Shown: one piece after another, positions 1 through 64,000 of the stretch
Numbering within the stretch: position 1 is the first letter of the stretch
How the letters are laid out: each line of letters begins with the position of its first letter
Assembly: GCA_043811995.1 (NCBI GenBank)
Contig: JBDRMP010000055.1
Coordinates: forward strand, 372 to 64,371
From: Planctomycetota bacterium
GTDB taxonomy: Bacteria; Planctomycetota; Phycisphaerae; Sedimentisphaerales; Anaerobacaceae
Length of the DNA stretch: 64,000 bases
Reading direction: 5' to 3'
Notes under the pieces: model-generated
The model's input: only the letters and a program-made list of their open reading frames with translations
Told to the model about the DNA's origin: nothing
The model's database searches: none
Program-made: the position numbers and the translations under genes

Positions 1-874
1 TCCGCTGAATGGTTTGTGCTCGTTTTATATCTGCCTGGATGCGCAAGGCATAAAACTTGAGCTGAGTATAGGCTCGCGAAAGCCGGTACGCTTTTTCCTC
101 ATTGTCATATTCCACACTCCCCACGACCATCAGAAATAAAAATACGATTCCATACAGAATAAGAGCGGCAGCCAAAAGCAACAGGAAAATTGCCCATTCG
201 CCATACAAACCTGCAAGCAATATTGACGGTGCAAGTACTATAGCTGCTAAAATCAGGCCATAGCGAGGAGCCATATTAAAAAGAGTACGGTGATCGCGGA
301 AACTTTTATTCCGCCGTTCCAGCCAGTGGACGAGATGGCTATATTTCAAAGTACAATAGCTGTATTTGACAAAGAGAACATTGTCTTGAAGGATTAAGTT
401 TGCACAGGAAAAATGAATGCTCCTTCCTTCCAGAAAAGCAGACGAAACAGAATTGCCATGTTTTTTCCTGCGAAAGCAAAGAGGTCTTTCTCGACTCTTG
501 AGAAAGACAAATAAGTATTGAATCTGATTCATTTCAAGACGTGGATCCAGGCATAACTTACGAATTCCCAATGAGACCAAATATTTCCATAGAACATGAT
601 ACAGGAGTAAGACTTCATGATCCTCAACTCCGCCAATCCAAAGCCTTTGGATGTTTCCATCAGAATCAAGGTCAATCCAGATTTCATCCTGGTTATTCTC
701 AGTTGCCAGATAAGCCGCATCAAACTCTAACCATTTAGCAAATTCGTTTACTTCCTCCCAAAGCTTTGTCCCTCGAATCTTTAAAGAGTTGTATTTATTG
801 CATAATGCATCAAAGGCACCAAGATAAACTTCGGGATCACTCTGTTCGTTTTCTTTTTTTTGAATTTGGCTCAT
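1..874 (-). CDS. membrane protein, N-terminal ~290 codons; gene continues beyond the left edge (absent from the ORF track because no stop lies in the window)
   Basis: Hand translation of the minus strand from ATG 874-872 stays open to position 1. The in-frame upstream stop is TAA at 910-908. Sequence: MSQIQKKENEQSDPEVYLGAFD...NMAPRYGLILAAIVLAPSILLAGLYGEWAIFLLLLAAALILYGIVFLFLMVVGSVEYDNEEKAYRLSRAYTQLKFYALRIQADIKRAQTIQR. Two or three hydrophobic helices near the window edge. The terminal A-x-x-IQ motif resembles the linker before PP2C/SpoIIE phosphatase domains, but that domain would lie outside the window. The region is visibly A+T-rich. Confidence 0.6.
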   Translation of the reverse strand, partial: MSQIQKKENEQSDPEVYLGAFDALCNKYNSLKIRGTKLWEEVNEFAKWLEFDAAYLATENNQDEIWIDLDSDGNIQRLWIGGVEDHEVLLLYHVLWKYLVSLGIRKLCLDPRLEMNQIQYLFVFLKSRERPLCFRRKKHGNSVSSAFLEGRSIHFSCANLILQDNVLFVKYSYCTLKYSHLVHWLERRNKSFRDHRTLFNMAPRYGLILAAIVLAPSILLAGLYGEWAIFLLLLAAALILYGIVFLFLMVVGSVEYDNEEKAYRLSRAYTQLKFYALRIQADIKRAQTIQR

Positions 875-1185
875 ACGGATCCATTCTAAAAACAACAATA
901 ACTTATTTTACGATATTTTTTCCCATGTCTGCCATTTCCCATTTAAACGCTCAAAAAATATAGTTCAGCTGGAATTTCCCATATTATAATGCCTGTCTAC
1001 GCAACCAAGATTTCTAATTCCATGATAGTATCAAAACCTTCTTTCGGTCGCAGTCGGTAAAATTTTAACGACCTTGCGGCTGTAAAAAGCGAGGAAAATC
1101 CGTACAACTATACTACAACCCAAAGGTTAAATAACGTATAAAATCGCAAAAATAGTGAATCCATAAGGTTTGTAATATCAAAGAC

Positions 1186-1515
1186 TTAAAAAATTCCCAA
1201 AGAACGCAAACATTTTATATATTCGTCGGACAAACCGGATATTTGGGCCTGACCTCTGCGGACAAGGAACTGGTCATTCAAAGTTAGTTCTATATTCATC
1301 CGGCAACTGCCTTTTGCCCAGTCCTTGTGCGGGCCGAAGTCCGATTTGGCCGTGCCCTGCCAATTGCCGACAAGCCATTTGCTCCATTCATCGTCAAGCG
1401 CCTTCGGCGGCTCAAGCGAGGGTATTTTCTCTTTGTCTTGATTCTTCTTTTGACTCATCACGCACGAGACCGTGCTAATCGCTATAGCCAGCAATATAAA
1501 AGACGTTTTTTTCAT
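1186..1515 (-). CDS. small secreted protein or lipoprotein, unknown function
   Basis: 109-aa ORF with an N-terminal signal peptide and a Cys-containing lipobox-like LLAIAISTVSC. No family recognised. Confidence 0.55.
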   Translation of the reverse strand: MKKTSFILLAIAISTVSCVMSQKKNQDKEKIPSLEPPKALDDEWSKWLVGNWQGTAKSDFGPHKDWAKGSCRMNIELTLNDQFLVRRGQAQISGLSDEYIKCLRSLGIF

Positions 1516-1634
1516 TTGAGACCTCCCGTTTATTTCAGTGAGTTATGTTCTACTGTGTTGTTAATATAACCTTTCACTCTTTGGCAGCCAAGTGTGATTT
1601 GATATTGTTACCGGCTGGTGTATAATAGGCGGCG

Positions 1635-1937
1635 ATGGAAATGCTGAAATTATTATATGAGTATTTTCCGACGGCCGTATATACGGGTAAGTGTCTTGTC
1701 TTTATAAGCGAGGACTGGCGGGTCGAGCTGACCGAACATAAAGACAGCGACTATACAAAAGGGACGGCACAGCCATCCATTATCCGCGTCAGGGTATTCA
1801 AAAAGGCGCTTAACAACGAATTCGTGCCGGGGCACTTCGAGGACTTTCAACTGCCGTCGCTTAGCGAACTGGCAGAGCAGATTGAAAAATACGTTCAGGC
1901 GGCCATCGGCGCAAACCTTCGCGAACGGCTGGAATAG
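1635..1937 (+). CDS. hypothetical protein
   Basis: 100-aa ORF directly upstream of, and co-directional with, the DUF167 gene. No motif recognised. Confidence 0.4.
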   Translation: MEMLKLLYEYFPTAVYTGKCLVFISEDWRVELTEHKDSDYTKGTAQPSIIRVRVFKKALNNEFVPGHFEDFQLPSLSELAEQIEKYVQAAIGANLRERLE

Positions 1938-1948
1938 GCCGTGAATTT

Positions 1949-2239
1949 ATGGAGCAGTTGAAAATACAACAGGCGGGTAACGCGGTGGTTTTTTCAGTCA
2001 AAGTTGTTCCGCGTTCGAGTAAAACCGCAATGGCTGGAATCCTGGGAGGAATGCTGAAAATCAAATTGGCCGCTGCTCCGGAAAAGGGCAAGGCCAACCA
2101 GTCTCTTGTCGAATTTTTAGCCGATACACTCGGCGTCAAGAAAACCGCTATCAAAATAACATCCGGCCATACCAGCCAGATTAAAACCGTCCAAATCGCA
2201 AACATATCCGTAGAATTACTTTTGAGCAAAATTTTATGA
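1949..2239 (+). CDS. DUF167 (YggU-like) family protein
   Basis: 96 aa. Pattern VKVVPRSSK...LKIKLAAAPEKGKANQSLVEFLADTLGVKKTAIKITSGHTSQIK is typical of DUF167. Its stop overlaps the next start (ATGA at 2236-2239). Confidence 0.75.
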   Translation: MEQLKIQQAGNAVVFSVKVVPRSSKTAMAGILGGMLKIKLAAAPEKGKANQSLVEFLADTLGVKKTAIKITSGHTSQIKTVQIANISVELLLSKIL

Positions 2240-3855
2240 AAACATTTTTATTCTTGATAATAAGTTCGGCCTTCGCGTGGCTCGTCAAGCCATGTTTCGC
2301 GGAAGAGCCGCTTGCAAACGCTAATCTTTCCGGCCTTTACGTTCGCTCGATTGAACAGGTGATGCGTTTACAGCCCGACCAGATTGACGTGGGTATTGCA
2401 GCTTTGATTGTGTCCGAGGCGTGGAGCGATATGGTAGCTGGGAGGCGATACCAGCAGCGGCTCGACGATATGGCGATTGAAATCCGCAGCCGACTTAAAA
2501 CCGCCAAACCCGGCGCCTCCGCGATACCCGTCATCAACGCCTACCTGTTTGACGAATTGAGATTCAGGGCCATCGACAAGGCAGACGACCCGAAAGATTT
2601 GTTTCTCCATTCCGTTATGGACAGGAAGCAGGGATACTGTCTGAGCTTATCCATACTGTATCTGGCAATCGGCGAACGGCTGGGGCTGCCTCTCTACGGC
2701 GTGGTCGTGCCTGGGCATTTCTTTGTCCGATACGACGACGGCCGGCTTCGCTTCAACATCGAAACTACCAGCAAAGGCGGCGCCGCCACCGACGATTACT
2801 ACATCCAGAAATTCAACGTGCCCGAAAACGGTTTGACAAAGCTCACCACAGGCGGTAACGCAATATATATGGTTAACCTTAACAAGCTTCAGACGCTCGG
2901 GTGCTTTTTCAATAACTTAGGCAACGTCTATAACAACATCGCCAATTACGACCAGGCGATGGCCGCCCTGCAGTGCGCCGTTCACATAAATCCGATGCTG
3001 GCCGAGTCCAGAATGAACCTCGGCAATATCTATCTGAGAAAAGACCGCGTTGATGACGCGATAGTCGAGTATCAAAATGCCGTAAAGATTAATCCTGGCG
3101 ACGCCAAGATACACAACAACCTCGGCATCTCATATCAAAGACGCGGATGGCTGGGTGACTCTCTGGCAGAACACACCGCCGCCATTCGCCTTGACCCTAA
3201 TCTCATCGACGCCTACAGGAACCTTGCGATGGCCTGTCGAAAACTAAACCGTTTGGCTGAAGCCAAAACCGCACTGGCTCAGGCCATTGCGCTTGAGCCG
3301 CAAAATGCAATGCTTCACTGTGAGCTGGCCGACGTTTACAGCCAGTCCGGCGATTGCGATGAGGCAATGTCGCGGTATGAAAAAGCGCTCGACTTGAAAC
3401 ACGACCTCGCCGAGGCGTATTTCGGCCTCGGAATCTGTTTCAACAAACTCGGGCGCAGCGATGAAGAAATCAACTCCTATCGCAAGGCGCTTGCGATTAA
3501 TCCGAATATGCTTGAGGCAATTGCAAACCTCGGCAACGCGTATTTTGCCAAAGGAATCTACAAAGCCGCTGCCGAGCAATACAGGCACGCCATCCAGATA
3601 AATCCCGACGACGCCAAGCTTCATTACAACCTCGGCGCCTCGTATTCTAACCAGGGCGAATACGAGGAAGCCGTAAAAGCCCTTCTCAAAGCCGTCGAGC
3701 TTGACCCGAAAATGGCCGACGCGCATTACTCACTGGCTTTTTCTTACTACAAGCTGAAAAACTACGATTCGGCCTTAAAGCACATCAAGACCGCAGAACA
3801 GTTGGGCGCAAAAATTGACGCATCTCTTCTCAAAGCCATCGAAAACAAAAACTGA
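2236..3855 (+). CDS. transglutaminase-like domain plus TPR-repeat protein (secreted)
   Basis: 539 aa with a signal peptide. The N-terminal block ...[39 protein letters not shown] is transglutaminase/SirB1-like. It is followed by about 8 TPR units (repeated A..Y..AI.L.P....A..NLG). Confidence 0.75.
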
Positions 3856-3894
3856 TAGCATCACAAAAGACCCCAATACTTTTCCCGCAAACTC

Positions 3895-3923
3895 TTGACA
3901 TTTCATCCCAAAAGGGCTTAAAT
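3895..3923 (+). promoter_or_regulatory. sigma-70-like promoter candidate for mscL
   Basis: TTGACA (3895-3900), 17-nt spacer, TTAAAT (3918-3923), about 75 nt upstream of the mscL start. Confidence 0.45.
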
Positions 3924-3998
3924 GCCCTCGCCCCGGTACAGGTTTTTAGTCATTGGCTGCTCATTAACATCAAACTAATCAATCGAAAGGAGATGTTT

Positions 3999-4403
3999 AT
4001 GAAATGGCTACAGGAATTCAAGGTGTTTGCGGTCAGGGGTAATGTTGTTGATATGGCTGTGGGTATCGTAATAGGGGCGGCGTTCGGCAAAATCGTGTCA
4101 TCGTTCGTGGCCGACGTGATTATGCCTCCGATTGGGCTGCTTATAGGCGGCGTCAATTTCAGCAGCCTTGTTGTAACGCTCAAGGACACTACAGATACGA
4201 TCCCTGCGGTGACACTCAATTACGGCAAGTTCATCCAGGCCCTTATTGATTTTGTCATCATTGCCTTCGCAATCTTCGTAGTGGTCAAGGGCATTAACGT
4301 GCTGAAGAGAAAAGAGGCCGCCAAGCCATCGGCGCCGCCTATACCGTCGGCTGAGGTTATACTGCTTACCGATATCCGAAATATCCTGCAAAAAGGACGC
4401 TAA
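3999..4403 (+). CDS. mscL: large-conductance mechanosensitive channel MscL
   Basis: [51 protein letters not shown] is the canonical MscL N-terminus. AAGGAG lies 6 nt before the ATG at 3999; the track ORF starts two codons earlier at 3993. Confidence 0.92.
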
Positions 4404-4562
4404 GGATTGCGCGGGCAGACGCTTTGCCGCCGTGTCACAGGAAGATATTTTGCTTGCGTTATCGGCTGGTTTGAGTAGAGTTTAGCGGTTAGTGGTCTAA
4501 CCAAAGCCAGGTGGAGCAATCGGTTATTGAAACTTAATTAAAGAGTTTTGAAAGGGGAAAAA

Positions 4563-4943
4563 ATGAACACTTTAACAAGAGTTGTATTGTGCATCGCGAT
4601 TGCCGGCTGTGTGCTCGGTTTAGCCGGATGCGGCAAGAAGGCCGATGAGAGCAAGCCAATCGCCGATGTTCAGGCCGAGGCCGCAAAAATGAACGTCGAG
4701 CAGCTTAAGGCCAAGGCAATGGAGTATAAAGACGCCTTAGTTGCCAAAAATGCCGAGATTGAGAAAGTTGCCGCCAAGCTGAAAGAAATTCCGGTCACCG
4801 AGCAGTTAGGCGCCGAGGCCAAGTCCCTGCAGGCCGATATCGCGAACCTCAGCAAGTCAGTGACTGCTCTTACTGAACGCTTCCAGATTTACTACAACAA
4901 ACTGAAAGAAACGGGCGGTGACCTGTCAGGTCTTGAAATCTAA
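4563..4943 (+). CDS. coiled-coil lipoprotein, unknown function
   Basis: Start at MNTLTRVVLCIAIAGCVLGLAGCGKK (lipobox LAGC). The remainder is an Ala/Lys/Glu-rich helical sequence. An RBS-like AAAGGGG precedes the ATG at 4563. Confidence 0.65.
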   Translation: MNTLTRVVLCIAIAGCVLGLAGCGKKADESKPIADVQAEAAKMNVEQLKAKAMEYKDALVAKNAEIEKVAAKLKEIPVTEQLGAEAKSLQADIANLSKSVTALTERFQIYYNKLKETGGDLSGLEI

Positions 4944-5062
4944 ACAACGGATTTGTCTTTTTCGCAAATTTATTGAAAGACAGTTGCAATTGGATTCTAT
5001 GCGCTGGTCCGGCATAGAACGGCCTGAAGGTTATATTTGGGGTTTTTTGAAAGGATAAGCAA

Positions 5063-6025
5063 ATGAAACCGGCAGTAAAAATACGGTCTTGGCTTGTGCT
5101 GGTATTTTTCTGTGTGATTTTTGTCGGGGTTGCAAATGTGATGGCGCAGGAAACAGCAGCGGCGGAAGCAAAGACAGGAACAGGGGCATTGGTAGATATG
5201 GCCGCCGTTCGGAGCACGTTTGACAGTGTGAAGGAATTTCTGGCAACCAAAGGCGTGGACTACGGGCTGAAAATCCTTGCGGCGATGGTGATTTTCTTAG
5301 TCGGGAAATGGCTGGCCGGGGTACTCACAAACCTAATCGGCAGGGCCATGACCAAAGCCAAGATAGAGCTGACGCTGGTGAGCTTTGTAAAGAACGTATG
5401 TTATGTAGGTCTAATAGTGTTTGTCGCCATAGCCGCTATGTCGGCTTTGGGGATTCAGACGGCGCAGTTCATAGCTGTAATTGGAGCGGCCGGTCTGGCA
5501 ATAGGGCTGGCATTACAGGGGTCGCTGGCCAACTTTGCCTCCGGGGTGCTGTTGATAATGTTCAAGCCGTTCAAGGTCGGGGATTTTGTCGAGCTGGCCG
5601 GCACAAAAGGGACGGTTCAGGCGATTCACATATTCAACACCGTGCTGGATACCCCCGACAATATCCGGGTCACCATCCCTAATGCCCAGGTTACAGGCGG
5701 AAGTATTTTGAACTATACAATAAACGGCTCGAGGCGCGTGGACCTGGTATTTGGCGTCTCATATGGCGATGATATCAACAAGGCCAAGAAGGTAATCGAA
5801 TCCGTTCTGGCCGGCGACTCGAGGATACTCAAAGAACCTGCCCCAACTGTTGCGGTTTTAGCTCTTGCTGACAGCAGCGTAAACTTTGTGTGCAGGCCGT
5901 GGGTGAAGCCGACTGATTACTGGGACGTTTACTTCGATACTACCGCCAAAGTCAAGCTCGCCCTCGAAAGCAACGGCCTGACGATACCGTTCCCACAAAG
6001 GGACGTGCACATGAAGAACCAATAA
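5063..6025 (+). CDS. mscS: small-conductance mechanosensitive channel (MscS family)
   Basis: GLALQGSLANFASGVLLIMFKPFKVGDFVELAGTKGTVQAIHIFNTVLDTPDNIRVTIPNAQV is the MscS TM3/beta-domain signature. Confidence 0.9.
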   Translation: MKPAVKIRSWLVLVFFCVIFVGVANVMAQETAAAEAKTGTGALVDMAAVRSTFDSVKEFLATKGVDYGLKILAAMVIFLVGKWLAGVLTNLIGRAMTKAKIELTLVSFVKNVCYVGLIVFVAIAAMSALGIQTAQFIAVIGAAGLAIGLALQGSLANFASGVLLIMFKPFKVGDFVELAGTKGTVQAIHIFNTVLDTPDNIRVTIPNAQVTGGSILNYTINGSRRVDLVFGVSYGDDINKAKKVIESVLAGDSRILKEPAPTVAVLALADSSVNFVCRPWVKPTDYWDVYFDTTAKVKLALESNGLTIPFPQRDVHMKNQ

Positions 6026-6055
6026 CGAGAAGGCCGCCCCAAAGGAGGTATGGTT

Positions 6056-7090
6056 ATGCATATGCGCGGAATGCTTATCATTGTTACCGTATGCTTTGTC
6101 TGGATGACGGCACCGCTGGCTGCTGACGAGGTATACTTAGTCAACGGCGACCGGATAACCGGCAAGGTTAAAACGGCATTTGATGGGAAGCTTACGATTG
6201 AGTCCGAACTGGCAGGCACATTAACCATCGACATTAACAATGTCGCAACTTTCAAGACAAGCGAGCCGGTCGAGGTCCTGCTCAAAAACGGAACCGTTTT
6301 TAAGCAACAGGTAGAGAAGGCCGATACAGGAAAATTCGCAATCGCGGGCAGTGAAACTCTAAAGGCACAGGATTTCGCCGTGGCGACCATATCGGCGATT
6401 AATCCGCCTCCAAAGCCGGTCCCGCAATGGCACGGCGTTATTTCGGGCAGTTTAGTCAGCACACACGGCAACACGAATATAAACACGCAAAGCTTTAGCG
6501 TCAACCTGACCAAGAGAACGGAAAACGACCGCTCATTGCTTGCCACCGAATACTTTTATGGCAAACAAAAGAACCCGACTACAGGCGAGGAAGAGGTGAC
6601 TCAGGACGAGTGGAAGATGCGAGGAAAATACGACTACTTTTTTACCAAGAAGATATTCGGATTTCTCGAAGGCAGGTATGAAAGAGACAGTATCGCAGAG
6701 CTTGAAAGGCGAGTAGTGGTCGGTGGAGGCGCCGGCTACCAGTGGGTCGAATCGGAATCCTTTAATTTCTCGACAGAAGCAGGTATTGCTTCACGCTATG
6801 AAAAATATTCCAACCAGACCGACAGCTCCAGTCAGCTTTCCGTTCAGCTTGGGTACCACATCGACAAAAAACTGGACAAGACGTTTACATTCATAAACGA
6901 CCTGACCTACTATCCCAGTCTGGAGCAATCTTCGGATTATCTCCTGACAACCACAGCCGAGCTTCGAGCGAAAGTCACGGAACTGATTTTCACGAACTTC
7001 AAAGTGGTGTTTGACTACGACTCTACGCCTGCTGTAGGCGCCAGCGACACAGACGTAAAATATATTTTGGGCGTCGGCGTAAAATTCTAA
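6056..7090 (+). CDS. DUF481 (YdiY-like) outer-membrane beta-barrel protein
   Basis: Signal peptide (MHMRGMLIIVTVCFVWMTAPLAADE). The C-terminal half has alternating beta-strand patterns and ends in ...YILGVGVKF (terminal aromatic residue). It resembles the YdiY/DUF481 layout. AAGGAGG lies 7 nt before the ATG at 6056. Confidence 0.7.
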   Translation: MHMRGMLIIVTVCFVWMTAPLAADEVYLVNGDRITGKVKTAFDGKLTIESELAGTLTIDINNVATFKTSEPVEVLLKNGTVFKQQVEKADTGKFAIAGSETLKAQDFAVATISAINPPPKPVPQWHGVISGSLVSTHGNTNINTQSFSVNLTKRTENDRSLLATEYFYGKQKNPTTGEEEVTQDEWKMRGKYDYFFTKKIFGFLEGRYERDSIAELERRVVVGGGAGYQWVESESFNFSTEAGIASRYEKYSNQTDSSSQLSVQLGYHIDKKLDKTFTFINDLTYYPSLEQSSDYLLTTTAELRAKVTELIFTNFKVVFDYDSTPAVGASDTDVKYILGVGVKF

Positions 7091-7256
7091 CCGACCGTAT
7101 TCGGCCTTGCGTGGTGTTTCGGCAAACACGACCGTGCCTGGTCGGAAAGGCCGGTTTTCGGCAAGATTCGCTATATGAACGCGGCGGGCCTGAAAAGAAA
7201 GTTTGACATAGACGCCTATGTGAGGAAAATAACGTCAATTGAAAGGGTGAATAACG

Positions 7257-8060
7257 ATGGCGGGTAAAAAAATAGCACTATTACTGATGCTGTTGTTGTG
7301 TGCAAGCGCTGTTGCCGAGGATGGCAACAACGCGTCACGGTCTGACGTCAACGCAACGCTGTTACTGGGTCCGGGCGCAGTAGTTTTATTAAAACCATAC
7401 GCCGGCATGCACCCAACGGTTTATCCCTACCTCGTGTCACTGTTTATTTACGACCGTTTTTATATTTCAATCGATACAGTCGGGTATCGGCTGCTTGCCA
7501 ATCGGGGGGCTTCGGCCAAGCCCGGCCGAATGTCCTGGTATTTCGACGTCATCGGCAAGTGGCGAACGGACGGCTACAATTCCGGCGACAGCGACGAGCT
7601 GGAAGGTATGCATAACCGGAATAAGACCTTCGACGTCGGCGGCGAGTTCGGCGTCTCCGGTGACTGGGGTTCTGTCACTACCTCCCTTGTGACAGATGTG
7701 CTGGGCGTGGACGATGGCCAGGAAATTCGAGTGGTATACGCCAAACCATTTAAAAATCCATTTGACGTTAATAACCTGAAAATTTCACCATCGGTGGGCC
7801 TGGCCTGGCAGAGCAAGAACCTCGTTGACTATTACTATGGCGTCCGCAGTGACGAGGTGCGCGCCGGCAGACCTGCATATGACCCGGGTCCGGCCGTAAA
7901 CTGGCTATGGGGAGTAGATGCGAACTACCGGCTCAACGACAGGTGGACCCTGCTTGCCGGTTTTACTTATTACTGGTTCGACAGTGAGATTCGCAACAGC
8001 CCGATAGTAAGCCGAAATTACGCGATTTCAATTATCGCCGGGGCAATGTACAGATTCTAA
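7257..8060 (+). CDS. mipA: MipA/OmpV family outer-membrane protein
   Basis: 267 aa with a signal peptide. C-terminus ...[27 protein letters not shown] and internal YYYGVRSDE...YDPG blocks are typical of the MltA-interacting protein family. Confidence 0.7.
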
Positions 8061-8073
8061 AAAAGAAAAAATT

Positions 8074-8451
8074 ATGGAACTGCAGGAGTATTTTGAAAAC
8101 ACTGAAGGTATTGGAATCTTGGCGACAAGCAGCGTCGACGGTAACGTTGACCTCGCTCTCTACGCGAGGCCCTATATTATTGACGAGCACACAATTGCCT
8201 TTTCTATGCTCGAAAGGCGTTGCTTCAGCAACATCCAGTCCAATCCAAAGGCAGCATATATGTTCGTCGAGCGGGGTGAGGGTTATAAAGGCACAAGGTT
8301 ATATCTCGGAAAAATCGGCGAGGAAACCGATACTAACCGAATAAAGGAAATCAAAGAACAACATAAAAAACGATATAGCACCGAAACAGCAGACAAACAC
8401 TTGGTCTATTTCAAAATAACCGAAACCAGACCGCTTGTAGGCGGTCAATAA
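8074..8451 (+). CDS. pyridoxamine 5'-phosphate oxidase-like (split-barrel) family protein
   Basis: 125 aa. ...GILATSSVDGNVDLALYARPYIIDEHTIAF...NPKAAYMFVE matches the PNPOx-like fold pattern. Confidence 0.65.
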   Translation: MELQEYFENTEGIGILATSSVDGNVDLALYARPYIIDEHTIAFSMLERRCFSNIQSNPKAAYMFVERGEGYKGTRLYLGKIGEETDTNRIKEIKEQHKKRYSTETADKHLVYFKITETRPLVGGQ

Positions 8452-8475
8452 TACAAATTTTTGGAGGGCACAAAA

Positions 8476-9300
8476 ATGAAGGCGAAAAAGATAATCCTGA
8501 ACTTTATCGTGCTGCCGGTGGTAATTCTGCTGATTGTTCTTGTAGTAGCATTTTTTCTCGTAGGTAACTCCCTGATTAAAAAGGGCATTGAAGCGGCAGC
8601 CACCAAAACCCTCGGCGTGCCGGTCACCGTAAAGGACATAGACCTGTCGATTTTGAAAGGACAGGTCAGGATACAGGGCCTCGTCGTGGAAAATCCGCCC
8701 GGCTATGCCAATAAAAATCTGCTGGAGCTCGGCGAAGGAGTGGTCAACCTCGATATCGGCTCGCTTATGAGCGACCCAGTCAAGATACAGCTTATCAAGC
8801 TCGATGGAACAAAACTGACGATGGAGCAAAAGGGGCTTACAAATAACCTCAAGGAGATATTAGACAGATTACCCAAAGAAGGAGAGCCCGAAACAAAGCC
8901 GGCGGTCGAAGAAAAAGGCAAGGATTTGCATATCGACCGGCTGGAAATCGCCAATACAAACGTCAAGGTCAAGCTGCTGCCCATCCCCGGCAAAGTCGAT
9001 AATGTGAGCTTGAATATCGACCCGATAGTTATGGAGAACCTCGGAACCGACAAAAAGCTTCGCATAGGCACGCTTGTGGCGAAGGTCCTCGGCGCAATGG
9101 CTACCGGCGTTGCCAAACAGGGCGTCGGCCTGCTGCCTGATGATATGGTGAAAGGTATTGGCTCGGCTCTCGGCAAGACCGCCGAAATCGGCAAGGCCGC
9201 GGCGGAAGAAGGCAAAAAGGTTCTCGAAAGCACTACTGAAGCAGGCAAAGGCGTTATGGAAGGAGTAAAGGGGCTGCTTGGCGGCAAAAAGGAAGAGTAG
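8476..9300 (+). CDS. membrane-anchored protein, AsmA/DUF748-like (uncertain)
   Basis: GGAGGG RBS 8 nt before the ATG at 8476. Single N-terminal TM helix (IILNFIVLPVVILLIVLVVAFFLV), then repeated beta-rich segments and a Gly/Lys/Ala-rich tail. Confidence 0.55.
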   Translation: MKAKKIILNFIVLPVVILLIVLVVAFFLVGNSLIKKGIEAAATKTLGVPVTVKDIDLSILKGQVRIQGLVVENPPGYANKNLLELGEGVVNLDIGSLMSDPVKIQLIKLDGTKLTMEQKGLTNNLKEILDRLPKEGEPETKPAVEEKGKDLHIDRLEIANTNVKVKLLPIPGKVDNVSLNIDPIVMENLGTDKKLRIGTLVAKVLGAMATGVAKQGVGLLPDDMVKGIGSALGKTAEIGKAAAEEGKKVLESTTEAGKGVMEGVKGLLGGKKEE

Positions 9301-9326
9301 AAATAAGCAGCCGCACAGGGCGACGA

Positions 9327-10646
9327 TTACAGGTTTTTCAAAAGGACGTTAGCAGGCGACTTTTCGATTAATTCACCGAACTGCCGCAGGGAGTCGGACA
9401 GCTTGTCAAGCTCGTTTGATTTGGCCACGGGTATGTCTGAAGTGCCTCGCTGCTCAAGACGGTCTATCACAAACTTGACGGTGATTTTTTCGGCGTCGAT
9501 TGCGGGCTGATAGGCAAGCTCTTTGTCCTCGCCTTTTCTTACCTCGGATGCAACACCTGATTCGGACAGCTCGTACAAAATCTGTCTGACTAACCGAATC
9601 GGTATATCAAGCTCGTGCGAAAGCCCGGAGGCATCACAGGGTTTTTTGCCATCGCAAAAATTCTTAACCAATCGCTGCATAATAAGCATAGATAATAACG
9701 TCTTGAACGAATGGCTGACAGACAGACAATCCGGCTCAAACTCGTATGTCTCGACGTTTTGATGCGCAAACGACACCTCGGCCCCGAAAAGGACTATAAG
9801 CCAGCTCGTCTGAAGCCAGATTAAAAACAACGGCAACGCCGCAAAACTGCCGTAAATCGCGTATTTTTTGGCGATAAGAAACTGGAAATTCAGATATGCC
9901 CACTGAGCAAGCTGGAATATCGTGCCGGCTACTATCCCCGCTATTAGAGCGGACTTGAATTTCACCTTCGTGTTGGGCATAAAAATGAAGATAAAAGTGA
10001 ACGCAATCCAGATTGTGCAATACGGCAGTAATTTTAGCAGCAGCCAGAACACCGGCCCAAGTTTCTGCAACAGGGGAATTTTCTCGATGACAAGGCGAAT
10101 CTGGTCGCTTGCGAAGGCAGTTGCGCTTGCCGCTATAGCCAGCAGAATCGGGCACAACAGCATCATTGCCAGGTAGTCGCTGAATTTTCTGCCGAAAGAC
10201 CTGGGTTTTACTACGCCCCAGATAAGGTTAAAAGAGCTCTCGATATTGCTGAGAAGGCTGATTATGGTCCAGAGTAAAATGGCGATGCCGATGCCCGCCA
10301 CCAAACCGCCGCTTGCCTTGTCAAGGAGAGCATTTGCAAACGCTATTATTCTATTCGCAACTTCCTCCTGGCCTTTAAGCCGTTCGAGCACCTGTGCTGC
10401 AACACGTCCCTGCAGATTGAATCCCTTGGCAATCCCGAACATAACGGCAAGAACCGGCACAATTGAAAGCAGCGTAAACAAGGTCAGTGCAGATGCTCTT
10501 AACTTGCATTTATTCTCGTTAAAGCCGCGCCAGGCAAGAACTACTATTCGGATAAGGCGAATAATAAAGGATTTACCCCGCGGATGGTCCTTCAGGCGCA
10601 TCCGCCAGATGTCCGTTTTGATGAAATTCATCCATTTTGCAAGCAT
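9327..10646 (-). CDS. YihY/BrkB family membrane protein with a C-terminal winged-helix-like extension
   Basis: MLAKWMNFIKTDIWRMRLKDHPRGKSFIIRLIRIVVLAWRGFNENKCKLRASALTLFTLLSIVPVLAV is the characteristic YihY N-terminus, and the protein has six TM segments. The track ORF starts 12 codons earlier (10682). Confidence 0.85.
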   Translation of the reverse strand: MLAKWMNFIKTDIWRMRLKDHPRGKSFIIRLIRIVVLAWRGFNENKCKLRASALTLFTLLSIVPVLAVMFGIAKGFNLQGRVAAQVLERLKGQEEVANRIIAFANALLDKASGGLVAGIGIAILLWTIISLLSNIESSFNLIWGVVKPRSFGRKFSDYLAMMLLCPILLAIAASATAFASDQIRLVIEKIPLLQKLGPVFWLLLKLLPYCTIWIAFTFIFIFMPNTKVKFKSALIAGIVAGTIFQLAQWAYLNFQFLIAKKYAIYGSFAALPLFLIWLQTSWLIVLFGAEVSFAHQNVETYEFEPDCLSVSHSFKTLLSMLIMQRLVKNFCDGKKPCDASGLSHELDIPIRLVRQILYELSESGVASEVRKGEDKELAYQPAIDAEKITVKFVIDRLEQRGTSDIPVAKSNELDKLSDSLRQFGELIEKSPANVLLKNL

Positions 10647-10827
10647 AACAAGCCCCTTCTCAATCCAGGTTACCCTATCCAACGCCGCGGCAAAGTATAC
10701 CGTAAACCGGGGCTACTTTCAACGATAATGCCTGTTCCATACGTTCCCGAAAACGCCAACAGCGACCCAATCGGTCTCCGACATGCACATTTTTTTTGCA
10801 AGGTCCCAAAATACTTGCGATTTCTGC

Positions 10828-10855
10828 TTGATTTTTTGTTTGGCCCATGTATAAT
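10828..10855 (+). promoter_or_regulatory. near-consensus sigma-70 promoter
   Basis: TTGATT (10828-10833), 16-nt spacer, TATAAT (10850-10855). It points into the 650-bp gap between yihY and the DUF1015 gene. Confidence 0.5.
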
Positions 10856-10902
10856 GCCTTCTGTTGTTCGTTATCCGCAACGAACGTACGGGAGGTGTGT
10901 TT

Positions 10903-11190
10903 ATGAGATATATTTGGAGAAGGGTATTGGGGCGATGCCCCCGGTGTGGACAACGGCTCAACGGATACAAAACAACCAGCGAGAGAGTTTGTGAAATTAA
11001 CAGCAGAGCAAGCCGTTTGACTGGTGAGTTAGGGCGCACCCCGTTAGCCCAAAATTGCAGCCAGTGCAACCGTCTTATATTTGAGGGAGAGTCGGGGTTC
11101 GTCCAGCGATACCTGCTGGTTGACATCCTGGACTGGCGGCCAACTTGTGACGGCTCCGCGCAGAACCACGGCCTGCAGAAACACGTTTAA
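10903..11190 (+). CDS. candidate small Cys-rich (CxxC...CxxC) protein
   Basis: GGGAGG lies 8 nt upstream of the ATG at 10903. 95 aa: MRYIWRRVLGRCPRCGQRL...NCSQCNRLIF... with two CxxC pairs. It is preceded by a 7-bp hairpin (GTTCGTT/AACGAAC) and the promoter at 10828. No homolog recognised, so it could be non-coding. Confidence 0.35.
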   Translation: MRYIWRRVLGRCPRCGQRLNGYKTTSERVCEINSRASRLTGELGRTPLAQNCSQCNRLIFEGESGFVQRYLLVDILDWRPTCDGSAQNHGLQKHV

Positions 11191-11206
11191 TGTCCAGGTT
11201 CTTTAA

Positions 11207-11236
11207 TTGACAAGCCCACCTGTAATCTGGTAATCT
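11207..11236 (+). promoter_or_regulatory. sigma-70-like promoter candidate for the DUF1015/aminotransferase pair
   Basis: TTGACA (11207-11212), 18-nt spacer, TAATCT (11231-11236), about 105 nt upstream of the ATG at 11341. Confidence 0.45.
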
Positions 11237-11340
11237 TTCCGCTTCGTAAAAATTGAGAAGCCCTGTATTGCGGGTTTTTAGATATTACTCGCCTCAGGTG
11301 CTCACAAGCGGGCGTTTATGGTGGTGTCAAGCGTGTGATA

Positions 11341-12651
11341 ATGGAAATCAGACCATTTAAGGCGTACAGGTTCAATGAGGCGGTCGTCGGCGACGTCGGG
11401 CGATGCATTGCGCCTCCCTACGACGTTATCGACCCCGGACTTCAGGAGCGGCTCTACAAAGGAAGCAAATATAATATCGTCCAGATAACAAGGGGTCGGA
11501 CCGACCCATCGGATAACCAGAGTGAAAACCGGTACACAAGGGCGGCCAAACTGCTTTCCGACTGGCTTGCGACGGAAGTGCTGAAACGCGACGAAGCCGA
11601 CGCTATTTACGGGTATATCCAGGATTTTCAGGTTGCAGGCGGGAAATTTCAGCGGCTAAGCTTTATTTCGCTTGCAAAGCTCGAAGAGCTCGGAAAAGGC
11701 GTCCGTCCGCACGAACATACACTTGCGGAACCCAAAGTTGACCGGCTGAACTTAAGAAGAGCCACCAAAGCCGCCTTCGGTGTGGTTTTCATGCTATACC
11801 AGGACGGCGACAATATCGCCGACAAAATAATCCAAAAAGCCGCGGAACAAAGACCGCTCATAGATTTCCTCGACGAGCAGCAAGTCCGGCATCGACTTTT
11901 TGCAGTCGCAGATACCGGCGACGTAGAGAAAATCGCAAAAATGATGAATACAAAGACCTGTATCATCGCCGACGGTCATCACCGTTACGAAACCGCCCTG
12001 AACTATTACAAGGAAACCGGCAACCCCGCTGCGCAATACGTGACGGCGGCATTTGTAAACACATCTCAGGAAGGCCTGCTCATCCTCGCGACACACCGCC
12101 TGATACAAAACGTTAAAAACTTTAACGCGAAGAAAATGCTCGCCGAACTGCAGAAGGACTTTGACCTGACCACATTCAGCTTTGACGGCTGCGACACCAA
12201 ACAGCAGGCCAAGAAAAAGATGCTGGACAAAATGAAAGCCGAATTTGATACCGACAAGAATGCCTTCGGAATATATACCGGGGACAACGCTTTTTATGTT
12301 GCTGTGCTCAAAGACAAACACCAGATGGATGCCGCGGCGCTGAATATGAGCGAACACTGGAAATCCCTCGATGTGACCGTGCTGCACAAGCTCATTATCG
12401 AAAAACACCTCGGCATCAACGAACAGGGGCTTGCCGAAGGGGGCAATATCGAATACGTTAAAGATACCGGTGAGGCAATTGATGATTCCATAAACCAGGT
12501 TGACAGTGGCGACAAGCAGGCCGCTTTTTTTGTAAATCCGACGAAAATGGAACAAATCGAGTCGGTCACCGCAGCCGGCGAAAGAATGCCTCAGAAATCG
12601 ACTTTCTTTTTTCCGAAGGTCTATACCGGCCTGGTGATAAACAAATACTAA
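11341..12651 (+). CDS. DUF1015 family protein
   Basis: MEIRPFKAYRFNEAVVGDVGRCIAPPYDVI... and ...IADGHHRYETAL... are hallmark DUF1015 blocks. Confidence 0.85.
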   Translation: MEIRPFKAYRFNEAVVGDVGRCIAPPYDVIDPGLQERLYKGSKYNIVQITRGRTDPSDNQSENRYTRAAKLLSDWLATEVLKRDEADAIYGYIQDFQVAGGKFQRLSFISLAKLEELGKGVRPHEHTLAEPKVDRLNLRRATKAAFGVVFMLYQDGDNIADKIIQKAAEQRPLIDFLDEQQVRHRLFAVADTGDVEKIAKMMNTKTCIIADGHHRYETALNYYKETGNPAAQYVTAAFVNTSQEGLLILATHRLIQNVKNFNAKKMLAELQKDFDLTTFSFDGCDTKQQAKKKMLDKMKAEFDTDKNAFGIYTGDNAFYVAVLKDKHQMDAAALNMSEHWKSLDVTVLHKLIIEKHLGINEQGLAEGGNIEYVKDTGEAIDDSINQVDSGDKQAAFFVNPTKMEQIESVTAAGERMPQKSTFFFPKVYTGLVINKY

Positions 12652-12674
12652 CTTTATTTTATAGGAGTATGCCA

Positions 12675-13763
12675 ATGGCAGACTGGAGAAAACCCCCAAG
12701 ATTGTTCATTCCCGGACCTGTGATGGTCAAGGAAGACGTCCTTGCGCAGTTGGCAGGGCCGACGCTGGGACACCGGGGCAAAGAGTACGCCCAACTTCAC
12801 GGTGAAGTTCTGGATATGCTCAAGAAAATCCTCTTCACCAGCCAGAACGTCTTCTTAGTCACGTCGTCGGCATCGGGATTCTGGGAGGCCTCCATTCGAA
12901 ATTGCGTTGATTTCAATGAGACGGCATTAGCCACCTGTTGCGGCGCGTTCAGCGATAAATGGGCCGACGTGGCGAGAAGCTGCGGCAGAAATGTCGATGA
13001 GCTTAAGGTCGAATGGGGCCAGGCGACAACCGCTGAACTCATCGACAAGAAGCTGGCAACCGGCAAATACGCCGCAGTAACGCTGGTCTATAACGAAACA
13101 AGCACCGGCCTTACCAACCCGCTTTACGAAGTCAGCGAAATGATGAAAAAGAAATACCCCGACGTGCTCGTATTCGTCGATGCCGTAAGCGGTATGGTGG
13201 GGCTGCCTTTGCACTTTGATAAACTGGGCTGGGACGTCGTTTTTGCCTCGGTCCAGAAGGCGTTTGCCCTTCCGCCCGGCTTTACCGTCGCAGTCGTGAG
13301 CAACCGCGCTATGGAAAAAAGCAAAAAGGTCCCCCAAAGGGGCTATTACTTCGACTTCCAGAACTTCGCCAAGTCCAACGAGAAAAACCAGACGCCGACA
13401 ACGCCGAGCATACCGCACGTTATGGGCTTGCATTACCAGTGCAGCAAACTGCTCAAGGAAGGTATGGAGAACGTCTGGAAGCGACACAGGGAAATGGGCG
13501 ATTTCGTGAGAAGCTGGGCGAAGGAACGGTTCGGACTGTTTTGTGACGAAAAATATGCCTCCAACACGCTGACAACCATCAAGAACACAAGAGGCATCGT
13601 AGTCGCCGATGTCATAAAGGCCGTGCAGGAAAAGCATAACACCGCCTTCGGCAACGGCTACGGCAAGCTGAAAGAACAGACCTTCCGAATCGCACATATG
13701 GGCGACATCACGCTGGCAGACCTCAAGGAGCTACTCGGCTGGATTGACGCAGAGCTGAAATAG
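12675..13763 (+). CDS. class-V aminotransferase (serine-pyruvate / alanine-glyoxylate / phosphoserine aminotransferase-like)
   Basis: ...LFIPGPVMVKEDVL...HRGKEY...NETSTGL...SVQKAFALPPG (PLP-Lys context). AGGAG lies 7 nt before the ATG at 12675; the track start is 12669. Confidence 0.8.
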   Translation: MADWRKPPRLFIPGPVMVKEDVLAQLAGPTLGHRGKEYAQLHGEVLDMLKKILFTSQNVFLVTSSASGFWEASIRNCVDFNETALATCCGAFSDKWADVARSCGRNVDELKVEWGQATTAELIDKKLATGKYAAVTLVYNETSTGLTNPLYEVSEMMKKKYPDVLVFVDAVSGMVGLPLHFDKLGWDVVFASVQKAFALPPGFTVAVVSNRAMEKSKKVPQRGYYFDFQNFAKSNEKNQTPTTPSIPHVMGLHYQCSKLLKEGMENVWKRHREMGDFVRSWAKERFGLFCDEKYASNTLTTIKNTRGIVVADVIKAVQEKHNTAFGNGYGKLKEQTFRIAHMGDITLADLKELLGWIDAELK

Positions 13764-13792
13764 TTCCTTCCTGTGAAAACAAGGCCATTCAC

Positions 13793-13824
13793 AAAGACCC
13801 CCGACCTGTCGGGGGTCTTTTTTG
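13793..13824 (+). terminator. rho-independent terminator
   Basis: Perfect 10-bp stem GACCCCCGAC / GTCGGGGGTC (13796-13805 / 13808-13817) followed by TTTTTTG. A-rich on the 5' side, so it may work in both directions. Confidence 0.85.
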
Positions 13825-13986
13825 TGTGCTGCAATTTATAAACTGCATAAACGTATAACCGCTGAGATAAAGGGGGAATTGAGGATATCATCTGATTATC
13901 ATTTGCAGACCACATAGAAACCTGGATAATATGGAAAAGTAGGAGTTAATAAAATTGAAAATTAATAAAATAATAGGTGACTGTCC

Positions 13987-14008
13987 CTAATTATACTCTA
14001 ATTATACT
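13987..14008. repeat. tandem direct repeat, 2 x 11 bp (CTAATTATACT)
   Basis: CTAATTATACT CTAATTATACT read directly, inside the ~600-bp A+T-rich spacer upstream of the PEP-CTERM gene. Confidence 0.9.
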
Positions 14009-14363
14009 TAGAGAATGGAACGATATGTTTACAAAAAAGCACGCGTCCGATAACATTTTCCATTGACACGGGCTGCGGAAACTGTTAGGCTTGATCTTGT
14101 CAAGAGTAGTCAAAAATATGTGTAGATATTGGCGGTTCCCTCGTGAGGAGGGTCAAGCCAAAAAAGAAGAGAAACAGTTGCGTTATCATTCGTTTGCGTT
14201 GAACAGGCACAAGGTGAAAAAATTAGTGCTTGTTTGATGTTGTTCGAGACACGCGCAATATGTAAGTGAAGAGAGTGTGTTTGTCAAGAGCATCAAAAAT
14301 CCTGGCTTGTTGTCAGGACAAAAGAAGAAAAGAATGAATGACAACGAAGAAGGAGGGGTAGAT

Positions 14364-15137
14364 ATGTGTAAAAAATTGTTTTTTATGTTGATTGTTCTGG
14401 CTGTTGTGGGACTGGCTGTCCCGGCAAGTGCTGCTGACTACTGGAAGCCCGGCGACTGGAACGGATGGGCCACAAATGTCGACCAGATGACCGACAACGG
14501 AGACGGCACGTTCTCGAATACGATCACAGGGCTGGTACCCGGCTCGCGTCATGAGTTCAAGTTCTACGAGAGTGAGTCGGAGACCTTATACCCCGGGGCC
14601 GGGCCAGGAAACAGTTGGTTCTATGCCGATGCTGAAGGTTCAATTACCATCGGGTTGAACACCAACACTGTAAATGACGGCTGGCTGGGCCAGACCATGC
14701 GCATCGGCCTGAGCACCGACGGAAGTGGCGCAGGCTGGACGCTCGCTGGCGGCTTCAGCGATTGCGGCCTGGGATATCCCGATTGGGATATTTCAGCAGC
14801 CACCGGCCTGTCGATGACGGACGAGGGCGGCGGGATTTACTCGCGGTCCCTGTATCTGCCGATGGGTGGCGCACCCGGTTGGGTAGGGGACCCGCTCAAC
14901 AACACCTATCCGTGGAAAGTCGCTGTCACCGGTACTTGGGATTCTATCAGCGTTGATACTCGCAGCGTAAACACGGCCAACGCTTTCGTCACGGTCTCAC
15001 CGGGCATGGAAGTCGTGACCTTCAACGTCGATGCCTATACCGGCGTGGTGAGAATAGTAGTCATTCCCGAGCCGGCAACAATTGGTCTGCTTGCCCTCGG
15101 CGGAATTATGATTCGGCACATGAGCCGAAAACGCTAA
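14364..15137 (+). CDS. PEP-CTERM-anchored secreted protein with two carbohydrate-binding-module-like repeats
   Basis: AGGAGG RBS before the ATG at 14364. Signal peptide MCKKLFFMLIVLAVVGLAVPASA. Two modules of type GDWNGW...M.D.GDG.FS...L.PG..HEFKF. The C-terminus VIPEPATIGLLALGGIMIRHMSRKR is a PEP-CTERM motif plus TM helix plus basic tail. Confidence 0.85.
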   Translation: MCKKLFFMLIVLAVVGLAVPASAADYWKPGDWNGWATNVDQMTDNGDGTFSNTITGLVPGSRHEFKFYESESETLYPGAGPGNSWFYADAEGSITIGLNTNTVNDGWLGQTMRIGLSTDGSGAGWTLAGGFSDCGLGYPDWDISAATGLSMTDEGGGIYSRSLYLPMGGAPGWVGDPLNNTYPWKVAVTGTWDSISVDTRSVNTANAFVTVSPGMEVVTFNVDAYTGVVRIVVIPEPATIGLLALGGIMIRHMSRKR

Positions 15138-15222
15138 ATAATATCAAGGTTTGAATTGCGAAAATCAATTCCTCTGCCGCATCCTGATTCATAGAGACGA
15201 GACATCGCAGCATAGTTAAAGA

Positions 15223-15250
15223 TTCTCGATTTATCGAGAACCTCTCTTTT
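15223..15250 (+). terminator. hairpin / weak terminator between convergent genes
   Basis: TTCTCGAT / ATCGAGAA 8-bp dyad (15223-15240) followed by CCTCTCTTTT. Confidence 0.4.
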
Positions 15251-15268
15251 GCCTTAGCCTTCTCAGCA

Positions 15269-15733
15269 TTACGAGCCGATATGGTAGCTGAACTCCAGAA
15301 TCCTCGGTTTTGCCAGCTTGCGGTAGTCGGCCATTGTTATACGAACGGCCTTGTCGTGCAACCCCGCCTGGAACACTATATGGTCGTCCGCCTCGAGGGC
15401 CTTGTCCATAAGTGTGGGTATATCATACAAGTTACCGAAAGGCGGCTCGGCCCCAAGCTCGCAATCACCACAGAGACGTCCCACTTCCTCTTCCTCGGCC
15501 AGCTCCACCGATTTGGCGCCAAGCTGCTTTTTCAAGGCCCCCAAATCCACTTTGTAGCAGGCGGCCAGCACGCACATCACGAACTTGCCGTCCGCCTTGA
15601 CTATTACGGGCTTGGCCACGAATTTCCCCGGCACGTGCTCCGCAGCCGCCATTTGCTGTGCGCTGAACGTCGGCTTATGCTCCTTTACCTCGCACTTCAC
15701 CCCCGCCTTTTTAAGATATTCCAGCACCTGCAT
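15269..15733 (-). CDS. YbaK/EbsC-type aminoacyl-tRNA editing (deacylase) domain protein
   Basis: MQVLEYLKKAGVKCEVKEHKPTFSAQQMAAAEHVPGKFVAKPVIVKADGKFVMCVL...AEPPFGNLY follows the YbaK family pattern. The start was trimmed from the track value 15796 to the Met preceding the domain. Confidence 0.75.
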   Translation of the reverse strand: MQVLEYLKKAGVKCEVKEHKPTFSAQQMAAAEHVPGKFVAKPVIVKADGKFVMCVLAACYKVDLGALKKQLGAKSVELAEEEEVGRLCGDCELGAEPPFGNLYDIPTLMDKALEADDHIVFQAGLHDKAVRITMADYRKLAKPRILEFSYHIGS

Positions 15734-15968
15734 TCCTGACCCTCCAAATAGAATCTCTTTGTGTTCCCCCGTTGCCCCCGCGTCTTGCTGTCGCAAGACA
15801 GCAGCGGGGGCAAAACGGCGGGGGCCGCTTTTCCGTTGCTTTTACCTTCGTCCCGGCAACCTGTCAACCCCCCGCTCAAAAAAACTTTTGCCTGCCGAAC
15901 CCTGTGTGAATACAATCGTATAAGAAGCAAAACTTATAAAATAGTCAAGATATTATGGAGGTCCTGAA

Positions 15969-17474
15969 ATGAACGCGGTCGCCTATTCAACCAGAAACAA
16001 AAAACTCTCACACGCGCAAACCCTTTTTCTCAGCTTTATCATCCTATTACTGATTACCCCCCTAACAATCGCCGAGGACTCAAAAAGTATCGATACCCTT
16101 CGACAGTTAGGCAAGGCCTTTGCAACTATCGCCGAAAAGGCCTCCCCGGCAGTCGTTTCCATCAAGGTGGAAAAACGCGTAACAGTCAATTATCCGAGCT
16201 TTCAATCCCCCTTCGGCAACGAGCCATTTGACCCCTTCAGCGATGATTTCTTCGACCAGTTCTTCCGCAGAAGGTCTCCTCAGCAACAGCCGCAACAACC
16301 AAAACGCTCCCCAAAACGCGAATTTCACCAGACCGGCCAGGGCTCCGGCTTCATCGTCTCCGAAGACGGGTATATCCTCACCAATAATCACCTCGTGGGA
16401 GATGTGGACGAAGTAACGGTGACGCTGACCGACGGCAGAAACTTTACGGCAAAAATCATCGGCACCGACCCCGACTCCGACGTCGCTGTTGTCAAAATTG
16501 ACTCCAAGAACCTGCCTACTCTGGAGCTGGCCGACTCCGACAAAATAGAGGTCGGTCAATGGGTCATCGCTATCGGCAATCCCTTCGGGCTAAGCCACAC
16601 CGTTACTGCCGGAATCGTCAGCGCAAAGGGCAGAAGCGGTCTGGGGATTTCAGCTTATGAGGACTTTATTCAGACCGACGCCGCAATCAATCCCGGTAAC
16701 TCCGGCGGGCCGTTAGTTGACCTCGACAGCGAGGTGGTCGGAATCAATACCGCTATCATAGGTCCAGGCGGAAATATAGGTATTGGCTTAGCCATCCCCA
16801 TCGACATCGCCAAATACGCTTACGAGCAAATCATATCCAAAGGTTCCGTCACCCGGGGCTATCTCGGCGTCGCCATCCAGGACTTGACGCCCGACCTGGC
16901 CGAACAGTTCGATATCAATGATATAAAAGGAGTCCTTGTCCCCGACGTTACGGCGGATTCGGCGGCAGAGAAGGCGGGCATCAAACCCGGCGACGTCATC
17001 GTTGAATTCGAAGGCCAGCCGGTGGGAAAAGCGTCCGAGCTGCAAAATAAAGTCGCTATGAAAAAACCGGGCACAAAAGTGGAAATCGTCGTCCTGCGCA
17101 ACGGCAAACGCAAAACGATTACCGCTGAACTCGACAAACGCCCCTCGAAAGAAGTTCTTGAGGCGGGCAGCGGGGGGCAATCCTCTGAAAAGCTGGGCGT
17201 CTCGGTTCAAAATCTTACCGACGAGCTGGCGAAACGCTATGGTTACGAAGGTCTCAAAGGCGTTATAGTCGCCGATGTTGAGCCCGATTCGCCGGCTGCC
17301 GGGGCAGGCATCCAGCCGGGCAGTTTAATCCAGGAGGTAAACCGGCAGCCCGTAGAAAACACAGGACAATTTAACGAGGAAATTCGAAAAGCCGCTGAAG
17401 AAGGCAAGGTTATGCTGCGCGTCAGATATGAAAACCGCAGCATTTTCGTTATACTGTCGCTGCCGAAAGATTGA
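15969..17474 (+). CDS. htrA: periplasmic serine endoprotease DegP/HtrA (Do family), two PDZ domains
   Basis: GSGFIVSEDGYILTNNHLV (His), DSDVAVVKI (Asp) and GNSGGPLVD (Ser) form the catalytic triad blocks. Two PDZ-like segments follow (GVLV..V...SAAEKAGIKPGDVI and GVIVADVEPDSPAAGAGIQPGSLI). Confidence 0.92.
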   Translation: MNAVAYSTRNKKLSHAQTLFLSFIILLLITPLTIAEDSKSIDTLRQLGKAFATIAEKASPAVVSIKVEKRVTVNYPSFQSPFGNEPFDPFSDDFFDQFFRRRSPQQQPQQPKRSPKREFHQTGQGSGFIVSEDGYILTNNHLVGDVDEVTVTLTDGRNFTAKIIGTDPDSDVAVVKIDSKNLPTLELADSDKIEVGQWVIAIGNPFGLSHTVTAGIVSAKGRSGLGISAYEDFIQTDAAINPGNSGGPLVDLDSEVVGINTAIIGPGGNIGIGLAIPIDIAKYAYEQIISKGSVTRGYLGVAIQDLTPDLAEQFDINDIKGVLVPDVTADSAAEKAGIKPGDVIVEFEGQPVGKASELQNKVAMKKPGTKVEIVVLRNGKRKTITAELDKRPSKEVLEAGSGGQSSEKLGVSVQNLTDELAKRYGYEGLKGVIVADVEPDSPAAGAGIQPGSLIQEVNRQPVENTGQFNEEIRKAAEEGKVMLRVRYENRSIFVILSLPKD

Positions 17475-17493
17475 TGCCATCAAACTCAAATTT

Positions 17494-17524
17494 AAAGCCC
17501 CGCAAAAAGCGGGGCTTTTTTTTG
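17494..17524 (+). terminator. rho-independent terminator
   Basis: GCCCCGC AAAAA GCGGGGC (17497-17515) followed by T8. Confidence 0.85.
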
Positions 17525-17644
17525 CGTTTTTTACAACAACTGTAACAGCAGTTATGTTTTCGTATTTGATGCTTGTCGTATCAGCGCAACGCGGCTATAC
17601 TGAAACCGACAAAAAACCGAACTCAAAAAGGAGGTGTTTTTAAA

Positions 17645-18715
17645 ATGCAGATGATTCTGCAGAACTGGGAAAAGATTGCCTGGGTCCTCGGCGTGCCGGC
17701 TGTCGCCATCGTAATCGCCGTCATTGCACATTTCATCCTCTTCAAAATCCTCAAAAAAATCAGCCGGCAATTCAAGGACCTGCCGGATAACTCTATCGCC
17801 AGACGTTGCAGCAGTGTCACCAGATGGCTGATTATTGCCCTCGCAGTCAGATTCGTCATCCCGATGCTGGCGCTATCTGAGCGGTTTGCCGAACCGGTCA
17901 TGCACGTGCTTTCACTGGTGCTGATTGCATTTTTCTCGGCCCTGCTTATCAAACTGACATACGTCTTCGACGACTTCATCCTGCACCGTTTCAGCGTTTC
18001 CGAAAGAGACAACCTCAAGGCCAGAAAGGTGCATACCCAGCTCAACGTCCTCAAGAGAATCTTCATCGTCATAGTGATACTGATAGCCGTCGCAACAATG
18101 CTGATGACCTTCGAGAGGGTCCGTGCCCTCGGCACGGCGATGCTCGCTTCGGCAGGTATTGTGGGTATCGTTATCGGTATGGCGGCACAGAAAACCATCG
18201 GGACATTTATCGCAGGCCTGCAAATCGCCATTACCCAGCCCATCAGAATCGACGACGTGGTCATTGTCGAAAACGAATGGGGCAGAATCGAGGAAATGAC
18301 GCTTACCTACGTCGTCGTCAGAATCTGGGACCTAAGACGATTAGTCGTCCCCATTACTTACTTCATAGAAAAACCCTTCCAGAACTGGACCCGCATATCG
18401 GCGGATTTGTTAGGCACGGTCTTTCTCTACGTCGATTACACCGTCCCGGTAGAGGCCATCCGAAAGGAATTACGCGACATCCTCGAAAGTTTACCGCAAT
18501 GGGACAAAAAGGTCTGTGCCGTTCAGGTAACCAATGCCACGGAGCGCACCGTCGAATTGCGAGCCCTTATGAGCGCCGCGGACGCGTCGAGTATGTGGGA
18601 GATGCGATGCATAGTCAGGGAGCGGCTTATAGATTTTATTCGCAAGAATTACCCCGCCGCTCTGCCGAAGCTGCGTGCCGAACTGGGGCAATCTTTGCCG
18701 ACGCCGAAGAAATAA
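17645..18715 (+). CDS. mechanosensitive ion channel family protein (MscS-like, third MS channel in the window)
   Basis: AAGGAGG RBS before the ATG at 17645. ...GIVIGMAAQKTIGTFIAGLQIAITQPIRIDDVVIVENEWGRIEEMTLTYVVVRIWDLRRLVVPITYF is the MscS TM3/beta-domain signature. Confidence 0.85.
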   Translation: MQMILQNWEKIAWVLGVPAVAIVIAVIAHFILFKILKKISRQFKDLPDNSIARRCSSVTRWLIIALAVRFVIPMLALSERFAEPVMHVLSLVLIAFFSALLIKLTYVFDDFILHRFSVSERDNLKARKVHTQLNVLKRIFIVIVILIAVATMLMTFERVRALGTAMLASAGIVGIVIGMAAQKTIGTFIAGLQIAITQPIRIDDVVIVENEWGRIEEMTLTYVVVRIWDLRRLVVPITYFIEKPFQNWTRISADLLGTVFLYVDYTVPVEAIRKELRDILESLPQWDKKVCAVQVTNATERTVELRALMSAADASSMWEMRCIVRERLIDFIRKNYPAALPKLRAELGQSLPTPKK

Positions 18716-18722
18716 GGCAACT

Positions 18723-19664
18723 ATGAATCCCAAGCTGCAAAGAGGCCTTACGCTCTATACCAGATATCTGGGCTTGTGGGTGGTTGTCTTTGGTCTGCTG
18801 GCATGCTTTTTTCCGGCGCCTTTCGTCGCGCTGAAAAGCTGCAACAAGGCGTTTTTTGCCCTGACTATGTTCGGCATAGGTGCGGTGCTGTCTGTTGACG
18901 ATTTCAAGAACATTGCCAAAAATCCCGTCATAGTGCTCATCGGCTCCGCTGCACAGTTCACGATAATGCCCTTTAGTGCGTTTATCATCGCCAGGATTCT
19001 CAACCTGCCGCCCATAATAACTGTCGGGCTGGTCCTCACGGGTGCCGCGCCCGGCGCGATGGCCAGTAACGTAATGAGCTATATCGCAAAGGCGGACGTC
19101 GCCTATTCGGTATCGCTCACAACCGTATCCACATTGCTTTGTCCGCTTTTGACGCCGGGCCTGACGTATCTTTTGGCAAGGTCGCGTCTTGAAGTGCCGT
19201 TTTGGGCCATGATGCTCGACGTCATCGGTATGGTAATCGCCCCGTTGTTTGCCGGCTTCGCAGTCCGCCATTATTTCAAAAAGCAGGTGGAGCACATCCT
19301 GCCGGTCTTTCCCGCCATATCCGTCACCTTCATAACGTTCATTTGCTCACTGGTCATTGCGCTGAACCGTGACCGGTTACTCGAGGCAACTTTGCCGATT
19401 CTTGTGGCGGTAATAATCCTTAATATCTGGGGTATGACCTCCGGCTATGGCATCGGCGCGTTGTTCGGGATGAATACCGCAAGTAAGCGAACTTTGGCTA
19501 TTGAAATCGGTATGCAAAACGCGGGTCTCGGCACAACGCTTGCTCTCCAGCACTTCGGCCCTGAGGCCGCCATACCGGCCGCATTCTTCGTCTTTATCTG
19601 CATTTTCACCGCCTCCTTCGCCGCCGCTGTCTGGCAAAGGTCTTCAATTGAACCTCAAAACTAA
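18723..19664 (+). CDS. bile acid:sodium symporter (BASS/SBF) family transporter
   Basis: ...LVLTGAAPGAMASNVMSYIAKADVAYSVSLT... and ...EIGMQNAGLGTTLA... are typical SBF-family blocks. About 9 TM segments. Confidence 0.85.
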   Translation: MNPKLQRGLTLYTRYLGLWVVVFGLLACFFPAPFVALKSCNKAFFALTMFGIGAVLSVDDFKNIAKNPVIVLIGSAAQFTIMPFSAFIIARILNLPPIITVGLVLTGAAPGAMASNVMSYIAKADVAYSVSLTTVSTLLCPLLTPGLTYLLARSRLEVPFWAMMLDVIGMVIAPLFAGFAVRHYFKKQVEHILPVFPAISVTFITFICSLVIALNRDRLLEATLPILVAVIILNIWGMTSGYGIGALFGMNTASKRTLAIEIGMQNAGLGTTLALQHFGPEAAIPAAFFVFICIFTASFAAAVWQRSSIEPQN

Positions 19665-19785
19665 ACCCGCCTCAAATATGACTGGTAAAAACTCGACCGG
19701 TCTTGCTTTACACCATTCTAATTGATATAATCTTACAAACTCAAATATACTCTATCGGCCGGGGACAGAGAGAGCATAGCTATAA

Positions 19786-20313
19786 ATGAAGGTATTGCTG
19801 AACGCAAAACAAATAGAGCAAATCCTCAAAAAGCTGGCGACCAGCATTGTCGCAGATACCCCCGATGGCGTTGAAATTGCCGTAATAGGAATCCGAAGCC
19901 GGGGCGAAATCCTCGCACAACGGCTGGCAGGCATACTATCCGAAAAAATCGGAGGCGACGTTCCCTGCGGCACCCTCGACATCACGCTCTACCGCGACGA
20001 CCTCAATTCACCCCAGGGCAATCAGCAGCCGAAGGTCCGCACAACGGAAATCGGTTTCGATATAGACGACAAAATTATCATTCTTGTCGATGACGTTCTG
20101 CACACGGGCCGCTCGACTCGCGCGGCGATGGATGCGCTGATAGACCTTGGCAGACCAAAGGCGATTCGGCTGGCCGTCCTTGTTGACAGGGCAGGCAGGG
20201 AATACCCGATACAGGCCGACTATGCCGGCTATAAAACAAAAGCAAAACCAGGTAAACTGGTCCACGTGCTCTTAAAAGAATCGGACGACAAAGAACAAGT
20301 TGTTGTAGAATAA
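19786..20313 (+). CDS. pyrR: bifunctional pyrimidine operon regulator / uracil phosphoribosyltransferase PyrR
   Basis: ...IAVIGIRSRGEILAQRLA...LDITLYRDDL...IILVDDVLHTGRSTRAAMDAL (PRPP-binding loop). Confidence 0.92.
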   Translation: MKVLLNAKQIEQILKKLATSIVADTPDGVEIAVIGIRSRGEILAQRLAGILSEKIGGDVPCGTLDITLYRDDLNSPQGNQQPKVRTTEIGFDIDDKIIILVDDVLHTGRSTRAAMDALIDLGRPKAIRLAVLVDRAGREYPIQADYAGYKTKAKPGKLVHVLLKESDDKEQVVVE

Positions 20314-20348
20314 ACCGGGCAAAAAATAAATTTTGGCGGTAACCGGAT

Positions 20349-21317
20349 ATGGCTGTGAAGGGAAAAACAAGCCAGTTCAAATGGGAACGCAAACACCTGC
20401 TTGGTTTACGAGAGCTTTCCGCAGAGGAAATTACTTATATTCTCGATACCGCTGCCGGGTTTGAGCAGATAACCAGCCGGGCCGTAAAGAAGGCCCCGCC
20501 GCTGCGAGGCAAGCTCGTGGTAAATCTGTTCTTCGAGGACAGCACCCGCACACGAAACAGCTTTGCCCTGGCCGCCAGCCGACTAAGCGCAGACGTAGTG
20601 GAATTTACCAAAAAAGACAGCTCCGTCAGCAAAGGTGAAACGCTGCTTGATACCGCGCGTAACCTCGAAGCAATGGGTATCGATATCGTCGTCATCAGGC
20701 ATAGCGCCGGTGGCGCGCCGATGTTGCTCAGTAAATATATACACGCCTGCGTCGTCAATGCCGGCGACGGCTACTGCGAGCACCCGACACAGGGTCTGCT
20801 CGACGTCTTCACGATTCGAAAGCTCAAAGGCACTCTCAAGGGGCTCAAAATCGCCATAGTAGGCGACATCGCGCATTCGCGGGTAGCAAGAAGCGATATG
20901 TGGGCAATGACAAAACTCGGCGCCGAGGTAACATTTGTAGGGCCGCCGACGCTGATGCCGTCAAAAGTGGAGCAATTGCCCGTCAAAATCAGCTATTCGC
21001 TCGACGACGTGATTGAAAAAGTTGACGTGATAAATATGCTGCGGATACAGTTTGAGCGACTCGGCGGCAATCCGTTCCCCTCGGTCCGCGAATACTCGCA
21101 CCGCTTCGGCCTGACCGTTGACCGTATGAAAAGGGCAAAACCCGACATTATCGTAATGCACCCGGGCCCAATAAACCGGGGCCTTGAAATGGAAAGCGAA
21201 GTGGCAGACGGCCGCAACAGCGTCATTCTCCAGCAGGTAACAAACGGAGTCGCCGTAAGAATGGCCGTGCTTTTTCTTGTCAACCAGGCGGCAGCCGAAG
21301 CGACAGGACGGGCATAA
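20349..21317 (+). CDS. pyrB: aspartate carbamoyltransferase catalytic subunit
   Basis: ...NLFFEDSTRTRNSFALAA...HPTQGLLD...HPGP... are canonical ATCase motifs. Confidence 0.93.
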   Translation: MAVKGKTSQFKWERKHLLGLRELSAEEITYILDTAAGFEQITSRAVKKAPPLRGKLVVNLFFEDSTRTRNSFALAASRLSADVVEFTKKDSSVSKGETLLDTARNLEAMGIDIVVIRHSAGGAPMLLSKYIHACVVNAGDGYCEHPTQGLLDVFTIRKLKGTLKGLKIAIVGDIAHSRVARSDMWAMTKLGAEVTFVGPPTLMPSKVEQLPVKISYSLDDVIEKVDVINMLRIQFERLGGNPFPSVREYSHRFGLTVDRMKRAKPDIIVMHPGPINRGLEMESEVADGRNSVILQQVTNGVAVRMAVLFLVNQAAAEATGRA

Positions 21318-21350
21318 GGAGTCAATCACCTTATGGTCAACGAATTGCTT

Positions 21351-22334
21351 ATGAAAAACAGACATATAATCGACAAGGCAAAATGCCCTCTGAAAGCGGC
21401 CTTGTGTGCTCTGTTGGTTTTTTATTCCGGCTGTTCTCAAAGCAATGTCGCTAACAAGCTCAACCTGGAGTTCAAACCCGAGCCGGGAAAATTGTTCACG
21501 ATGCGAATTTCAATAGAAGACACGGTTACAGAAGGGCCACAAGGCCAGCAGGCAAAAACAAATCACATTAAAACAACTGACCTGGGCTTTTATGTAAACG
21601 GGGTCGATGACAAAGGTATTACGTCGATGAAAGCGACTTTTCGGGCTATGAGGGAGAAAACAAAGTCCCCGATGGGTTCTATTGATTACGATTACGCCAA
21701 TCCGCTCATCAGGAAGGAAGGCCCCGTTGCGAAGATTTATAACGCGATGATTGGAGAAGGGCTCCTGATTAAAGTCACGCCGGCAGGCGAGATTGCTGAG
21801 ATTGACGCTGAAGATATGTTTGGCATAGCAGCCGAAAAAATTGTTAGAACACAAAAATCAACAAGTGACGCAAACCAGGACGCTCGAAATGCCAGAATTG
21901 AGGAAATCAAACAAAGCATAAAGAGCTATCCGCTTACTTCAACAGAATACCTCAAAGAGCTGATAGGTTTTATGATACCTTCTTATCCGGGCCAAGCCAT
22001 TAAGGTGGGCGATTCGTGGACCAGTAAAGTCGATACGTCAAAGTGGACAAGTTATATCCCTCAGACCGACGGAACCTACACCCTCAAAGAGCACAGGCAA
22101 GGCCTTGCCCTCGTCGAAGTAAACGCGGAGAGAATGATTGCGGACAAGTCCATCCCCGAAAGCGGCGGGCGGGCGACTTACACGGGAACCGTTAAAGTAG
22201 AGGGTAATCTGGAAATAAACGAGGCAACGGGCATGCTGATTCATAAGCAGATAAAGACGCGTCTTGCGGGCGACGTGAACGACCAGGGTAAAACATGGCC
22301 GATTCAAGTGGAAAGCACGGTAACAGTTGAATAG
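21351..22334 (+). CDS. lipoprotein of unknown function inserted between pyrB and pyrC
   Basis: MKNRHIIDKAKCPLKAALCALLVFYSGCSQS (lipobox) followed by about 300 beta-rich residues. No family recognised with confidence. Tight spacing to both neighbours. Confidence 0.7.
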   Translation: MKNRHIIDKAKCPLKAALCALLVFYSGCSQSNVANKLNLEFKPEPGKLFTMRISIEDTVTEGPQGQQAKTNHIKTTDLGFYVNGVDDKGITSMKATFRAMREKTKSPMGSIDYDYANPLIRKEGPVAKIYNAMIGEGLLIKVTPAGEIAEIDAEDMFGIAAEKIVRTQKSTSDANQDARNARIEEIKQSIKSYPLTSTEYLKELIGFMIPSYPGQAIKVGDSWTSKVDTSKWTSYIPQTDGTYTLKEHRQGLALVEVNAERMIADKSIPESGGRATYTGTVKVEGNLEINEATGMLIHKQIKTRLAGDVNDQGKTWPIQVESTVTVE

Positions 22335-22344
22335 GTGCAATGTA

Positions 22345-23637
22345 ATGGGAAATGAGCTGCTGATAAAAAACGGGCACGTAATCGACCCGGCCAACAAAAT
22401 CAACAAAAAATGCGACGTGCTGATTGTTGACGAAAAGTTTGCCGAGGTAGGGCACGTTAAGAGGCCGGCGGCAAATGTCATTGACGCGACGGGCAAACTC
22501 GTCGTGCCGGGTCTGATTGACATCCACGTTCATTTCCGCGAGCCGGGCGATGAAGAAGAAGAAACCATCGCGAGTGGCTCGGCTGCCGCCGTAGCGGCAG
22601 GTTTTACGTCCGTTGTTTGTATGCCCAACACGACACCTCCGATAGAAAACGAGACCAACGTTGAATACGTCCATCGCAAGGCGCGCAAAGCCAGAAAAAC
22701 TCACGTCTATACTATGGGGGCCGTCACAAAAGGCCGGGAAGGTATTGAGCTTGCCGAGATGGGCTTTATGGCCGAGGCCGGCGCCGTCGGTTTTACCGAC
22801 GACGGTTACGGCGTTCAGGACCCCTCGGTGATGCTGCGTGCGCTGAAATATGCCCAGATGTTCAACGTGGTCATAGCCCAGCACTGCCAGGACGACAGAA
22901 TCGCCGGCGAAGGAGTGATGAACGCCGGCTATTACTCGACGATACTCGGTCTGCCGGGTCTTGACCCGTTGGCCGAGGAGGCGATGCTGTGGCGTGATAT
23001 TCAGCTTGTCAAAAAAATCAACCCCAATACAGTCCGTTACCACGCCCAGCACATTTCAACGGCCTGTTCGGTCGAGCTTATCCGTGCCGCCAAAAAACAG
23101 GGTCTGCCCGTTACATGTGAAGTAACGCCGCATCATTTGCTGCTTACCGAGGCAGCGTGCGCCGAATACGATACCAATTACAAGGTCAACCCGCCGCTGC
23201 GAACTGAAAAGGATATTGAGGCCCTCAAGGAAGCGATTGCCGACGGGCTGATTGACGCGCTGGTTACCGACCATGCCCCGCATCTGGCCAGCGAAAAAGA
23301 GCTTGAGTTTCTTGCAGCGCCCTTCGGAATCGCCGGTCTGGAATGTGCACTGGCTCTTTACGTCAAAGCGCTGATTGAGCCGGGCATCCTCGACTGGCCC
23401 GGCCTGATACGCCTGATGACCGAGAAACCCGCCAAAATAATCGGCGTCGATAAGGGAACTATGACCAAAGGCAAACAGGCCGACGTCACAATAATCGCCC
23501 CTGACGCCGAATACAAAATCGACGTAAACAAATTCCGCTCGAAAAGCAAAAATTGCCCCTATCACGGATGGAAAGTCAAGGGCAGGGTCGAAAAAACAAT
23601 CGTAAGCGGCGAAATAAGATTTTCTGCAGAAGACTGA
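22345..23637 (+). CDS. pyrC: dihydroorotase
   Basis: MGNELLIKNGHVIDP...LVVPGLIDIHVHFREPG...TDHAPH... are amidohydrolase metal-ligand motifs of DHOase. Confidence 0.92.
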   Translation: MGNELLIKNGHVIDPANKINKKCDVLIVDEKFAEVGHVKRPAANVIDATGKLVVPGLIDIHVHFREPGDEEEETIASGSAAAVAAGFTSVVCMPNTTPPIENETNVEYVHRKARKARKTHVYTMGAVTKGREGIELAEMGFMAEAGAVGFTDDGYGVQDPSVMLRALKYAQMFNVVIAQHCQDDRIAGEGVMNAGYYSTILGLPGLDPLAEEAMLWRDIQLVKKINPNTVRYHAQHISTACSVELIRAAKKQGLPVTCEVTPHHLLLTEAACAEYDTNYKVNPPLRTEKDIEALKEAIADGLIDALVTDHAPHLASEKELEFLAAPFGIAGLECALALYVKALIEPGILDWPGLIRLMTEKPAKIIGVDKGTMTKGKQADVTIIAPDAEYKIDVNKFRSKSKNCPYHGWKVKGRVEKTIVSGEIRFSAED

Positions 23638-23640
23638 AAA

Positions 23641-24114
23641 ATGCCGGTTATCATCGATGGGCATAATCTGCTGTGGTCTGTCCAGAACGCGGAAGAAAAC
23701 GCATCAATCACAGATATAACACTGTGTCGAATTCTCGACAGTTACTTTGGCCTGGCCAACGAAAACGCTGAAATCATATTCGACGGTATAGGCCCGCCGA
23801 ATAAAACTGAATTCAATAATGTCAGGAACCTGGCGATTGCCTTTTCCGGCCGGAGAACCGACTGCGATACCATCATAGAGCAGAAGATACTTGCCAGCAC
23901 CGCGCCGAAATTATTGACAATCGTCAGCACTGACCGCAGATTGCGCGACGCCGCGTCCGCAAGAAAGGCAACCTCGATAAAATCCGAGGATTTCTGGGAT
24001 GAAGTGAAAAAACGGCTCAGCAAAAGAAAAACCGGCAAAGAGCCGCCGGGAAAACGCAGCGGCCTGACTGAAAGCGAAACTAAACTCTGGCTGAAGGCCT
24101 TCGGCCTGGAATAA
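23641..24114 (+). CDS. NYN/PIN-like (YacP/Rae1-like) domain protein
   Basis: MPVIIDGHNLLWSV...IIFDG...TIVSTDRRLRDAA resembles the YacP-type NYN ribonuclease fold. The start lies 4 nt after the pyrC stop. Confidence 0.55.
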   Translation: MPVIIDGHNLLWSVQNAEENASITDITLCRILDSYFGLANENAEIIFDGIGPPNKTEFNNVRNLAIAFSGRRTDCDTIIEQKILASTAPKLLTIVSTDRRLRDAASARKATSIKSEDFWDEVKKRLSKRKTGKEPPGKRSGLTESETKLWLKAFGLE

Positions 24115-24146
24115 TAGAAAGTCAGCCGATTAAGGCGTAAAGATTT

Positions 24147-26597
24147 ATGAAGGACTCTGAAAAAACCAAAGAACAGCTCAACAAAGAGCTAAACGAACTG
24201 CGTCGTCAAATCGAGCAGTTACAAAACATCAAAACCATTCCCCAGAGGGCGGAGCAGGTCTTTCAGGAGTCCGAGCGCAGATACAAGGCCATATTCGAGT
24301 CGGCCACGGAAGGAATCCTTATCGCCGATATTGAAACAAAGCAATTAAGATACGCCAATCCGGCCATCTGCAGGATGTTCGGATACGCCGCCGAAGAACT
24401 TCAAAAAATGAGCGTTCAGGATGTGCACCCGAAAGAATCTTTCCTGCACGCGCTCTCGGAATTCGAGGCACAGGCACGGGGCGAAAAAACGCTGGCCTGC
24501 GACATACCTTGTCTTCGCAAGGATGGAACCGTTTTCTACGCGGACATTGACACAACCAATGTCGTGATAGACCAAAGGTCGTGCAACGTGGGATTTTTTG
24601 CTGACATCACCGAGCGCAAGCGCGCCGAAGAGGCCCTGCGGGAAAGCGAGCAAAGATTCCGCCTGCTCGTCGAGCAGCTCCCGGCCATTACCTATACCGC
24701 GGCCCTCGACGAGGCAAGCACGACGCTCTACACAAGTCCACAGATAGAGGAGATACTCGGCGGGAGCGTTTCCGACTACAAGGCCGACCCCGACCTTTGG
24801 CGCAAGCTCCTTCATCCCGACGACCGCGACCGTGTTTTGGCCGACGTTGCGACGTCGCATCAGACCGGAGAACCGTTCAGTTCCGAGTACCGAATGATTG
24901 CAAAAGACGGACGCGTCGTCTGGATGCGCGACGATGCCCGGATTGTCGAAGACGCCGGCGGAAAACCACTCTACCTTCAGGGCGTTATGTATGACATCAC
25001 GGAGCGTAAAAACACAGAGGAATCGCTTCGCCGGGCCGAAGAAAAATTCAGAGGACTGGTGGAAAGAAGCTTCGATATGATTTTTATGACCGACGCCGAA
25101 GGTTACATAACATACGTTTCGCCCGCCTGCGAAAAGATATTCGGCTACAAACCGGAGGAAATGCTCGGCAAACATTTTACACGGTTCCTCGCCAAATCTG
25201 ACGTGCAAAAGGCCTTACAGCATTTCAAAGACGACTTGACAGGCCGCAAGACACCTGCAATCCTCCAGCTCGAGGCCGTAAAAAAAGACGGAGCCCACGC
25301 CTTCATCGAGCTTAACCCATCCCTCATTCTCAAAGATGGGCAACCCATCGGAAATCAGGGAATCATAAGGGATATCACCTATCGTAAGAAGGCACAGGAA
25401 GAGCTTCAAAAGGCACAGGAAGAGCTGGAGAACCGCGTCCGGCAGAGAACCACCGACCTCGCCGGGGCGGTAGAAAAGCTCCAAAAAGAAATTGCCGAGC
25501 GCAAACGAGCCGAAGAATCCCTCCGCAGGACCGAACAGCGTTTCAAAACTATTTTCGATAATACCATCTTAGGATTTTACAGAACCACGCCCGACGGTCG
25601 AATACTTCTGGCCAACCCGGCGCTGATAAAAATGCTCGGCTATGACTCCTTCAAAGAGCTGGCCCGGCTCAACCTCGAAAAAGAAGGCCATGACCCGTCA
25701 ACGCCGCGCTCAATGTTCAAAAAGCGTATCGAAGAACAAGGCAGGGTCATCGGTCTGGAGTCGGCCTGGATAAAACGGGACGGCTCCAAACTCTTCGTCT
25801 CCGAAAGCGCGTATGTCACCAGAGATGAACAAGGCAATATCCTCTATTATGAGGGCACGGTCCAGGACATCACAAAATGTAAAGAGGTGGAAGAAAAACT
25901 CCTTCTTTATCAGGACCAGTTGCGCTCGCTGGCCTCACAGCTTTCTCTGGCCGAGGAACGGCTTAGACGCCGTATCGCTACCGAGCTGCACGACCACATC
26001 GCGCAAAATCTTGCCATCTCCAAAATCAAGCTTGCATCGCTGGCCGACACTGCCTCGACACAGCAACGCGCTAAAGCAATACGGGAAATAACCGATTTAA
26101 TCACTCAGGCAATCGAGGATACCCGCTCGCTTACCTTCGAAGTCAGCCCGCCCGTTCTGTATGAGCTTGGTTTTGAGGCGGCGGTGAGGTGGCTCGCCAA
26201 GCAGGCCGGAAGGCGTTTCGGCCTGAAAGTCGAGTTTACCGACGACGGCCTTGCAAAACCGCTCGATACCGACATCAGAGTGCTCTTGTTCCAGGCGGTC
26301 CGAGAGCTTTTAGTCAACGTCGTCAAGCACGCCAAGACCGGCAAAGCGAGCATCTCCACAAGAAAAATTCATAACAATATCCGTATGACCATCGAGGACG
26401 AAGGCGTCGGCTTCGACACATCCGGCGTCGGGGCCAGTGACTACACAAAGGGCGGTTTCGGCCTGTTTAATATCAGGGAACGGCTTAACTACATAGGAGG
26501 AAAAGTTGAAATACGCTCCAGGCCAAACCACGGCACGCGGATAACCCTGTTCGCCCCCCTGCTGAAAAATAAAAAACCTCCGCGGAAGCATTCTTGA
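24147..26597 (+). CDS. multi-PAS sensor histidine kinase (HisKA_3 / NarX-type transmitter)
   Basis: Four PAS-like modules, each ending ...DITERK/DITYRK/DITKCK. H-box ELHDHIAQNLA, then an HATPase block ...DEGVGFD...GGFGLFNIRERL... No TM segment is evident, so the protein is probably cytoplasmic. Confidence 0.88.
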   Translation: MKDSEKTKEQLNKELNELRRQIEQLQNIKTIPQRAEQVFQESERRYKAIFESATEGILIADIETKQLRYANPAICRMFGYAAEELQKMSVQDVHPKESFLHALSEFEAQARGEKTLACDIPCLRKDGTVFYADIDTTNVVIDQRSCNVGFFADITERKRAEEALRESEQRFRLLVEQLPAITYTAALDEASTTLYTSPQIEEILGGSVSDYKADPDLWRKLLHPDDRDRVLADVATSHQTGEPFSSEYRMIAKDGRVVWMRDDARIVEDAGGKPLYLQGVMYDITERKNTEESLRRAEEKFRGLVERSFDMIFMTDAEGYITYVSPACEKIFGYKPEEMLGKHFTRFLAKSDVQKALQHFKDDLTGRKTPAILQLEAVKKDGAHAFIELNPSLILKDGQPIGNQGIIRDITYRKKAQEELQKAQEELENRVRQRTTDLAGAVEKLQKEIAERKRAEESLRRTEQRFKTIFDNTILGFYRTTPDGRILLANPALIKMLGYDSFKELARLNLEKEGHDPSTPRSMFKKRIEEQGRVIGLESAWIKRDGSKLFVSESAYVTRDEQGNILYYEGTVQDITKCKEVEEKLLLYQDQLRSLASQLSLAEERLRRRIATELHDHIAQNLAISKIKLASLADTASTQQRAKAIREITDLITQAIEDTRSLTFEVSPPVLYELGFEAAVRWLAKQAGRRFGLKVEFTDDGLAKPLDTDIRVLLFQAVRELLVNVVKHAKTGKASISTRKIHNNIRMTIEDEGVGFDTSGVGASDYTKGGFGLFNIRERLNYIGGKVEIRSRPNHGTRITLFAPLLKNKKPPRKHS

Positions 26598-26684
26598 AGC
26601 AAAGCTGAGTTTATGAGATAATGTCCTGATATATAACTCATCGACCCATCTGTGCCTTCACAGGCCTGGACAGGAGTAAAACAA

Positions 26685-27338
26685 GTGAGTATAAGAGTTC
26701 TTTTGGCAGACGACCACAAAATAATCAGGCAGGGACTTCGGTCGCTGCTCGAAAAACAGCAGGATATGGAGGTCGTCGCCGAGGCCGAAGACGGCAGAAG
26801 CGCTGTCCGCCTCGCAGCCGAAACGGCGCCCGACGTCGTAATTATGGATGTTACTATGCCCGACTTAAACGGGGTCGAGGCGACAAAGCAAATCCTCTCG
26901 AATTCCCCCGACATCAAAATCGTCGCTCTGTCGATGCACTCCGACTCGATGTTCGTTGCCGAGATGCTCAAAAACGGCGCCGTCGGCTACCTGCTCAAGG
27001 ACTGCGCATTTGAAGAGCTTGACAAGGCCATACGAACCGTCCTCGACAACAAGACCTATCTGAGCCCCGCGATTTCGGGCGTTGTCCTCGAGGACTATAT
27101 CTACCGGCTCTCCAAGACCGGCTTCGCCGGCCCCGATGTCATCAGCGACAGAGAACGCGAGGTCCTTCAGCTTATGGCCGAGGGCTACTCCACAAAAAAA
27201 ATCGCCCAAAAGCTTCACATCAGCATCAAGACAGTTGAGACGCATCGTCGGCATATGATGGCTAAGCTGGACATTCATACCATCGCCGAACTTACCAAGT
27301 ACGCTATTCGCAAAGGTTTTACATCGCTCGAAAAATAG
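26685..27338 (+). CDS. NarL/LuxR-family response regulator
   Basis: AGGAG lies 8 nt before the GTG at 26685. Receiver domain IRVLLADDHKIIRQGL...DVVIMDVTMPDLNG; C-terminal LuxR HTH REREVLQLMAEGYSTKKIAQKLHISIKTVETHR. Confidence 0.9.
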   Translation: MSIRVLLADDHKIIRQGLRSLLEKQQDMEVVAEAEDGRSAVRLAAETAPDVVIMDVTMPDLNGVEATKQILSNSPDIKIVALSMHSDSMFVAEMLKNGAVGYLLKDCAFEELDKAIRTVLDNKTYLSPAISGVVLEDYIYRLSKTGFAGPDVISDREREVLQLMAEGYSTKKIAQKLHISIKTVETHRRHMMAKLDIHTIAELTKYAIRKGFTSLEK

Positions 27339-27415
27339 CCCATTCTTTACTGATTTATGGGGGGGGGCACAAGAAAAATCAGGTATTTCTACCATCAAAA
27401 TCAGGCATCTTCTGA

Positions 27416-27445
27416 TTGCCGGGCTTTGCGCACATAGGGTATTAT
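27416..27445 (+). promoter_or_regulatory. promoter candidate that would give a ~320-nt mltA leader
   Basis: TTGCCG (27416-27421), 18-nt spacer, TATTAT (27440-27445). The -10 region lies inside the dyad GCGCAC...ATGCGC. Confidence 0.3.
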
Positions 27446-27651
27446 GCGCATAGTAACAATTGCGATTCGACCCTCACCCGTTCCAGTTGGTTTATAGCGG
27501 GTGGAGGCGTTCTCGATGCAAGGAGTATCACTTGCGTGGCTCTCTTAGGGCATTTTGGGTGTGGGTGCTCGTGAGACCCCAGTGGTGCTCCTTCTTTCTG
27601 CGCACTTATTTGTCATACTATTAAAGAATCAATCCCAATATCACCGATTGT

Positions 27652-27733
27652 GTTCTTATCGGGCTTCGCCTTTATGGCTACGCCCTGATTATCTCATCTT
27701 ATCACGGCGAAGCGCAGCGAAGCCGGATAAGAC
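27652..27733 (+). promoter_or_regulatory. long dyad element with competing inner pairing in the mltA leader
   Basis: The 5' arm GTTCTTATCGGGCTTCGC (27652-27669) pairs with GCGAAGCCGGATAAGAC (27717-27733), giving 16 bp with one bulge and one mismatch. An inner copy GGCGAAGC (27706-27713) can alternatively pair with GCTTCGCC (27663-27670). Confidence 0.5.
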
Positions 27734-27772
27734 GTTAACCGAAGCTTAAAATCTAAAACTTACAAAAAAACT

Positions 27773-28975
27773 ATGATAAACAAAATACTGCTGTCTATCG
27801 CGTTGGCAGCCCTTGTCCTTATGGCGTTCGGCTGCCACAAACCACAGGCACGTGTCCTGGCCCCTCCCCAATACGACAGACCTCTCGCCCCGGGCCAGTT
27901 GGCGCTGCGAAAAATCACTAACCCCGCCGATATCCCCGATTTCACGGATGCCTGTCACAACCTCACGAATCTTTCTGCTTCCATCGACAACTCGCTCAAT
28001 TATCTCAAAAAACCCTCAAGCCAGCGTTTTTTCCCATACGCCGACATTACTCACGAACACGCCGTACGCTCGCTTACCGCGTTCAAAGACCTGCTAAACT
28101 CGGGCCTGACGGGTCGGCAGCTCAACGACGCTATCCGTCAGCGATTCGATGTCTATGAGTCCGTCGGATGCGATGATATGGGCACTGTCCTTTTCACTGG
28201 CTACTACACCCCCATTTTCGACGGCTCAACTGCTAAAACAGCACAATTCCAATACCCCCTCTACCGCCAGCCGGATGACCTCGTAAAAGGCGCAGATGGC
28301 CAGATACTCGGCAGACGAAGCCTCGACGACCAGATAACTCCCTATCCCGCACGCGCCGAAATCGAAAATTCTAATATGCTGACCGGCTCGGAAATCGTCT
28401 GGCTCGACGACCCTTTCAAATGCTATGTCGCACAGGTCCAGGGCTCCGCAATTATTCGCTCGCCAGATGGTCAGCTCGTCACTTATGGCTACGCCGCAAA
28501 CAACGGTTATGACTATGTGAGCATCAATAAGATTCTCGTTAACGAAGGCAAAATCACATCTGACCGCTTAAACTTGGATTCTTTAATTGATTTCTTCAAG
28601 GCCAACTCTTCATTAGTCCGCCAATATACGCAGCTTAATCCGAGGTTCGTCTTTTTTAAGCAGTCAAGCGAAAGCACCCCTCGCGGCAGCTTGAATGAGC
28701 CGGTTACCCCTTATAGAAGCATCGCCACCGACAAATCCATTTACCCACGCGCCTGCCTGACGTTTTTCACTACAAAACTTCCGCGTCAGATTGGCAATAT
28801 GACCTATAACGACCCGTTCGCCGGCTTCGCCCTCGACCAGGACACGGGCGGCGCAATCCGAGCGGCGGGCCGATGCGATATCTACCTCGGCATAGGCGAT
28901 GAGGCGGGTAAGCTCGCCGGCCAGACCTATCAGGAAGGCCGACTCTATTACCTCTTCCCAAAACCCGGCTCCTGA
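27773..28975 (+). CDS. mltA: membrane-bound lytic murein transglycosylase A
   Basis: Lipoprotein signal (LVLMAFGC). FTGYYTPIFDGS..., GSAIIRSPDGQLVTYGYAANNGYDYVSI and a 3D-domain end DQDTGGAIRAAGRCDIYLGIG are the MltA hallmarks. Confidence 0.9.
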   Translation: MINKILLSIALAALVLMAFGCHKPQARVLAPPQYDRPLAPGQLALRKITNPADIPDFTDACHNLTNLSASIDNSLNYLKKPSSQRFFPYADITHEHAVRSLTAFKDLLNSGLTGRQLNDAIRQRFDVYESVGCDDMGTVLFTGYYTPIFDGSTAKTAQFQYPLYRQPDDLVKGADGQILGRRSLDDQITPYPARAEIENSNMLTGSEIVWLDDPFKCYVAQVQGSAIIRSPDGQLVTYGYAANNGYDYVSINKILVNEGKITSDRLNLDSLIDFFKANSSLVRQYTQLNPRFVFFKQSSESTPRGSLNEPVTPYRSIATDKSIYPRACLTFFTTKLPRQIGNMTYNDPFAGFALDQDTGGAIRAAGRCDIYLGIGDEAGKLAGQTYQEGRLYYLFPKPGS

Positions 28976-29030
28976 TACCTTTACGGCAATACGCAACTTT
29001 CCTTTACAGCCGCCGTATATATTTCGTATA

Positions 29031-29420
29031 ATGCCTCAAATGGCCGGAAAAATCATAATCGACAAGGAACGCTGCAAGGGCTGCACCCTTTGTGTTGCGG
29101 TGTGCCCCCATAATGTAATTACGCTTTCTGACAAGGCCAACAGCAAGGGGTATTTCCCCGCTGAGGCCACCGGCCCCAACTGCACCGGCTGCGCAAACTG
29201 CGCTATCGTCTGCCCCGATGCTGCAATCGAGGTCTATCGAGACGGCGTCGTAAGCAATGTAAAATCCATCAACCCCGCTCGTCTTGGCATAGGCGACGAA
29301 AAGGCCAAAAAAGGATTTGATACTCTGAACTCTTCTTCGACCATAAAGCGAATAGATATGCCGAGCCGTAGCCGGGCTAAAAAAAACGAAATAAATAACC
29401 TCGTCAGGAAGTCAAAGTGA
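29031..29420 (+). CDS. 4Fe-4S dicluster ferredoxin subunit (delta) of 2-oxoacid:ferredoxin oxidoreductase
   Basis: Start trimmed to MPQMAGKIIIDKERCKGCTLCVAVCP...CTGCANCAIVCP (two CxxCxxCxxxCP motifs). There is an unusual ~55-aa basic C-terminal tail. The stop overlaps the alpha-subunit start (GTGA). Confidence 0.85.
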   Translation: MPQMAGKIIIDKERCKGCTLCVAVCPHNVITLSDKANSKGYFPAEATGPNCTGCANCAIVCPDAAIEVYRDGVVSNVKSINPARLGIGDEKAKKGFDTLNSSSTIKRIDMPSRSRAKKNEINNLVRKSK

Positions 29421-30484
29421 CTGACAGAATCTTAATGTGCGGTAATGAGGCGATGGCCGAGTCGGCCATACAGGCCGGGCTTGACGCGTACTTCGGCTAT
29501 CCCATCACGCCACAGAACGAAGTTACCGCCTATATGTCGAAAAGAATGCCTGAAGTGGGCAAGGTATTCATTCAGTCCGAGAGTGAGCTTGCTGCGATAA
29601 ATATGGTCTTTGGGGCATCAGCCACGGGCAAACGCACTATGACAAGCTCCTCAAGCCCCGGTATCAGCTTGATGCAGGAAGGTATAAGCTACTTAGCCGC
29701 TGCTGAACTGCCCTCAGTTATTGTCAATGTTATGCGGGGCGGCCCCGGCTTAGGCAATATCGCCCCATCCCAGGGCGATTATTTCCAGTCCGTAAAGGGC
29801 GGCGGGCACGGCGACTATCACTGTATCGTATTCGGCCCCGCCAGTGTCCAGGAGTTCGTCGATATTATGCCGCTTGCATTCGACCTGGCAGACCTCTACA
29901 GAATACCGGTTATAATTCTTGCCGACGGCTTACTCGGCCAAATGATGGAGCCGATTACAATCTCGAAAAAACCTCGCCCCAAGCTGCCTAAAAAGGACTG
30001 GGCCTTGACAGGAGCCGAAGGCAGAAAACAAAATATCGTCCGCTCGCTCTGGCTGGCAGACGGAGCCGTCGAGCAGCACAACTACGACCTGCAGACGAAA
30101 TATCGCCTAATCGAAAAAAATGAAACCCGCTACGAACAATACAAAATCGACGACGCCGACATAGTCATAGTGGCTTACGGTATCGCGGCCCGAATTGCCC
30201 GCGGCGCAATTGAAAAAGCCAGGAAGGCCGGTATCAAGGTTGGCATTATAAGGCCGATTACGCTCTGGCCTTTCCCGTCCGAGCAGATGAGCAAGACCGC
30301 GGAAAAAATGCCGATATTCCTTGTTGTTGAGATGAGCTGCGGCCAGATGGTCGAGGACGTTCGGCTGGCTGTCGCAGGCAAAGCGCCTGTCGTATTCTGG
30401 GGCAGGCCCGGCGGCGGCATACCAACGGTTGAACAGGTCCTCGAGGAAATCCGGCAACTCACGGTGCAAGCGAAGAAAAATTGA
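29417..30484 (+). CDS. 2-oxoacid:ferredoxin oxidoreductase, alpha subunit (KorA/VorB-like)
   Basis: ...GNEAMAESAIQAGLDAYFGYPITPQNEV...SELAAINMVFGASATGKRTMTSSSSPGISLM... is the typical OFOR alpha N-terminal domain. Confidence 0.88.
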   Translation: MTDRILMCGNEAMAESAIQAGLDAYFGYPITPQNEVTAYMSKRMPEVGKVFIQSESELAAINMVFGASATGKRTMTSSSSPGISLMQEGISYLAAAELPSVIVNVMRGGPGLGNIAPSQGDYFQSVKGGGHGDYHCIVFGPASVQEFVDIMPLAFDLADLYRIPVIILADGLLGQMMEPITISKKPRPKLPKKDWALTGAEGRKQNIVRSLWLADGAVEQHNYDLQTKYRLIEKNETRYEQYKIDDADIVIVAYGIAARIARGAIEKARKAGIKVGIIRPITLWPFPSEQMSKTAEKMPIFLVVEMSCGQMVEDVRLAVAGKAPVVFWGRPGGGIPTVEQVLEEIRQLTVQAKKN

Positions 30485-30491
30485 TTTCGTA

Positions 30492-30542
30492 AGCCCCCAA
30501 CTTTATGTTGGGGGTTAACCCCCAGGATAAACCTGGGGGCTT
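30492..30542 (+). promoter_or_regulatory. two tandem, near-identical stem-loops between the alpha and beta subunit genes
   Basis: Hairpin 1: CCCCCAAC (30494-30501), loop TTTAT, GTTGGGGG (30507-30514). Hairpin 2: CCCCCAGG (30519-30526), loop ATAAA, CCTGGGGG (30532-30539). Both have perfect 8-bp stems. Confidence 0.8.
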
Positions 30543-30571
30543 ATGGCGGTTACTACGGTAAAAAGAATGTG

Positions 30572-31309
30572 ATGATGCAAAAGGTTTTTACAAGACCGAC
30601 GACGCTTAAAGATTGCCCGACGCACTATTGCCCCGGCTGCGGCCACGGCATCGCTCATCGGCTCGTTGCCGAGATAATCGACGAATTAGGCATCCGCGGC
30701 AAGACCATCGGCATAGCGCCCGTCGGCTGCGCAGTGCTCGCTTATGATTATCTCGACGTCGATATGGTCGAGGTCGCTCACGGCAGGGCGCCAGCCGTCG
30801 CAACCGGTATGAAACGGACCAATCCCGACAAAGTCGTCTTCTCGTATCAGGGCGACGGCGACCTCGCCGCCATCGGCACCGGAGAAATCATTCACGCCGC
30901 ACACAGGGCGGAAAAATTAACAGTCGTTTTTATAAATAACGCCGTTTTCGGTATGACAGGCGGACAAATGGCGCCAACCACATTGTTAGGCCAAGTCACC
31001 GCAACCACTCCGAAGGGAAGACAAGCCGACGGCCAGGGTTATCCGTTGCAGGTTTGTGAGCTGTTATCGGTATTGCCGGGTGCAACCTATATCGAGCGAT
31101 GCGCACTTGCCAGCCCCAGCCATATCCGAAAGGCCAAAACCGCACTGAAGCACGCCTTCGAGCTGCAAATGAGTAACGCCAAGGGGCTTTCCTTCGTCGA
31201 ATTGCTCTCGTCCTGCCCGACCTACTGGCGATTGTCGCCGCCGGATGCTATGCTCCATATCCAAAACGAAATGACCAAGGTCTTCCCACTGGGCCGATTA
31301 AAGGGTTGA
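30572..31309 (+). CDS. 2-oxoacid:ferredoxin oxidoreductase, beta (TPP-binding) subunit
   Basis: ...HYCPGCGHGIAHRL...YQGDGDLAAIGTGEIIHAAHRAEKLTVVFINNAVFGMTGGQ is the TPP-binding GDG-x-N motif region. The track start is a GTG at 30569. Confidence 0.88.
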   Translation: MMQKVFTRPTTLKDCPTHYCPGCGHGIAHRLVAEIIDELGIRGKTIGIAPVGCAVLAYDYLDVDMVEVAHGRAPAVATGMKRTNPDKVVFSYQGDGDLAAIGTGEIIHAAHRAEKLTVVFINNAVFGMTGGQMAPTTLLGQVTATTPKGRQADGQGYPLQVCELLSVLPGATYIERCALASPSHIRKAKTALKHAFELQMSNAKGLSFVELLSSCPTYWRLSPPDAMLHIQNEMTKVFPLGRLKG

Positions 31310-31312
31310 CGG

Positions 31313-31879
31313 ATGCAAACAAACGGCTCCTGTGAACAAGTTGTTATCGCCGGCTTCGGCGGACAGGGGATTATCCTCGTCGGCAAGCTGCTTGCGCAGG
31401 CCGCGATGAAGGCGGGTAAAGAAGTAACCTATATGCCCTCATACGGCGCCGAAGTCAGAGGCGGCACGGCAAACTGTATGGTCATCATCGCCAAAGACCC
31501 CGTCTCATCGCCCGTTATTGATTCACCCGATACCGTAATTGCTATGAATAACGCCTCGCTTAATAAATTCGGCCCACGCCTGAAAAAAGGCGGCCTGCTT
31601 ATAATGAATAGCTCTCTGATTGACCAGTCGCCGCAATTAGATGACTCAATCGAAATAGTCCGATTGCCCGCCGACGAAATTGCCTTTGAGCTTGGCAGCA
31701 AGAAGGTCGCCAATATGGTCGTTCTCGGCGCTTTTCTGCAGAAGCGCGGACTGTTCAGCCCCGACCTGGCCGCCGACTGCCTGCCCGACGTCCTCGCCGA
31801 GCGTTATCACATAACAATACCGGTCAACAAAAAGGCGCTGCACAGAGGCGCTCAATTCATAAAAGACAACGGCGGATAA
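31313..31879 (+). CDS. 2-oxoacid:ferredoxin oxidoreductase, gamma subunit
   Basis: ...VVIAGFGGQGIILVGKLLAQAAMKAGKEVTYMPSYGAEVRGG... is the canonical OFOR gamma N-terminus. Confidence 0.88.
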   Translation: MQTNGSCEQVVIAGFGGQGIILVGKLLAQAAMKAGKEVTYMPSYGAEVRGGTANCMVIIAKDPVSSPVIDSPDTVIAMNNASLNKFGPRLKKGGLLIMNSSLIDQSPQLDDSIEIVRLPADEIAFELGSKKVANMVVLGAFLQKRGLFSPDLAADCLPDVLAERYHITIPVNKKALHRGAQFIKDNGG

Positions 31880-31908
31880 ATTTTACCACCGCTGTCAGGG
31901 ATGAAAGC

Positions 31909-32424
31909 GTGGATATATTCGGACACATAAATAAGGCAAACATCTTCAGCCGTCAAAACGGCCACCATCGCTCAAATACGGGTCTGCGAATGGCGCCGAT
32001 GATTGATATGATTTTCCTGCTGCTGATTTTCTTCCTCGTCGCCGCGAAGTGGAGGCCAAAAGAGGATTTCCTCCCGTTACAGCTTGCAACCGCCGGTTTC
32101 GGAGCTCAGGCCATCGGCAAACCCGAGCCGCTGCTAATCCAAATCTCACAGGCCGATGCTGTTTGCCGCGTTCAAATCGGCTCTCTTTATGCCGTGGATA
32201 TACCCGCACAAAATCCTGAGCAGGGACTTGCAAATCTGATTAAAAAAACCAGACAGTGCCTGCACGAACAGAAACGATATGCTACCGACCCCATCGAAAT
32301 AATTTGCGCCCCCGACGTGAAATGGGAGAATCTCGCCAAAATCTACAGTGTCTTTGTCGGTATGGGATTAAACGACATTACTTTCCAAATGACTGAGGCA
32401 TCGAACGATGAATCGGCCAGGTAA
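31909..32424 (+). CDS. exbD: ExbD/TolR family biopolymer transport protein (no adjacent ExbB)
   Basis: ...RMAPMIDMIFLLLIFFLVAA... is the ExbD TM signature, followed by a periplasmic domain. GTG start at 31909, uncertain. Confidence 0.75.
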   Translation: MDIFGHINKANIFSRQNGHHRSNTGLRMAPMIDMIFLLLIFFLVAAKWRPKEDFLPLQLATAGFGAQAIGKPEPLLIQISQADAVCRVQIGSLYAVDIPAQNPEQGLANLIKKTRQCLHEQKRYATDPIEIICAPDVKWENLAKIYSVFVGMGLNDITFQMTEASNDESAR

Positions 32425-34510
32425 CGTCAGCCGGCTGTTCGTTTTTATCCTTCTTTTGACGACTACGTCTTTTGCAAATCCGCCTTCTCCTGAATCCATT
32501 CAGCAGATTATCAGCGCCTCTAAATTAGAATGGGAGAAATTTGAAGACAAAAGTTTTATGCTGCGAATGCAGTTTGACCTGTCGGGCCGATTGCTCAACG
32601 ACAGGGATAAGACATTTTTCTGTGAGCTCGCCGCAAACGCACGAAACCAGCTTGACCAATACGTGAATCAACAACAATCAATGCTCGAACAAATCGAGAA
32701 ATATGAGGGTGCGGACTGGGAACAAAAATATGGCTCTACGGGACTTTGGCGACAGCTTGCCGCTGCCGTCGAAACAACAAAATTAAACCAAGCGCAAATC
32801 GATTACCTCTATTCGATTATTTGTGAAAATTTGCAACCCTCCGACCTCGTTAGGGAAAAGCTTTTCAAAAGAAAATTAAGGTCTGATTTGAGCTTGTGCG
32901 AGGTGCTGAAGGTATCAATAGAGCAAATCAAATACTTCGGTCCTTCCGAGCCGAATGAACTGAACGATGTTGCTCAATCCCTGGCTAAAAGCGAATGTAA
33001 AGACGACCCGGAAATGCTGCTCACGCTGGTAATCCTTCAACACAGGTATTCTCCCGATGAGCTTCGGAACACATTGTCGCACTCTCCACAGACCGCAATT
33101 TTGCTGGGTAAATTGCTCCTCGCAGATTTTTCGAGCCGATTCTCACAATCGCCCGCAGACGTTAATTTAGAATTGGTTAGTTCCTTCGATGTGGAATTGG
33201 CCGCAGTTGCCGCATTGCAGGAAGGTCCGAAGTCGTATGCCGACCTTATAGCAACACTGGCTCAAAACGACAGATTTCAAACCCCGGCCGTTCTCTATGC
33301 GGCGGCGATATTGTGTCAGGATGCCCGGCCCCAAAAGACAGTTGAGCTGCTGATTAAAGCAAGCAATTCCCAATTGCAGCAACGAAACCAGCTGCTCGCA
33401 ATCACTCCCGAGCAAATAGCCGAACAGGCGTTTAACGTTGCATATTACGCCTTTACACAGGACCCGAACAATTGTAAGCCGGCCATAGACGCCTTTGATA
33501 ACTACTCCCGAATCGCCTCGGAGAGAATAAATGAGCAGACGCAATATCTGTATGGCGTTTTGCTCTGCAATTGCAACAGGATAAGCGAAGCGGCCGAAGT
33601 GTTCAGACGGCTGGCAAATCAATCGCAATCAATTTGGCGTGACGCTGCGAGTCTCGAATTGCTCAAAATAGAGCTTAACACAACCACTGCTCCGACAGAT
33701 CTTACACGACTGCACGATTTCATCCTCACCTGCACGCGACCAGAGGAGCAAGAAACCCAAATCCGCCGCGATGCGATGAACATATATTGTCAACTCCTTC
33801 TCCACCGGGATAGCTCCGATGCTGCTGCAAAGATCCTCGATATTCTCAACGCCGCCGAACCAACTCCAGGCCTGCGATATGACCTGTTCAGGGCACAATC
33901 ATTTTGGAAATTAGGCCGACTGGAAGAATCAGCTCGATATATGTCAAAAGCCGTCAACGAGAACAACAACTCATTGACACCTCTCGCAGGACAAATAACA
34001 TATGAAATCCTAAATAAAATTGAGATCTGGCAACAGAACGCTCTTGATTTCAACCAAATGCTGCTCGACTGCAACACACTGGCCGAATTCGCACACAAAT
34101 CCATAGACAACCGACAAACCGCCCTGTTGCTTGCCGAATCATCAATCCTTCGGGGCGACCTCAACTTGGCACAATCTCTGCTTAACCTATTGGCCGACGA
34201 AAACGACATTGGCTGGCTGCGACCACAAGCCCGATTACTGATGGCACGAGGCGAATTCGAACAATCCGCCAAACTCTGGGCCAGAATAACCGAACTGAGA
34301 CGAAACGATATGACCGAATTGAACCGGAAAAGCTATGGCTGGTGGCAGGCCAAATTTTACGAGCTTGACTGCCTCGCAAAATCCCCCGATGCAGACAAAC
34401 AAAATATCGCTCATACTATCGACGTGCTTTTTAACAGTTTATCCTATATTCCCCCACTATGGGCTCAAAAACTTGAATTGCTGAAAAAGCAGCTCCCGAA
34501 TAATCCCTGA
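32408..34510 (+). CDS. secreted all-helical (TPR-like) protein, unknown function
   Basis: 700 aa. Signal peptide SRLFVFILLLTTTSFANPP. Leu/Ala/Gln-rich helical repeats throughout. Overlaps the exbD stop by 17 nt. Confidence 0.7.
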   Translation: MNRPGNVSRLFVFILLLTTTSFANPPSPESIQQIISASKLEWEKFEDKSFMLRMQFDLSGRLLNDRDKTFFCELAANARNQLDQYVNQQQSMLEQIEKYEGADWEQKYGSTGLWRQLAAAVETTKLNQAQIDYLYSIICENLQPSDLVREKLFKRKLRSDLSLCEVLKVSIEQIKYFGPSEPNELNDVAQSLAKSECKDDPEMLLTLVILQHRYSPDELRNTLSHSPQTAILLGKLLLADFSSRFSQSPADVNLELVSSFDVELAAVAALQEGPKSYADLIATLAQNDRFQTPAVLYAAAILCQDARPQKTVELLIKASNSQLQQRNQLLAITPEQIAEQAFNVAYYAFTQDPNNCKPAIDAFDNYSRIASERINEQTQYLYGVLLCNCNRISEAAEVFRRLANQSQSIWRDAASLELLKIELNTTTAPTDLTRLHDFILTCTRPEEQETQIRRDAMNIYCQLLLHRDSSDAAAKILDILNAAEPTPGLRYDLFRAQSFWKLGRLEESARYMSKAVNENNNSLTPLAGQITYEILNKIEIWQQNALDFNQMLLDCNTLAEFAHKSIDNRQTALLLAESSILRGDLNLAQSLLNLLADENDIGWLRPQARLLMARGEFEQSAKLWARITELRRNDMTELNRKSYGWWQAKFYELDCLAKSPDADKQNIAHTIDVLFNSLSYIPPLWAQKLELLKKQLPNNP

Positions 34511-34528
34511 TTCCAATACCAAATCAAG

Positions 34529-34557
34529 TTGCAGTGAACCATCGGCCGATTTACAAT
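34529..34557 (+). promoter_or_regulatory. sigma-70-like promoter candidate for clpX
   Basis: TTGCAG (34529-34534), 17-nt spacer, TACAAT (34552-34557), about 45 nt upstream of the clpX ATG. Confidence 0.45.
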
Positions 34558-34603
34558 ATATAGTATAACAATGCTGAAACTTTACTCTGTGTCAGGATGA
34601 CAA

Positions 34604-35878
34604 ATGGCAAAACAATCGGATAACCAAAGAACAAGGGCCGTATGCAGCTTCTGCGGCAAGGCAAACAACCAGCGGGAGGCCTTCATCGAAGGCCCTAACA
34701 AGGTCTATATCTGCCCCGACTGCGTCGGACTCTGCAGCGACATTATCAGGCAAAACCGCAAACAGGCCAGCAGGGCGGCAATCGGCAGCAAAAAACTGCC
34801 CATACCCAGAGAAATAAAAGAATATCTCGACCAGTACGTTATTGGCCAGGAGCACGCCAAAAAATATCTCGCCGTGGCGGTCCACAATCACTACAAGCGG
34901 TTGCGCCACGTGGATAGTCAAAATAGCGACGTTGAGGTGGACAAATCCAACGTCCTGCTTATTGGTCCCACCGGCTCAGGCAAAACTCTGCTGGCTAAAA
35001 CGCTGGCGCGGTTCCTCGACGTCCCCTTTGCAATCTGCGATGCCACCACCGTCACCGAGGCCGGCTACGTCGGCGAAGACGTCGAAAATTTCCTCCTTCG
35101 ACTCCTGCAGAATGCCGACTTCGACCTCGAAGCCGCGCAGCGGGGAATCGTCTATATCGACGAAATCGACAAAGTAGGAAAGACCTCCCAGAACATCTCA
35201 ATCACAAGAGACGTCTCCGGCGAGGGGGTCCAGCAGGCGCTTCTCAAAATGCTCGAAGGAACTACCGCCAATATCCCGCCGCAGGGAGGCCGTAAACACC
35301 CCGAGCAAAGTTATATCCAGATGGACACTACGCACATCCTGTTCATCTGTGGCGGCACGTTCGTCGGGCTGGAAAATATCGTCAAGAAACGCTTAGGCAA
35401 AAAAATGATTGGCTTCGACTCCGAGCTTTCCGGCAAAACCGACAACAAAAAAGATTACAGCGATATTATTAAACAGGTCATCCCCGAAGATATTATCGAG
35501 TATGGGATGATTCCCGAAATGGTAGGCCGCCTCCCTGTCATCACTACGCTGTCCGCGCTCGACGAGCAGGCCCTCATCGACATCCTGACCAAACCCAAAA
35601 ACGCCCTCGTCCGACAGTATCAGCGTTTCTTCGAGATGGAAAATGCCGAGCTCGAATTTACCGACGGCGCCCTGCACGCCCTGGCCAAAAAGGCGCTCCA
35701 GCGGGACACCGGCGCACGTGCCCTTCGCGCTATCGCCGAAGAGCTGATGGTCGATTTGATGTATCGGCTGCCCGAAGAAGCAAACCCGGCAAAATACGTA
35801 ATCACGGAAAGTATTGTCGAAGGAAAAGCAGACCTCGCCACCGCAAAACAAAAATCCGCAAAAAAAGAATCCGCGTAG
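34604..35878 (+). CDS. clpX: ATP-dependent Clp protease ATP-binding subunit ClpX
   Basis: Zinc-binding N-terminus CSFCGK...CPDC. Walker [12 protein letters not shown], Walker [13 protein letters not shown]-like loop region and sensor motifs. Confidence 0.95.
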
Positions 35879-35939
35879 GAAACCACATCTGATGCCCCAA
35901 ACACACCTCTCACACAAAAAATTATCAAAGGAGCACAAA

Positions 35940-37016
35940 ATGCTTTCACGAAAGCAAATCACGTATCTCGTATTAGGCATTATCATAACCATATCCTGCA
36001 ATCTGTCAGCCAAACCAATAAAATGTTTTGTCCCATCCAAGCCCTGGGCCGTCACCATAGACCTCGGCGACTTTGAGCCGGCCGAATTCCTCGGACCCAA
36101 GACAATTCTTGGTGGTAACACCAAAGACGGGCTAAATTTAACCATTATTATCGAAATAACAAAACCGGGCACAAACCCTGTCGAAATGAGAAAACTTTAT
36201 GGCTATAGATATGCCCTTGGCGCCGGTCAAAAAGAAACTATCGAAGAAATCGACCTCAATGACATCGCAGTAATTACATACAAATGGGCAACACCAGCTC
36301 TCCCCGATGTTAATAAAGCAGTTCAAAACCGAGTAAAAGAATGGTCGGAGAATACGTGGGGCTTCAATGGTTATATTGTCAAAGACGATGTCGCCTTTGA
36401 CATCCATCTCTCCGCCGATATGAACAAGCACACAAAAGCACAGATGCTCGATATAATCAAATCATTCCAGATTGCGCCTTCGACGGAGCAGGAAGAATTC
36501 CTCAAATTGAGAAACACGCTCGCCTCCTCTTTAACTGACCAGGAAAAGGTCAAGTTCGCGAACGACTTCGCCCAAAAATATCCTGCAAATCCCGATATCC
36601 AGTTTATGCTCGGTGAACACTATTTCGCAAAAAAGAACCACCAAAAAGCAAGGATGTCTTATCTCCAGGCACTCGACAACCACAAGATACAACCCATAAC
36701 CAATCCGCAGGTAATGCTGCTGTGCTATGACGGGTTAGGGATGTGCGGCGGCATCTTAAAGGAATACGAACTGGCTGAAAAATATCTCAAGGCCGGCTAT
36801 GATTTGGCCAAGACAATCGAAGAACGGGAATATATCGGGCTATTGGCCTATAATCTCGCTTGCTTATACGCCGAGACCGGTAAACTCGAGGAGAGTGTCA
36901 AATATCTCAGCGAGGCCATCACAATAAATCGGGAATGCAAAGAAGAAGCAAAGCAGGACTCTTCATTTGACAAAATCCGAGATGATATTAGGTTCAAAAA
37001 TCTTGTCGGCAAATGA
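35940..37016 (+). CDS. secreted protein or lipoprotein with a C-terminal TPR domain
   Basis: AAAGGAG RBS before the ATG at 35940. Signal sequence MLSRKQITYLVLGIIITISCNLSA. C-terminal TPR units ending ...DSSFDKIRDDIRFKNLV. The track ORF start at 35814 overlaps the clpX 3' end and is rejected. Confidence 0.7.
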   Translation: MLSRKQITYLVLGIIITISCNLSAKPIKCFVPSKPWAVTIDLGDFEPAEFLGPKTILGGNTKDGLNLTIIIEITKPGTNPVEMRKLYGYRYALGAGQKETIEEIDLNDIAVITYKWATPALPDVNKAVQNRVKEWSENTWGFNGYIVKDDVAFDIHLSADMNKHTKAQMLDIIKSFQIAPSTEQEEFLKLRNTLASSLTDQEKVKFANDFAQKYPANPDIQFMLGEHYFAKKNHQKARMSYLQALDNHKIQPITNPQVMLLCYDGLGMCGGILKEYELAEKYLKAGYDLAKTIEEREYIGLLAYNLACLYAETGKLEESVKYLSEAITINRECKEEAKQDSSFDKIRDDIRFKNLVGK

Positions 37017-37018
37017 AA

Positions 37019-37495
37019 TCACTGCGAATCCGCCTGTCCGTCCCTAATTACCGCTAAGCGGATGTCTGTTGCGTTGCTTTTGGCCAATGCCGCCAAAGCG
37101 TATTGCGCCTCGGAATAGGCAACGTCCTTGTCGATTCGCAATGTTACGGTCCTGTTTTCGGACGGGAGTGTCTTCAGCCGTTCATTTATCAGTCCGGAAA
37201 GTTTGTCTGCAACTTCAGCGTAGTTTGACGCCTGGATTTTTTCGCTACCAACCGCAAATTCGCTCATCGCGCCGTCGGTCTTCATAACTGTGACCGTCGT
37301 AGATGCCGTCTGCGTTTCGACATCGCTCTGGGCGTTCTCGCAGCCCGTCGGTACCGCGACAGGGAAATTCTCCGCCTCGATGAATTTGCAGACCACCGCG
37401 AAGAAAATTATCAGTAGAAACACGATATCAATCACCGGCGTCAGGTTAAACGCCGGCTCATTACCGCTGGTTACGTTTATAATTCTCGAACGCAT
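37019..37495 (-). CDS. exbD: ExbD/TolR family protein
   Basis: ...PAFNLTPVIDIVFLLIIFFAVV... is the ExbD signature. The ATG at 37495 overlaps the exbB stop (TGATG). Confidence 0.85.
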   Translation of the reverse strand: MRSRIINVTSGNEPAFNLTPVIDIVFLLIIFFAVVCKFIEAENFPVAVPTGCENAQSDVETQTASTTVTVMKTDGAMSEFAVGSEKIQASNYAEVADKLSGLINERLKTLPSENRTVTLRIDKDVAYSEAQYALAALAKSNATDIRLAVIRDGQADSQ

Positions 37496-38358
37496 CAACG
37501 CTCATCCAGCAATTGCTTCTGTTGTTTAATCTGTCCGGAGCTCTTGCCCCGTATCTCACGGATGGTTAGCTTCGCAGGACCCGTTGAATCTCTCGCGCCC
37601 TCCATCCGCTTGCGCAATACTCGCCTGACCTGTGCCAAAATTTCCTCGCCTTGCGTTATAGCTTCATTGGCCAGCGTCTCGATTCGATTGCGAAATATGC
37701 CATACGCGGCCAATGCGGGAATCGCGATTAGAAGCCCCCAGAACGTCGTCACAAGGGCGACTGATATCCCCGCAGCCAACTGAACCGGCTGCGGTTGTCC
37801 CCCGGCGGCCACCATCGCGTTGAAAAGCTGTATCATCCCGACTACCGTCCCGAACAAACCAACCATCGGTGATACGTTGCCAATCAGGTTTATCCACTCT
37901 ATCCGTCGCATAAGCGATACCGCCTGGTCCTGCACTGATTCAAACATCGTCTCACGCATCCTGAACCAGTCGTCAACACCTTTGGATAGCGCCTTCGAAA
38001 CCGCAGTGCCGAGAATGTCGTCCCTTTGCCCGATTTCAACTGCCAGTCGCTTAAGCTCCGCCTCCTGCGCGAGGCGCGTTATCTCGGCCCCCGCATCGGC
38101 AGGCAGCAGCGTTTTACGCCGGATAGTCAAACAGTACTCAGCCGCAAGATAAACCATCACCAGCGACATCGGCACTAAAATAAACCAGACAATCGGTCCT
38201 CCCGATATAACAAACTGTTCCAAAAGCGTCCGCCCCTGTCCGGCCTGTACCTCCTTTGACGCAAGCCCCCCTCGCGTCGTCGTGAATATCACCCAGCCAA
38301 CTACTGCCAGCAGCAACAACAAAAAAACGCCCCTAAGCAAAAGCCGCTTACGCACCAT
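37495..38358 (-). CDS. exbB: MotA/TolQ/ExbB proton-channel family protein
   Basis: ...NLIGNVSPMVGLFGTVVGMIQLFNAM...ISVALVTTFWGLLIAIPALAAYGIFRNR is the conserved ExbB/TolQ TM2-TM3 core. The ATG overlaps the upstream stop (TAATG). Confidence 0.88.
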   Translation of the reverse strand: MVRKRLLLRGVFLLLLLAVVGWVIFTTTRGGLASKEVQAGQGRTLLEQFVISGGPIVWFILVPMSLVMVYLAAEYCLTIRRKTLLPADAGAEITRLAQEAELKRLAVEIGQRDDILGTAVSKALSKGVDDWFRMRETMFESVQDQAVSLMRRIEWINLIGNVSPMVGLFGTVVGMIQLFNAMVAAGGQPQPVQLAAGISVALVTTFWGLLIAIPALAAYGIFRNRIETLANEAITQGEEILAQVRRVLRKRMEGARDSTGPAKLTIREIRGKSSGQIKQQKQLLDER

Positions 38359-39395
38359 TACCTCCTGCCTGACATCGCCTCAGAATTGTATCCGTCGTTT
38401 ACAACCTTGAACTCACCGCCGCTTTCTCTTGCAATCTTTTCGAGCGTGCGTCTGTCCTGCTCGCCCGGCCAAAAACCAATCGTGTTGATTTGTGTTTTGG
38501 GCGAGAAACTTCTCTGCATCGTCATAATCTGATGTGCAAATTGCGTTCCGTCCTGTTCGCCCAGCTCAAAACCATCCGTCAAAAAATATATTACCGAGGG
38601 CCCGACGTTCGTATCATCCCGAATATGCACCGCCGTCTGTATCGCCGCCGGCGCGTTAGTCGCACCCGCGGGCCGCAGAGAATCGATAAAACCGTATGCC
38701 TCTTTTTTGGCTCGCTCGCTCGCCCGCACCATTTTACCGCCGCCTGATTGCTGCACGCTACCCGCGCCAAAGGCAATCACACAAAAATACTGGTCGGCTT
38801 CCAATCGGCCGATTGATTCGATTAGCTCGCCTCGCACACATCGCCAAAGTCCCTGCATGCTGCCGGAGCAATCCACGACGTAACAGATTCGCCTGCCCCG
38901 TGCGGTGCTTCCAAAAAATTCCACCTGCGCCGTTTGCGTTTTATTTGCGGTCGGCAATCCGGCCGGTTCGAGAGGGATATCGCTTGATGGTATTGATTGG
39001 TAATTGGGATTTGGAATTTGTGATGCGGGATTTGGCAACATTCTTCCTTTTGCCTTTGATACAGGGCGACTTTCGCTGACAACTTTCGGCTTGGGAATAA
39101 CCGCCGGCAACTGCGACAATTGTCTGGCCTGACTGATACTGACTGCCGCTTGCGCCTGTTGGGCATTCACGCTCTGCTGTGAAAATTTCATCACCCCGAA
39201 AACCGACAGCACCACCACGTGTGCGAAAATCGACACCCCCCACGCACGCAATCTTATTCCCCGCCCTCTTTTATTAACCGTTCCCTGGTTCACAAAACCG
39301 GTATCCTTATAATACGACCGTTGCCGCCGCACTGCTGCCGACTCTGTGACAGCAGTAGCCAAAAACTCAATTTCTGACGTCAACCAGCGACACAC
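38358..39395 (-). CDS. membrane-anchored VWA (MIDAS) domain protein with a TonB-like N-terminal anchor
   Basis: Single TM helix WGVSIFAHVVVLSVFGVMKF containing S-x3-H. Gln/Ala/Pro-rich linker (...PAVIPKPKVV...PNPASQIPNPNYQSIP...). VWA domain with ICYVVDCSGSM (DxSxS MIDAS motif) and ...VIYFLTDG. The start is uncertain: the ORF overlaps the ldt 3' end by 29 nt. Confidence 0.8.
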   Translation of the reverse strand: MCRWLTSEIEFLATAVTESAAVRRQRSYYKDTGFVNQGTVNKRGRGIRLRAWGVSIFAHVVVLSVFGVMKFSQQSVNAQQAQAAVSISQARQLSQLPAVIPKPKVVSESRPVSKAKGRMLPNPASQIPNPNYQSIPSSDIPLEPAGLPTANKTQTAQVEFFGSTARGRRICYVVDCSGSMQGLWRCVRGELIESIGRLEADQYFCVIAFGAGSVQQSGGGKMVRASERAKKEAYGFIDSLRPAGATNAPAAIQTAVHIRDDTNVGPSVIYFLTDGFELGEQDGTQFAHQIMTMQRSFSPKTQINTIGFWPGEQDRRTLEKIARESGGEFKVVNDGYNSEAMSGRR

Positions 39396-40404
39396 CCGGC
39401 ATCATCAGGTTATAAACCGTTATCGCGTCGCCATTGTGCAGCCGAATGCAACCCTGCGAACCGGGGCTGCCGATTTGCTCCGGGTCCTTTGTGCCGTGAA
39501 TCGCAAAGCCCGTCCTGCCGACTGCCGCCCCTTCGATACCCTCCAGCGCTATCCACCGCGAACCCAGCGGATAATCCGGGTCTTCCGGATGATATGTCTT
39601 GCCGCTTATTGGGTCCGTCCATATCGGCTTCACCAGCTTGCCGCCCTCTTTGACACGCCAGCGACCCGCCGGCGTCTCCATCCCCGCCTTGCCTAATCCC
39701 ACCTTAAAACTTTTCACGTAAGTATTCTGCAGATATAAATCCATCGTAAACGTCGAGCGATAAACTATCGCGTTGAAAGGCCCGTTAATAACCTTTAGCG
39801 TCGCCCCGGCCCGAAGCAGCTCAGGCCGTTCGATTCCGTTTATCTGCATCAAAATCTCATAAGGCACATTGTACATCTCGCCGATTTTCGTCAACAAATC
39901 ACCCGGGCTTACCCTGTAGCTGCTGCACAGCTTGTCACCCGTAAAAACAACGTTGCTGAACAGCCACTTGTCCGATAACGCCGTAAGTTGCTCCTTCACA
40001 AACGCCCGCTGCTGCCCGCCCGTCATCGGTAATAATTCGTTCAGCCGGTCCCTCGCTTCAATTATCCTCGGCGGCTGCCGGTTCACAAGCTCCATCGCCT
40101 CGGTAACGAGTGCCGGTACTGTTTTGTCGGGTTCGGCCGTAATCACTGTCGCTGTGACCGGAGCAGCCGCATTCGGCCCTGGCTGTGGTTCAACAGGTAT
40201 GGGCTCGGCTGGCTTAACCTCCGCAACCATTTCCGCCGACGGCGCCGGCAAATCCTGTGTCGGCTTCGCCCCTCGATGCCGCGACACAATTACATACCCT
40301 ATCGCCGAAGCAATGCACAGCACGACCACTACTACCACAACATAGAAAATCGTGCGAAACCGGGTTGCTCGTTTCTCGTTATACCCGCCCGGATAAACAG
40401 CCAT
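39367..40404 (-). CDS. L,D-transpeptidase (YkuD domain) with a LysM domain
   Basis: RBS AAGGAAGGAG before the ATG at 40404. TM anchor. LysM YRVSPGDLLTKIGEMYNVPYEILMQINGI...ATLKVI. Catalytic block GFAIHGT...GSPGSQGCIRLHNGD (His/Cys). Confidence 0.88.
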   Translation of the reverse strand: MAVYPGGYNEKRATRFRTIFYVVVVVVVLCIASAIGYVIVSRHRGAKPTQDLPAPSAEMVAEVKPAEPIPVEPQPGPNAAAPVTATVITAEPDKTVPALVTEAMELVNRQPPRIIEARDRLNELLPMTGGQQRAFVKEQLTALSDKWLFSNVVFTGDKLCSSYRVSPGDLLTKIGEMYNVPYEILMQINGIERPELLRAGATLKVINGPFNAIVYRSTFTMDLYLQNTYVKSFKVGLGKAGMETPAGRWRVKEGGKLVKPIWTDPISGKTYHPEDPDYPLGSRWIALEGIEGAAVGRTGFAIHGTKDPEQIGSPGSQGCIRLHNGDAITVYNLMMPGVSLVDVRN

Positions 40405-40408
40405 TCTG

Positions 40409-41032
40409 TTATTCTCCTTCCTTGCCTTTTCTGCTTGGTCTCGCCTTCCTTGTCTCGGAATCGTCCTGACCAAAATACAGCACTTCTTCATCTGTTACCA
40501 GAAAATCCACCGGTACATCATGGTTCGTCACAGGCACTGAATCTATCACCTGCTCGGCAAAAGCAAAACCGCACTTCGGCGCATGCAAATCCTTGTTGAC
40601 AAAAAACCTGTCGTAATACGAACCTCCCCGACCCAGCCGGTTGCCCCCGCGGTCAAAACCCAACCCGGGCGCCACAACCAAATCAATATCTTCAAACGGC
40701 ACGGGCGCACCGGTTATCGGATTTCGCAGACCTGCAACATCCGCCGAAAAACCCGTCTCTAATGAGTTTATCTGCACGGGTATCATATGTCTCTGCTGCC
40801 ACGACACCTTCGGCACCACCACAATCTTGCCTAATTGCCAGGCACAAAGTATCGCCTCCGACGTATCAAGCTCGTGCGGCAGCGACAAATACATCATAAT
40901 CGCCGAAGCGCTCTGAAATTCTGGCGTTGAAATCAGGTTCCGGCACGCACTTCGACTTTTATCTTTGCGCTCCTCGTCCTTTATGCCAATCAGGCGTTTC
41001 TGCAATTCCAGCCGTAACTGCGTCTTATCCAT
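40409..41032 (-). CDS. 5-formyltetrahydrofolate cyclo-ligase
   Basis: ...IMMYLSLPHELDT...DLVVAPGLGFDRGGNRLGRGGSYYDRF... are the MTHFS family motifs. Confidence 0.85.
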   Translation of the reverse strand: MDKTQLRLELQKRLIGIKDEERKDKSRSACRNLISTPEFQSASAIMMYLSLPHELDTSEAILCAWQLGKIVVVPKVSWQQRHMIPVQINSLETGFSADVAGLRNPITGAPVPFEDIDLVVAPGLGFDRGGNRLGRGGSYYDRFFVNKDLHAPKCGFAFAEQVIDSVPVTNHDVPVDFLVTDEEVLYFGQDDSETRKARPSRKGKEGE

Positions 41033-41074
41033 TCAGAACCTCATTCACCCTTTCCTGCCCCGTGCCAAAAGGGC

Positions 41075-42460
41075 TCAAGTGCCTTTTTCGCCGGTATCTC
41101 TTTGGGCCTTGCTCTCTTTTATCAATATTTCCAGCTTTTGTAAATAAGCCCGAATATTTTTTTCATATCCCCGCTCCGTCGGCCTGTAGTATCGCTTCTC
41201 GCCCAGTCCGGGAAGATATTCCTGCACCACAAATCCCTCCGCAAATTCGTGCGGATACTTATAATCCGCACCGAATCCCAGTTTTTTGGCTCCCGTGTAA
41301 TGACTGTCCTTCAAGTGCTTTGGAACCGCCACCGTCGGCTCATTTTGCACTTCGCCGCCCGCCTTCCATATCGCGGCTGCCGAGGCATTCGACTTCGGCG
41401 CACAAGCCACGTAAATCGCCGCCTGCGCGAGTGGCAACTGTGCCTCAGGCAAACCCACAAACTCGCTTATCTGGACCGCCGCTGCCGCCAATACCGTCGC
41501 CATCGGGTCGGCGTTACCCACGTCCTCTGCCGCACAAACCGCTATACGTCTCGCTATGAACCGCACGTCTTCACCGCCGGCAATCATTCTCGCAAGCCAG
41601 TAAACCGTCGCATCGGGGTCGCTGCCTCGCATACTCTTTTGAAAGGCACTGGCCAAATCATAGTGTGTATCGCCCGTCCCGTCGTATTCAATCGTCTTTC
41701 CCTGTATCGAATCTTTAGCTGTTTGCAAATCGAACTTTACCATTCCACCCGTTTTTCGGGTTGATTGCGACAGAACTCCCACTTCCAGCGCCGTCAATGC
41801 CTTTCTCGCGTCGCCGTCGCATACGGCTGCAAGATACTTAATCGCCTTTTCATCCGCCTCGATATCGTTTTTGCCAAGCCCTCTATCCTTGTCGCCAATC
41901 GCCCGCTTCAACAACTGCACAATATCATCTTCGTTCAACGGCTCAAAATAAAATACCGTGCTTCTGCTGATTAGTGGCGAGTTTATTGCGAAAAACGGAT
42001 TCTCCGTTGTCGCGCCTATGAACAGTAATATCCCCGATTCCACGTCATCCAAAAGCACGTCCTGCTGTGCCCGATTGAACCTGTGAATCTCATCTATGAA
42101 CAAAACCGTCCTGCCGCCACTTGCAGCCAACCGGTCTTTTGCCTCGGCGATTATGTCGCGGATGTCTTTGACGCTCGCCGCCGGCGCGCTTAGATATCGG
42201 AATTCCGCCTTCGTCTGGTTTGCGATGACATTCGCAAGAGATGTCTTGCCCACTCCCGGCGGGCCGTAAAAAATCAAGCTCGACAGGGCGTCCGCTTCCA
42301 GCATCCGCCGAAGAAGCTTACCTTCGCCGATAAAATGCCGCTGGCCCGCAAACTCATTTAACGACCTCGGCCTCATCCTAACCGCCAACGGTGCCGCTGC
42401 GGCTATCCTGGCTCGCTCCGAACCGCCAAACAGTGTCTTTTCATTCCTGCCCGCATTCAT
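41075..42460 (-). CDS. rarA: replication-associated recombination protein A (AAA+ ATPase RarA/MgsA)
   Basis: ...LIFYGPPGVGKTSLA (Walker A), VLFIDEIHRFN (Walker B/sensor) and the C-terminal MgsA domain ...YDLASAFQKSMRGSDPDATVYWLARM... Confidence 0.93.
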   Translation of the reverse strand: MNAGRNEKTLFGGSERARIAAAAPLAVRMRPRSLNEFAGQRHFIGEGKLLRRMLEADALSSLIFYGPPGVGKTSLANVIANQTKAEFRYLSAPAASVKDIRDIIAEAKDRLAASGGRTVLFIDEIHRFNRAQQDVLLDDVESGILLFIGATTENPFFAINSPLISRSTVFYFEPLNEDDIVQLLKRAIGDKDRGLGKNDIEADEKAIKYLAAVCDGDARKALTALEVGVLSQSTRKTGGMVKFDLQTAKDSIQGKTIEYDGTGDTHYDLASAFQKSMRGSDPDATVYWLARMIAGGEDVRFIARRIAVCAAEDVGNADPMATVLAAAAVQISEFVGLPEAQLPLAQAAIYVACAPKSNASAAAIWKAGGEVQNEPTVAVPKHLKDSHYTGAKKLGFGADYKYPHEFAEGFVVQEYLPGLGEKRYYRPTERGYEKNIRAYLQKLEILIKESKAQRDTGEKGT

Positions 42461-42594
42461 CGAACTATATTATAAGCTGGCGGGCAGCAAAAAATCCTCA
42501 ATAAATTTGCTTGACAGTGCCGAACTGATAATTTAGCTATAAAGGCACTTATCAGTATTGTTAAACGCTATTGCAAACAGATTGGAGAGCTATT

Positions 42595-43983
42595 ATGGAA
42601 GTCAAAATTCAACTAAGAGAAAAAGACATACCCAAACAATGGTATAACATCGCTGCCGATTTACCCACCCCCTTGCTGCCGCCTCTCGGCCCCGATGGCA
42701 AACCCATCGGCCCCGAAATGCTGGCTCCGGTCTTTCCGATGAATCTCATTGAGCAGGAGGTCAGTTCAAAGAAATGGATAGACATCCCCGAAGAAATTCT
42801 CGATATCCTCTATAGATGGCGGCCTGCACCCTTAAGAAGAGCCGTTTATCTCGAAAGGTATTTGAAAACCCCCGCCCGCATCTATTACAAGGATGAGAGC
42901 ACCAGCCCCCCCGGAAGCCATAAGCCAAACACCGCCGTCCCGCAGGCCTGGTACAACAAGCAGTTCGGCATCAAACGCCTCACCACCGAAACCGGCGCTG
43001 GACAGTGGGGTAGCGCCCTTGCCTTCGCATGCGCTCTGCTCGAGCTCGAATGCAAGGTTTATATGGTCAGAATCAGCTTCGACCAGAAACCCTTCCGAAA
43101 GCTTATGATGCAGGTCTGGGGCGCAAATTGCGTCGCAAGCCCGAGCAACGAAACCAACGCTGGCAGAAAAATCCTCGCCGAGATGCCAAATACCCCCGGC
43201 TCACTCGGTATAGCCATCAGCGAGGCAATCGAGGCAGCCGTAACCGACAAAACGGGCAAAACACGATATTCCCTTGGCAGCGTATTAAATCATGTCCTAC
43301 TGCATCAGACAATCATAGGTCTTGAAGCCAAAAAACAGCTCGAAATCGCCGGCGAAAAAACCGTTGACGTCGTCATCGGCTGCGCAGGCGGCGGCTCCAA
43401 CTTCGCCGGATTGTCCTTCCCGTTCGTCGCAGACAAAATCAACGGCGCCAATATCAAAATTGTGCCCGTCGAGCCGACGGCCTGCCCTACTATGACACGT
43501 GCGCCCTTCGTTTACGACTTCGGCGATACCGCCTGCACGACCCCGCTTCTGGCAATGTACAGTCTTGGGCACGCCTTCGTCCCCCCACCCATCCACGCCG
43601 GCGGCCTGCGATACCACGGTATGGCGCCCCTTGTCTGCCAGGCCATCGTCGAAGGTCTTCTTGAACCAAAGGCCTATCACCAGAACAAATGCTACGAGGC
43701 GGCCATCACGTGGGCCAAAACCGAGGGAGCTATCTGCGCCCCGGAAACCAGCCATGCAATCGCAGCGGTTATTGACGAGGCAAATGAGGCAAAGGAAGAA
43801 GGCAAAGAAAAGGTCATTCTGTTCAACTACAGCGGCCATGGCCTTATGGACCTGACCGGCTACGACGCCTTCCTTTCAGGAAAACTCACCGACTATGAGC
43901 TGCCCCAACAGGACCTTGAAAAATTTACCGCTCCCTTGAAAAATCTTCCAAAGGCCGAGGCAAGAAAAACCGGAAAATGGTAA
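42595..43983 (+). CDS. TrpB-like PLP-dependent enzyme (tryptophan synthase beta, type 2)
   Basis: [24 protein letters not shown]... is the TrpB2 N-terminal extension. ...[17 protein letters not shown] (PLP-Lys), ...[11 protein letters not shown]... No trpA is adjacent. Confidence 0.88.
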
Positions 43984-44019
43984 TTTCCTTGACACAGCAT
44001 TACTAAGACAATAAAAATC

Positions 44020-44089
44020 TTTGAAAATATAGACCGATAAAACAGCCGCCTTTAGGGCTGATATTTTGAAAATGGCGTTTTTTGAAAAT
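44020..44089. repeat. three copies of TTTGAAAAT upstream of the porin-like gene
   Basis: Exact 9-mers at 44020-44028, 44065-44073 and 44081-44089. Confidence 0.85.
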
Positions 44090-44233
44090 AACAGGCAAAA
44101 AACTTATTTTTGCTTGACGCCTGTATCAGTATAGTTAAACTTGTTTTGCCTCTCGGTGCGGGGCCGGAGGAGCTAAAAAAAACGTGTAAAAAACTTAATT
44201 ATGTGAGGGTACACTTTTAAGGAGATGAGCATT

Positions 44234-45133
44234 ATGAGAAAAGAATTTTTGGTAGCAGCGGTGATTTTGTTTGGTTCAGTAGCCCCTTTGTTTGCACAGG
44301 ATGCCCCGGATGGTGCACTCCACGGCAATGTCGGTGTTACCTATGATACCCTGTATGTATGGCGAGGCATCCTCGTCTATGGGCACCATAGTGCCATACA
44401 CCCCTTTATTGACCTCGACCTGTTTGGCACGGGCTTCCATCTCGAAACAATTGCGCATCGCGCCAACTCCAGCGGCTATGAGGAAAGCGAAAGATGGGAC
44501 TACTCTCTCTATTATGCAGGCGCTCTCAATGTAGAACAACCCTGGGAAACCCGATATATGGTCGGCTACAGATACTTCAACTATCCTGAACTCTCCAGCC
44601 ATGGCTCTTATAAGAGCTCGTCCGAACCAGGCAGCGTGGACCTCCAGGAAATGTATGCCGGATTCTCCTTTCCGAACCTGCTCGGGGTTCCGGGTCTTGT
44701 CCCAAGCTATGTCGTAATCAAGGGCTGGCCCAGCAATAAAGACACACTTGTCGGCTGTCGAAATCCCAACGGCGGAACCTACTCCGGCTGGGCACATGTT
44801 TTTATGCTCGATTATGGTATGAAGGTTACGGGCTTCACTGCCGAAACACCCGAGCAAATTATCAATTTCCACGTTGAGACGGTTTACAACGACGGCGTTG
44901 ACCCAAGACCTTTGGGCGGCTACACCGACAGCGACTGGACACACGTGATGTTTGGCGTCTCTACCGATTTCAACCTCGGCAGCGGACTGACCTTCACCCC
45001 AGGGCTTAACTATCAGATTACTTTCGAGGATAATGGAAGGGAGCTTATGCCGGGATTCCCGACCAGCACAAAAGGCGTCAGCCCAGACCATGATATCCTT
45101 TGGGCAAGTGCGACCATAAAGTACAAATTCTGA
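44234..45133 (+). CDS. outer-membrane beta-barrel (porin-like) protein
   Basis: AAGGAG RBS. Signal peptide MRKEFLVAAVILFGSVAPLFAQD. Alternating-strand sequence ending ...WASATIKYKF (terminal Phe). Family uncertain (TorF/Gcw-like?). Confidence 0.7.
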   Translation: MRKEFLVAAVILFGSVAPLFAQDAPDGALHGNVGVTYDTLYVWRGILVYGHHSAIHPFIDLDLFGTGFHLETIAHRANSSGYEESERWDYSLYYAGALNVEQPWETRYMVGYRYFNYPELSSHGSYKSSSEPGSVDLQEMYAGFSFPNLLGVPGLVPSYVVIKGWPSNKDTLVGCRNPNGGTYSGWAHVFMLDYGMKVTGFTAETPEQIINFHVETVYNDGVDPRPLGGYTDSDWTHVMFGVSTDFNLGSGLTFTPGLNYQITFEDNGRELMPGFPTSTKGVSPDHDILWASATIKYKF

Positions 45134-45163
45134 TTAAATCTGCTGATTTGGAACACAAAAAAA

Positions 45164-45202
45164 GGGGCCGGCCCGTAAAAAAAGGTCGGCTCCTTTGTTT
45201 TT
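45164..45202 (+). terminator. rho-independent terminator
   Basis: Stem GGGGCCGGCC / GGTCGGCTCC (10 bp including G-U pairs), A-rich loop, then TTTGTTTTT. Confidence 0.6.
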
Positions 45203-45235
45203 ACCCCTAAAAAATTGCTCTGATTTCCCCTTCAA

Positions 45236-45265
45236 AAGGCCGGCTTCAACACCCCGGCCTTTTCG
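45236..45265. terminator. hairpin between convergent genes
   Basis: AAGGCCGG (45236-45243) / CCGGCCTT (45254-45261), loop CTTCAACACC, with T-rich flanks on both strands. Confidence 0.45.
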
Positions 45266-45289
45266 ATTTTCGGAAGTGATAAAAAACTC

Positions 45290-45863
45290 TTATCGCCGGC
45301 GAAGCCGGAGGACGGCCAAAGCGCCGAGGCCAAGCAGGAAAAGAGTCGCGGGCTCGGGGATGAATTGCACTTTCGAATATGCACCATCACTGGAAAGATA
45401 TATATTGAAAGGATTTCCGTTGGATAACCAGTTTCCGTATAAATGGCCTCTGCCGTTTGGGCCAAGAGGTTCGAACCGGTCAAAGTCAGCGTATAATTCG
45501 ACTACGGAGGTGTTTGTGGGTGAAGGGTCGATATAAAGCTCCATTGGACCCTCGCTATTAAAAAAACTCTGTTTTAGTGTTTTCATAAAGATAAAGATAA
45601 GCTACCGAACCGCCATACATTGTAAGCTCGCTGTTGTCATACATCCAGAAGTAACCCACCCCTCCTCCTCTAGGCATTGTTACAGTAACGTCATTACGTG
45701 TAATAAGCTCAGAAATCACGAACCACTCTTTTCCAGAACCGATCTCGTAATTGCCCGATGTCCATTCAACGGGAACTGCATAGGAACTGCCTGATAATGC
45801 AAGGAGTAAAAGAATAATAAACGAAATTGTTGTGTGTAATTTGAGCATAATAATGCCTTTCAA
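45290..45863 (-). pseudogene. PEP-CTERM protein gene split by a +1/-1 frameshift in a T7 run
   Basis: ORF 45863-45558 carries a signal peptide (MLKLHTTISFIILLLLALSGSSYA) but no anchor. ORF 45586-45290 has no signal peptide but ends in IPEPATLFLLGLGALAVLRLRRR. The two frames meet at GAG TTT TTT TAA; the T7 run is at 45560-45566 (A7 on the plus strand). Removing one T fuses ...ENTKTEFF to NSEGPMELY... Confidence 0.75.
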
Positions 45864-46048
45864 AAGGTAAGTTTCACTATTTTTAGTTTACTCGAAACAA
45901 TCCTAAAAATCAAGATATTTCTTGTTACCTTACGACATTTTTCACCTAATCATCAAATCAGTTACCTCATCTTTTCGTTACTCATTCGGGTCACGGCCTG
46001 ATATCGCCGGCCTTTTTGATTTCATCGTGGTTAACCAACGAAATTACT

Positions 46049-46720
46049 TTAATAGGTCATTTCCTGGAGTATAATCCTAAACTCCAGATACTCCTGTTCG
46101 CTCCATCCCTCAAGCCCGCCTGACTGCCAAAGCTGGTCAAGCCATTCAACATTTTCTTCGATTTGCTCAGCGGTAAGTCCTGCTTCCTCCTCAGCCGGCT
46201 CGGCAATTACCGCAGGTTCTTCGACGACCGGAGGTTGTTCTATAACAAGCGTCACGGGCGACTGCTCGACTAACACGACCGGCTCGTCTGCACTTTGAGA
46301 AATCATCGCCATACTGCTATTTTCTTGTTGTTCGAGAAGCATTTGGTATAGTCCCGAACAGGGCGCAATCCAAAGCCAGTCATCGCAGAACAAGGCCAAA
46401 TCGTATATATCAACGTCGTTATCGTCATCGAGAGTAATCGAAGGATTATTTGTCGATTTCCAGGCCGATGCGAATTGAGCGAAATCAAGGAAGTTTACAA
46501 TCGAATCGCCGTTGTAGTCCGCCTTTGGCGCAAACTCATCTGCTCCGATGTCGGCTCGCTCATCTGATTTACCATAAATAACGCGGCATTGGCCGTCGAT
46601 GTCGGTTTCTCCTTCGTAATTAGCGCAGGGGTCGCCCGCATCGATACAATTGGAGTCGTCTTTGAGGTGAAAATCATTTATATCAGGATTTCTGAAACAG
46701 GGGTCGCAGTCGATATTGCT
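46049..46720 (-). pseudogene. 3' fragment of a beta-helix/dockerin-like secreted protein gene (5' end missing)
   Basis: Recognisable sequence starts abruptly at SNIDCDPCFRNPDINDFHLKDDSNCIDAGDP...DIDGQCRV...DIGADEF (the usual end of a right-handed beta-helix domain), followed by a dockerin/EF-hand-like DYNGDSIVNFLDFAQFASAW...DDDNDVDIYDLALF. The 92 codons upstream in the track ORF are antisense to the neighbouring barrel fragment and contain no signal peptide. Confidence 0.6.
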
Positions 46721-47335
46721 GCAGAATACGCCCACAGCGACTCCGACTGGGAGGTCACTGGTCCTGTAATCGATGGAAAAATGAGCGACGTTAAATCCAA
46801 TATGTTTCTCGCACAACCCGCCTATGGCCTCACCGACGACTGGGAAATATATGCGCTGCTCGGTGTTACAGATACCGGATGGAAGGATTTCGATGGCGGC
46901 TACGAGTTTGCCTACGGGTTTGGAACAAAAATAACGTTTGAAAAAACCGAAAATACTGCCTGGGGACTCCTGTTCGAGATTCAATGGAACAAAAGCAACG
47001 ATTCCGGAACGATGGACCTGGCCGACATAAATGGCACCTCGGCTGATTACTCCGTCGATGTCACGTATTATGATATAACCATTGCCCTGGGCCCGACATG
47101 GAAAGTCGCCGAAGGATTGCGCCTCTATGGAGGTCCCTTTTTCTACGTGCTCGAAGGCGACATTGACGTCGAAGGTGGCGGCGTAAACGCATCATCAAAC
47201 CTCTCTGAAAAAATAATGTTTGGCGGATACGTCGGCACTGAGCTGGACATTTGCCCCAACTCTTCCTGGTATGGGGAGTTCCGGTTCACAGGCGATATGT
47301 GGACCTTAGGCACGGGCGTCAGCTGGAAATTTTAG
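46715..47335 (+). pseudogene. 5'-truncated paralog of the beta-barrel gene at 47475-48155
   Basis: Aligns with the downstream paralog from AEYAHSDSDWEV (versus FEYAHSSTDFDV) to the C-terminal ...GTGVSWKF (versus GSGINFKF). Shared blocks: GYGL.DDWE, GFGTK, GGPF, D(I/V)EG, YGEF. It lacks the ~41 N-terminal residues, including the signal peptide. Confidence 0.65.
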
Positions 47336-47474
47336 CACAACGCAAAAAAACTTTGGTGCATTTGAATTTTTGTATGTATGAAAACTTCTCTCTGGCCGGT
47401 GGTTTATCGAGTTACGCTGTATTAAGCACCGGCTGGAAAGATTTACACACCAGTGTTTCAGAAAGGAGTTCGTT

Positions 47475-48155
47475 ATGAAGAAAAACGCGCTCGTGGTCGC
47501 TTCCCTCTTCGTGCTCGCAATGACTGGTTCGACTCTTGCATGGGCGCCGATGGGGTCCCCGACAACCGACCTCAAACAAGGCCAGTTCAGGGCCGGCTTT
47601 GAGTATGCCCATAGCAGCACCGACTTCGATGTGGACTTTGGCGGTCTTACCCTGTCGGCCGACAACGTCAAGTCGGATTTTTTCGTTGCAAATATCGGCT
47701 ATGGTCTGCTCGATGACTGGGAGATGTTTGTGCGCCTCGGGGCCGCCAACGCCGAGGCCGATTACGGGTTCGATTTAGGTTTTGGAACAAAAGTTACAGT
47801 CCTTAGAAAGGAAAAATTCTCTCTCGGAGTGCTTTTTCAAGCGAATTGGTTCCGCTCTGATGACAGCGTTGACGGCATAGATGCCACGCTGAAAGTCTAT
47901 GAAATCCAGTTCGCAGCAGGCCCCAGCTATAAACTTAGTGACAATATCTCTGTCTTTGGCGGACCGTTCCTGCATTTTATAGGCGGTAAACTTGATATCG
48001 AAGGGTATGACACTTATGACGTCAAGGAAGACGCCGAAATCGGAGATTTCGTAGGTTTAGAAGCCGAGGTTTGCCGGAATACCTCTTTGTACGGCGAATT
48101 CCAGCTTGCCAGCGGCCAGTGGGCCGTCGGCTCAGGCATTAACTTTAAGTTCTAA
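47475..48155 (+). CDS. small outer-membrane beta-barrel protein (OmpA-beta/OmpW-like size class)
   Basis: Signal peptide MKKNALVVASLFVLAMTGSTLA, eight-strand-sized barrel, C-terminal ...GSGINFKF. Confidence 0.75.
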   Translation: MKKNALVVASLFVLAMTGSTLAWAPMGSPTTDLKQGQFRAGFEYAHSSTDFDVDFGGLTLSADNVKSDFFVANIGYGLLDDWEMFVRLGAANAEADYGFDLGFGTKVTVLRKEKFSLGVLFQANWFRSDDSVDGIDATLKVYEIQFAAGPSYKLSDNISVFGGPFLHFIGGKLDIEGYDTYDVKEDAEIGDFVGLEAEVCRNTSLYGEFQLASGQWAVGSGINFKF

Positions 48156-48206
48156 ATGTCGCCATACCCCTTGATAATATCTAAGACGCCTGCGTCTAAA
48201 AGACGG

Positions 48207-48233
48207 GCCGGCCCAAACACGCCGGCTTTTTTT
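48207..48233 (+). terminator. rho-independent terminator between convergent genes
   Basis: GCCGGC (48207-48212), loop CCAAACAC, GCCGGC (48221-48226), then T7. Confidence 0.65.
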
Positions 48234-48251
48234 ATTTAATACAGAAATCAG

Positions 48252-49268
48252 TTAAACCGTCCGCCCGGCGACAAATCTCGCCGTCTCAATAAGGGCGTTC
48301 TTCCCCTCGCTGTTCTTTAGTCCCCCCAGTGACTTGATTGCCTGTTTCACAAATTTCTCCACACGCCTTTGGGCGTACTCGATGCTGCCGTTCTCTCTCA
48401 GTATTTTCGCCAGAGAGAAAATCGCCCGTTTCGAGCTGCTCCGGGGGTGGTTAATCAACCTTCTTGCAGCGGCCTTTTCCTTCTTCCCTGCCGAATTGAA
48501 AAAATGTATCAGCGGCAAAGTCAGCTTGTCGTGCTCCAGGTCATTGCCGACTGATTTACCCGTCCTGGCCTCGACGCCCGTCAAATCGAGCAAATCGTCG
48601 GTAATCTGAAACGCAATACCGGTATTGCGCCCGTAATCGGCCAAAATCCGCACCTGACGCTCGCTGCCGCCCGCCAGCATCGCCCCAAGCGAACACGCCC
48701 CGCTGAATAACGCCGCGGTCTTCTCTGTTATTATCTCAAAATATTGCGATTCACTGAGATGCCAGTTGCCCCTCTGTGCCGTTTGGCGCAACTCACCTTC
48801 ACACGTCCGCACGGCGGCCGAGGCGATAGTTGCAGCCGCTTTTGTATCCAGCTCAACACACAGCCGAAATACCCTGCTTAATAAAAAATCTCCGAGTAAA
48901 ACTGCCGACTCATTGCCCCGCATATGGTTGAGTGTCGCTGCGCCTCGCCGCGTAGTGCCCTCGTCAACTACGTCGTCGTGCAGCAAAGTCGCGTTATGAA
49001 TCATTTCGACTATTCCGCCCCCTCGTATGTGCCTTTCCGTTATTCTGCCGCACACAAGACCCGAAAGCAGCAACAGTCCGGGCCGAATCATCTTCCCTTT
49101 GACCGCTGCGATATAACCCGCCAAATCCCTGACAGGTTTGCTGCAATCCAACAGCTCACGCTCAATCAGTGCCCTTACCTGTGAAAGCTCCTTGGCGATA
49201 ATTGAAAACGTATGGAGTGTTCCGCCGGCGGAGCCCAAACCGCCGCATCTTTGTGCTGATGATTGCAT
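48252..49268 (-). CDS. trans-polyprenyl diphosphate synthase (IspB-like)
   Basis: First and second Asp-rich motifs LLHDDVVDEG and FQITDDLLD. The start is uncertain: the track uses a GTG at 49292 and I prefer the ATG at 49268. Confidence 0.88.
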   Translation of the reverse strand: MQSSAQRCGGLGSAGGTLHTFSIIAKELSQVRALIERELLDCSKPVRDLAGYIAAVKGKMIRPGLLLLSGLVCGRITERHIRGGGIVEMIHNATLLHDDVVDEGTTRRGAATLNHMRGNESAVLLGDFLLSRVFRLCVELDTKAAATIASAAVRTCEGELRQTAQRGNWHLSESQYFEIITEKTAALFSGACSLGAMLAGGSERQVRILADYGRNTGIAFQITDDLLDLTGVEARTGKSVGNDLEHDKLTLPLIHFFNSAGKKEKAAARRLINHPRSSSKRAIFSLAKILRENGSIEYAQRRVEKFVKQAIKSLGGLKNSEGKNALIETARFVAGRTV

Positions 49269-49288
49269 CGTGCCGATTATGCAGCCCG

Positions 49289-49386
49289 GCACTTATTTTG
49301 AGCAATGACTCTCGAATAATTTGCGACCGCCGCTTCGTCAATCAAACTTTATCCCGAATCCGACAATCGCAACTCAAAATAAGTGC
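49289..49386. repeat. perfect 14-bp inverted repeat bracketing the ilvE / polyprenyl-synthase spacer
   Basis: GCACTTATTTTGAG (49289-49302) and CTCAAAATAAGTGC (49373-49386), 70 nt apart. Confidence 0.85.
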
Positions 49387-49390
49387 TGGG

Positions 49391-50257
49391 CTACTTCTCC
49401 TTTCCGTGTGCGTATCGGAAAAATTTGTCTCTTAACCGCCTGGTGATTGGACCGGGCCTTCCGTCGCCGATTACCCGGCCGTCTATCTCCACAACACCTA
49501 TGACCTCCGCCGCCGTCCCTGTTAAAAACAGCTCATCGCTTATATACAAGTCAAACCTCGTCAGGTTCTTCTCTACTGCCTTAATCCCATTTTTGCCCGC
49601 CAGCCGAATCACAACCTCCCTTGTAATGCCCTCAAGCCCGCCTGCTTCGACAGGCGGCGTATAAATGGCGCCCTTGCGGACCATAAAGACGTTGTCGCCC
49701 GTCGCCTCTGCCACGTACCCCTCGTGGTTATACATAATCGCCTCAGGCACGTTGTTATCGAGCGCCTCTATCTTGGCCAGGATATTATTCAGATAGTTCA
49801 TACTCTTGATCTGGGGCGGTATCGCCAGCGGATGGTTACGCACCGTCACCGCGCTGATAATCTTGAGCCCCTTCTCATACAGCTCCTCGGGGTATAGCTG
49901 GATATTGTCCGCGATTATGAACACCGTAGGTGGCTCGCAGGTAAAGGGATTCAGTCCCAGCGACCCAACGCCGCGGGTAACAACCAGCCGGATGTAACCA
50001 TCCACCACGCCGTTGGCCTCGACGGTTTTGTTCAGCGCATCGATAAGCTTCTCCCTGCTCATCGGGATATCGAGCCGAATCCCCCTCGCCGAGTTGTAAA
50101 GCCGCTCTATATGTGCATCAAGCTCAAAGACCCGCCCGTTGTAAACCCGTATTCCCTCGAAGACCCCGTCGCCATACAATAAGCCGTGGTCAAAGACGGA
50201 TATCTTTGCGTCCTGCTCATCTACAAGTTTATCGCCAAGCCAAATTTTCAACGCCAT
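49391..50257 (-). CDS. ilvE: branched-chain amino acid aminotransferase (class IV)
   Basis: ...ISVFDHGLLYGDGVFEGIRVYNGRVFELDAHIERL...; 288 aa, typical short IlvE. Confidence 0.9.
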   Translation of the reverse strand: MALKIWLGDKLVDEQDAKISVFDHGLLYGDGVFEGIRVYNGRVFELDAHIERLYNSARGIRLDIPMSREKLIDALNKTVEANGVVDGYIRLVVTRGVGSLGLNPFTCEPPTVFIIADNIQLYPEELYEKGLKIISAVTVRNHPLAIPPQIKSMNYLNNILAKIEALDNNVPEAIMYNHEGYVAEATGDNVFMVRKGAIYTPPVEAGGLEGITREVVIRLAGKNGIKAVEKNLTRFDLYISDELFLTGTAAEVIGVVEIDGRVIGDGRPGPITRRLRDKFFRYAHGKEK

Positions 50258-50325
50258 AATTTCTCCCTTGGCCTTCTTACTTTCGCCTTTCTTGTCACGG
50301 CATAGCCCCTTGGGCGAAGCCGGAT

Positions 50326-51021
50326 TTACTTTATCCTGCCGTCCGCCAGCGTTATTATCCGCCCGGCCCGTTTTGCAACCCGCTCATCGTGCGTGACCAT
50401 AACTATGGTCTGACCTGCGTGATTCAACTTTTCGAGCAGTTCCAGAATACCATTTCCCGTCGCAGAGTCAAGGTTGCCCGTTGGCTCATCTGCCAAAAGC
50501 AGCTTCGGCTCATTAACCAGCGCCCTCGCTATCGCCGCCCGCTGCCGTTCCCCCCCGGATAACTGATACGGCTTATGCGCCGCCCTTTCCCCCAGACCGA
50601 CCGCTTCCAGCAATTCTCGCCCTTTTTTCCTCACGGAACCTCGCACAGACAACCAGTGAATCACTCCCGCCGGCACCATCGCGGGCAAAATCACGTTCTC
50701 CAGCACGTTTAATTCGTCCAATAAATGATAAAACTGAAACACAAACCCAACCGTTTTATTGCGGTACCTGTTCAGCTCTCCGCCGCTCATCCCGTCCAGC
50801 TTTCGCCCCTCGAATCGCACGGTTCCTTTATCGGGTCTGTCCAGCGCGCCTAAAATGTGAAGCAGCGTGCTTTTCCCGCTGCCCGACGCGCCCACTATCG
50901 CGGCAAATTCCCCTTTCCTGACCGCGACGTCAGCCCCCTTAAGGACGCGGACCTCAGCCGCACCCATCCTGTAGGATTTATAAATCCCCTGCGCCTCTAT
51001 TATGAAATTACCTTCGCTCAT
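50326..51021 (-). CDS. lolD: lipoprotein-releasing system ATP-binding protein LolD-type ABC ATPase
   Basis: Walker A GASGSGKSTLL, signature LSGGERQR, Walker B LLLADEPTGNLD. Overlaps the upstream permease stop (ATGA). Confidence 0.85.
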   Translation of the reverse strand: MSEGNFIIEAQGIYKSYRMGAAEVRVLKGADVAVRKGEFAAIVGASGSGKSTLLHILGALDRPDKGTVRFEGRKLDGMSGGELNRYRNKTVGFVFQFYHLLDELNVLENVILPAMVPAGVIHWLSVRGSVRKKGRELLEAVGLGERAAHKPYQLSGGERQRAAIARALVNEPKLLLADEPTGNLDSATGNGILELLEKLNHAGQTIVMVTHDERVAKRAGRIITLADGRIK

Positions 51022-52367
51022 AACTGGCTCACCTGCAATGCCTCAATGGGTTTGTTTCGGGCCGCACGAACGCTCGGCAGCGCCGCGCCCGCTAAACACG
51101 CCAAAACCGCACAACCCGCCACTACCAGCACCATTGTCAAATCTATCCTGTGGGGTATCTCTCCTATCGCATAAATAGTCCTGTCCCACAATTGAAACCC
51201 GAACCGCTCATATAACCAGCTCTCTATAGCGTTTATGTCACGCAAAAACAATGCCCCTCCCGCAATTCCCGCCGCCGAGCCGAGAATGCCGACCATCGCC
51301 GCGAAACCCGAAAACAACGCCACAACGTCAAAGCCCGAAGCCCCGACGCTTTTCAGGATGCCGAGGTCCTTGGTCTTGTGACTTACTATCATATAAAAGA
51401 CAACGAAAACTATAAACACCGTCGTAAGCCCCACTAAACCGAACATCACTATCAGCATCGCCTGTTCCTTCTCCATCGCCGCTATAAACTCCCGCCTGTG
51501 CTCCTTCCAGCTTTGCACATTCACCTGCGATAATAATTCCGCGTTTTCCTTTCCCCTCATTTGGTCGCCGAATTTCGCCCACAACAGCCGGACCTTCCCG
51601 CAACCGTCTTCGAGCTTTGCTCCCGGCTTGAACTTTATATGAAGTTGCGACGCCCTCGCTGTCGGCCCATCCATCCCGCAGAGCACCTGCGCATCTTCAA
51701 AGGGAAGATAGACCACCGACGAATCCACTCTCGCCAGTCCGCTTTCCGATGTGTCACTAAAATAAAACGTCTTCGTATTAACCAGGTCCGTCCCCGCCTT
51801 CGCCAGTGCCCCTTTGGCAGTCAATGGAAAACAGGTTACCGTTAACGGCATCGCCTCCGGATTCGGGTCATAATAATATTTTCCGTGCTCATCCCGCCAA
51901 ATCCACATATCCACACCGACTACAAAACCCGGAAGGTTTGCGTTCCCTGTTGGCTCAAACGCGTGCGATACGTCGCCTTTATGGTATTGCAGTGTCCGCC
52001 CAAAACCCGTCGCCTTGCTTTGTCTGGCTGCGTCAATCCCGATTATCTCGACACCTATATTGCGACTGGAACCTTCTCTGCCGACAAGGGCGTAGCTTTT
52101 AATCACGGGTGATACCGCTTCGACAAATTCTTCCGACTCTAAAATCCTCACAAAATCCTCATAATATGGAAAACCAACCAGCGATTCCGTTCCCACCACG
52201 CAGTCGCCGATAAATTCGTGGTTTTTCTTTATGAAGTCCCCGACCAGACCCGTCATCACCGTCATAACGACAACCACGATAAACACACATAGAGCAACCG
52301 CGCCAAGCGCAAGATAACTTATTCTCCGCCGATATAGATAACGTATTGCCAAAATCAGCTTATACAT
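51018..52367 (-). CDS. LolC/LolE-type (FtsX-fold) ABC permease
   Basis: Start trimmed to MYKLILAIRYLYRRRISYLALGAVAL (canonical LolC/E N-terminus). Large periplasmic loop. C-terminal FtsX TM bundle ...KDLGILKSVGAS... Confidence 0.85.
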   Translation of the reverse strand: MYKLILAIRYLYRRRISYLALGAVALCVFIVVVVMTVMTGLVGDFIKKNHEFIGDCVVGTESLVGFPYYEDFVRILESEEFVEAVSPVIKSYALVGREGSSRNIGVEIIGIDAARQSKATGFGRTLQYHKGDVSHAFEPTGNANLPGFVVGVDMWIWRDEHGKYYYDPNPEAMPLTVTCFPLTAKGALAKAGTDLVNTKTFYFSDTSESGLARVDSSVVYLPFEDAQVLCGMDGPTARASQLHIKFKPGAKLEDGCGKVRLLWAKFGDQMRGKENAELLSQVNVQSWKEHRREFIAAMEKEQAMLIVMFGLVGLTTVFIVFVVFYMIVSHKTKDLGILKSVGASGFDVVALFSGFAAMVGILGSAAGIAGGALFLRDINAIESWLYERFGFQLWDRTIYAIGEIPHRIDLTMVLVVAGCAVLACLAGAALPSVRAARNKPIEALQVSQL

Positions 52368-52372
52368 CTGGT

Positions 52373-52857
52373 AAATGTCCAATGTCGAATATCGAACTCC
52401 CAATGTCCAAATGCACGCGGTTATCCTCTTCTCTTTGCTGTTTTCACGCTCGCGGCGAAAATTGCAATAAGCTCGCAATCTTCATTTAACACTTTCGACA
52501 CCATTCCGGTCGGCTTAACCAGCCCCTTTAGTTGAATAATCAAAAGCCATATCCGTGTTTCACGCAATTCTTTCAATGCCACTCGCATCTTATGAATGAA
52601 ATCGCTTCGAGATTCCGCACTTTGTGCTTCTCCGTAATTCGCTGCCGGAGATGTTCCGCTGCGAACAAGCTGATTGCCGATGTGGTTCCCTACTCGCGTG
52701 TTCGGTAAACTTTCAACTATATCAATGACATCAATAGAAAAGTCAATCAACCTTTTTTCTAAATCAAACTTATGATTTCCTTTGCATTTTTCCGTTTCCA
52801 TTTCCTGTGCCACTCTTACTTGGACATTTAATATTTGATATTGGACATTGGACATTT
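52373..52857 (-). mobile_element. IVS-like cassette: four-helix-bundle gene flanked by ~40-nt imperfect inverted arms made of 7-nt repeats
   Basis: Outer 21 nt: AAATGTCCAATGTCGAATATC (52373-52393, plus strand) against the reverse complement of 52837-52857, AAATGTCCAATGTCCAATATC (20/21). The arms extend to about 40 nt (about 32/40). The cassette fills the whole lolE-lolC spacer. Mobility is inferred, not shown. Confidence 0.6.
52421..52801 (-). CDS. four-helix-bundle protein (TIGR02436 / 23S rRNA intervening-sequence protein family)
   Basis: ...FDLEKRLIDFSIDVIDIVESLP...GNQLVRSGTSPAANYGEAQSAESRSDFIHKMRVALKELRETRIWLLI... matches the family consensus (Q..RS.TS..ANY.EA....S..DF..K...A.KE..ET..WL). 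Start placed at METEKC; the track ORF begins 26 codons earlier inside the repeat arm. Confidence 0.8.
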   Translation of the reverse strand: METEKCKGNHKFDLEKRLIDFSIDVIDIVESLPNTRVGNHIGNQLVRSGTSPAANYGEAQSAESRSDFIHKMRVALKELRETRIWLLIIQLKGLVKPTGMVSKVLNEDCELIAIFAASVKTAKRRG

Positions 52858-52859
52858 TC

Positions 52860-54173
52860 CTATTCATAGCGCAAAACATTCACGGGCCTCGTCATCGCAG
52901 CCGATATCGCCGGGAAGCCCGCGCCTATCGCCGCGCCCGCAATCGCCGATAGAACTATCCATACTACCGCAGGCCAATCGACCTCGCTCGGTATCCTGCT
53001 GAACATATACACGCTCGCTTTCCACAATTTCAGCCCGAATATCACCCTTATCCATCCCTCTATCGCGTTGATGTTTTTCGTAATAATATACCCGAGCGCT
53101 GTCCCAATCGCCGCTCCCGTTGTCCCTATGAAGCCGCCAAATCCTATGAATATCGTCGCCACGCTGGCGCTGCCTGCCCCGCAGCTTTTCATAATCGCAA
53201 CGTCCTTGCGCCTCGTCTCTACAATCATATAAAATATGCAAAAAACAAGAAGCACCGCGCTCAAGCTCACCACTCCGAATATCAAAAGCAATACTCCCAT
53301 CTGCTTGCGAATTTCCGCCACGTATCTTGCCTGCATCTGTCTCGCTGTCTCTATCCTCGTCTGTTCTATTTGATATGGCTCCCAGCCGAGGCGCTGCGAC
53401 GCAAACGTCCCCCACACCCCGCGAATCTGCGCAAGCGCAACCTCCGTTTCCACACTGCTTTGAAGCTTTATATGAACCTGTCCGGCAATCGGCTGCTTCG
53501 CTTCCGGATACATCGCTTCCTGCACCCGCTCTATCGGAAGATACACGATTCGCTTATCAAGATAATATACGCCGGTAAAAACAACGTCGGCAATCGTAAA
53601 TTGTATCGTCCTTCGCCTGAATCGCCCGGAACCGTCCTGTTCATTAACTATCGAACCCGTCGAAAGAACGGCTGTCTGTCCAATCATTTGTTCGACGGCG
53701 TTAAAATCGTACTCATCCGTCTTCTCATTCGGCTCTGACAAAACTCCTATACCCACATAACCCACAGAAAAGGGGTCGGAATCCTTTTCTGTCTTACCTT
53801 TCAGCAATGACTTTTCAAATGCCGTCACCCTGCCCTCTTTCTGTAAATCGATACCGCTAATCTCCACCGCTCGAACGTTGCCCCTGCCTATATGCAAAAG
53901 CCCCTGCGCAGACAGCGTTCCCGTTGCTGCTTCAACAGATTTAAGCCCCTCCAGCTCTCTCGTAAGCTCCTGATAATTTTCAATTTTTTCCTGCGGCGCT
54001 ATAACAATGTCGCCTAACGCCTCTGCCGAGCTTCGCTCGAACGTGTTTATAAACCCGCTGAACAAACTGGCGACGACTATCAGAAGTGCACACGATAACG
54101 CGACGGCCGCGACACTCAGCAGCACCATCCTCCTCTTGCTCAGGTACCGCAGCCATAAAAATATCTTCAGCAT
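52860..54173 (-). CDS. LolC/LolE-type (FtsX-fold) ABC permease, second paralog
   Basis: MLKIFLWLRYLSKRRMVLLSVAAVAL...; periplasmic loop; ...KDVAIMKSCGAG... FtsX bundle. Confidence 0.85.
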   Translation of the reverse strand: MLKIFLWLRYLSKRRMVLLSVAAVALSCALLIVVASLFSGFINTFERSSAEALGDIVIAPQEKIENYQELTRELEGLKSVEAATGTLSAQGLLHIGRGNVRAVEISGIDLQKEGRVTAFEKSLLKGKTEKDSDPFSVGYVGIGVLSEPNEKTDEYDFNAVEQMIGQTAVLSTGSIVNEQDGSGRFRRRTIQFTIADVVFTGVYYLDKRIVYLPIERVQEAMYPEAKQPIAGQVHIKLQSSVETEVALAQIRGVWGTFASQRLGWEPYQIEQTRIETARQMQARYVAEIRKQMGVLLLIFGVVSLSAVLLVFCIFYMIVETRRKDVAIMKSCGAGSASVATIFIGFGGFIGTTGAAIGTALGYIITKNINAIEGWIRVIFGLKLWKASVYMFSRIPSEVDWPAVVWIVLSAIAGAAIGAGFPAISAAMTRPVNVLRYE

Positions 54174-54183
54174 CCCTTTTCTA

Positions 54184-54267
54184 CCACGAAGTCACAAAGA
54201 CACTAAGGTTTCTTTTTTATTTTCCTTTTGATTTTTTGCTTCTCTTTGTGACTTGGTGTCTTTGTGG
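54184..54267 (-). promoter_or_regulatory. intercistronic stem-loop with two mutually exclusive helices and an A-rich 38-nt loop (lysS / lolE spacer)
   Basis: H1: 54189-54200 AAGTCACAAAGA pairs with 54243-54254 TCTTTGTGACTT (12 bp, perfect). H2: 54193-54203 CACAAAGACAC pairs with 54256-54266 GTGTCTTTGTG (11 bp, perfect). The two helices share one arm. Confidence 0.7.
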
Positions 54268-55821
54268 TTATTTCCCAAGCGGTTTTAACAACGGAAACAG
54301 CACCACGTCACGAATGCTCGTTGCGCCCGTCAATACCATAACAAGCCGGTCTATCCCTATCCCCAGCCCGCCCGCGGGCGGCATACCGTATTTCAACGCC
54401 GTAACAAAATCCTCGTCCATCGTTGCCATTGTCTCGTGCTGGCCCCGAAGCTGACGCCTGAAATTCTCCTCCTGGACCGCCGGGTCGTTCAACTCCGTAT
54501 AGGCGTTGGCTAATTCCATCCCCGCGATATAAAGCTCGAACCGCTCTGCAATATCCGGCTGCTCCTTCTTCCGCTTTGTCAAAGGACACAGCGCCGCCGG
54601 ATAATCCATCACGAACGTTGGTTTAATCAGGTGCTCCTCGACCGTCTTCTCAAAAACCTCATTTGTTACCACCGCGTCATCCATATTCGTATGCTCAATC
54701 CCAAGCTGACTGGCTTTTGTTCGCACGCTGGCAATATCGCTAATCTCACATTCGCCGTATTCTTTTAATAGCTCCGCGTATTTCGCCCGCCGCCAGGGCC
54801 TGATGAAATCGACTGACATTTCGCCAAATTGGCTTTTGCCCCCTTCACAGTATTTTCCCGCCAGAAGGCAAATCAGCTCCTCCGTCAGGTCCATCATAAT
54901 GTTGTAGTCCGCGTAGGCCTGGTACAGTTCGAGCATCGTAAATTCCGGATTATGCCGCGTGCTCAGCCCTTCGTTGCGGAAGTTGCGGTTTATCTCAAAC
55001 ACCTTTTCCATCCCGCCCACAAGCAGCCGCTTCAGGAACAGTTCCGGCGCAATCCGTAAAAACAAATCCATATCCAAAGTATTATGATGTGTTATAAACG
55101 GCTTCGCCGCCGCGCCTCCCGCTATCGTCTGCATCATCGGCGTCTCGACCTCGACGAAGCCCAAACCCGTCAAAAACTCCCTGATTGTTCGCAGTATGGC
55201 GCTGCGCTTTTTGAATAGTTCCATTACCTCCGGATTTGCCCATAGGTCCACGTATCGCTGCCGGTAACGCAAATCAATATCCGCCAGCCCGTGCCATTTC
55301 TCAGGAGGCGGCATCAGCGATTTGCTCAAAAGCACTACCTCGTCCCCCCATATCGTTATCTCGCCTGTCTTTGTCTTTCCCAGCCCTCCCGACACCCCGA
55401 TTATGTCGCCCACTTCGAGCAGCTTAATAAAATCCCATTGTGCGCTCAGCAAACTCTTGCTCAAACCCGCCTGTATCGTGCCGCTCGAGTTCCTCACCGT
55501 CAGGAAAATCAGCTTGCCTATGTCACGCAGCAGAACTATCCTGCCCGCGCATTTGGCTTTCAGTCCTTCTTCTGCCTTCCCTGCCTGCACCCGCACGTCT
55601 TTAGCGGGTGTCCCCGAGTGTTGCTCCTTTGGTTCTGCAGCAGGGGATACAGATTCGTCCTCCGCGTCTTTGAATCTCGCCTTTATTTCCGCCGCCGGCT
55701 CCGCACCGTCGTATCTGCACCCGTATGGGTCGATTCCCATCCGTTTTATGGCGAGAAGCTTCTCCTGCCTCGCCTGCTCAAGTTTGTCCGTCGTAGGTTT
55801 TGAATTTTGAAATTCGGTCAT
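54268..55821 (-). CDS. lysS: lysine--tRNA ligase (class II)
   Basis: OB anticodon-binding domain, then class II motifs ...FVEVETPMMQ..., ...FRNEGLSTRHNPEFTMLELY..., ...GGLGIGIDRLVM... Start trimmed to MTEFQNSKPTTDKLEQARQEKL; the track start at 55881 overlaps the upstream gene. Confidence 0.92.
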   Translation of the reverse strand: MTEFQNSKPTTDKLEQARQEKLLAIKRMGIDPYGCRYDGAEPAAEIKARFKDAEDESVSPAAEPKEQHSGTPAKDVRVQAGKAEEGLKAKCAGRIVLLRDIGKLIFLTVRNSSGTIQAGLSKSLLSAQWDFIKLLEVGDIIGVSGGLGKTKTGEITIWGDEVVLLSKSLMPPPEKWHGLADIDLRYRQRYVDLWANPEVMELFKKRSAILRTIREFLTGLGFVEVETPMMQTIAGGAAAKPFITHHNTLDMDLFLRIAPELFLKRLLVGGMEKVFEINRNFRNEGLSTRHNPEFTMLELYQAYADYNIMMDLTEELICLLAGKYCEGGKSQFGEMSVDFIRPWRRAKYAELLKEYGECEISDIASVRTKASQLGIEHTNMDDAVVTNEVFEKTVEEHLIKPTFVMDYPAALCPLTKRKKEQPDIAERFELYIAGMELANAYTELNDPAVQEENFRRQLRGQHETMATMDEDFVTALKYGMPPAGGLGIGIDRLVMVLTGATSIRDVVLFPLLKPLGK

Positions 55822-55827
55822 TGGAGC

Positions 55828-55862
55828 TTGTTTCGTATTTAGATATTGGAATTTAGAATTTC
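55828..55862 (-). repeat. heptad-periodic A/T-rich spacer (S41 peptidase / lysS junction)
   Basis: mRNA sense: GAAATTC TAAATTC CAATATC TAAATAC GAAACAA, then GCTCCA ATG. The first two units are an imperfect inverted repeat (11/14) of GAATTTCAAAATTC at 55815-55802, inside the first lysS codons. Confidence 0.7.
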
Positions 55863-58207
55863 TCGGCCTGTGCCTGCTCACGAATCAGCTTGCTCTTAAT
55901 CACTAATATCGCCGTCGTCAATTGCGGGTCCGCCTCAATTGTCTGCTCCAGCGAATGTCTCTTCAATGGCCCTGCGTCAGCGTTGTGCCCCGCCTTGAAA
56001 AGCACCTCATTATCGCGCTGGATGTCGAACATCCTGCGAAGCTCATTGCTGCGCATCTCCACCGTAACATCCGGCCCGACGCCCCAGTCATTCGTATTCT
56101 CCTTTTCAGCCTCATCCCGGCTTTTCACTCGCTGGCCTGACGGCAAATGATAATATGCCATCGTATATTTCAGCTGCGCCCCTTCGCCCGGATAGTGCGT
56201 TATCCCCTGAACCATCCCCTTGCCGTGCGTCCGTTCCCCCACTAACGTCGCTCGCCTGTGAGATGGGTCGGCAAGCGCGCCCGCAACAATCTCCGACGCG
56301 CTTGCAGAACCGGAGTTAACGAGCACCACCATCGGATAGTCCGGATGCGTCCCTTTCTTGTGTGCCGCCGCGTATGTCGGTATCCCGAACCGAGGCCGCG
56401 TTATCACTATCAGCCCGTCATCCAGAAAATCATCCGCTACCTCAACTGCGCTGTCGAAATATCCGCCGGAGTTAAAACGCAAATCCAGAATCAAACCTCG
56501 AATCCCGGCCGCCTCCAGCGAATCCAGCGAGTCCTCAAGGTCTGATGCCGTCTTCTCCGAAAAACCCGTCAGACGGACGTACCCGATTTTTCCCCTCTCA
56601 TCCACTATGTATTGCCACTTCCCTTCGTCGTCTCTCTGCCAGCCGCGAATCGTAGGAACTACTATCCTCGCCCGCGTTATCGTTATATCGCGAGATTGAA
56701 GCTCCCCTTCACGCCTTATCGTCAGCGTCACCTTTGTCCCAGAGGGTCCAGTTATGCTCTTGACCGCGCAGCCAATCGGCATGTCTTTTGTCGTAACCCC
56801 GTCAACCTTCTCTATCACGTCGCCTGCGTCAAGCCCCGAATTATACGCAGGCGTGTCAGGCACCAAGCTCGCTACAGTCAACTGACCCTTCTGCTTGCTT
56901 ATCTCTATGCCGATTCCCGAAAACTCATTCGTCATTGCCTTCTCAAAGTCCGATACGTACGTCGGCCAGACAATTACCGTATATGGGTCCAGCGCAGAAA
57001 ACGATGCCTCCGCAAACTGCGATATTACAACCTCCTCCGGAAACCGCGCACTGGTCAAATTAAGTTCGAGGACCTTCTCGAAAGCTGCTATGTATCTGTC
57101 CTTCCCCGCCCCTTCGGACCAGCTCGTCGTCTCCTGCTCAAGCCCCGAAAGACCCGAACTTAGCTTCGCTATCGCATTCGCATCCGGCACAAAATCCTTG
57201 AAACTCTCTCCTAATGACGCCAGGTTCGGTTCGCTGTTGCTCTTTTGCGTAAGTGTCCCCACCACTTCCGCTAACAATCGGCATCGCCTTATACCCTTCG
57301 ACGCCATTTCACGATAATCTATCTTGTTCACATAATTGAAATTAAGCGCGTCGACCGCTCGCTCAAATATCCTCCGCTTTACCCCGTCAAACCTCTGCCT
57401 GCTTGTCTCGCAGGGACTGTCCTGAAATGAACCCGCTATCTCCGCCTTTTCTATCAGCCGTTCCGCGTAATCCTTATAGCTCTTGTTGTTCGGCTCAAGT
57501 GCCGCAAGCCAGCTATAATACCTTACATAGCTGTCGAGCCACTTGCCTTCGTCCTCGAGCTTTGCCGCCTCCGCCTTGGCGCTCGCAATAGCACCGATGA
57601 CACACGGGTCTGACAATAACGCCTCTTTCTGCTGCTCATTGGTGAATTCGATTGTCCGCGTAATGGCCGCCAATATCGCCGTCGGTCCGGTCGGTGCATT
57701 AACGTCGTTGACGTCGTTTACGTCGTTATATTCTGTGGTGGAGTTAATATCTGCGGGCAGACCTTTCTTTACTCTCTCGAATGCCGCCAATTGCTCTTTG
57801 TAAGACGCCTCACGTCCCGATTCCCTTTCCTTCTGCAGCTTGTCCCACTGCCCAACTATGTCCTTCAGTTCCGAGACCGGCTTCCATCCCTGCCGCTCAT
57901 GGCCCGATGCCTCTATTAGCTGACCTGCCGCGTCGAATTTCCCCTGCTCAATCAGAACGCAGGCCGTCTCAACAATCTCTCGTTCGCTTGACGCGGAATC
58001 GTTCGGCTCGCCTCGATGAATAACGCCCAGACCTTGCGTCTTTCCGGATAGTTCTGCGACCTTTGGAGTGGGCCGACTTTCTCCGACACTAACCGTTGCC
58101 GCGTATGAATAGAAACATCCGCAAGCTGCCGCAAGCAGTGCCAGACATAATACTCGTGCGGCCCACCTCCGCTTTTTTCCTTTGTTCCTGTTATGTTCTG
58201 CTTTCAT
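55853..58207 (-). CDS. S41 family C-terminal processing (tail-specific) peptidase with a PDZ domain
   Basis: PDZ ...VASLVPDTPAYNSGLDAGDVIEKVDG... S41 core ...LILDLRFNSGG... and ...VLVNSGSASASEIVAGAL... (Ser nucleophile context). Large helical N-terminal region and a signal peptide. Confidence 0.88.
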   Translation of the reverse strand: MKAEHNRNKGKKRRWAARVLCLALLAAACGCFYSYAATVSVGESRPTPKVAELSGKTQGLGVIHRGEPNDSASSEREIVETACVLIEQGKFDAAGQLIEASGHERQGWKPVSELKDIVGQWDKLQKERESGREASYKEQLAAFERVKKGLPADINSTTEYNDVNDVNDVNAPTGPTAILAAITRTIEFTNEQQKEALLSDPCVIGAIASAKAEAAKLEDEGKWLDSYVRYYSWLAALEPNNKSYKDYAERLIEKAEIAGSFQDSPCETSRQRFDGVKRRIFERAVDALNFNYVNKIDYREMASKGIRRCRLLAEVVGTLTQKSNSEPNLASLGESFKDFVPDANAIAKLSSGLSGLEQETTSWSEGAGKDRYIAAFEKVLELNLTSARFPEEVVISQFAEASFSALDPYTVIVWPTYVSDFEKAMTNEFSGIGIEISKQKGQLTVASLVPDTPAYNSGLDAGDVIEKVDGVTTKDMPIGCAVKSITGPSGTKVTLTIRREGELQSRDITITRARIVVPTIRGWQRDDEGKWQYIVDERGKIGYVRLTGFSEKTASDLEDSLDSLEAAGIRGLILDLRFNSGGYFDSAVEVADDFLDDGLIVITRPRFGIPTYAAAHKKGTHPDYPMVVLVNSGSASASEIVAGALADPSHRRATLVGERTHGKGMVQGITHYPGEGAQLKYTMAYYHLPSGQRVKSRDEAEKENTNDWGVGPDVTVEMRSNELRRMFDIQRDNEVLFKAGHNADAGPLKRHSLEQTIEADPQLTTAILVIKSKLIREQAQAEKF

Positions 58208-58242
58208 CAGCTTTAAGTTTCAAATTTTGAATTATGAATTTA
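58208..58242 (-). repeat. heptad-periodic A/T-rich spacer (fba / S41 peptidase junction)
   Basis: mRNA sense: TAAATTC ATAATTC AAAATTT GAAACTT AAAGCTG, then ATG. Contains the 13-nt near-palindrome TTCAAAATTTGAA. Confidence 0.7.
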
Positions 58243-58243
58243 T

Positions 58244-59188
58244 TTACAGGCATTCCCCTGCTTTGCCCGCGCAACCCAGCACGTGCAGTTTATGCTTGAC
58301 CATCGCCTTTATCGCGTCCCTGCCCGGGCCTAAATATTTCCGAGGGTCAAATTCGCTTGGCTTTTCAGCAAACACCTGCCGAATCTTCGCCGTAAGCGCC
58401 AGCCGCAAGTCCGTATCTATGTTCACCTTGCAAATCGCCAGCTTCGATGCCTCGGTTATCGCCGACTCGGGCACGCCCATAGCGTTTGGCATTTTGCCGC
58501 CGTATTTGTTAATCAGGTCCACAAATTCCTTCAAAACGCTGCTCGAACCGTGCATCACCAGCGGGAAACCAGGCATCAATTCCTGCATCTTTTGAATACG
58601 GTCTAACGCGAGCTTCGGCTCGGTCTTGAACTTATACGCCCCGTGGCTGGTCCCAACCGCCACCGCTAATGAATCAACACCGCTTTTTTCGACGAATTCA
58701 ACCGCCTGTTTGGGGTCGGTCAGGTGCTTTTCGATATCGTCAACGCCGACGACGTCCTCTTCGATTCCGCCTAATTGCCCCAGTTCCGCCTCGACTACCA
58801 CGCCGTGCTTGTGGGCATATTCTACTACCTGTTTGGTGACCTTTATGTTCTCCTCAAAAGACATCTTCGATGCGTCTATCATAACCGAGGTAAAACCGTC
58901 ATCGACGAACTGCTTGCACGTCTCGAAGTTGTCGCCGTGGTCCAGATGCGTCACAATCGGTATATCCGGGTTTTCCTTCACCGCCACGTTCATTATCGCC
59001 GTCAGGTAGCTGTTGCTCGCGTACTCCCTAGCGCCCCGCGACACCTGCAGTATCAGCGGCGACTTTTCCTCTGCTATCGCCTGTATGATACCCTGCGTTA
59101 TTTCCATATTGTTCACGTTGAACGCCCCAACCGCGTAGCCGTTCTTATAGGCCATCTCAAACATCTTTTTGGTCGTTACCAATGGCAT
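58244..59188 (-). CDS. fba: class II fructose-1,6-bisphosphate aldolase
   Basis: MPLVTTKKMFEMAYKNGYAVGAFNVNNME...PIVTHLDHG...EAELG...GTSHGAYKF... are the Zn-aldolase class II motifs. Confidence 0.92.
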   Translation of the reverse strand: MPLVTTKKMFEMAYKNGYAVGAFNVNNMEITQGIIQAIAEEKSPLILQVSRGAREYASNSYLTAIMNVAVKENPDIPIVTHLDHGDNFETCKQFVDDGFTSVMIDASKMSFEENIKVTKQVVEYAHKHGVVVEAELGQLGGIEEDVVGVDDIEKHLTDPKQAVEFVEKSGVDSLAVAVGTSHGAYKFKTEPKLALDRIQKMQELMPGFPLVMHGSSSVLKEFVDLINKYGGKMPNAMGVPESAITEASKLAICKVNIDTDLRLALTAKIRQVFAEKPSEFDPRKYLGPGRDAIKAMVKHKLHVLGCAGKAGECL

Positions 59189-59493
59189 ACCGTTCTCCTT
59201 TACTTCTTCGTTCTATTGTTCTTTGTTCCGCGTTTTTTGTTTAAAAACCAAAAGTAAGTAGTATACCGCCTTCGCCGGGGATTTCAAACTAAACTTGCCT
59301 ATTCTCCCATTTATACTGCCGAGTTCTTGATGGTTTGTGAGACCGGCTGATAAAATGGCATTCGTGATTCGGAGGATACTTAACATTGGTAAAAAAGCAG
59401 GTTTTTCATTGTAGGAGTGTTATTGTCAGAACGTATAAGTTTTTTTCGAAGTGTTAATCGGCAATTTCCCTAAAACGTTTTTCGATGAAGGTT

Positions 59494-59522
59494 TTGTATT
59501 ATCTGAGCTAATATGATAGAAT
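59494..59522 (+). promoter_or_regulatory. sigma-70-like promoter with an extended -10
   Basis: TTGTAT (59494-59499), 17-nt spacer ending in TG-A, then TAGAAT (59517-59522). A small dyad TCATCA-TTA-TGATGA (59547-59561) follows, just before the start codon. Confidence 0.5.
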
Positions 59523-59571
59523 CTGACATCTATTTTTCATCATTATGATGAGCTTTTAGCAGGGTGTGATT

Positions 59572-60642
59572 ATGTTGAAACGGGCCAAAATGCCGAAAAT
59601 AACGTTAAAGCCGGCCACTATGACGGCTATTGCCTTGGGCGTTGCCTTTTTTAGCGGGTGCTCTTTGACCGGTGCGCCGAGAGTCCGGCTGGGAAGCTAT
59701 GCCACCTCAACGCCGGGAACAAATTTTATTGATGTAAACTCGCTGGGGAGACATTCATATTACAGTTTTTTGTTCGAGAACAACGGCATCGCATATACCT
59801 GCAGGGGCGGTCATATCGATATCGCACACGTGAGAATCGGCGCCGATAACGTAAGGTACCTTTATTACAAGATAAGAAAAAATCTCATAAATTCCAATTC
59901 CACCATCAAGTTCAAATTGAACGTGGAGCCGTCCACGTATTTTGTCACAATTCATTATCCGCCCGGCTGGGAAGACCTCACGCGAAAAGAAAAACGGCAG
60001 ATAGCCGACGAGCTTGCGATTGAAATGAGTCAGTATTTCACTTTTACTATGACCACCTGGCACGAGGTCCTGACGTGGTTCGGCTATAAGTGTATGGCTG
60101 TTTTGCCCGAGCAGCCCTCGGCGTTTTCATGGGAGGATATTTACTCGAACCTCGTCGGCATAAGAATCGGCGCCCGGGCCTTGCAGGATAAGGAGCATTC
60201 CTATAATAACGCGGTCACTATCGGCATTAAAAAAGAGCTTGAGGATCTGGGCGCACAATCGCGTCATACCGCTTGGAAAGCCGCCGAGAAAATGAGAGGT
60301 AAATGGTTTGACGGCATAGTGCTTGTTGATATGAAGGAAAGAAACTTCGATATAGGCCTCGATGATGGTCTCGTCACGCCCATGCTTGTTCCCGGTGTAT
60401 GTGAAAACGCCGAGCCGCAATCTTATCCCGTTCCAGTCCTCGACAAGCTCTATAAACGCGGATTTACTATGGAATTCGAAGTTGAGCCGAAGGAATTTGA
60501 AAGAGGCAGAATTCTCAAAATCATTTACCCCAACGGGGGCCACAGCAGAATCCGGCCGGCTGAACATATACCGGTCGTTGTTGACTATATAAAGAAAACT
60601 TTCTACAACGGCTCAAAGCAACAAACTACAGAGCCCAGATAA
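59572..60642 (+). CDS. lipoprotein, unknown function (possibly DUF4056-like)
   Basis: Signal/lipobox ...TAIALGVAFFSGCSL. Conserved-looking CRGGHIDIAHVR block. The family assignment is from memory and weak. Confidence 0.6.
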   Translation: MLKRAKMPKITLKPATMTAIALGVAFFSGCSLTGAPRVRLGSYATSTPGTNFIDVNSLGRHSYYSFLFENNGIAYTCRGGHIDIAHVRIGADNVRYLYYKIRKNLINSNSTIKFKLNVEPSTYFVTIHYPPGWEDLTRKEKRQIADELAIEMSQYFTFTMTTWHEVLTWFGYKCMAVLPEQPSAFSWEDIYSNLVGIRIGARALQDKEHSYNNAVTIGIKKELEDLGAQSRHTAWKAAEKMRGKWFDGIVLVDMKERNFDIGLDDGLVTPMLVPGVCENAEPQSYPVPVLDKLYKRGFTMEFEVEPKEFERGRILKIIYPNGGHSRIRPAEHIPVVVDYIKKTFYNGSKQQTTEPR

Positions 60643-60810
60643 CGCTCCGCCCGGCTAAAGACCAGGGCCTCACAAGCCAAAGTTACCGCCAAAAAACCCC
60701 GCCTTAGAGTAATTGCTTCTCCGCAATTCCCAAAGGTGTATTCAAACCAGGGCCGGCCGTCAATTACCTCCTGATAATGCTCAATCGTTTACCCCGGAGT
60801 ATGAATCGGA

Positions 60811-62307
60811 TTATTCTTTCTGGGCAGGACTTTTATAGTCATCCGGTAATCCAATCGGTGTAATTTTTTTGATGTGAATAAGGGCCTCCAGAAAACCGCC
60901 TTTTTGCTCATCTCGGCGCCAGGCAAAAATATCTCCTTCCTTAACAGGGTAACCTCGGGAAGATGAGCTAAAATATAATGGAAAGGCCATTTCTTCAAAA
61001 GATTCGTTGTTACCGACGTACATTAAATAGCCATTTGACGGCCTTATCTGACAGGAATTATTTATCCAGTCACCCAATGCAAACACGGGATAACGCACGT
61101 CCGGCCATTCATTATCCGGCTGCCAGTATTCCTTTGTTTTAATCGTTGCTCGGCCGCTCAACCAGTTATTTGGCTCGTTAGACCTGCGAAAACGCCAGTC
61201 AAAATCTATTATACGATGTCTGTAAGCGTTTATTGTAACCTCAGTTGTCTTTCCTAAGATTACCTCGGCAGATTTGACGGGACTTCCGAAAGAATTATTT
61301 TTGGCTAGTTCCATGTTGTATTTCCCCGGGCCGATGGAATCAAATAGGCAATGGTTCTCTTTTATCGGCCTGGTTATTCCATAATAGAAACCGTAAACTT
61401 TCAAGCTCACCTCAGCGTCATTTAGCTTTAAACTGTCTTCAGCTTGAACATTTACCGATAGATTGCCGCGATATTCTTGTGGAACACAACGAACAATGAC
61501 GTTGCCAAATGCAGTCACTTTTCCTTTTTGCACTTCTACTTTAAGCGTTATCGGGTAATGATATATGCCTCCAATCATTACGTTTCCGATAACTGACGCA
61601 TCTTTATCATTCGGCTCAGCTATACTATAACGCCAGAATGATGAGCCGACGTATACGGCATCTCTGTTCTGGATACTTCGCGAGTTCGAATACCCGCCAT
61701 CTGGAGAGAATATGTATATACTGCTGTTACAACTATATGGTCCACACCCGATCATTACTGAAGGATTTTCAAGATTTTCATCTTCAAAGAATAAACGTAA
61801 TACTGTTATTCCCATTCCGCTGCGGTTCCTTGAGACAATACTTTCCGCTCTTGACATGTATTCTTTCCATACTTTCGTTTCCGGGCGGGGAGGAGCGTAA
61901 AGATATATAATCTTGTCATCGTACTTGATATTTTTTGTCTCTTTGTTGATTCGTTTGGCAAATGCATTGATTCTATTTGAATATTTTTTATAAAGATTCG
62001 TATGAGAATAATCTTTTTTAAAGCCACTCATAACGTATTTGGCATTCATATAATCTTCTTCGTCAACAAGGTTTTGCAGTTTCGTTAATTTCTCCTGCGC
62101 TTTGTATTCCTCTTCGGCTGTTGCCCTGGTGGACCTAGGGGATGAACACCCCGTAAGAATGATAAACAGAAGTGCAACAAAGAACAAAAACACTTTGATA
62201 AACGGGTAATTTGGGATGACCTTGAAAAAATTGTTCGAGCTTGAGTTGTTGCAGGAAATCATATCAATATCCTCCAAATATTCCTCTTGGTTTTTAGGTG
62301 TTTGCAT
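60811..62307 (-). CDS. lipoprotein, unknown function, in a visibly A+T-rich gene
   Basis: 498-aa ORF. TM/lipobox FLFFVALLFIILTGCSS. Asn/Lys/Tyr-rich composition. No family recognised. The true start may be the internal Met at 62262. Confidence 0.7.
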   Translation of the reverse strand: MQTPKNQEEYLEDIDMISCNNSSSNNFFKVIPNYPFIKVFLFFVALLFIILTGCSSPRSTRATAEEEYKAQEKLTKLQNLVDEEDYMNAKYVMSGFKKDYSHTNLYKKYSNRINAFAKRINKETKNIKYDDKIIYLYAPPRPETKVWKEYMSRAESIVSRNRSGMGITVLRLFFEDENLENPSVMIGCGPYSCNSSIYIFSPDGGYSNSRSIQNRDAVYVGSSFWRYSIAEPNDKDASVIGNVMIGGIYHYPITLKVEVQKGKVTAFGNVIVRCVPQEYRGNLSVNVQAEDSLKLNDAEVSLKVYGFYYGITRPIKENHCLFDSIGPGKYNMELAKNNSFGSPVKSAEVILGKTTEVTINAYRHRIIDFDWRFRRSNEPNNWLSGRATIKTKEYWQPDNEWPDVRYPVFALGDWINNSCQIRPSNGYLMYVGNNESFEEMAFPLYFSSSSRGYPVKEGDIFAWRRDEQKGGFLEALIHIKKITPIGLPDDYKSPAQKE

Positions 62308-62633
62308 GAAAGACCCTTTGTACTGTCAAAGTAACTGTATCAGCCCATTAAACAGTGTCAAGAGAAAAACAGATAATACTCCGCCGTTTTTTCATAAGCT
62401 CTTGTGGAAGGCGATTACTGCTTGAAATGTCTTTTCAAAATTTGCAAATGCCGTAGGTGTAAACAATTTCCAAGCCGACTTTATTTCAATTTATCGGTCG
62501 GGACGGTTTTCCCGTTGGCCTGGCTGGCCCGTCACTATTTTACGCTGTTTATGCTGGCATTGGCCGGGTATGCGGGTATAATCTGGCAAAAAGCCGAAGT
62601 GGGTAACTTGCTACGAATAATCAAATCCGGGAT

Positions 62634-64000
62634 ATGAAGGCACAGACGGCAAAACTGGTCATTGTGTTAGTAATGTGTATGCCTGTTTGCTCGGCGCATG
62701 CGATTGACGATATTGCGGCCAGGGCATTCGAGGGACGAGACGTTCACATCACCGCAGACCGACTCATTAATTTCACCGGCACCGAGGGCCAAAACGTTCT
62801 TGTCGTTGAGCGTAAGTTTTCCCTTGTCGCGGGCGCTGATACATTCACCGGCGACAGGGCCGTTGTCTGGCTCAGGCGAGAGACCGACGATGGCGAGGTT
62901 GTAAGCGTCTGGGCTTACATCTCGGGGAAGGTCTTCGCCGGCAGAGGAAAGGGAACTCGCCTGCCCGGTCTTAACTGGCAAATGCTCGAATCGGGCAATG
63001 CGATGGCCGTCTGGTTCGATGCCCGCGGCGAGGTCTTCGTAACGGCTCAAAGCAGGCAGACGGCCGATGTGCGAGACCTTGAGCTTTACGGCAGGGCGTT
63101 CGATGCGGTTTCAAAGATTGACAAGAATTTCGCCGGAGTGTTTGAGGATGTTGCCCCGCCGCCCAAACCGAAGCCGATACCGACCCCGGAGTCGCCGGTC
63201 GAGCCGACGCGTGCGCCGGCTGTTGAACGGACCAGGCGACTGCCCGAGGTGTTCGGATTTATTGAACGGCTGCTGAGGCCTCCGAGGAAACCCGCGGCGC
63301 TCGCGGAGCAGGCCAGGCCGCAGGTGAAAATTCGATATCCCGTGAATCTGGCGCCGGCAGGAGATACCGAGCCGAACGTCGAATGGGGCGGTTTGGGAAA
63401 GGAACTGGAGATTGCCACGATAATCGGCCGGTTCTACCTGTGGCAAAAGCAGGACGAACGGGGCAGGTTGCTGGAAATACAGGCCGATGCGGCTGTGGTG
63501 TTTTACGAAAGCGAAAAACTCCGCGACGATGAGGGGCTGGGCGGCGTCCAGGACATCGGCGCAAAGGGGGCGATTAAGGCCATATACGTGAGCGGCGACG
63601 TGGTAATGACGGATGGGCTTCGCACAATACGCGCCGACGAGATGTATTATGATTTTGTCAATAAAAAGGGTTTGGCGGTCAACGCCGTGCTGCGAACTTT
63701 CGACGTCAGACGCGGAATTCCGATTTACCTCAGGGCCGCCAAACTGAAACAGCTTGCCGAAGGCCGATTCGCCGCCGACAACATTGTTCTGACGACCAGC
63801 GAATTTTATACGCCGCAAATTTCCATTGAGGCATCGAGTGTGCTGGTTACCGATAATACAACCATAGACCAGCAGGAAGGGCAAATCAGGAACAGCTCTT
63901 ACGATGTGCAGATGCGCGAGGTTCGGCTCAAAGCGGGAAAAACCACGTTTCTTTACTGGCCTTTTATACGCTCCAATTTGGAGCGACCGGACGTCCCTGT
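62634..64000 (+). CDS. lptD: OstA/LptD-like outer-membrane LPS-assembly protein, N-terminal part (runs off the right edge; absent from the ORF track)
   Basis: Hand translation from the ATG at 62634 stays open to the window end (about 455 codons): MKAQTAKLVIVLVMCMPVCSAHA (signal)...VHITADRLINFTG...; Pro-rich linker PPPKPKPIPTPESP; ...IYVSGDVVMTDGLRTIRADEMYYDF... OstA-type beta-jellyroll pattern. The function call is moderate; the coding call is strong. Confidence 0.7.
   Translation, partial: MKAQTAKLVIVLVMCMPVCSAHAIDDIAARAFEGRDVHITADRLINFTGTEGQNVLVVERKFSLVAGADTFTGDRAVVWLRRETDDGEVVSVWAYISGKVFAGRGKGTRLPGLNWQMLESGNAMAVWFDARGEVFVTAQSRQTADVRDLELYGRAFDAVSKIDKNFAGVFEDVAPPPKPKPIPTPESPVEPTRAPAVERTRRLPEVFGFIERLLRPPRKPAALAEQARPQVKIRYPVNLAPAGDTEPNVEWGGLGKELEIATIIGRFYLWQKQDERGRLLEIQADAAVVFYESEKLRDDEGLGGVQDIGAKGAIKAIYVSGDVVMTDGLRTIRADEMYYDFVNKKGLAVNAVLRTFDVRRGIPIYLRAAKLKQLAEGRFAADNIVLTTSEFYTPQISIEASSVLVTDNTTIDQQEGQIRNSSYDVQMREVRLKAGKTTFLYWPFIRSNLERPDVP

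Follow-up and report, generated by a model that had tools for sequence, protein, structure and literature searches.

Introduction

TonB and TolA are, to our knowledge, the only well-understood means by which energy from the inner membrane of bacteria reaches the outer envelope, and their terminal domains are of one type. A class of "vWA force transducers" (an SHLS helix, a motor box and a vWA domain, encoded beside tolQ/tolR) was described in 2025 (Mol Biol Evol; PMC12204202, section 8); it is often accompanied by a TPR gene and two tolR genes, Planctomycetes are listed, and its function is stated to be unknown. In the AlphaFold3 models of that paper, the transducer His occupies the motor site used by TonB and TolA, and the class seed, Tichowtungia aerotolerans, has no recognisable TonB/TolA. 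A second class from the same paper, the TPH-vWA proteins, also combines an inner-membrane-tethered VWA domain with a TolQ-like pentamer, but it lacks the Ser/His pair, has an Asp in its helix as ExbD does, and occurs with tolQ only, with no tolR/exbD nearby. The supplement of PMC12204202 cites Witwinowski et al. for the absence of pal from Planctomycetes.

Here, we describe a VWA protein and its ExbB/ExbD-type motor from a planctomycete. The locus lies within a window of 64 kb, by which we mean the whole stretch of DNA that was analysed. It probably encodes a stator of the ExbB/TolQ-ExbD/TolR type, driven by the proton motive force (PMF), whose output is a TonB/TolA-like inner-membrane transducer ending in a periplasmic VWA domain with a metal-ion-dependent adhesion site (MIDAS). 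The clade-wide family to which it belongs is new as a member of a class that was already proposed computationally in 2025 and is experimentally uncharacterised. The initial annotation of this DNA, which knew of no characterised example, was thus right as far as experiments go, but a computational description of the class existed (PMC12204202).

Results and discussion

The VWA protein, an ExbB/TolQ homologue and an ExbD/TolR homologue are encoded by three tightly coupled minus-strand genes (Table 1). Their overlap at the boundaries, already seen in the initial annotation, was confirmed by the ORF coordinates and by both junctions. At the VWA/ExbB junction (AGGAGGTAATG), one base is common to the stop and the start, with a perfect Shine-Dalgarno sequence ahead; at the ExbB/ExbD junction (TTGATG), the ExbD start overlaps the ExbB stop. 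Of the earlier account of the first protein, the transmembrane (TM) helix with its S-x3-H arrangement and the DCSGSM motif stood, and the length of 345 aa was corrected: the gene almost certainly starts at GTG 39293 and encodes 311 aa. This codon is preceded by AAGGA and coincides with the start of database gene call P0001 and with the aligned N-termini of homologues. The VWA gene therefore begins 73 nt past the stop of the transpeptidase gene upstream and does not overlap it. Residue numbers below refer to the 311-aa protein unless stated otherwise. A promoter and terminator scan gave counts no higher than in shuffled sequence.

Table 1. Genes and open reading frames of the motor locus and its candidate partners (positions in the window)
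Feature	Position	Strand	Length	Domain matches
ExbD/TolR-type ORF (ExbD1)	37019-37498	minus	159 aa	
ExbB/TolQ-type ORF	37495-38358	minus	287 aa	
VWA ORF, maximal	38358-39395	minus	345 aa	
VWA gene, corrected (vWA force-transducer candidate)	38358-39293	minus	311 aa	
LysM + YkuD L,D-transpeptidase, membrane-anchored, directly upstream of the VWA gene	39367-40404	minus		Pfam LysM 8.5e-8, YkuD 6.7e-18
Second ExbD/TolR paralogue (ExbD2, orphan)	31909-32424	plus	171 aa	Pfam ExbD 1.3e-11
P700, secreted all-alpha TPR-like solenoid	32408-34510	plus	700 aa	Weak Pfam TPR matches

Judged by its sequence, the 287-aa protein is an ExbB/TolQ-type subunit of a predicted pentameric stator. It matched Pfam MotA_ExbB (4.8e-28); its top NCBIfam match was TolQ (1.5e-20, far below the cut-off of the TolQ model), and its closest solved relative was E. 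coli TolQ (8odt, 1.8e-11), with the Thr motifs aligned. Both channel threonines are kept, in GLFGTV and ALVTT, and the protein has an extra N-terminal hydrophobic segment. The ExbD/TolR-type protein matched Pfam ExbD (1.6e-15) and, as its top NCBIfam match, TolR (3.2e-9, below the cut-off), and has its TM Asp in TPVIDIVFLL. The features expected of a 5:2 stator of the ExbB/TolQ/MotA type were thus all found: a MotA_ExbB domain, the channel Thr, and an ExbD/TolR partner with a TM Asp.

The VWA protein opens with a short, basic stretch, which leads into a single TM helix (residues ~15 to 37, AF2), and the five Lys/Arg before the helix point to an N-in topology. The helix, WGVSIFAHVVVLSVFGVMKF, carries S21-x3-H25 and F/L32. 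Among 82 distinct sequences of the family, Ser21 is kept in 81 and His25 and F/L32 (H+7) in all, and the flanking TM positions vary freely. The fourth position of the SHLS pattern, which would be a Ser at H+11, is Lys/Arg in this family, whose conserved Ser is at H+13. Alignment with hhalign put the helix in register with S16/H20 of E. coli TonB, as a weak match (E 0.014, 18 columns), and a profile of the N-terminal 70 residues, searched against all PDB chains, had no match even at E ≤ 10, TonB and TolA included. Homology of the anchor to TonB is therefore based on motif and position, not on statistics.

The linker (residues 38 to 125, ~88 residues) contains Pro and Lys and is predicted to be disordered, with low pLDDT, and not helical (AF2). 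In the 82 family sequences it is variable except for two conserved blocks, residues 49 to 59 and PKPKV at 67 to 71. The first block is a candidate motor box: it lies ~12 to 22 residues beyond the helix, a position equivalent to that of the ExbD-binding TonB residues 41 to 61, which are seen as a peptide bound to ExbD in structure 8P9R (PMC10771500). The AF2 monomer model has a low-confidence helix, not a strand, at residues 53 to 60 within this block. With its invariant S-x3-H face, the N-terminus appears not to be a generic anchor, and its register with TonB and the placing of the linker blocks agree with the TonB-like start that had been proposed for the protein.

An ordinary membrane-anchored periplasmic VWA protein (BatA/BatB-like), beside exbBD through inherited gene order and with no coupling to the motor, would fit both the statistical weakness of the N-terminal similarity to TonB and the frozen synteny of the clade, which extends to unrelated genes. 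For a passive anchor, however, an invariant Ser and His one helical turn apart in a variable TM helix would be unexpected, as would near-invariant linker motifs. The stop-start overlap and the strong Shine-Dalgarno sequence within the end of the VWA gene indicate co-translation with ExbB, and no other transducer gene lies beside exbB-exbD in any locus examined. We regard an uncoupled VWA protein as very unlikely.

The C-terminal VWA/MIDAS domain (residues ~130 to 300) was modelled with pLDDT above 90 (AF2), and the protein stops ~10 residues later. Pfam matched VWA, VWA_2 and VWA_3 at about 1e-5, and the top Foldseek matches of the modelled domain were the VWA domains of ITIH1/ITIH4, Cav alpha2delta and ANTXR2. 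A MIDAS consists of DxSxS with a downstream Thr and Asp, which coordinate the metal. The DCSGSM motif is part of a complete site here, with D141, S143, S145, T212 and D240 invariant in an alignment of 30 sequences. No TonB_C, TonB_2 or TolA match was found in the protein with Pfam or NCBIfam and the model contains the VWA fold only, which rules out a cryptic TonB/TolA C-terminal domain and bears out the earlier view that a VWA domain stands in its place.

In the Agl-Glt gliding machinery, GltG and GltJ are TonB-like and the adhesin CglB has a VWA domain. NCBIfam aligned residues 41 to 153 (345-aa numbering) with the gliding protein GltJ (E 0.002, 17 bits, cut-off 450); this match was treated as non-evidence, being far below the cut-off and spanning the TM helix and a low-complexity linker. 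A surface motility or adhesion motor, in which an Agl-Glt-like transducer couples the motor to a surface adhesin track, was proposed in PMC12204202, and the large TPR protein and two ExbD-like subunits near our locus recall the Agl/Glt parts lists. Against such a motor, no other Glt/Agl-like gene, outer-membrane platform or adhesin was found among the scanned ORFs of the locus, and the VWA domain sits on an inner-membrane tether rather than at the cell surface. A motility or adhesion motor is highly improbable here.

By architecture, and with the seed compared by description only, the system falls within the "vWA force transducer" class. It shares with the SHLS type a Ser/His TM helix, a disordered stretch that includes a conserved block, a linker of ~100 residues and a C-terminal VWA domain, as well as one adjacent tolQ-like gene, two different tolR-like genes and a TPR gene. 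It differs from the Tichowtungia seed in gene order, VWA-tolQ-tolR, where the transducer leads instead of coming last, and in having one transducer where the seed locus has two. Unlike in the published class, the second tolR and the TPR-like gene lie in a separate, convergent operon across clpX, and a LysM L,D-transpeptidase is always directly upstream. A TPH-vWA identity, with the transducer as an ExbD-like rotor, was rejected on the absence of Asp from the helix and the presence of ExbD genes.

The VWA protein resembles TonB (E. coli ExbB-ExbD-TonB; PDB 9ddo and 8p9r) in its one N-in TM helix, whose Ser-x3-His aligns in register with S16/H20, in a conserved segment soon after this helix, at the point where TonB binds ExbD, in a disordered Pro/Lys linker that includes PKPKV, and in the place of its gene beside exbB-exbD. 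It has no TonB C-terminal domain, so that beta-strand pairing with a TonB box is impossible for it, and its output is a MIDAS-containing VWA domain. The protein might still substitute for TonB in import, energising nutrient or polymer transporters of the outer membrane through a MIDAS grip on an acidic motif of the transporter, instead of pairing strands with a TonB box. The motor, the anchor, the length of the linker and the position of the motor box are closer to TonB than to TolA, the linker is disordered with Pro/Lys rather than helical, and the seed species of the class has neither TonB nor TolA in recognisable form (PMC12204202). However, no TonB-dependent receptor was found among the ORFs scanned beyond the first 15 kb of the 64-kb window or among the Pfam-matched genes of some related loci; the cluster sits in frozen housekeeping synteny, not in substrate-specific or regulated uptake loci; and the best matches of ExbB and ExbD are TolQ and TolR, though weakly. 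An import function is therefore considered unlikely.

A further comparison is with TolA and the Tol-Pal system. The stator subunits score best against TolQ/TolR, the transducer has the Ser/His helix, and the housekeeping locus also encodes peptidoglycan enzymes, together with a periplasmic TPR-like protein that may be compared to CpoB. The VWA protein differs from TolA in lacking domain III and the helical domain II, no tolB or pal is present in the locus, and every match to TolQ or TolR scores far under its equivalog cut-off. TolA, TolB and Pal domains were absent from the scanned parts of the window and from related loci.

Three neighbouring genes may belong with the motor. The L,D-transpeptidase, recognised by its LysM and YkuD domains and with a GSQGCIRL stretch in its translation, lies immediately upstream, as had been noted, and may be part of the motor system. 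ExbD2 is a candidate second subunit of the same motor: its TM Asp is in APMIDMIFLL, it is 39% identical to ExbD1 across the TM region, and it has no ExbB of its own nearby. It lies upstream of P700 in about 36 of 85 loci, which are all those whose flank extends to it, and also in one further locus (L087). The start of P700 overlaps the end of exbD2. The P700 model (AF2, mean pLDDT 88, 34 helices) had only TPR superhelices as Foldseek matches, and P700 homologues are confined to the same clade. We consider P700 a candidate periplasmic partner or scaffold. Its identification as CpoB was rejected, the similarities being those of generic TPR proteins; the JGI label "TolA-binding protein" that some homologues bear is an automatic annotation.

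The VWA family is discrete. At E ≤ 1e-30 it comprises 177 clusters, whose members are nearly all full length, and in an exhaustive search of representatives nearly all of the best 150 of the 177 had one architecture. A genome scan gave 131 species-level genome matches, and the 80 inspected were all of the Phycisphaerae type. Synteny was compared in 85 loci and in four remote members, with identities as low as about 36%; all are from Sedimentisphaerales-type Phycisphaerae. Wherever a related locus is long enough to reveal it, FTHF-ligase, LysM-L,D-transpeptidase, VWA, ExbB and ExbD follow one another in the same order. The transpeptidase immediately precedes the VWA gene in each of the 85 loci and in the four remote members, and ExbD2 and P700 are found a few kb from these genes wherever the locus extends that far. 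The arrangement of the initial annotation is thus conserved in all relatives examined, and the cluster occurs once per related locus.

This synteny is frozen over tens of kb in the clade. Unrelated neighbours are collinear too, 5-FTHF cyclo-ligase in all the loci examined and rarA and clpX in most of them, so gene order alone does not prove the transpeptidase, ExbD2 or P700 to be functionally linked, and the cell-wall role that the adjacent transpeptidase had suggested stays a hint. Relatives outside the clade, sought to separate linkage from frozen synteny, were not found, and the remotest members keep the gene order. An anti-phage defence role (Zorya-like MotAB, VWA conflict systems) was rejected; PADLOC had no match for six proteins, and the context is one of housekeeping genes.

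For the PMF-driven VWA transducer, we propose the following mechanism. The single TM helix would dock outside the ExbB pentamer through its Ser21/His25 face, and the block ~12 to 22 residues past the helix would be captured by the periplasmic ExbD dimer, which may consist of ExbD1 and the orphan ExbD2. Proton flow would rotate ExbD and thereby pull on the ~88-residue linker, and the VWA domain, via the MIDAS metal, would hold an acidic residue of a ligand at the peptidoglycan or the outer membrane. At the weakest step of this proposal, we infer that the most likely role would be a Tol-like one, to maintain or tether the envelope, and not the import of nutrients, because each locus has the cluster once, collinear with genes for housekeeping and the envelope, and Pal is reported to be missing from the phylum.

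A more specific and doubtful form of this role is that the cluster replaces Tol-Pal in the planctomycete lineage as a core, single-copy, PMF-driven tether. A protein of the outer membrane, or one bound to peptidoglycan, would be caught by the MIDAS; attaching or remodelling this protein would fall to the L,D-transpeptidase, and a heteromeric ExbD1/ExbD2 pair with the 700-aa TPR scaffold would position the motor. If true, force would be coupled by a metal-mediated catch; we know of no 5:2 motor for which such a catch, rather than beta-strand pairing, has been demonstrated.

A conserved motor arm with a metal-dependent adhesion domain implies a different grip on the target, and a VWA-ended arm may mark a third cellular job for ExbB/ExbD-type motors. 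To the 2025 description, our analysis adds a discrete clade-wide family, with 131 species-level genome matches and 177 clusters; a precise set of invariant residues (S21, H25, block 49 to 59, PKPKV and the MIDAS); and fixed candidate partners, namely the LysM L,D-transpeptidase, the second ExbD and the large TPR-like periplasmic protein. These residues and candidate partners make the function experimentally approachable in a phylum that is reported to lack Pal.

The VWA protein, a TonB-like anchored candidate transducer that ends in a VWA/MIDAS domain, is encoded next to an ExbB/ExbD motor (see the table), which confirms the observation of the initial annotation with a corrected start codon. 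Both reported overlapping junctions were found: the stop codon of the VWA gene has one base in common with the start codon of exbB, within AGGAGGTAATG, and the ExbB/ExbD overlap is TTGATG. The length of 345 aa first assigned to the VWA protein is that of its maximal open reading frame, which is overextended by 34 codons (window 39293-39395, minus strand). The database gene call (P0001) and aligned homologue N termini instead place the start at GTG 39293, preceded by AAGGA and 73 nt past the transpeptidase stop, giving the 311-aa version by which residues are numbered here; the gene therefore does not overlap that of the L,D-transpeptidase (LDT).

Genes at the VWA-motor locus and of the convergent ExbD2 operon in the window
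Feature	Position	Strand	Remarks
rarA/mgsA	41075-42460	-	First in minus-strand order
5-Formyltetrahydrofolate cyclo-ligase (FTHF ligase)	40409-41032	-	After rarA/mgsA
LysM + YkuD L,D-transpeptidase (LDT), membrane-anchored	39367-40404	-	Directly upstream of VWA protein
VWA protein, 311 aa	38358-39293	-	VWA at about 1e-5 (Pfam)
ExbB/TolQ homologue	37495-38358	-	MotA_ExbB 4.8e-28
ExbD/TolR homologue (ExbD1)	37019-37498	-	ExbD 1.6e-15
Orphan ExbD/TolR paralogue with TM Asp (ExbD2)	31909-32424	+	Pfam ExbD 1.3e-11
P700, 700-aa secreted protein	32408-34510	+	Start overlapped by ExbD2

The VWA protein has a single transmembrane (TM) helix (about residues 15-37) with five Lys/Arg ahead of it, which places the C terminus in the periplasm. 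The S-x3-H arrangement noted in this helix is near-invariant across 82 distinct sequences from related loci (S21 in 81, with one Thr; H25 in all); F or L occupies position 32 throughout, and the remaining helix positions vary freely. Alignment of the N-terminal profile with E. coli TonB (hhalign; sequence identical to PDB 9ddo_F) set S21 on S16 and H25 on H20, a weak match (E 0.014, 18 columns), and hmmsearch of the PDB with the same profile gave no match. The fourth SHLS position is not at canonical spacing, H+11 being K/R in the family and a conserved Ser falling at H+13.

The linker (residues 38-125) is variable and of low pLDDT, except for two conserved blocks, residues 49-59 (consensus P-T-A-[SK]-[IV]-S-[QR]-[IV]-K-K-L) and the near-invariant P-K-P-K-V at 67-71 (K68, 82/83; P69, 83/83). 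E. coli TonB residues 41-61 (AQPISVTMV...), 9-29 residues past the helix, insert between two ExbD periplasmic domains (8P9R; PMC10771500). Block 49-59 lies in the equivalent position, which makes it a candidate "motor box"; in the AF2 monomer, residues 53-60 are helical at low confidence.

Residues from about 130 to 300 were modeled as a VWA fold (AF2, pLDDT above 90), with the best Foldseek and sequence matches to VWA domains of inter-alpha-trypsin-inhibitor heavy chains, Cav alpha2delta, and anthrax-toxin receptor 2. The MIDAS set (D141-x-S143-x-S145, T212, D240) is invariant in the family alignment. No match to TonB_C, TonB_2, or TolA was found in the protein (Pfam, NCBIfam), and the chain stops about 10 residues past the VWA domain, too soon to hold a TonB C-terminal domain; the proposed replacement of that domain by a VWA domain thus holds. 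Two invariant cysteines (residues 137 and 142), unusual among VWA domains, flank the first MIDAS Asp (ICYVVDCSGSM) and might form a disulfide or an extra periplasmic metal ligand. A 708-aa secreted protein from the representative search (P0269) has three tandem VWA domains close to those of the family and lacks the Ser-x3-His anchor, so it is read as a relative of the output module of the transducer that is soluble or periplasmic.

ExbB aligned best with E. coli TolQ (8odt, 1.8e-11) and keeps both channel threonines (GLFGTV, ALVTT), and ExbD keeps its TM Asp. NCBIfam models ranked TolQ and TolR above ExbB and ExbD, every score being far under the equivalog cut-offs, and the pair is therefore assigned to the generic ExbB/TolQ-ExbD/TolR group. 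Service of the VWA transducer as a TonB substitute for import is unlikely. The ExbD2 and P700 pair occurs in all related loci with a flank long enough to include it, and no second ExbB was found in the neighborhood of ExbD2. P700 was modeled as a 34-helix TPR-like solenoid (mean pLDDT, 88) with solely generic TPR superhelix matches. Together with the main operon, the pair reproduces the published parts list of PVC bacteria, "TPR + tolQ + two tolR + vWA."

A genome scan (one genome per species) gave 131 genomes with a relative, of which 80 were kept, all of them MAGs labeled Sedimentisphaerales, Phycisphaerae, Planctomycetota, or crudely "uncultured." In these and five metagenome loci, the order rarA/FTHF ligase/LDT/VWA/ExbB/ExbD was found at every sufficiently long locus, with VWA identity down to about 36% among the 85 related loci. 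When 1.84 billion cluster representatives were searched exhaustively by HMM, 177 clusters were returned at E <= 1e-30, followed by generic VWA matches (3180 at E <= 1e-10); among the best 150 clusters, most were 290-340 aa and matched from the TM helix through to the end. S/T-x3-H was kept in the most remote full-length members inspected, as was FTHF-LDT-VWA-ExbB in all four remote members looked up (P0266, P0261, P0260, and P0254), so that the arrangement is conserved in relatives.

This synteny is clade-wide but frozen, the housekeeping neighbors (among them clpX, pyruvate:ferredoxin oxidoreductase, LolCDE-like genes, and a class IV aminotransferase) being equally collinear. Gene order alone is therefore no proof of membership for the transpeptidase; its position directly upstream stands, and the cell-wall link drawn from it is no more than a hint. 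A passive VWA anchor whose adjacency to the motor was merely inherited is very unlikely; the stronger evidence for coupling is the invariant polar pair of the helix, the conserved linker blocks, and translational coupling.

The same frozen synteny (window 27773-28975 and 48252-58207) includes several envelope genes, among them those for lytic transglycosylase MltA, LolCDE-like ABC/FtsX proteins, a class IV aminotransferase of the D-amino-acid type, a polyprenyl synthase, and a tail-specific protease (PDZ-S41). The exbD-clpX gap is a variable insertion site (in the window and L040, and also in L015, L027, and L047), holding a 400-aa TPR protein in the window (35814-37016, plus strand) and in one related locus (L040, 8328-9428), 1-3.5 kb of other inserted DNA in some loci, and nothing in most. 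Upstream of MltA (24147-27338, plus strand), there is, judged by translation only, a multi-PAS histidine kinase ORF (816 aa) and, next, one of 228 aa resembling a response regulator that ends in a helix-turn-helix; the two are unrelated to the VWA-motor finding.

Full-text search found one paper with this architecture ([quoted passage not shown] Mol Biol Evol 2025, PMC12204202), in which vWA transducers adjoin tolQ/tolR-like genes in Proteobacteria, Planctomycetes, Verrucomicrobia, Bacteroidetes, and Rhodothermaeota, AF3 models put a conserved His at the motor's TonB/TolA site, and no deletion phenotype is reported for them. The locus shares with that class a single tolQ-like gene, two tolR-like genes that differ from one another, a TPR-like gene, and a transducer of the SHLS-vWA type, and the VWA protein is assigned to the class by its defining features rather than by demonstrated homology to the seed sequences. 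In contrast to the published layout, the transducer gene leads, a convergent operon across clpX holds the second tolR together with the TPR gene, and a LysM L,D-transpeptidase is always immediately upstream. The second class of that paper (helix with Asp, no tolR) does not fit. The earlier interpretation is sound as far as testable, but not novel, the class having already been described by computation.

The best-supported reading, and probably the correct one, is that a proton-motive-force-driven 5:2 stator pulls a TonB-like arm whose MIDAS domain would grip an acidic residue of a periplasmic, peptidoglycan-bound, or outer-membrane partner. The S/H face of the transducer helix would dock on ExbB, ExbD may capture block 49-59, and ExbD1 and ExbD2 may form a heterodimer. 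We tentatively favor a Tol-like, envelope-maintenance role for this arm and stator, because the cluster occurs once per related locus examined, lies among housekeeping/envelope genes, and has its best scores against TolQ/TolR, and because the phylum is reported to have no pal (Witwinowski et al., as cited in the supplement of PMC12204202). A motility or adhesion motor, as suggested in PMC12204202, is the least probable reading, and no support was found for a defense role. The locus is a well-delimited, clade-wide addition to a class so far described by computation, and its value lies in offering precise invariant residues and fixed candidate partners for experiments.

Follow-up and report, generated by a model that had tools for sequence, protein, structure and literature searches.

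The intervening sequence (IVS) of the Coxiella 23S rRNA gene, 428 nt in length, contains tandem heptamers and an open reading frame (ORF), and has a 28-bp terminal stem that is cut by RNase III; the ORF, which specifies a protein of the same family as that dealt with here, has been reported to be decaying and untranslated (PMC4990558). The homopentamer Xcc0516 is cited in the same article. The family in question, annotated as 'four helix bundle protein' (TIGR02436), is very large and its function is unknown.

Correia elements are non-coding sequences of ∼100–150 bp with conventional, non-periodic inverted repeats and a duplicated TA target; CREE/nemis are co-transcribed, and their RNA forms hairpins. 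Filamentous cyanobacteria reportedly carry tandem heptanucleotide arrays between genes, the STRR heptamers attributed to Mazel and co-workers (1990), with CCCCAGT, TTGGTCA and CAACAGT said to be the classical units. According to PMC2649163, the Correia elements of Neisseria (CREE/nemis) can bind RNase III and be cleaved or protected, and so control adjacent genes. In Geobacter metallireducens, 'paired global-regulator binding sites' (classes 1–3) are opposite-strand pairs of 3–5 tandem repeats of 7–9 nt; they lie between operon genes (proBA, moaA-mosC) and are interpreted as DNA sites for unidentified regulators of the IHF/HU type (PMC2700814).

A four-helix-bundle gene with heptad arms between two permease genes

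The window, by which we mean the whole 64-kb stretch of DNA analysed, contains a four-helix-bundle (4HB) gene which, together with two inverted arms made of 7-base repeats, lies exactly between two transporter genes. In the order of transcription, the features are:

52860..54173, minus strand: permease A, LolC/E-like, upstream of the cassette (Pfam FtsX and MacB_PCD)
52819..52857, minus strand: left (5′) arm, 39 nt (inverted-repeat scans, heptad parse)
52802..52818, minus strand: purine-rich spacer of 17 nt (TAAGAGTGGCACAGGAA) from the left arm to the ATG of the ORF (read from the sequence)
52421..52801, minus strand: 4HB protein gene, 126 aa, TIGR02436/PF05635, Avd/23S-IVS-protein family (HMM profiles, fold)
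52373..52411, minus strand: right (3′) arm, 39 nt (inverted-repeat scans, heptad parse)
51018..52367, minus strand: permease B, LolC/E-like, downstream of the cassette (Pfam FtsX; start ATG 52367-52365)
50326..51021, minus strand: LolD-like ABC ATPase gene (Pfam ABC_tran), overlapping the end of permease B by 4 nt

Re-reading of the sequence confirmed every coordinate of a preliminary description in which the gap between the permeases was taken up by an ORF and two arms. The left arm begins 2 nt beyond the stop codon of permease A (TAG 52862-52860), whose 3′ end (...TATGAATAG) is kept in all relatives, and the right arm is separated from the ATG of permease B by 5 nt (ACCAG). The 17-nt spacer probably serves the 4HB gene as its translation-initiation region. 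A site scan revealed neither promoter-like nor terminator-like sites within the cassette. The window as a whole contains no tRNA and no Rfam family at gathering score according to the respective scans, and PADLOC gave no defence-system match. Against the NCBIfam lolCE model, permease A scored 150.6 bits and permease B 136 (equivalog cut-off 362), while the ATPase scored 258 bits against LolD (cut-off 308). Since all three are below the equivalog cut-offs, their naming stops here at 'LolCDE-like', which corrects the earlier designation as two lol permease genes.

The 4HB protein

The curated cut-offs of both family models were passed (TIGR02436, 77.9 bits, cut-off 24; PF05635, 49.3 bits, cut-off 33.8, E = 6.6e-13), in agreement with the initial placement of the ORF in the TIGR02436/Pfam 23S_rRNA_IVP family. 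The size of this family is considerable: 9,126 clusters at 50% identity match the protein at E ≤1e-3, and a scan of IMG/VR detected no member of this particular 4HB subfamily. Looked up as an identical sequence, the 126-aa protein gave no record; a homology search then assigned the DNA to a Planctomycetota MAG. A phmmer search against the PDB found 2RLD (E = 1.2e-14). The AlphaFold monomer model (pLDDT 90.3) has helices at residues 14–30, 36–60, 65–92 and 98–124, and when submitted to Foldseek it matched 2RLD (E = 1.5e-5, TM 0.78/0.90), 2GSC and the Avd structures 4DWL and 8UBE. Two of these solved relatives, 2RLD and 2GSC, appear among the matches with five chains each (A–E).

Sequence and predicted folding of the arms

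The left arm reads as A, followed by the heptads AATGTCC AATGTCC AATATCA AATATTA AATGTCC and then AAG. The right arm reads as TTT, followed by GGACATT GGGAGTT CGATATT CGACATT GGACATT and then T; its reverse complement thus contains the five heptads AATGTCC AATGTCG AATATCG AACTCCC AATGTCC. An inverted-repeat search delimited arms of 41 nt that are 80% complementary (52370-52410 and 52820-52860), and a second scan found the outer 21 nt to be 95% complementary, values which match the 20/21 and ∼32/40 counted originally. At the thresholds of the second scan (a perfectly matching 9-nt seed, minima of 20 nt for arm length and 75% for complementarity, and a loop of up to 800 nt) only three inverted repeats were recovered from the whole window, the cassette arms being one of them, and the window holds a single copy of the cassette. 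When positions 52355-52875 of the minus strand were folded with RNAfold, the long-range stem was closed in the MFE structure and in the centroid structure alike (−145 kcal/mol, z −3.2, 0/100 shuffles), so that the long stem looping out the ORF that had been proposed for these arms is indeed predicted. Joined through a short loop, the two arms gave −39.4 kcal/mol (z −7.3). The central heptads of both arms remain unpaired in this copy, forming an internal loop; the stem is therefore interrupted, which was counted against an explanation based on an RNA stem.

The permease junction in related genomes

With permease B as an anchor, 80 orthologous loci were collected, 69 of them genome loci with a scorable junction. 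The empty site that the preliminary description had proposed to look for was found: in 42 of the 69 scorable loci, from related Sedimentisphaerales/Phycisphaerae genomes, the junction measures only −1 to 12 nt. Of the 69 species-level relatives whose junction could be scored, 66 lack the 4HB gene; the closest relative (L010), in which a TAA is followed directly by GTG, is among them. Parts of the cassette occur at the same place in other relatives. ORF-less hairpins with periodic arms, which fold well, occupy the junction in L018/L021, L078 and L084, and a scar of the right arm is left in L034. The GGCACAG motif of the spacer is retained in the ORF-less L018/L021, and the right-arm core AGTTCGATATTCGA is common to four filled sites, the ORF-less L021 and the scar of L034; with one to four base changes, it is also present in the other filled sites and in L018. 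To judge from the junctions compared, the cassette is a discrete unit derived from insertion.

An ordinary host gene tied functionally to the Lol-like transporter, with the inverted repeat serving as a local attenuator or terminator, would agree with the conserved position of the 4HB gene and with the strong purifying selection that it undergoes in several lineages (see below). This explanation is extremely improbable given the 66 relatives that lack the gene, the closest included, the presence of the same kind of cassette beside unrelated genes (RND pumps, permeases, gas-vesicle and cas genes), and a cassette devoid of any terminator-like site. The distribution of the cassette over the host tree is patchy. 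To produce it, the cassette must have been lost precisely many times or gained repeatedly at a single site, and this was counted against the explanation that we favour. A stem that preserves translational coupling between permeases A and B was considered and not adopted: empty sites of the same clade mostly have GTG or TTG starts abutting the stop codon, while filled sites mostly have ATG, a pattern from a small sample that points, if anything, to a loss of coupling.

Armed cassettes beside other genes

Among 70 metagenomic homologues (52–82% identity), 57 are flanked by inverted heptad arms with a score of at least 15, a value reached by none of 180 controls of shifted geometry and above the maximum of 14 obtained with shuffled sequences. 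Autocorrelation of the arms at lag 7 was 0.66, compared with ∼0.25 at other lags. Arms paired better with the opposite arm of the same cassette than with those from elsewhere (21.8 versus 12.9), and arm-to-arm pairing was present in the MFE fold of 49 of the 57 cassettes. Most arms contain 3–4 periodic units. The genes on either side tend to be co-oriented with the cassette gene (42/46 upstream and 42/46 downstream, ∼91%). Neighbours of cassettes of this kind include genes for RND pumps, permeases and gas-vesicle proteins as well as cas genes, some copies lying between cas2 and cas1 and others among genes of apparent defence islands. The ATG of the 4HB gene is inside the left arm or no more than 12 nt from it in 27 of 42 cases, and most family members have a Shine-Dalgarno heptad, AACAAGG, together with the ATG within that arm. 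L002 contains a further 4HB gene, unrelated to the first, with arms of its own (29 nt, 90% complementary). Thirteen distant members located on plasmids of cultured bacteria were inspected. Inverted heptad arms are clear in 11 of them, from cyanobacteria and the Chloroflexota organism Chlorohelix; of the remaining two, the arms are complex in Treponema and missing in Bernardetia. Inverted heptamer arrays were present on both sides of the gene in all ten cyanobacterial plasmid 4HB genes inspected. As a sequence pattern, these counts establish the arms as a family-wide rule for such 4HB cassettes. rRNA was found at none of 20 related loci. The cassette thus belongs to a widespread and apparently undescribed class of insertions that share the construction of rRNA intervening sequences. 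In the literature searched, mostly without subscription journals, the general arm rule was not found stated; an earlier description is possible.

The arms could act on DNA, as terminal inverted repeats or as a cruciform or single-stranded hairpin recognised either by the 4HB protein or by a recombinase provided in trans; the RNA stem would then be a by-product. Many copies have perfect arms, as do young transposon copies (e.g. L090, 38/38, and L091, 33/33), miniature ORF-less derivatives occur, and conservation extends to the sequence of the arms besides their pairing; moreover, arm mismatches show no strand asymmetry, the number of heptads varies (L005 versus L006), and arms may be duplicated (L181 has two tandem left arms). 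However, when the outer ends of 40 well-armed cassettes were searched for a target-site duplication, direct repeats were no commoner than expected at random, and no transposase or reverse transcriptase is specified by the ten flanking ORFs checked (∼12 kb). The 91% sense orientation and the Shine-Dalgarno sequence and ATG in the left arm are, besides, features of a transcript, and in the homologous rRNA elements it is the RNA that undergoes processing (PMC4990558). An action on DNA is thus considered possible, if unlikely. In L096, a Y1 transposase gene (IS200/RAYT-like) is separated by 80 nt from a heptad hairpin without an ORF; since this gene has its own, different REP-like repeats, the adjacency was taken as coincidence.

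Age and selection

When the cassette was compared with its orthologues, the pS of the 4HB gene tracked that of the flanking genes, and because its synonymous divergence matches theirs the cassette here must be old. The dN/dS of the 4HB gene was 0.04–0.11; its dN was lower than that of the permeases and, in more distant pairs, lower than that of the ATPase as well. The two arms together are 81–94% identical to those of orthologous cassettes, while flanking synonymous sites are near-saturated in the more distant pairs. By these measures, both the protein and the arms are under purifying selection. As to horizontal spread versus vertical descent, the 4HB and host trees agree on sister pairs and disagree at deeper nodes, with only 126 residues and saturated sites behind the comparison. 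The L002 cassette is much closer than the L002 host genes, and the correlation of distances was only r = 0.38. The suggestion that the cassette might be mobile finds support as to its origin, empty sites indicating an insertion, and none as to active mobility in this genome, where the copy is old, vertically inherited and alone in the 64-kb window.

Selection on the arm sequence is also what would be expected if the heptads were iterated binding sites, on RNA or DNA, of a pentameric 4HB protein, forming a self-regulating cassette in which the stem and RNase III are secondary. The tandem 7-nt unit is kept across phyla, its sequence changing together with the gene; the protein is homologous to Avd of the ribonucleoprotein of diversity-generating retroelements (DGR; Foldseek 4DWL, 8UBE); and the five chains of 2RLD and 2GSC, as well as the homopentamer Xcc0516, point to a pentamer. 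Recognition of the arms by the protein is nevertheless putative, and ORF-less hairpins persist without an adjoining cognate gene. A match of five heptads to a pentamer was considered and dropped: periodic runs mostly have 3–4 units rather than five, which leaves 'one heptad per protomer' unsupported. We consider this alternative quite unlikely.

A model for the cassette

Taken as a whole, the data are probably best explained by an armed 4HB cassette that is an old insertion and whose ORF is looped out by an RNA stem. Positions 52373-52857 of the minus strand are a resident copy of a compact class composed of a promoter-less TIGR02436/PF05635 gene and inverted arms of ∼4–5 tandem heptads. This is in essence the IVS-type cassette resident in an mRNA operon that was put forward at the outset, and it has gained from the empty sites, the ORF-less hairpins and scar, the arms found elsewhere and the anatomy of the Coxiella element. 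The cassette was inserted exactly between stop and start codons that abut in relatives, and has since been inherited with the operon, selection keeping protein and arms. It is presumably transcribed within a LysRS-permease A-4HB-permease B-ATPase message. Once the right arm has been made, the arms would pair, and an interrupted stem of ∼39 bp would loop out the ORF, its base lying 2 nt from the stop codon of permease A and 5 nt from the start codon of permease B. Such a stem would be a duplex of the RNase III type, as in the rRNA versions, and might be cleaved. With or without such a cut, the folded stem would shield the host operon from the insert and keep translation of the 4HB gene low. The 4HB protein, which is homologous to the RNA-binding DGR factor Avd, probably recognises the heptad arms.

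No sign of selection for the sense RNA was found, G·U and A·C mismatches on the sense strand being equally frequent (75 versus 70), and a check for covariation between copies, as originally proposed, gave nothing above shuffles for eight orthologous arm pairs. The pairing of orthologous arms reflects sequence conservation, which is no less compatible with recognition of a specific sequence than with a generic duplex. The ATG of this lineage is outside the arm, and the argument of translational masking is therefore weaker here than family-wide. Masking of the ribosome-binding region of the downstream permease by the stem, as had been supposed, finds no support: no recognisable Shine-Dalgarno sequence precedes permease B, and any effect would have to be on the accessibility of its start codon.

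A broader proposal, which we judge rather unlikely, is that armed 4HB cassettes are new autonomous selfish elements found across phyla, in which a pentameric protein would recognise the arms and promote spread or retention with neither a conventional transposase nor target duplication. Such elements, or their remnants, would then also account for the rRNA intervening sequences, for the Geobacter 'paired sites' and for some of the tandem heptamers of cyanobacteria. Possible routes of spread would be hairpin DNA or an RNA intermediate, namely a stem-loop released by RNase III in an Avd-like partnership with a reverse transcriptase acting in trans.

If 4HB genes generally travel as armed cassettes between operon genes, their neighbours say nothing about their function. 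The rule, if true, bears on published inferences drawn from guilt by association, such as the listing of 4HB genes as CRISPR-associated (PMC3936711), and it would tie together rRNA intervening sequences, DGR Avd proteins, cyanobacterial heptamer repeats and the Geobacter paired sites. At this locus, an insert of this kind has evidently been tolerated for long in the operon of an essential type of transporter, which suggests that its polar effects are limited by some inherent means. Armed copies are available in cultured, transformable hosts, e.g. Nostoc punctiforme PCC 73102 (NPUN_RS35560 on pNPUN02, with perfect arms of (AATTCGC)n); Dolichospermum flos-aquae CCAP 1403/13F and Anabaena cylindrica PCC 7122 are further cultured bacteria with perfect-armed copies.

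Comparison with known systems

STRR and 4HB cassettes have in common the presence of heptamer arrays in cyanobacteria, where ten out of ten plasmid 4HB genes inspected are bracketed by them; the classical STRR units, as they are reportedly given, differ from the heptads of the plasmid 4HB arms, and a link between STRR and 4HB genes was not found stated in the literature searched. Correia elements resemble the cassette in being small inverted-repeat elements that adjoin genes (PMC2649163). Unlike these elements and MITEs, the cassette has a conserved gene of 126 aa, arms of tandem heptads, and no target-site duplication above chance in 40 cassettes. The Geobacter paired sites display the same pattern as the ORF-less hairpins at the permease junction, a likeness of pattern only; the pairs inspected are ∼100 nt apart with no gene inside, and the article makes no link to 4HB genes or IVS (PMC2700814). 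Avd shares superfamily and fold with the 4HB protein (4DWL, 8UBE, TM ∼0.7–0.8), with an identity of only 15–17%; it sits in the DGR ribonucleoprotein with a reverse transcriptase, whereas no reverse transcriptase domain was found in the operon genes and ten more ORFs around the cassette (∼12 kb).

The closest likeness is to the ORF-bearing 23S IVS of Coxiella burnetii and Leptospira (PMC4990558). Both are ∼430–490 nt in size, have terminal inverted repeats forming a stem of 28–40 bp with a PF05635 4HB ORF in the loop, contain tandem heptamers in the 5′ arm region (GACAGAT three times in Coxiella) and lack an enzyme of their own. RNase III cutting, which has been shown for the rRNA elements, would apply to the cassette by analogy. 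The cassette differs in its location, between protein-coding cistrons for FtsX-type permeases rather than in an rRNA helix, and in its ORF, which is under strong purifying selection (dN/dS 0.04–0.11) whereas that of Coxiella is reported to be decaying.

Cassette anatomy in the window

The window carries, between two permease genes (A and B), a gene for a four-helix-bundle (4HB) protein flanked by two inverted arms built of heptads. The cassette and the surrounding genes are arranged as follows.

Features of the operon and cassette (window positions)
54268-55881, minus strand, LysRS gene
52860-54173, minus strand, permease A gene, FtsX/MacB-type
52819-52857, minus strand, left arm, 39 nt
52421-52801, minus strand, 4HB ORF, 126 aa, matching TIGR02436/PF05635
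52373-52411, minus strand, right arm, 39 nt
51018-52367, minus strand, permease B gene
50326-51021, minus strand, ABC ATPase gene

Within the 492 nt from the stop codon of A to the ATG of B, 2 nt precede the left arm, a 17-nt spacer separates that arm from the ORF, 9 nt separate the ORF from the right arm, and 5 nt follow the right arm. In a repeat search the arms spanned 41 nt with 80% complementarity (95% over the outermost 21 nt). Coordinates, repeat search and fold bear out the preliminary description of the ORF, the arms and their gap-filling position; the stable long-range stem that it proposed is predicted for the entire region by the MFE and centroid folds alike (z -3.2), and the isolated arm pair folds at -39.4 kcal/mol (z -7.3). 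Its 'lol' gene names hold only approximately, all three transporter genes scoring below the NCBIfam equivalog cut-offs.

The 126-aa product matches the Bacteroides protein 2RLD, a PDB entry with five chains, and its model (pLDDT 90) is a four-helix bundle, placed by Foldseek beside 2RLD, the Bordetella phage retroelement protein Avd, and Xcc0516 (2GSC). The dN/dS of the gene is 0.04-0.11, and the permeases have a higher dN than it does, as has the ATPase in the remoter pairs (related loci L002 and L005); the low values for the 4HB gene indicate a constrained, presumably expressed protein. Its synonymous divergence tracks that of the flanking genes.

Synonymous divergence (pS) between the window and related loci
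L001: 4HB 0.37, flanks 0.34-0.44
L015: 4HB 0.64, flanks 0.62-0.64
L002: 4HB 0.68, flanks 0.71-0.76

The non-coding arms are 81-94% identical across lineages even in pairs with saturated synonymous sites, and are therefore likewise under purifying selection.

The same junction in relatives

A permease B profile scan, with one genome per species, rendered 80 orthologous loci in Sedimentisphaerales/Phycisphaerae MAGs, 69 with a scorable junction. The empty site sought among relatives in the preliminary description was present in 42 of the 69, where the two permease genes range from a 1-nt overlap to a gap of 12 nt; these included the closest relative, L010 (permease B 86% identical), where GTG directly follows TAA. 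Among these species genomes only L015 and L032 had a 4HB gene at the junction, which was also occupied in the metagenomic lineages L001, L002-L004, L005-L009 and L179-L187. Gene-less hairpins with periodic arms, folding at -24 to -53 kcal/mol, stood at the exact junction in L018/L021 (AATATTG/AATAATG), L078 (CCAAATC) and L084 (GGAATGT), and L020 and L087 had long junction spacers containing periodic or inverted repeats. In L034 a scar alone remains, AGTTCGATATTCGACATT, an exact match to part of the window's right arm. The arm core AGTTCGATATTCGA is exact in four filled sites, L021 and the L034 scar, and differs at one to four bases in the remaining filled sites and L018; the copies bearing it therefore go back to a single insertion. 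The hairpins of distant clades, with quite different units, look like separate events.

Filled sites are scattered among empty ones in a neighbour-joining tree of A+B, which requires precise losses on several occasions, more than one gain at this site, or homologous recombination that swapped filled and empty alleles; the last, if it is the route, would run through the gene ends at the junction, which are very conserved. The 4HB and host trees agree on sister pairs and disagree at deeper nodes, and in L002 the cassette is far closer than the host genes.

In the window's own clade (L010-L019, the window, L001, L184 and L015), permease B starts with GTG or TTG abutting the upstream stop at 7 of 8 empty junctions, and with ATG at 3 of 4 filled ones. 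This difference, in a small and not phylogenetically independent sample, hints that the insert weakens A-B translational coupling.

Arms across the 4HB gene class

L002 has a second 4HB gene upstream of permease A, with its own arms (29 nt, 90% complementary) of different sequence; tblastn with the window protein as query gave no match to it. Homologues 63-66% identical lie between unrelated genes (RND pump/AP endonuclease, xanthine permease/aminotransferase, histidine kinase/GvpL), their arms perfect or nearly so, e.g. AATATCCAATATCCAACACTCAATATCCAATGTCCAAG at 38/38. A metagenome scan provided 80 further 4HB loci, of which the 70 with sufficient flank were scored: arms reached at least 15 in 57, shuffles at most 14, and shifted-geometry controls along the loci exceeded 11.5 in 0 of 180 cases. 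The arm period is a sharp 7 nt (lag-7 identity 0.66 vs ∼0.25), AATATCG, AATATCC, AATGTCG and AATGTCC being the most frequent heptads, and a central heptad, AACAAGG, provides the Shine-Dalgarno AAGGA; the ATG falls within the left arm or ≤12 nt from it in 27 of 42 cassettes. The median distance is ∼30 nt from the upstream stop to the left arm and 14 nt from the 4HB stop codon to the right arm, with arm-to-arm pairing in the MFE fold of 49 of 57 cassettes. Cassettes are co-oriented with the upstream neighbour in 42 of 46 cases and with the downstream one in 42 of 46. No rRNA occurred at the 20 related loci checked.

Plasmids of cultured organisms carry distant members (33-40% identity) with pure tandem arm arrays: (AATTCGC)n in Nostoc punctiforme PCC 73102, (AATTCAA)n in N. 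flagelliforme and Aulosira, (TAATTCG)n in Dolichospermum, (CAAGTCG)n in Nostoc ATCC 53789 and (AAATCGT)n in Planktothrix. Arrays of this kind also occur in Gloeocapsa, Anabaena cylindrica, Pseudanabaena and Chlorohelix (Chloroflexota), and complex arrays surround the Treponema 4HB gene; at that of Bernardetia an inverted pair was not clearly seen. Inverted arms of tandem heptads generally characterise TIGR02436 genes across several phyla. On the plasmids of L195 (Nostoc sp. TCL26-01) and L197 (Anabaena cylindrica PCC 7122), an armed 4HB gene of opposite orientation separates cas2 from cas1.

L196 and L199 likewise have armed 4HB genes, flanked there by a Swt1-type HEPN gene and a DUF1156 gene. 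Heptad number is unstable, since a single 4HB gene of L181 is preceded by two left arms in tandem (1387-1500), L005 and L006 differ in the left arm alone, by a single AATGTCC, and L021 has lost one unit per arm relative to L018.

Other repeats and possible relics

The 94-nt LysRS-permease A spacer of the window (54174-54267, minus) holds a hairpin (-20.5 kcal/mol, z -3.1) whose arms, CCACAAAG ACACCAAG TCACAAAG / CTTAGTGTCTTTGTGACTTCGTGG, have an 8-nt period. It may be another gene-less relic; in L002-L004 this junction is occupied by the second armed 4HB cassette. Directly 3′ of the S41 peptidase stop (55815-55853, minus), the stretch AATTCTA AATTCCA ATATCTA AATACGA AACAAGC TCCAATG resembles a lone degenerate left arm that includes AACAAG, the canonical unit, and the start CCAATG, which now opens the LysRS gene; a partner arm was not found. 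In L001, the closest cassette-bearing relative, eight tandem 81-nt units (1646-2260) lie in frame within the LysRS gene (714 aa vs 483-537 elsewhere), each opening with the left-arm-like heptads AATAACG AATGTCC AACGTCC AATGTCC AATGTAG AAGTAAG.

At L096, a gene-less heptad hairpin (5125-5240, -44.7 kcal/mol) retains the lost gene's ATGTCGAAG start; 80 nt downstream of the hairpin is a Y1 (IS200/RAYT-like) transposase gene (5308-5980), after which come that gene's own REP-like tandem repeats of 67 nt. L106 has an Acido-Lenti-1 RNA (RF01687, 1053-1097, 45 bits vs a gathering score of 37) ∼240 nt upstream of its 4HB gene. The window further contains a 27-nt near-palindrome, TAAGCCCCCAACTTTATGTTGGGGGTT / AACCCCCAGGATAAACCTGGGGGCTTA (30490-30543), and a 20-nt inverted pair (49283-49392, 95% complementary) between polyprenyl synthase and aminotransferase genes.

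Possible mechanism

The empty sites, the same arms elsewhere and the anatomy of the Coxiella IVS support the core idea of the preliminary description, an IVS-like cassette resident in an operon, and we are highly confident of the identity of the cassette and of its origin by insertion. A classical transposon is opposed by the absence of target duplication at the cassettes, of any transposase or reverse transcriptase among ten neighbouring ORFs scanned within ∼12 kb, and of phage copies of the window's 4HB subfamily in IMG/VR.

A role at transcript level is favoured by the strong sense orientation of the cassettes, by a cassette in which no promoter-like or terminator-like site was found, by the Shine-Dalgarno and ATG inside the left arm of most members and, by analogy, by the experimental precedent of rRNA versions cut by RNase III. 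Selection of the stem merely as RNA is opposed by two results: G·U-type and A·C-type mismatches in the sense RNA are about equally frequent (75 vs 70), and the covariation test proposed in the preliminary description found the arms of the eight orthologous copies conserved instead. The main rival, that the arms work on DNA, is considered unlikely. The favoured reading, which combines an insertion-derived cassette, an RNA stem, RNase III and heptad recognition, is on balance the probable one. The cassette would probably be co-transcribed and its arms paired in RNA; the stem might, more tentatively, be cut by RNase III, and this cutting, or the fold itself, would insulate the operon and hold down 4HB translation; least securely, the Avd-like protein might recognise the heptads. 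Any functional effect of the cassette on the permease genes is putative.

Relation to known elements

No paper describing 4HB genes as heptad-armed cassettes was found in an incomplete coverage of the literature. A survey of cas loci lists 18 genes of the family as CRISPR-associated, e.g. one between cmr3 and cmr2 (PMC3936711); promiscuous insertion may account for this published association. In the Geobacter metallireducens genome, opposite-strand pairs of tandem 7-9-nt repeat sites between operon genes were taken as regulator sites (PMC2700814), and these resemble the gene-less hairpins at the permease junction. The 428-nt IVS of Coxiella 23S rRNA has a 28-bp terminal stem, inside which RNase III cuts, a gene of the same family, and three or four tandem GACAGAT heptamers 5′ of the ATG (PMC4990558). 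The window element shares this anatomy but is located in mRNA, and its ORF is constrained while that of Coxiella is decaying.
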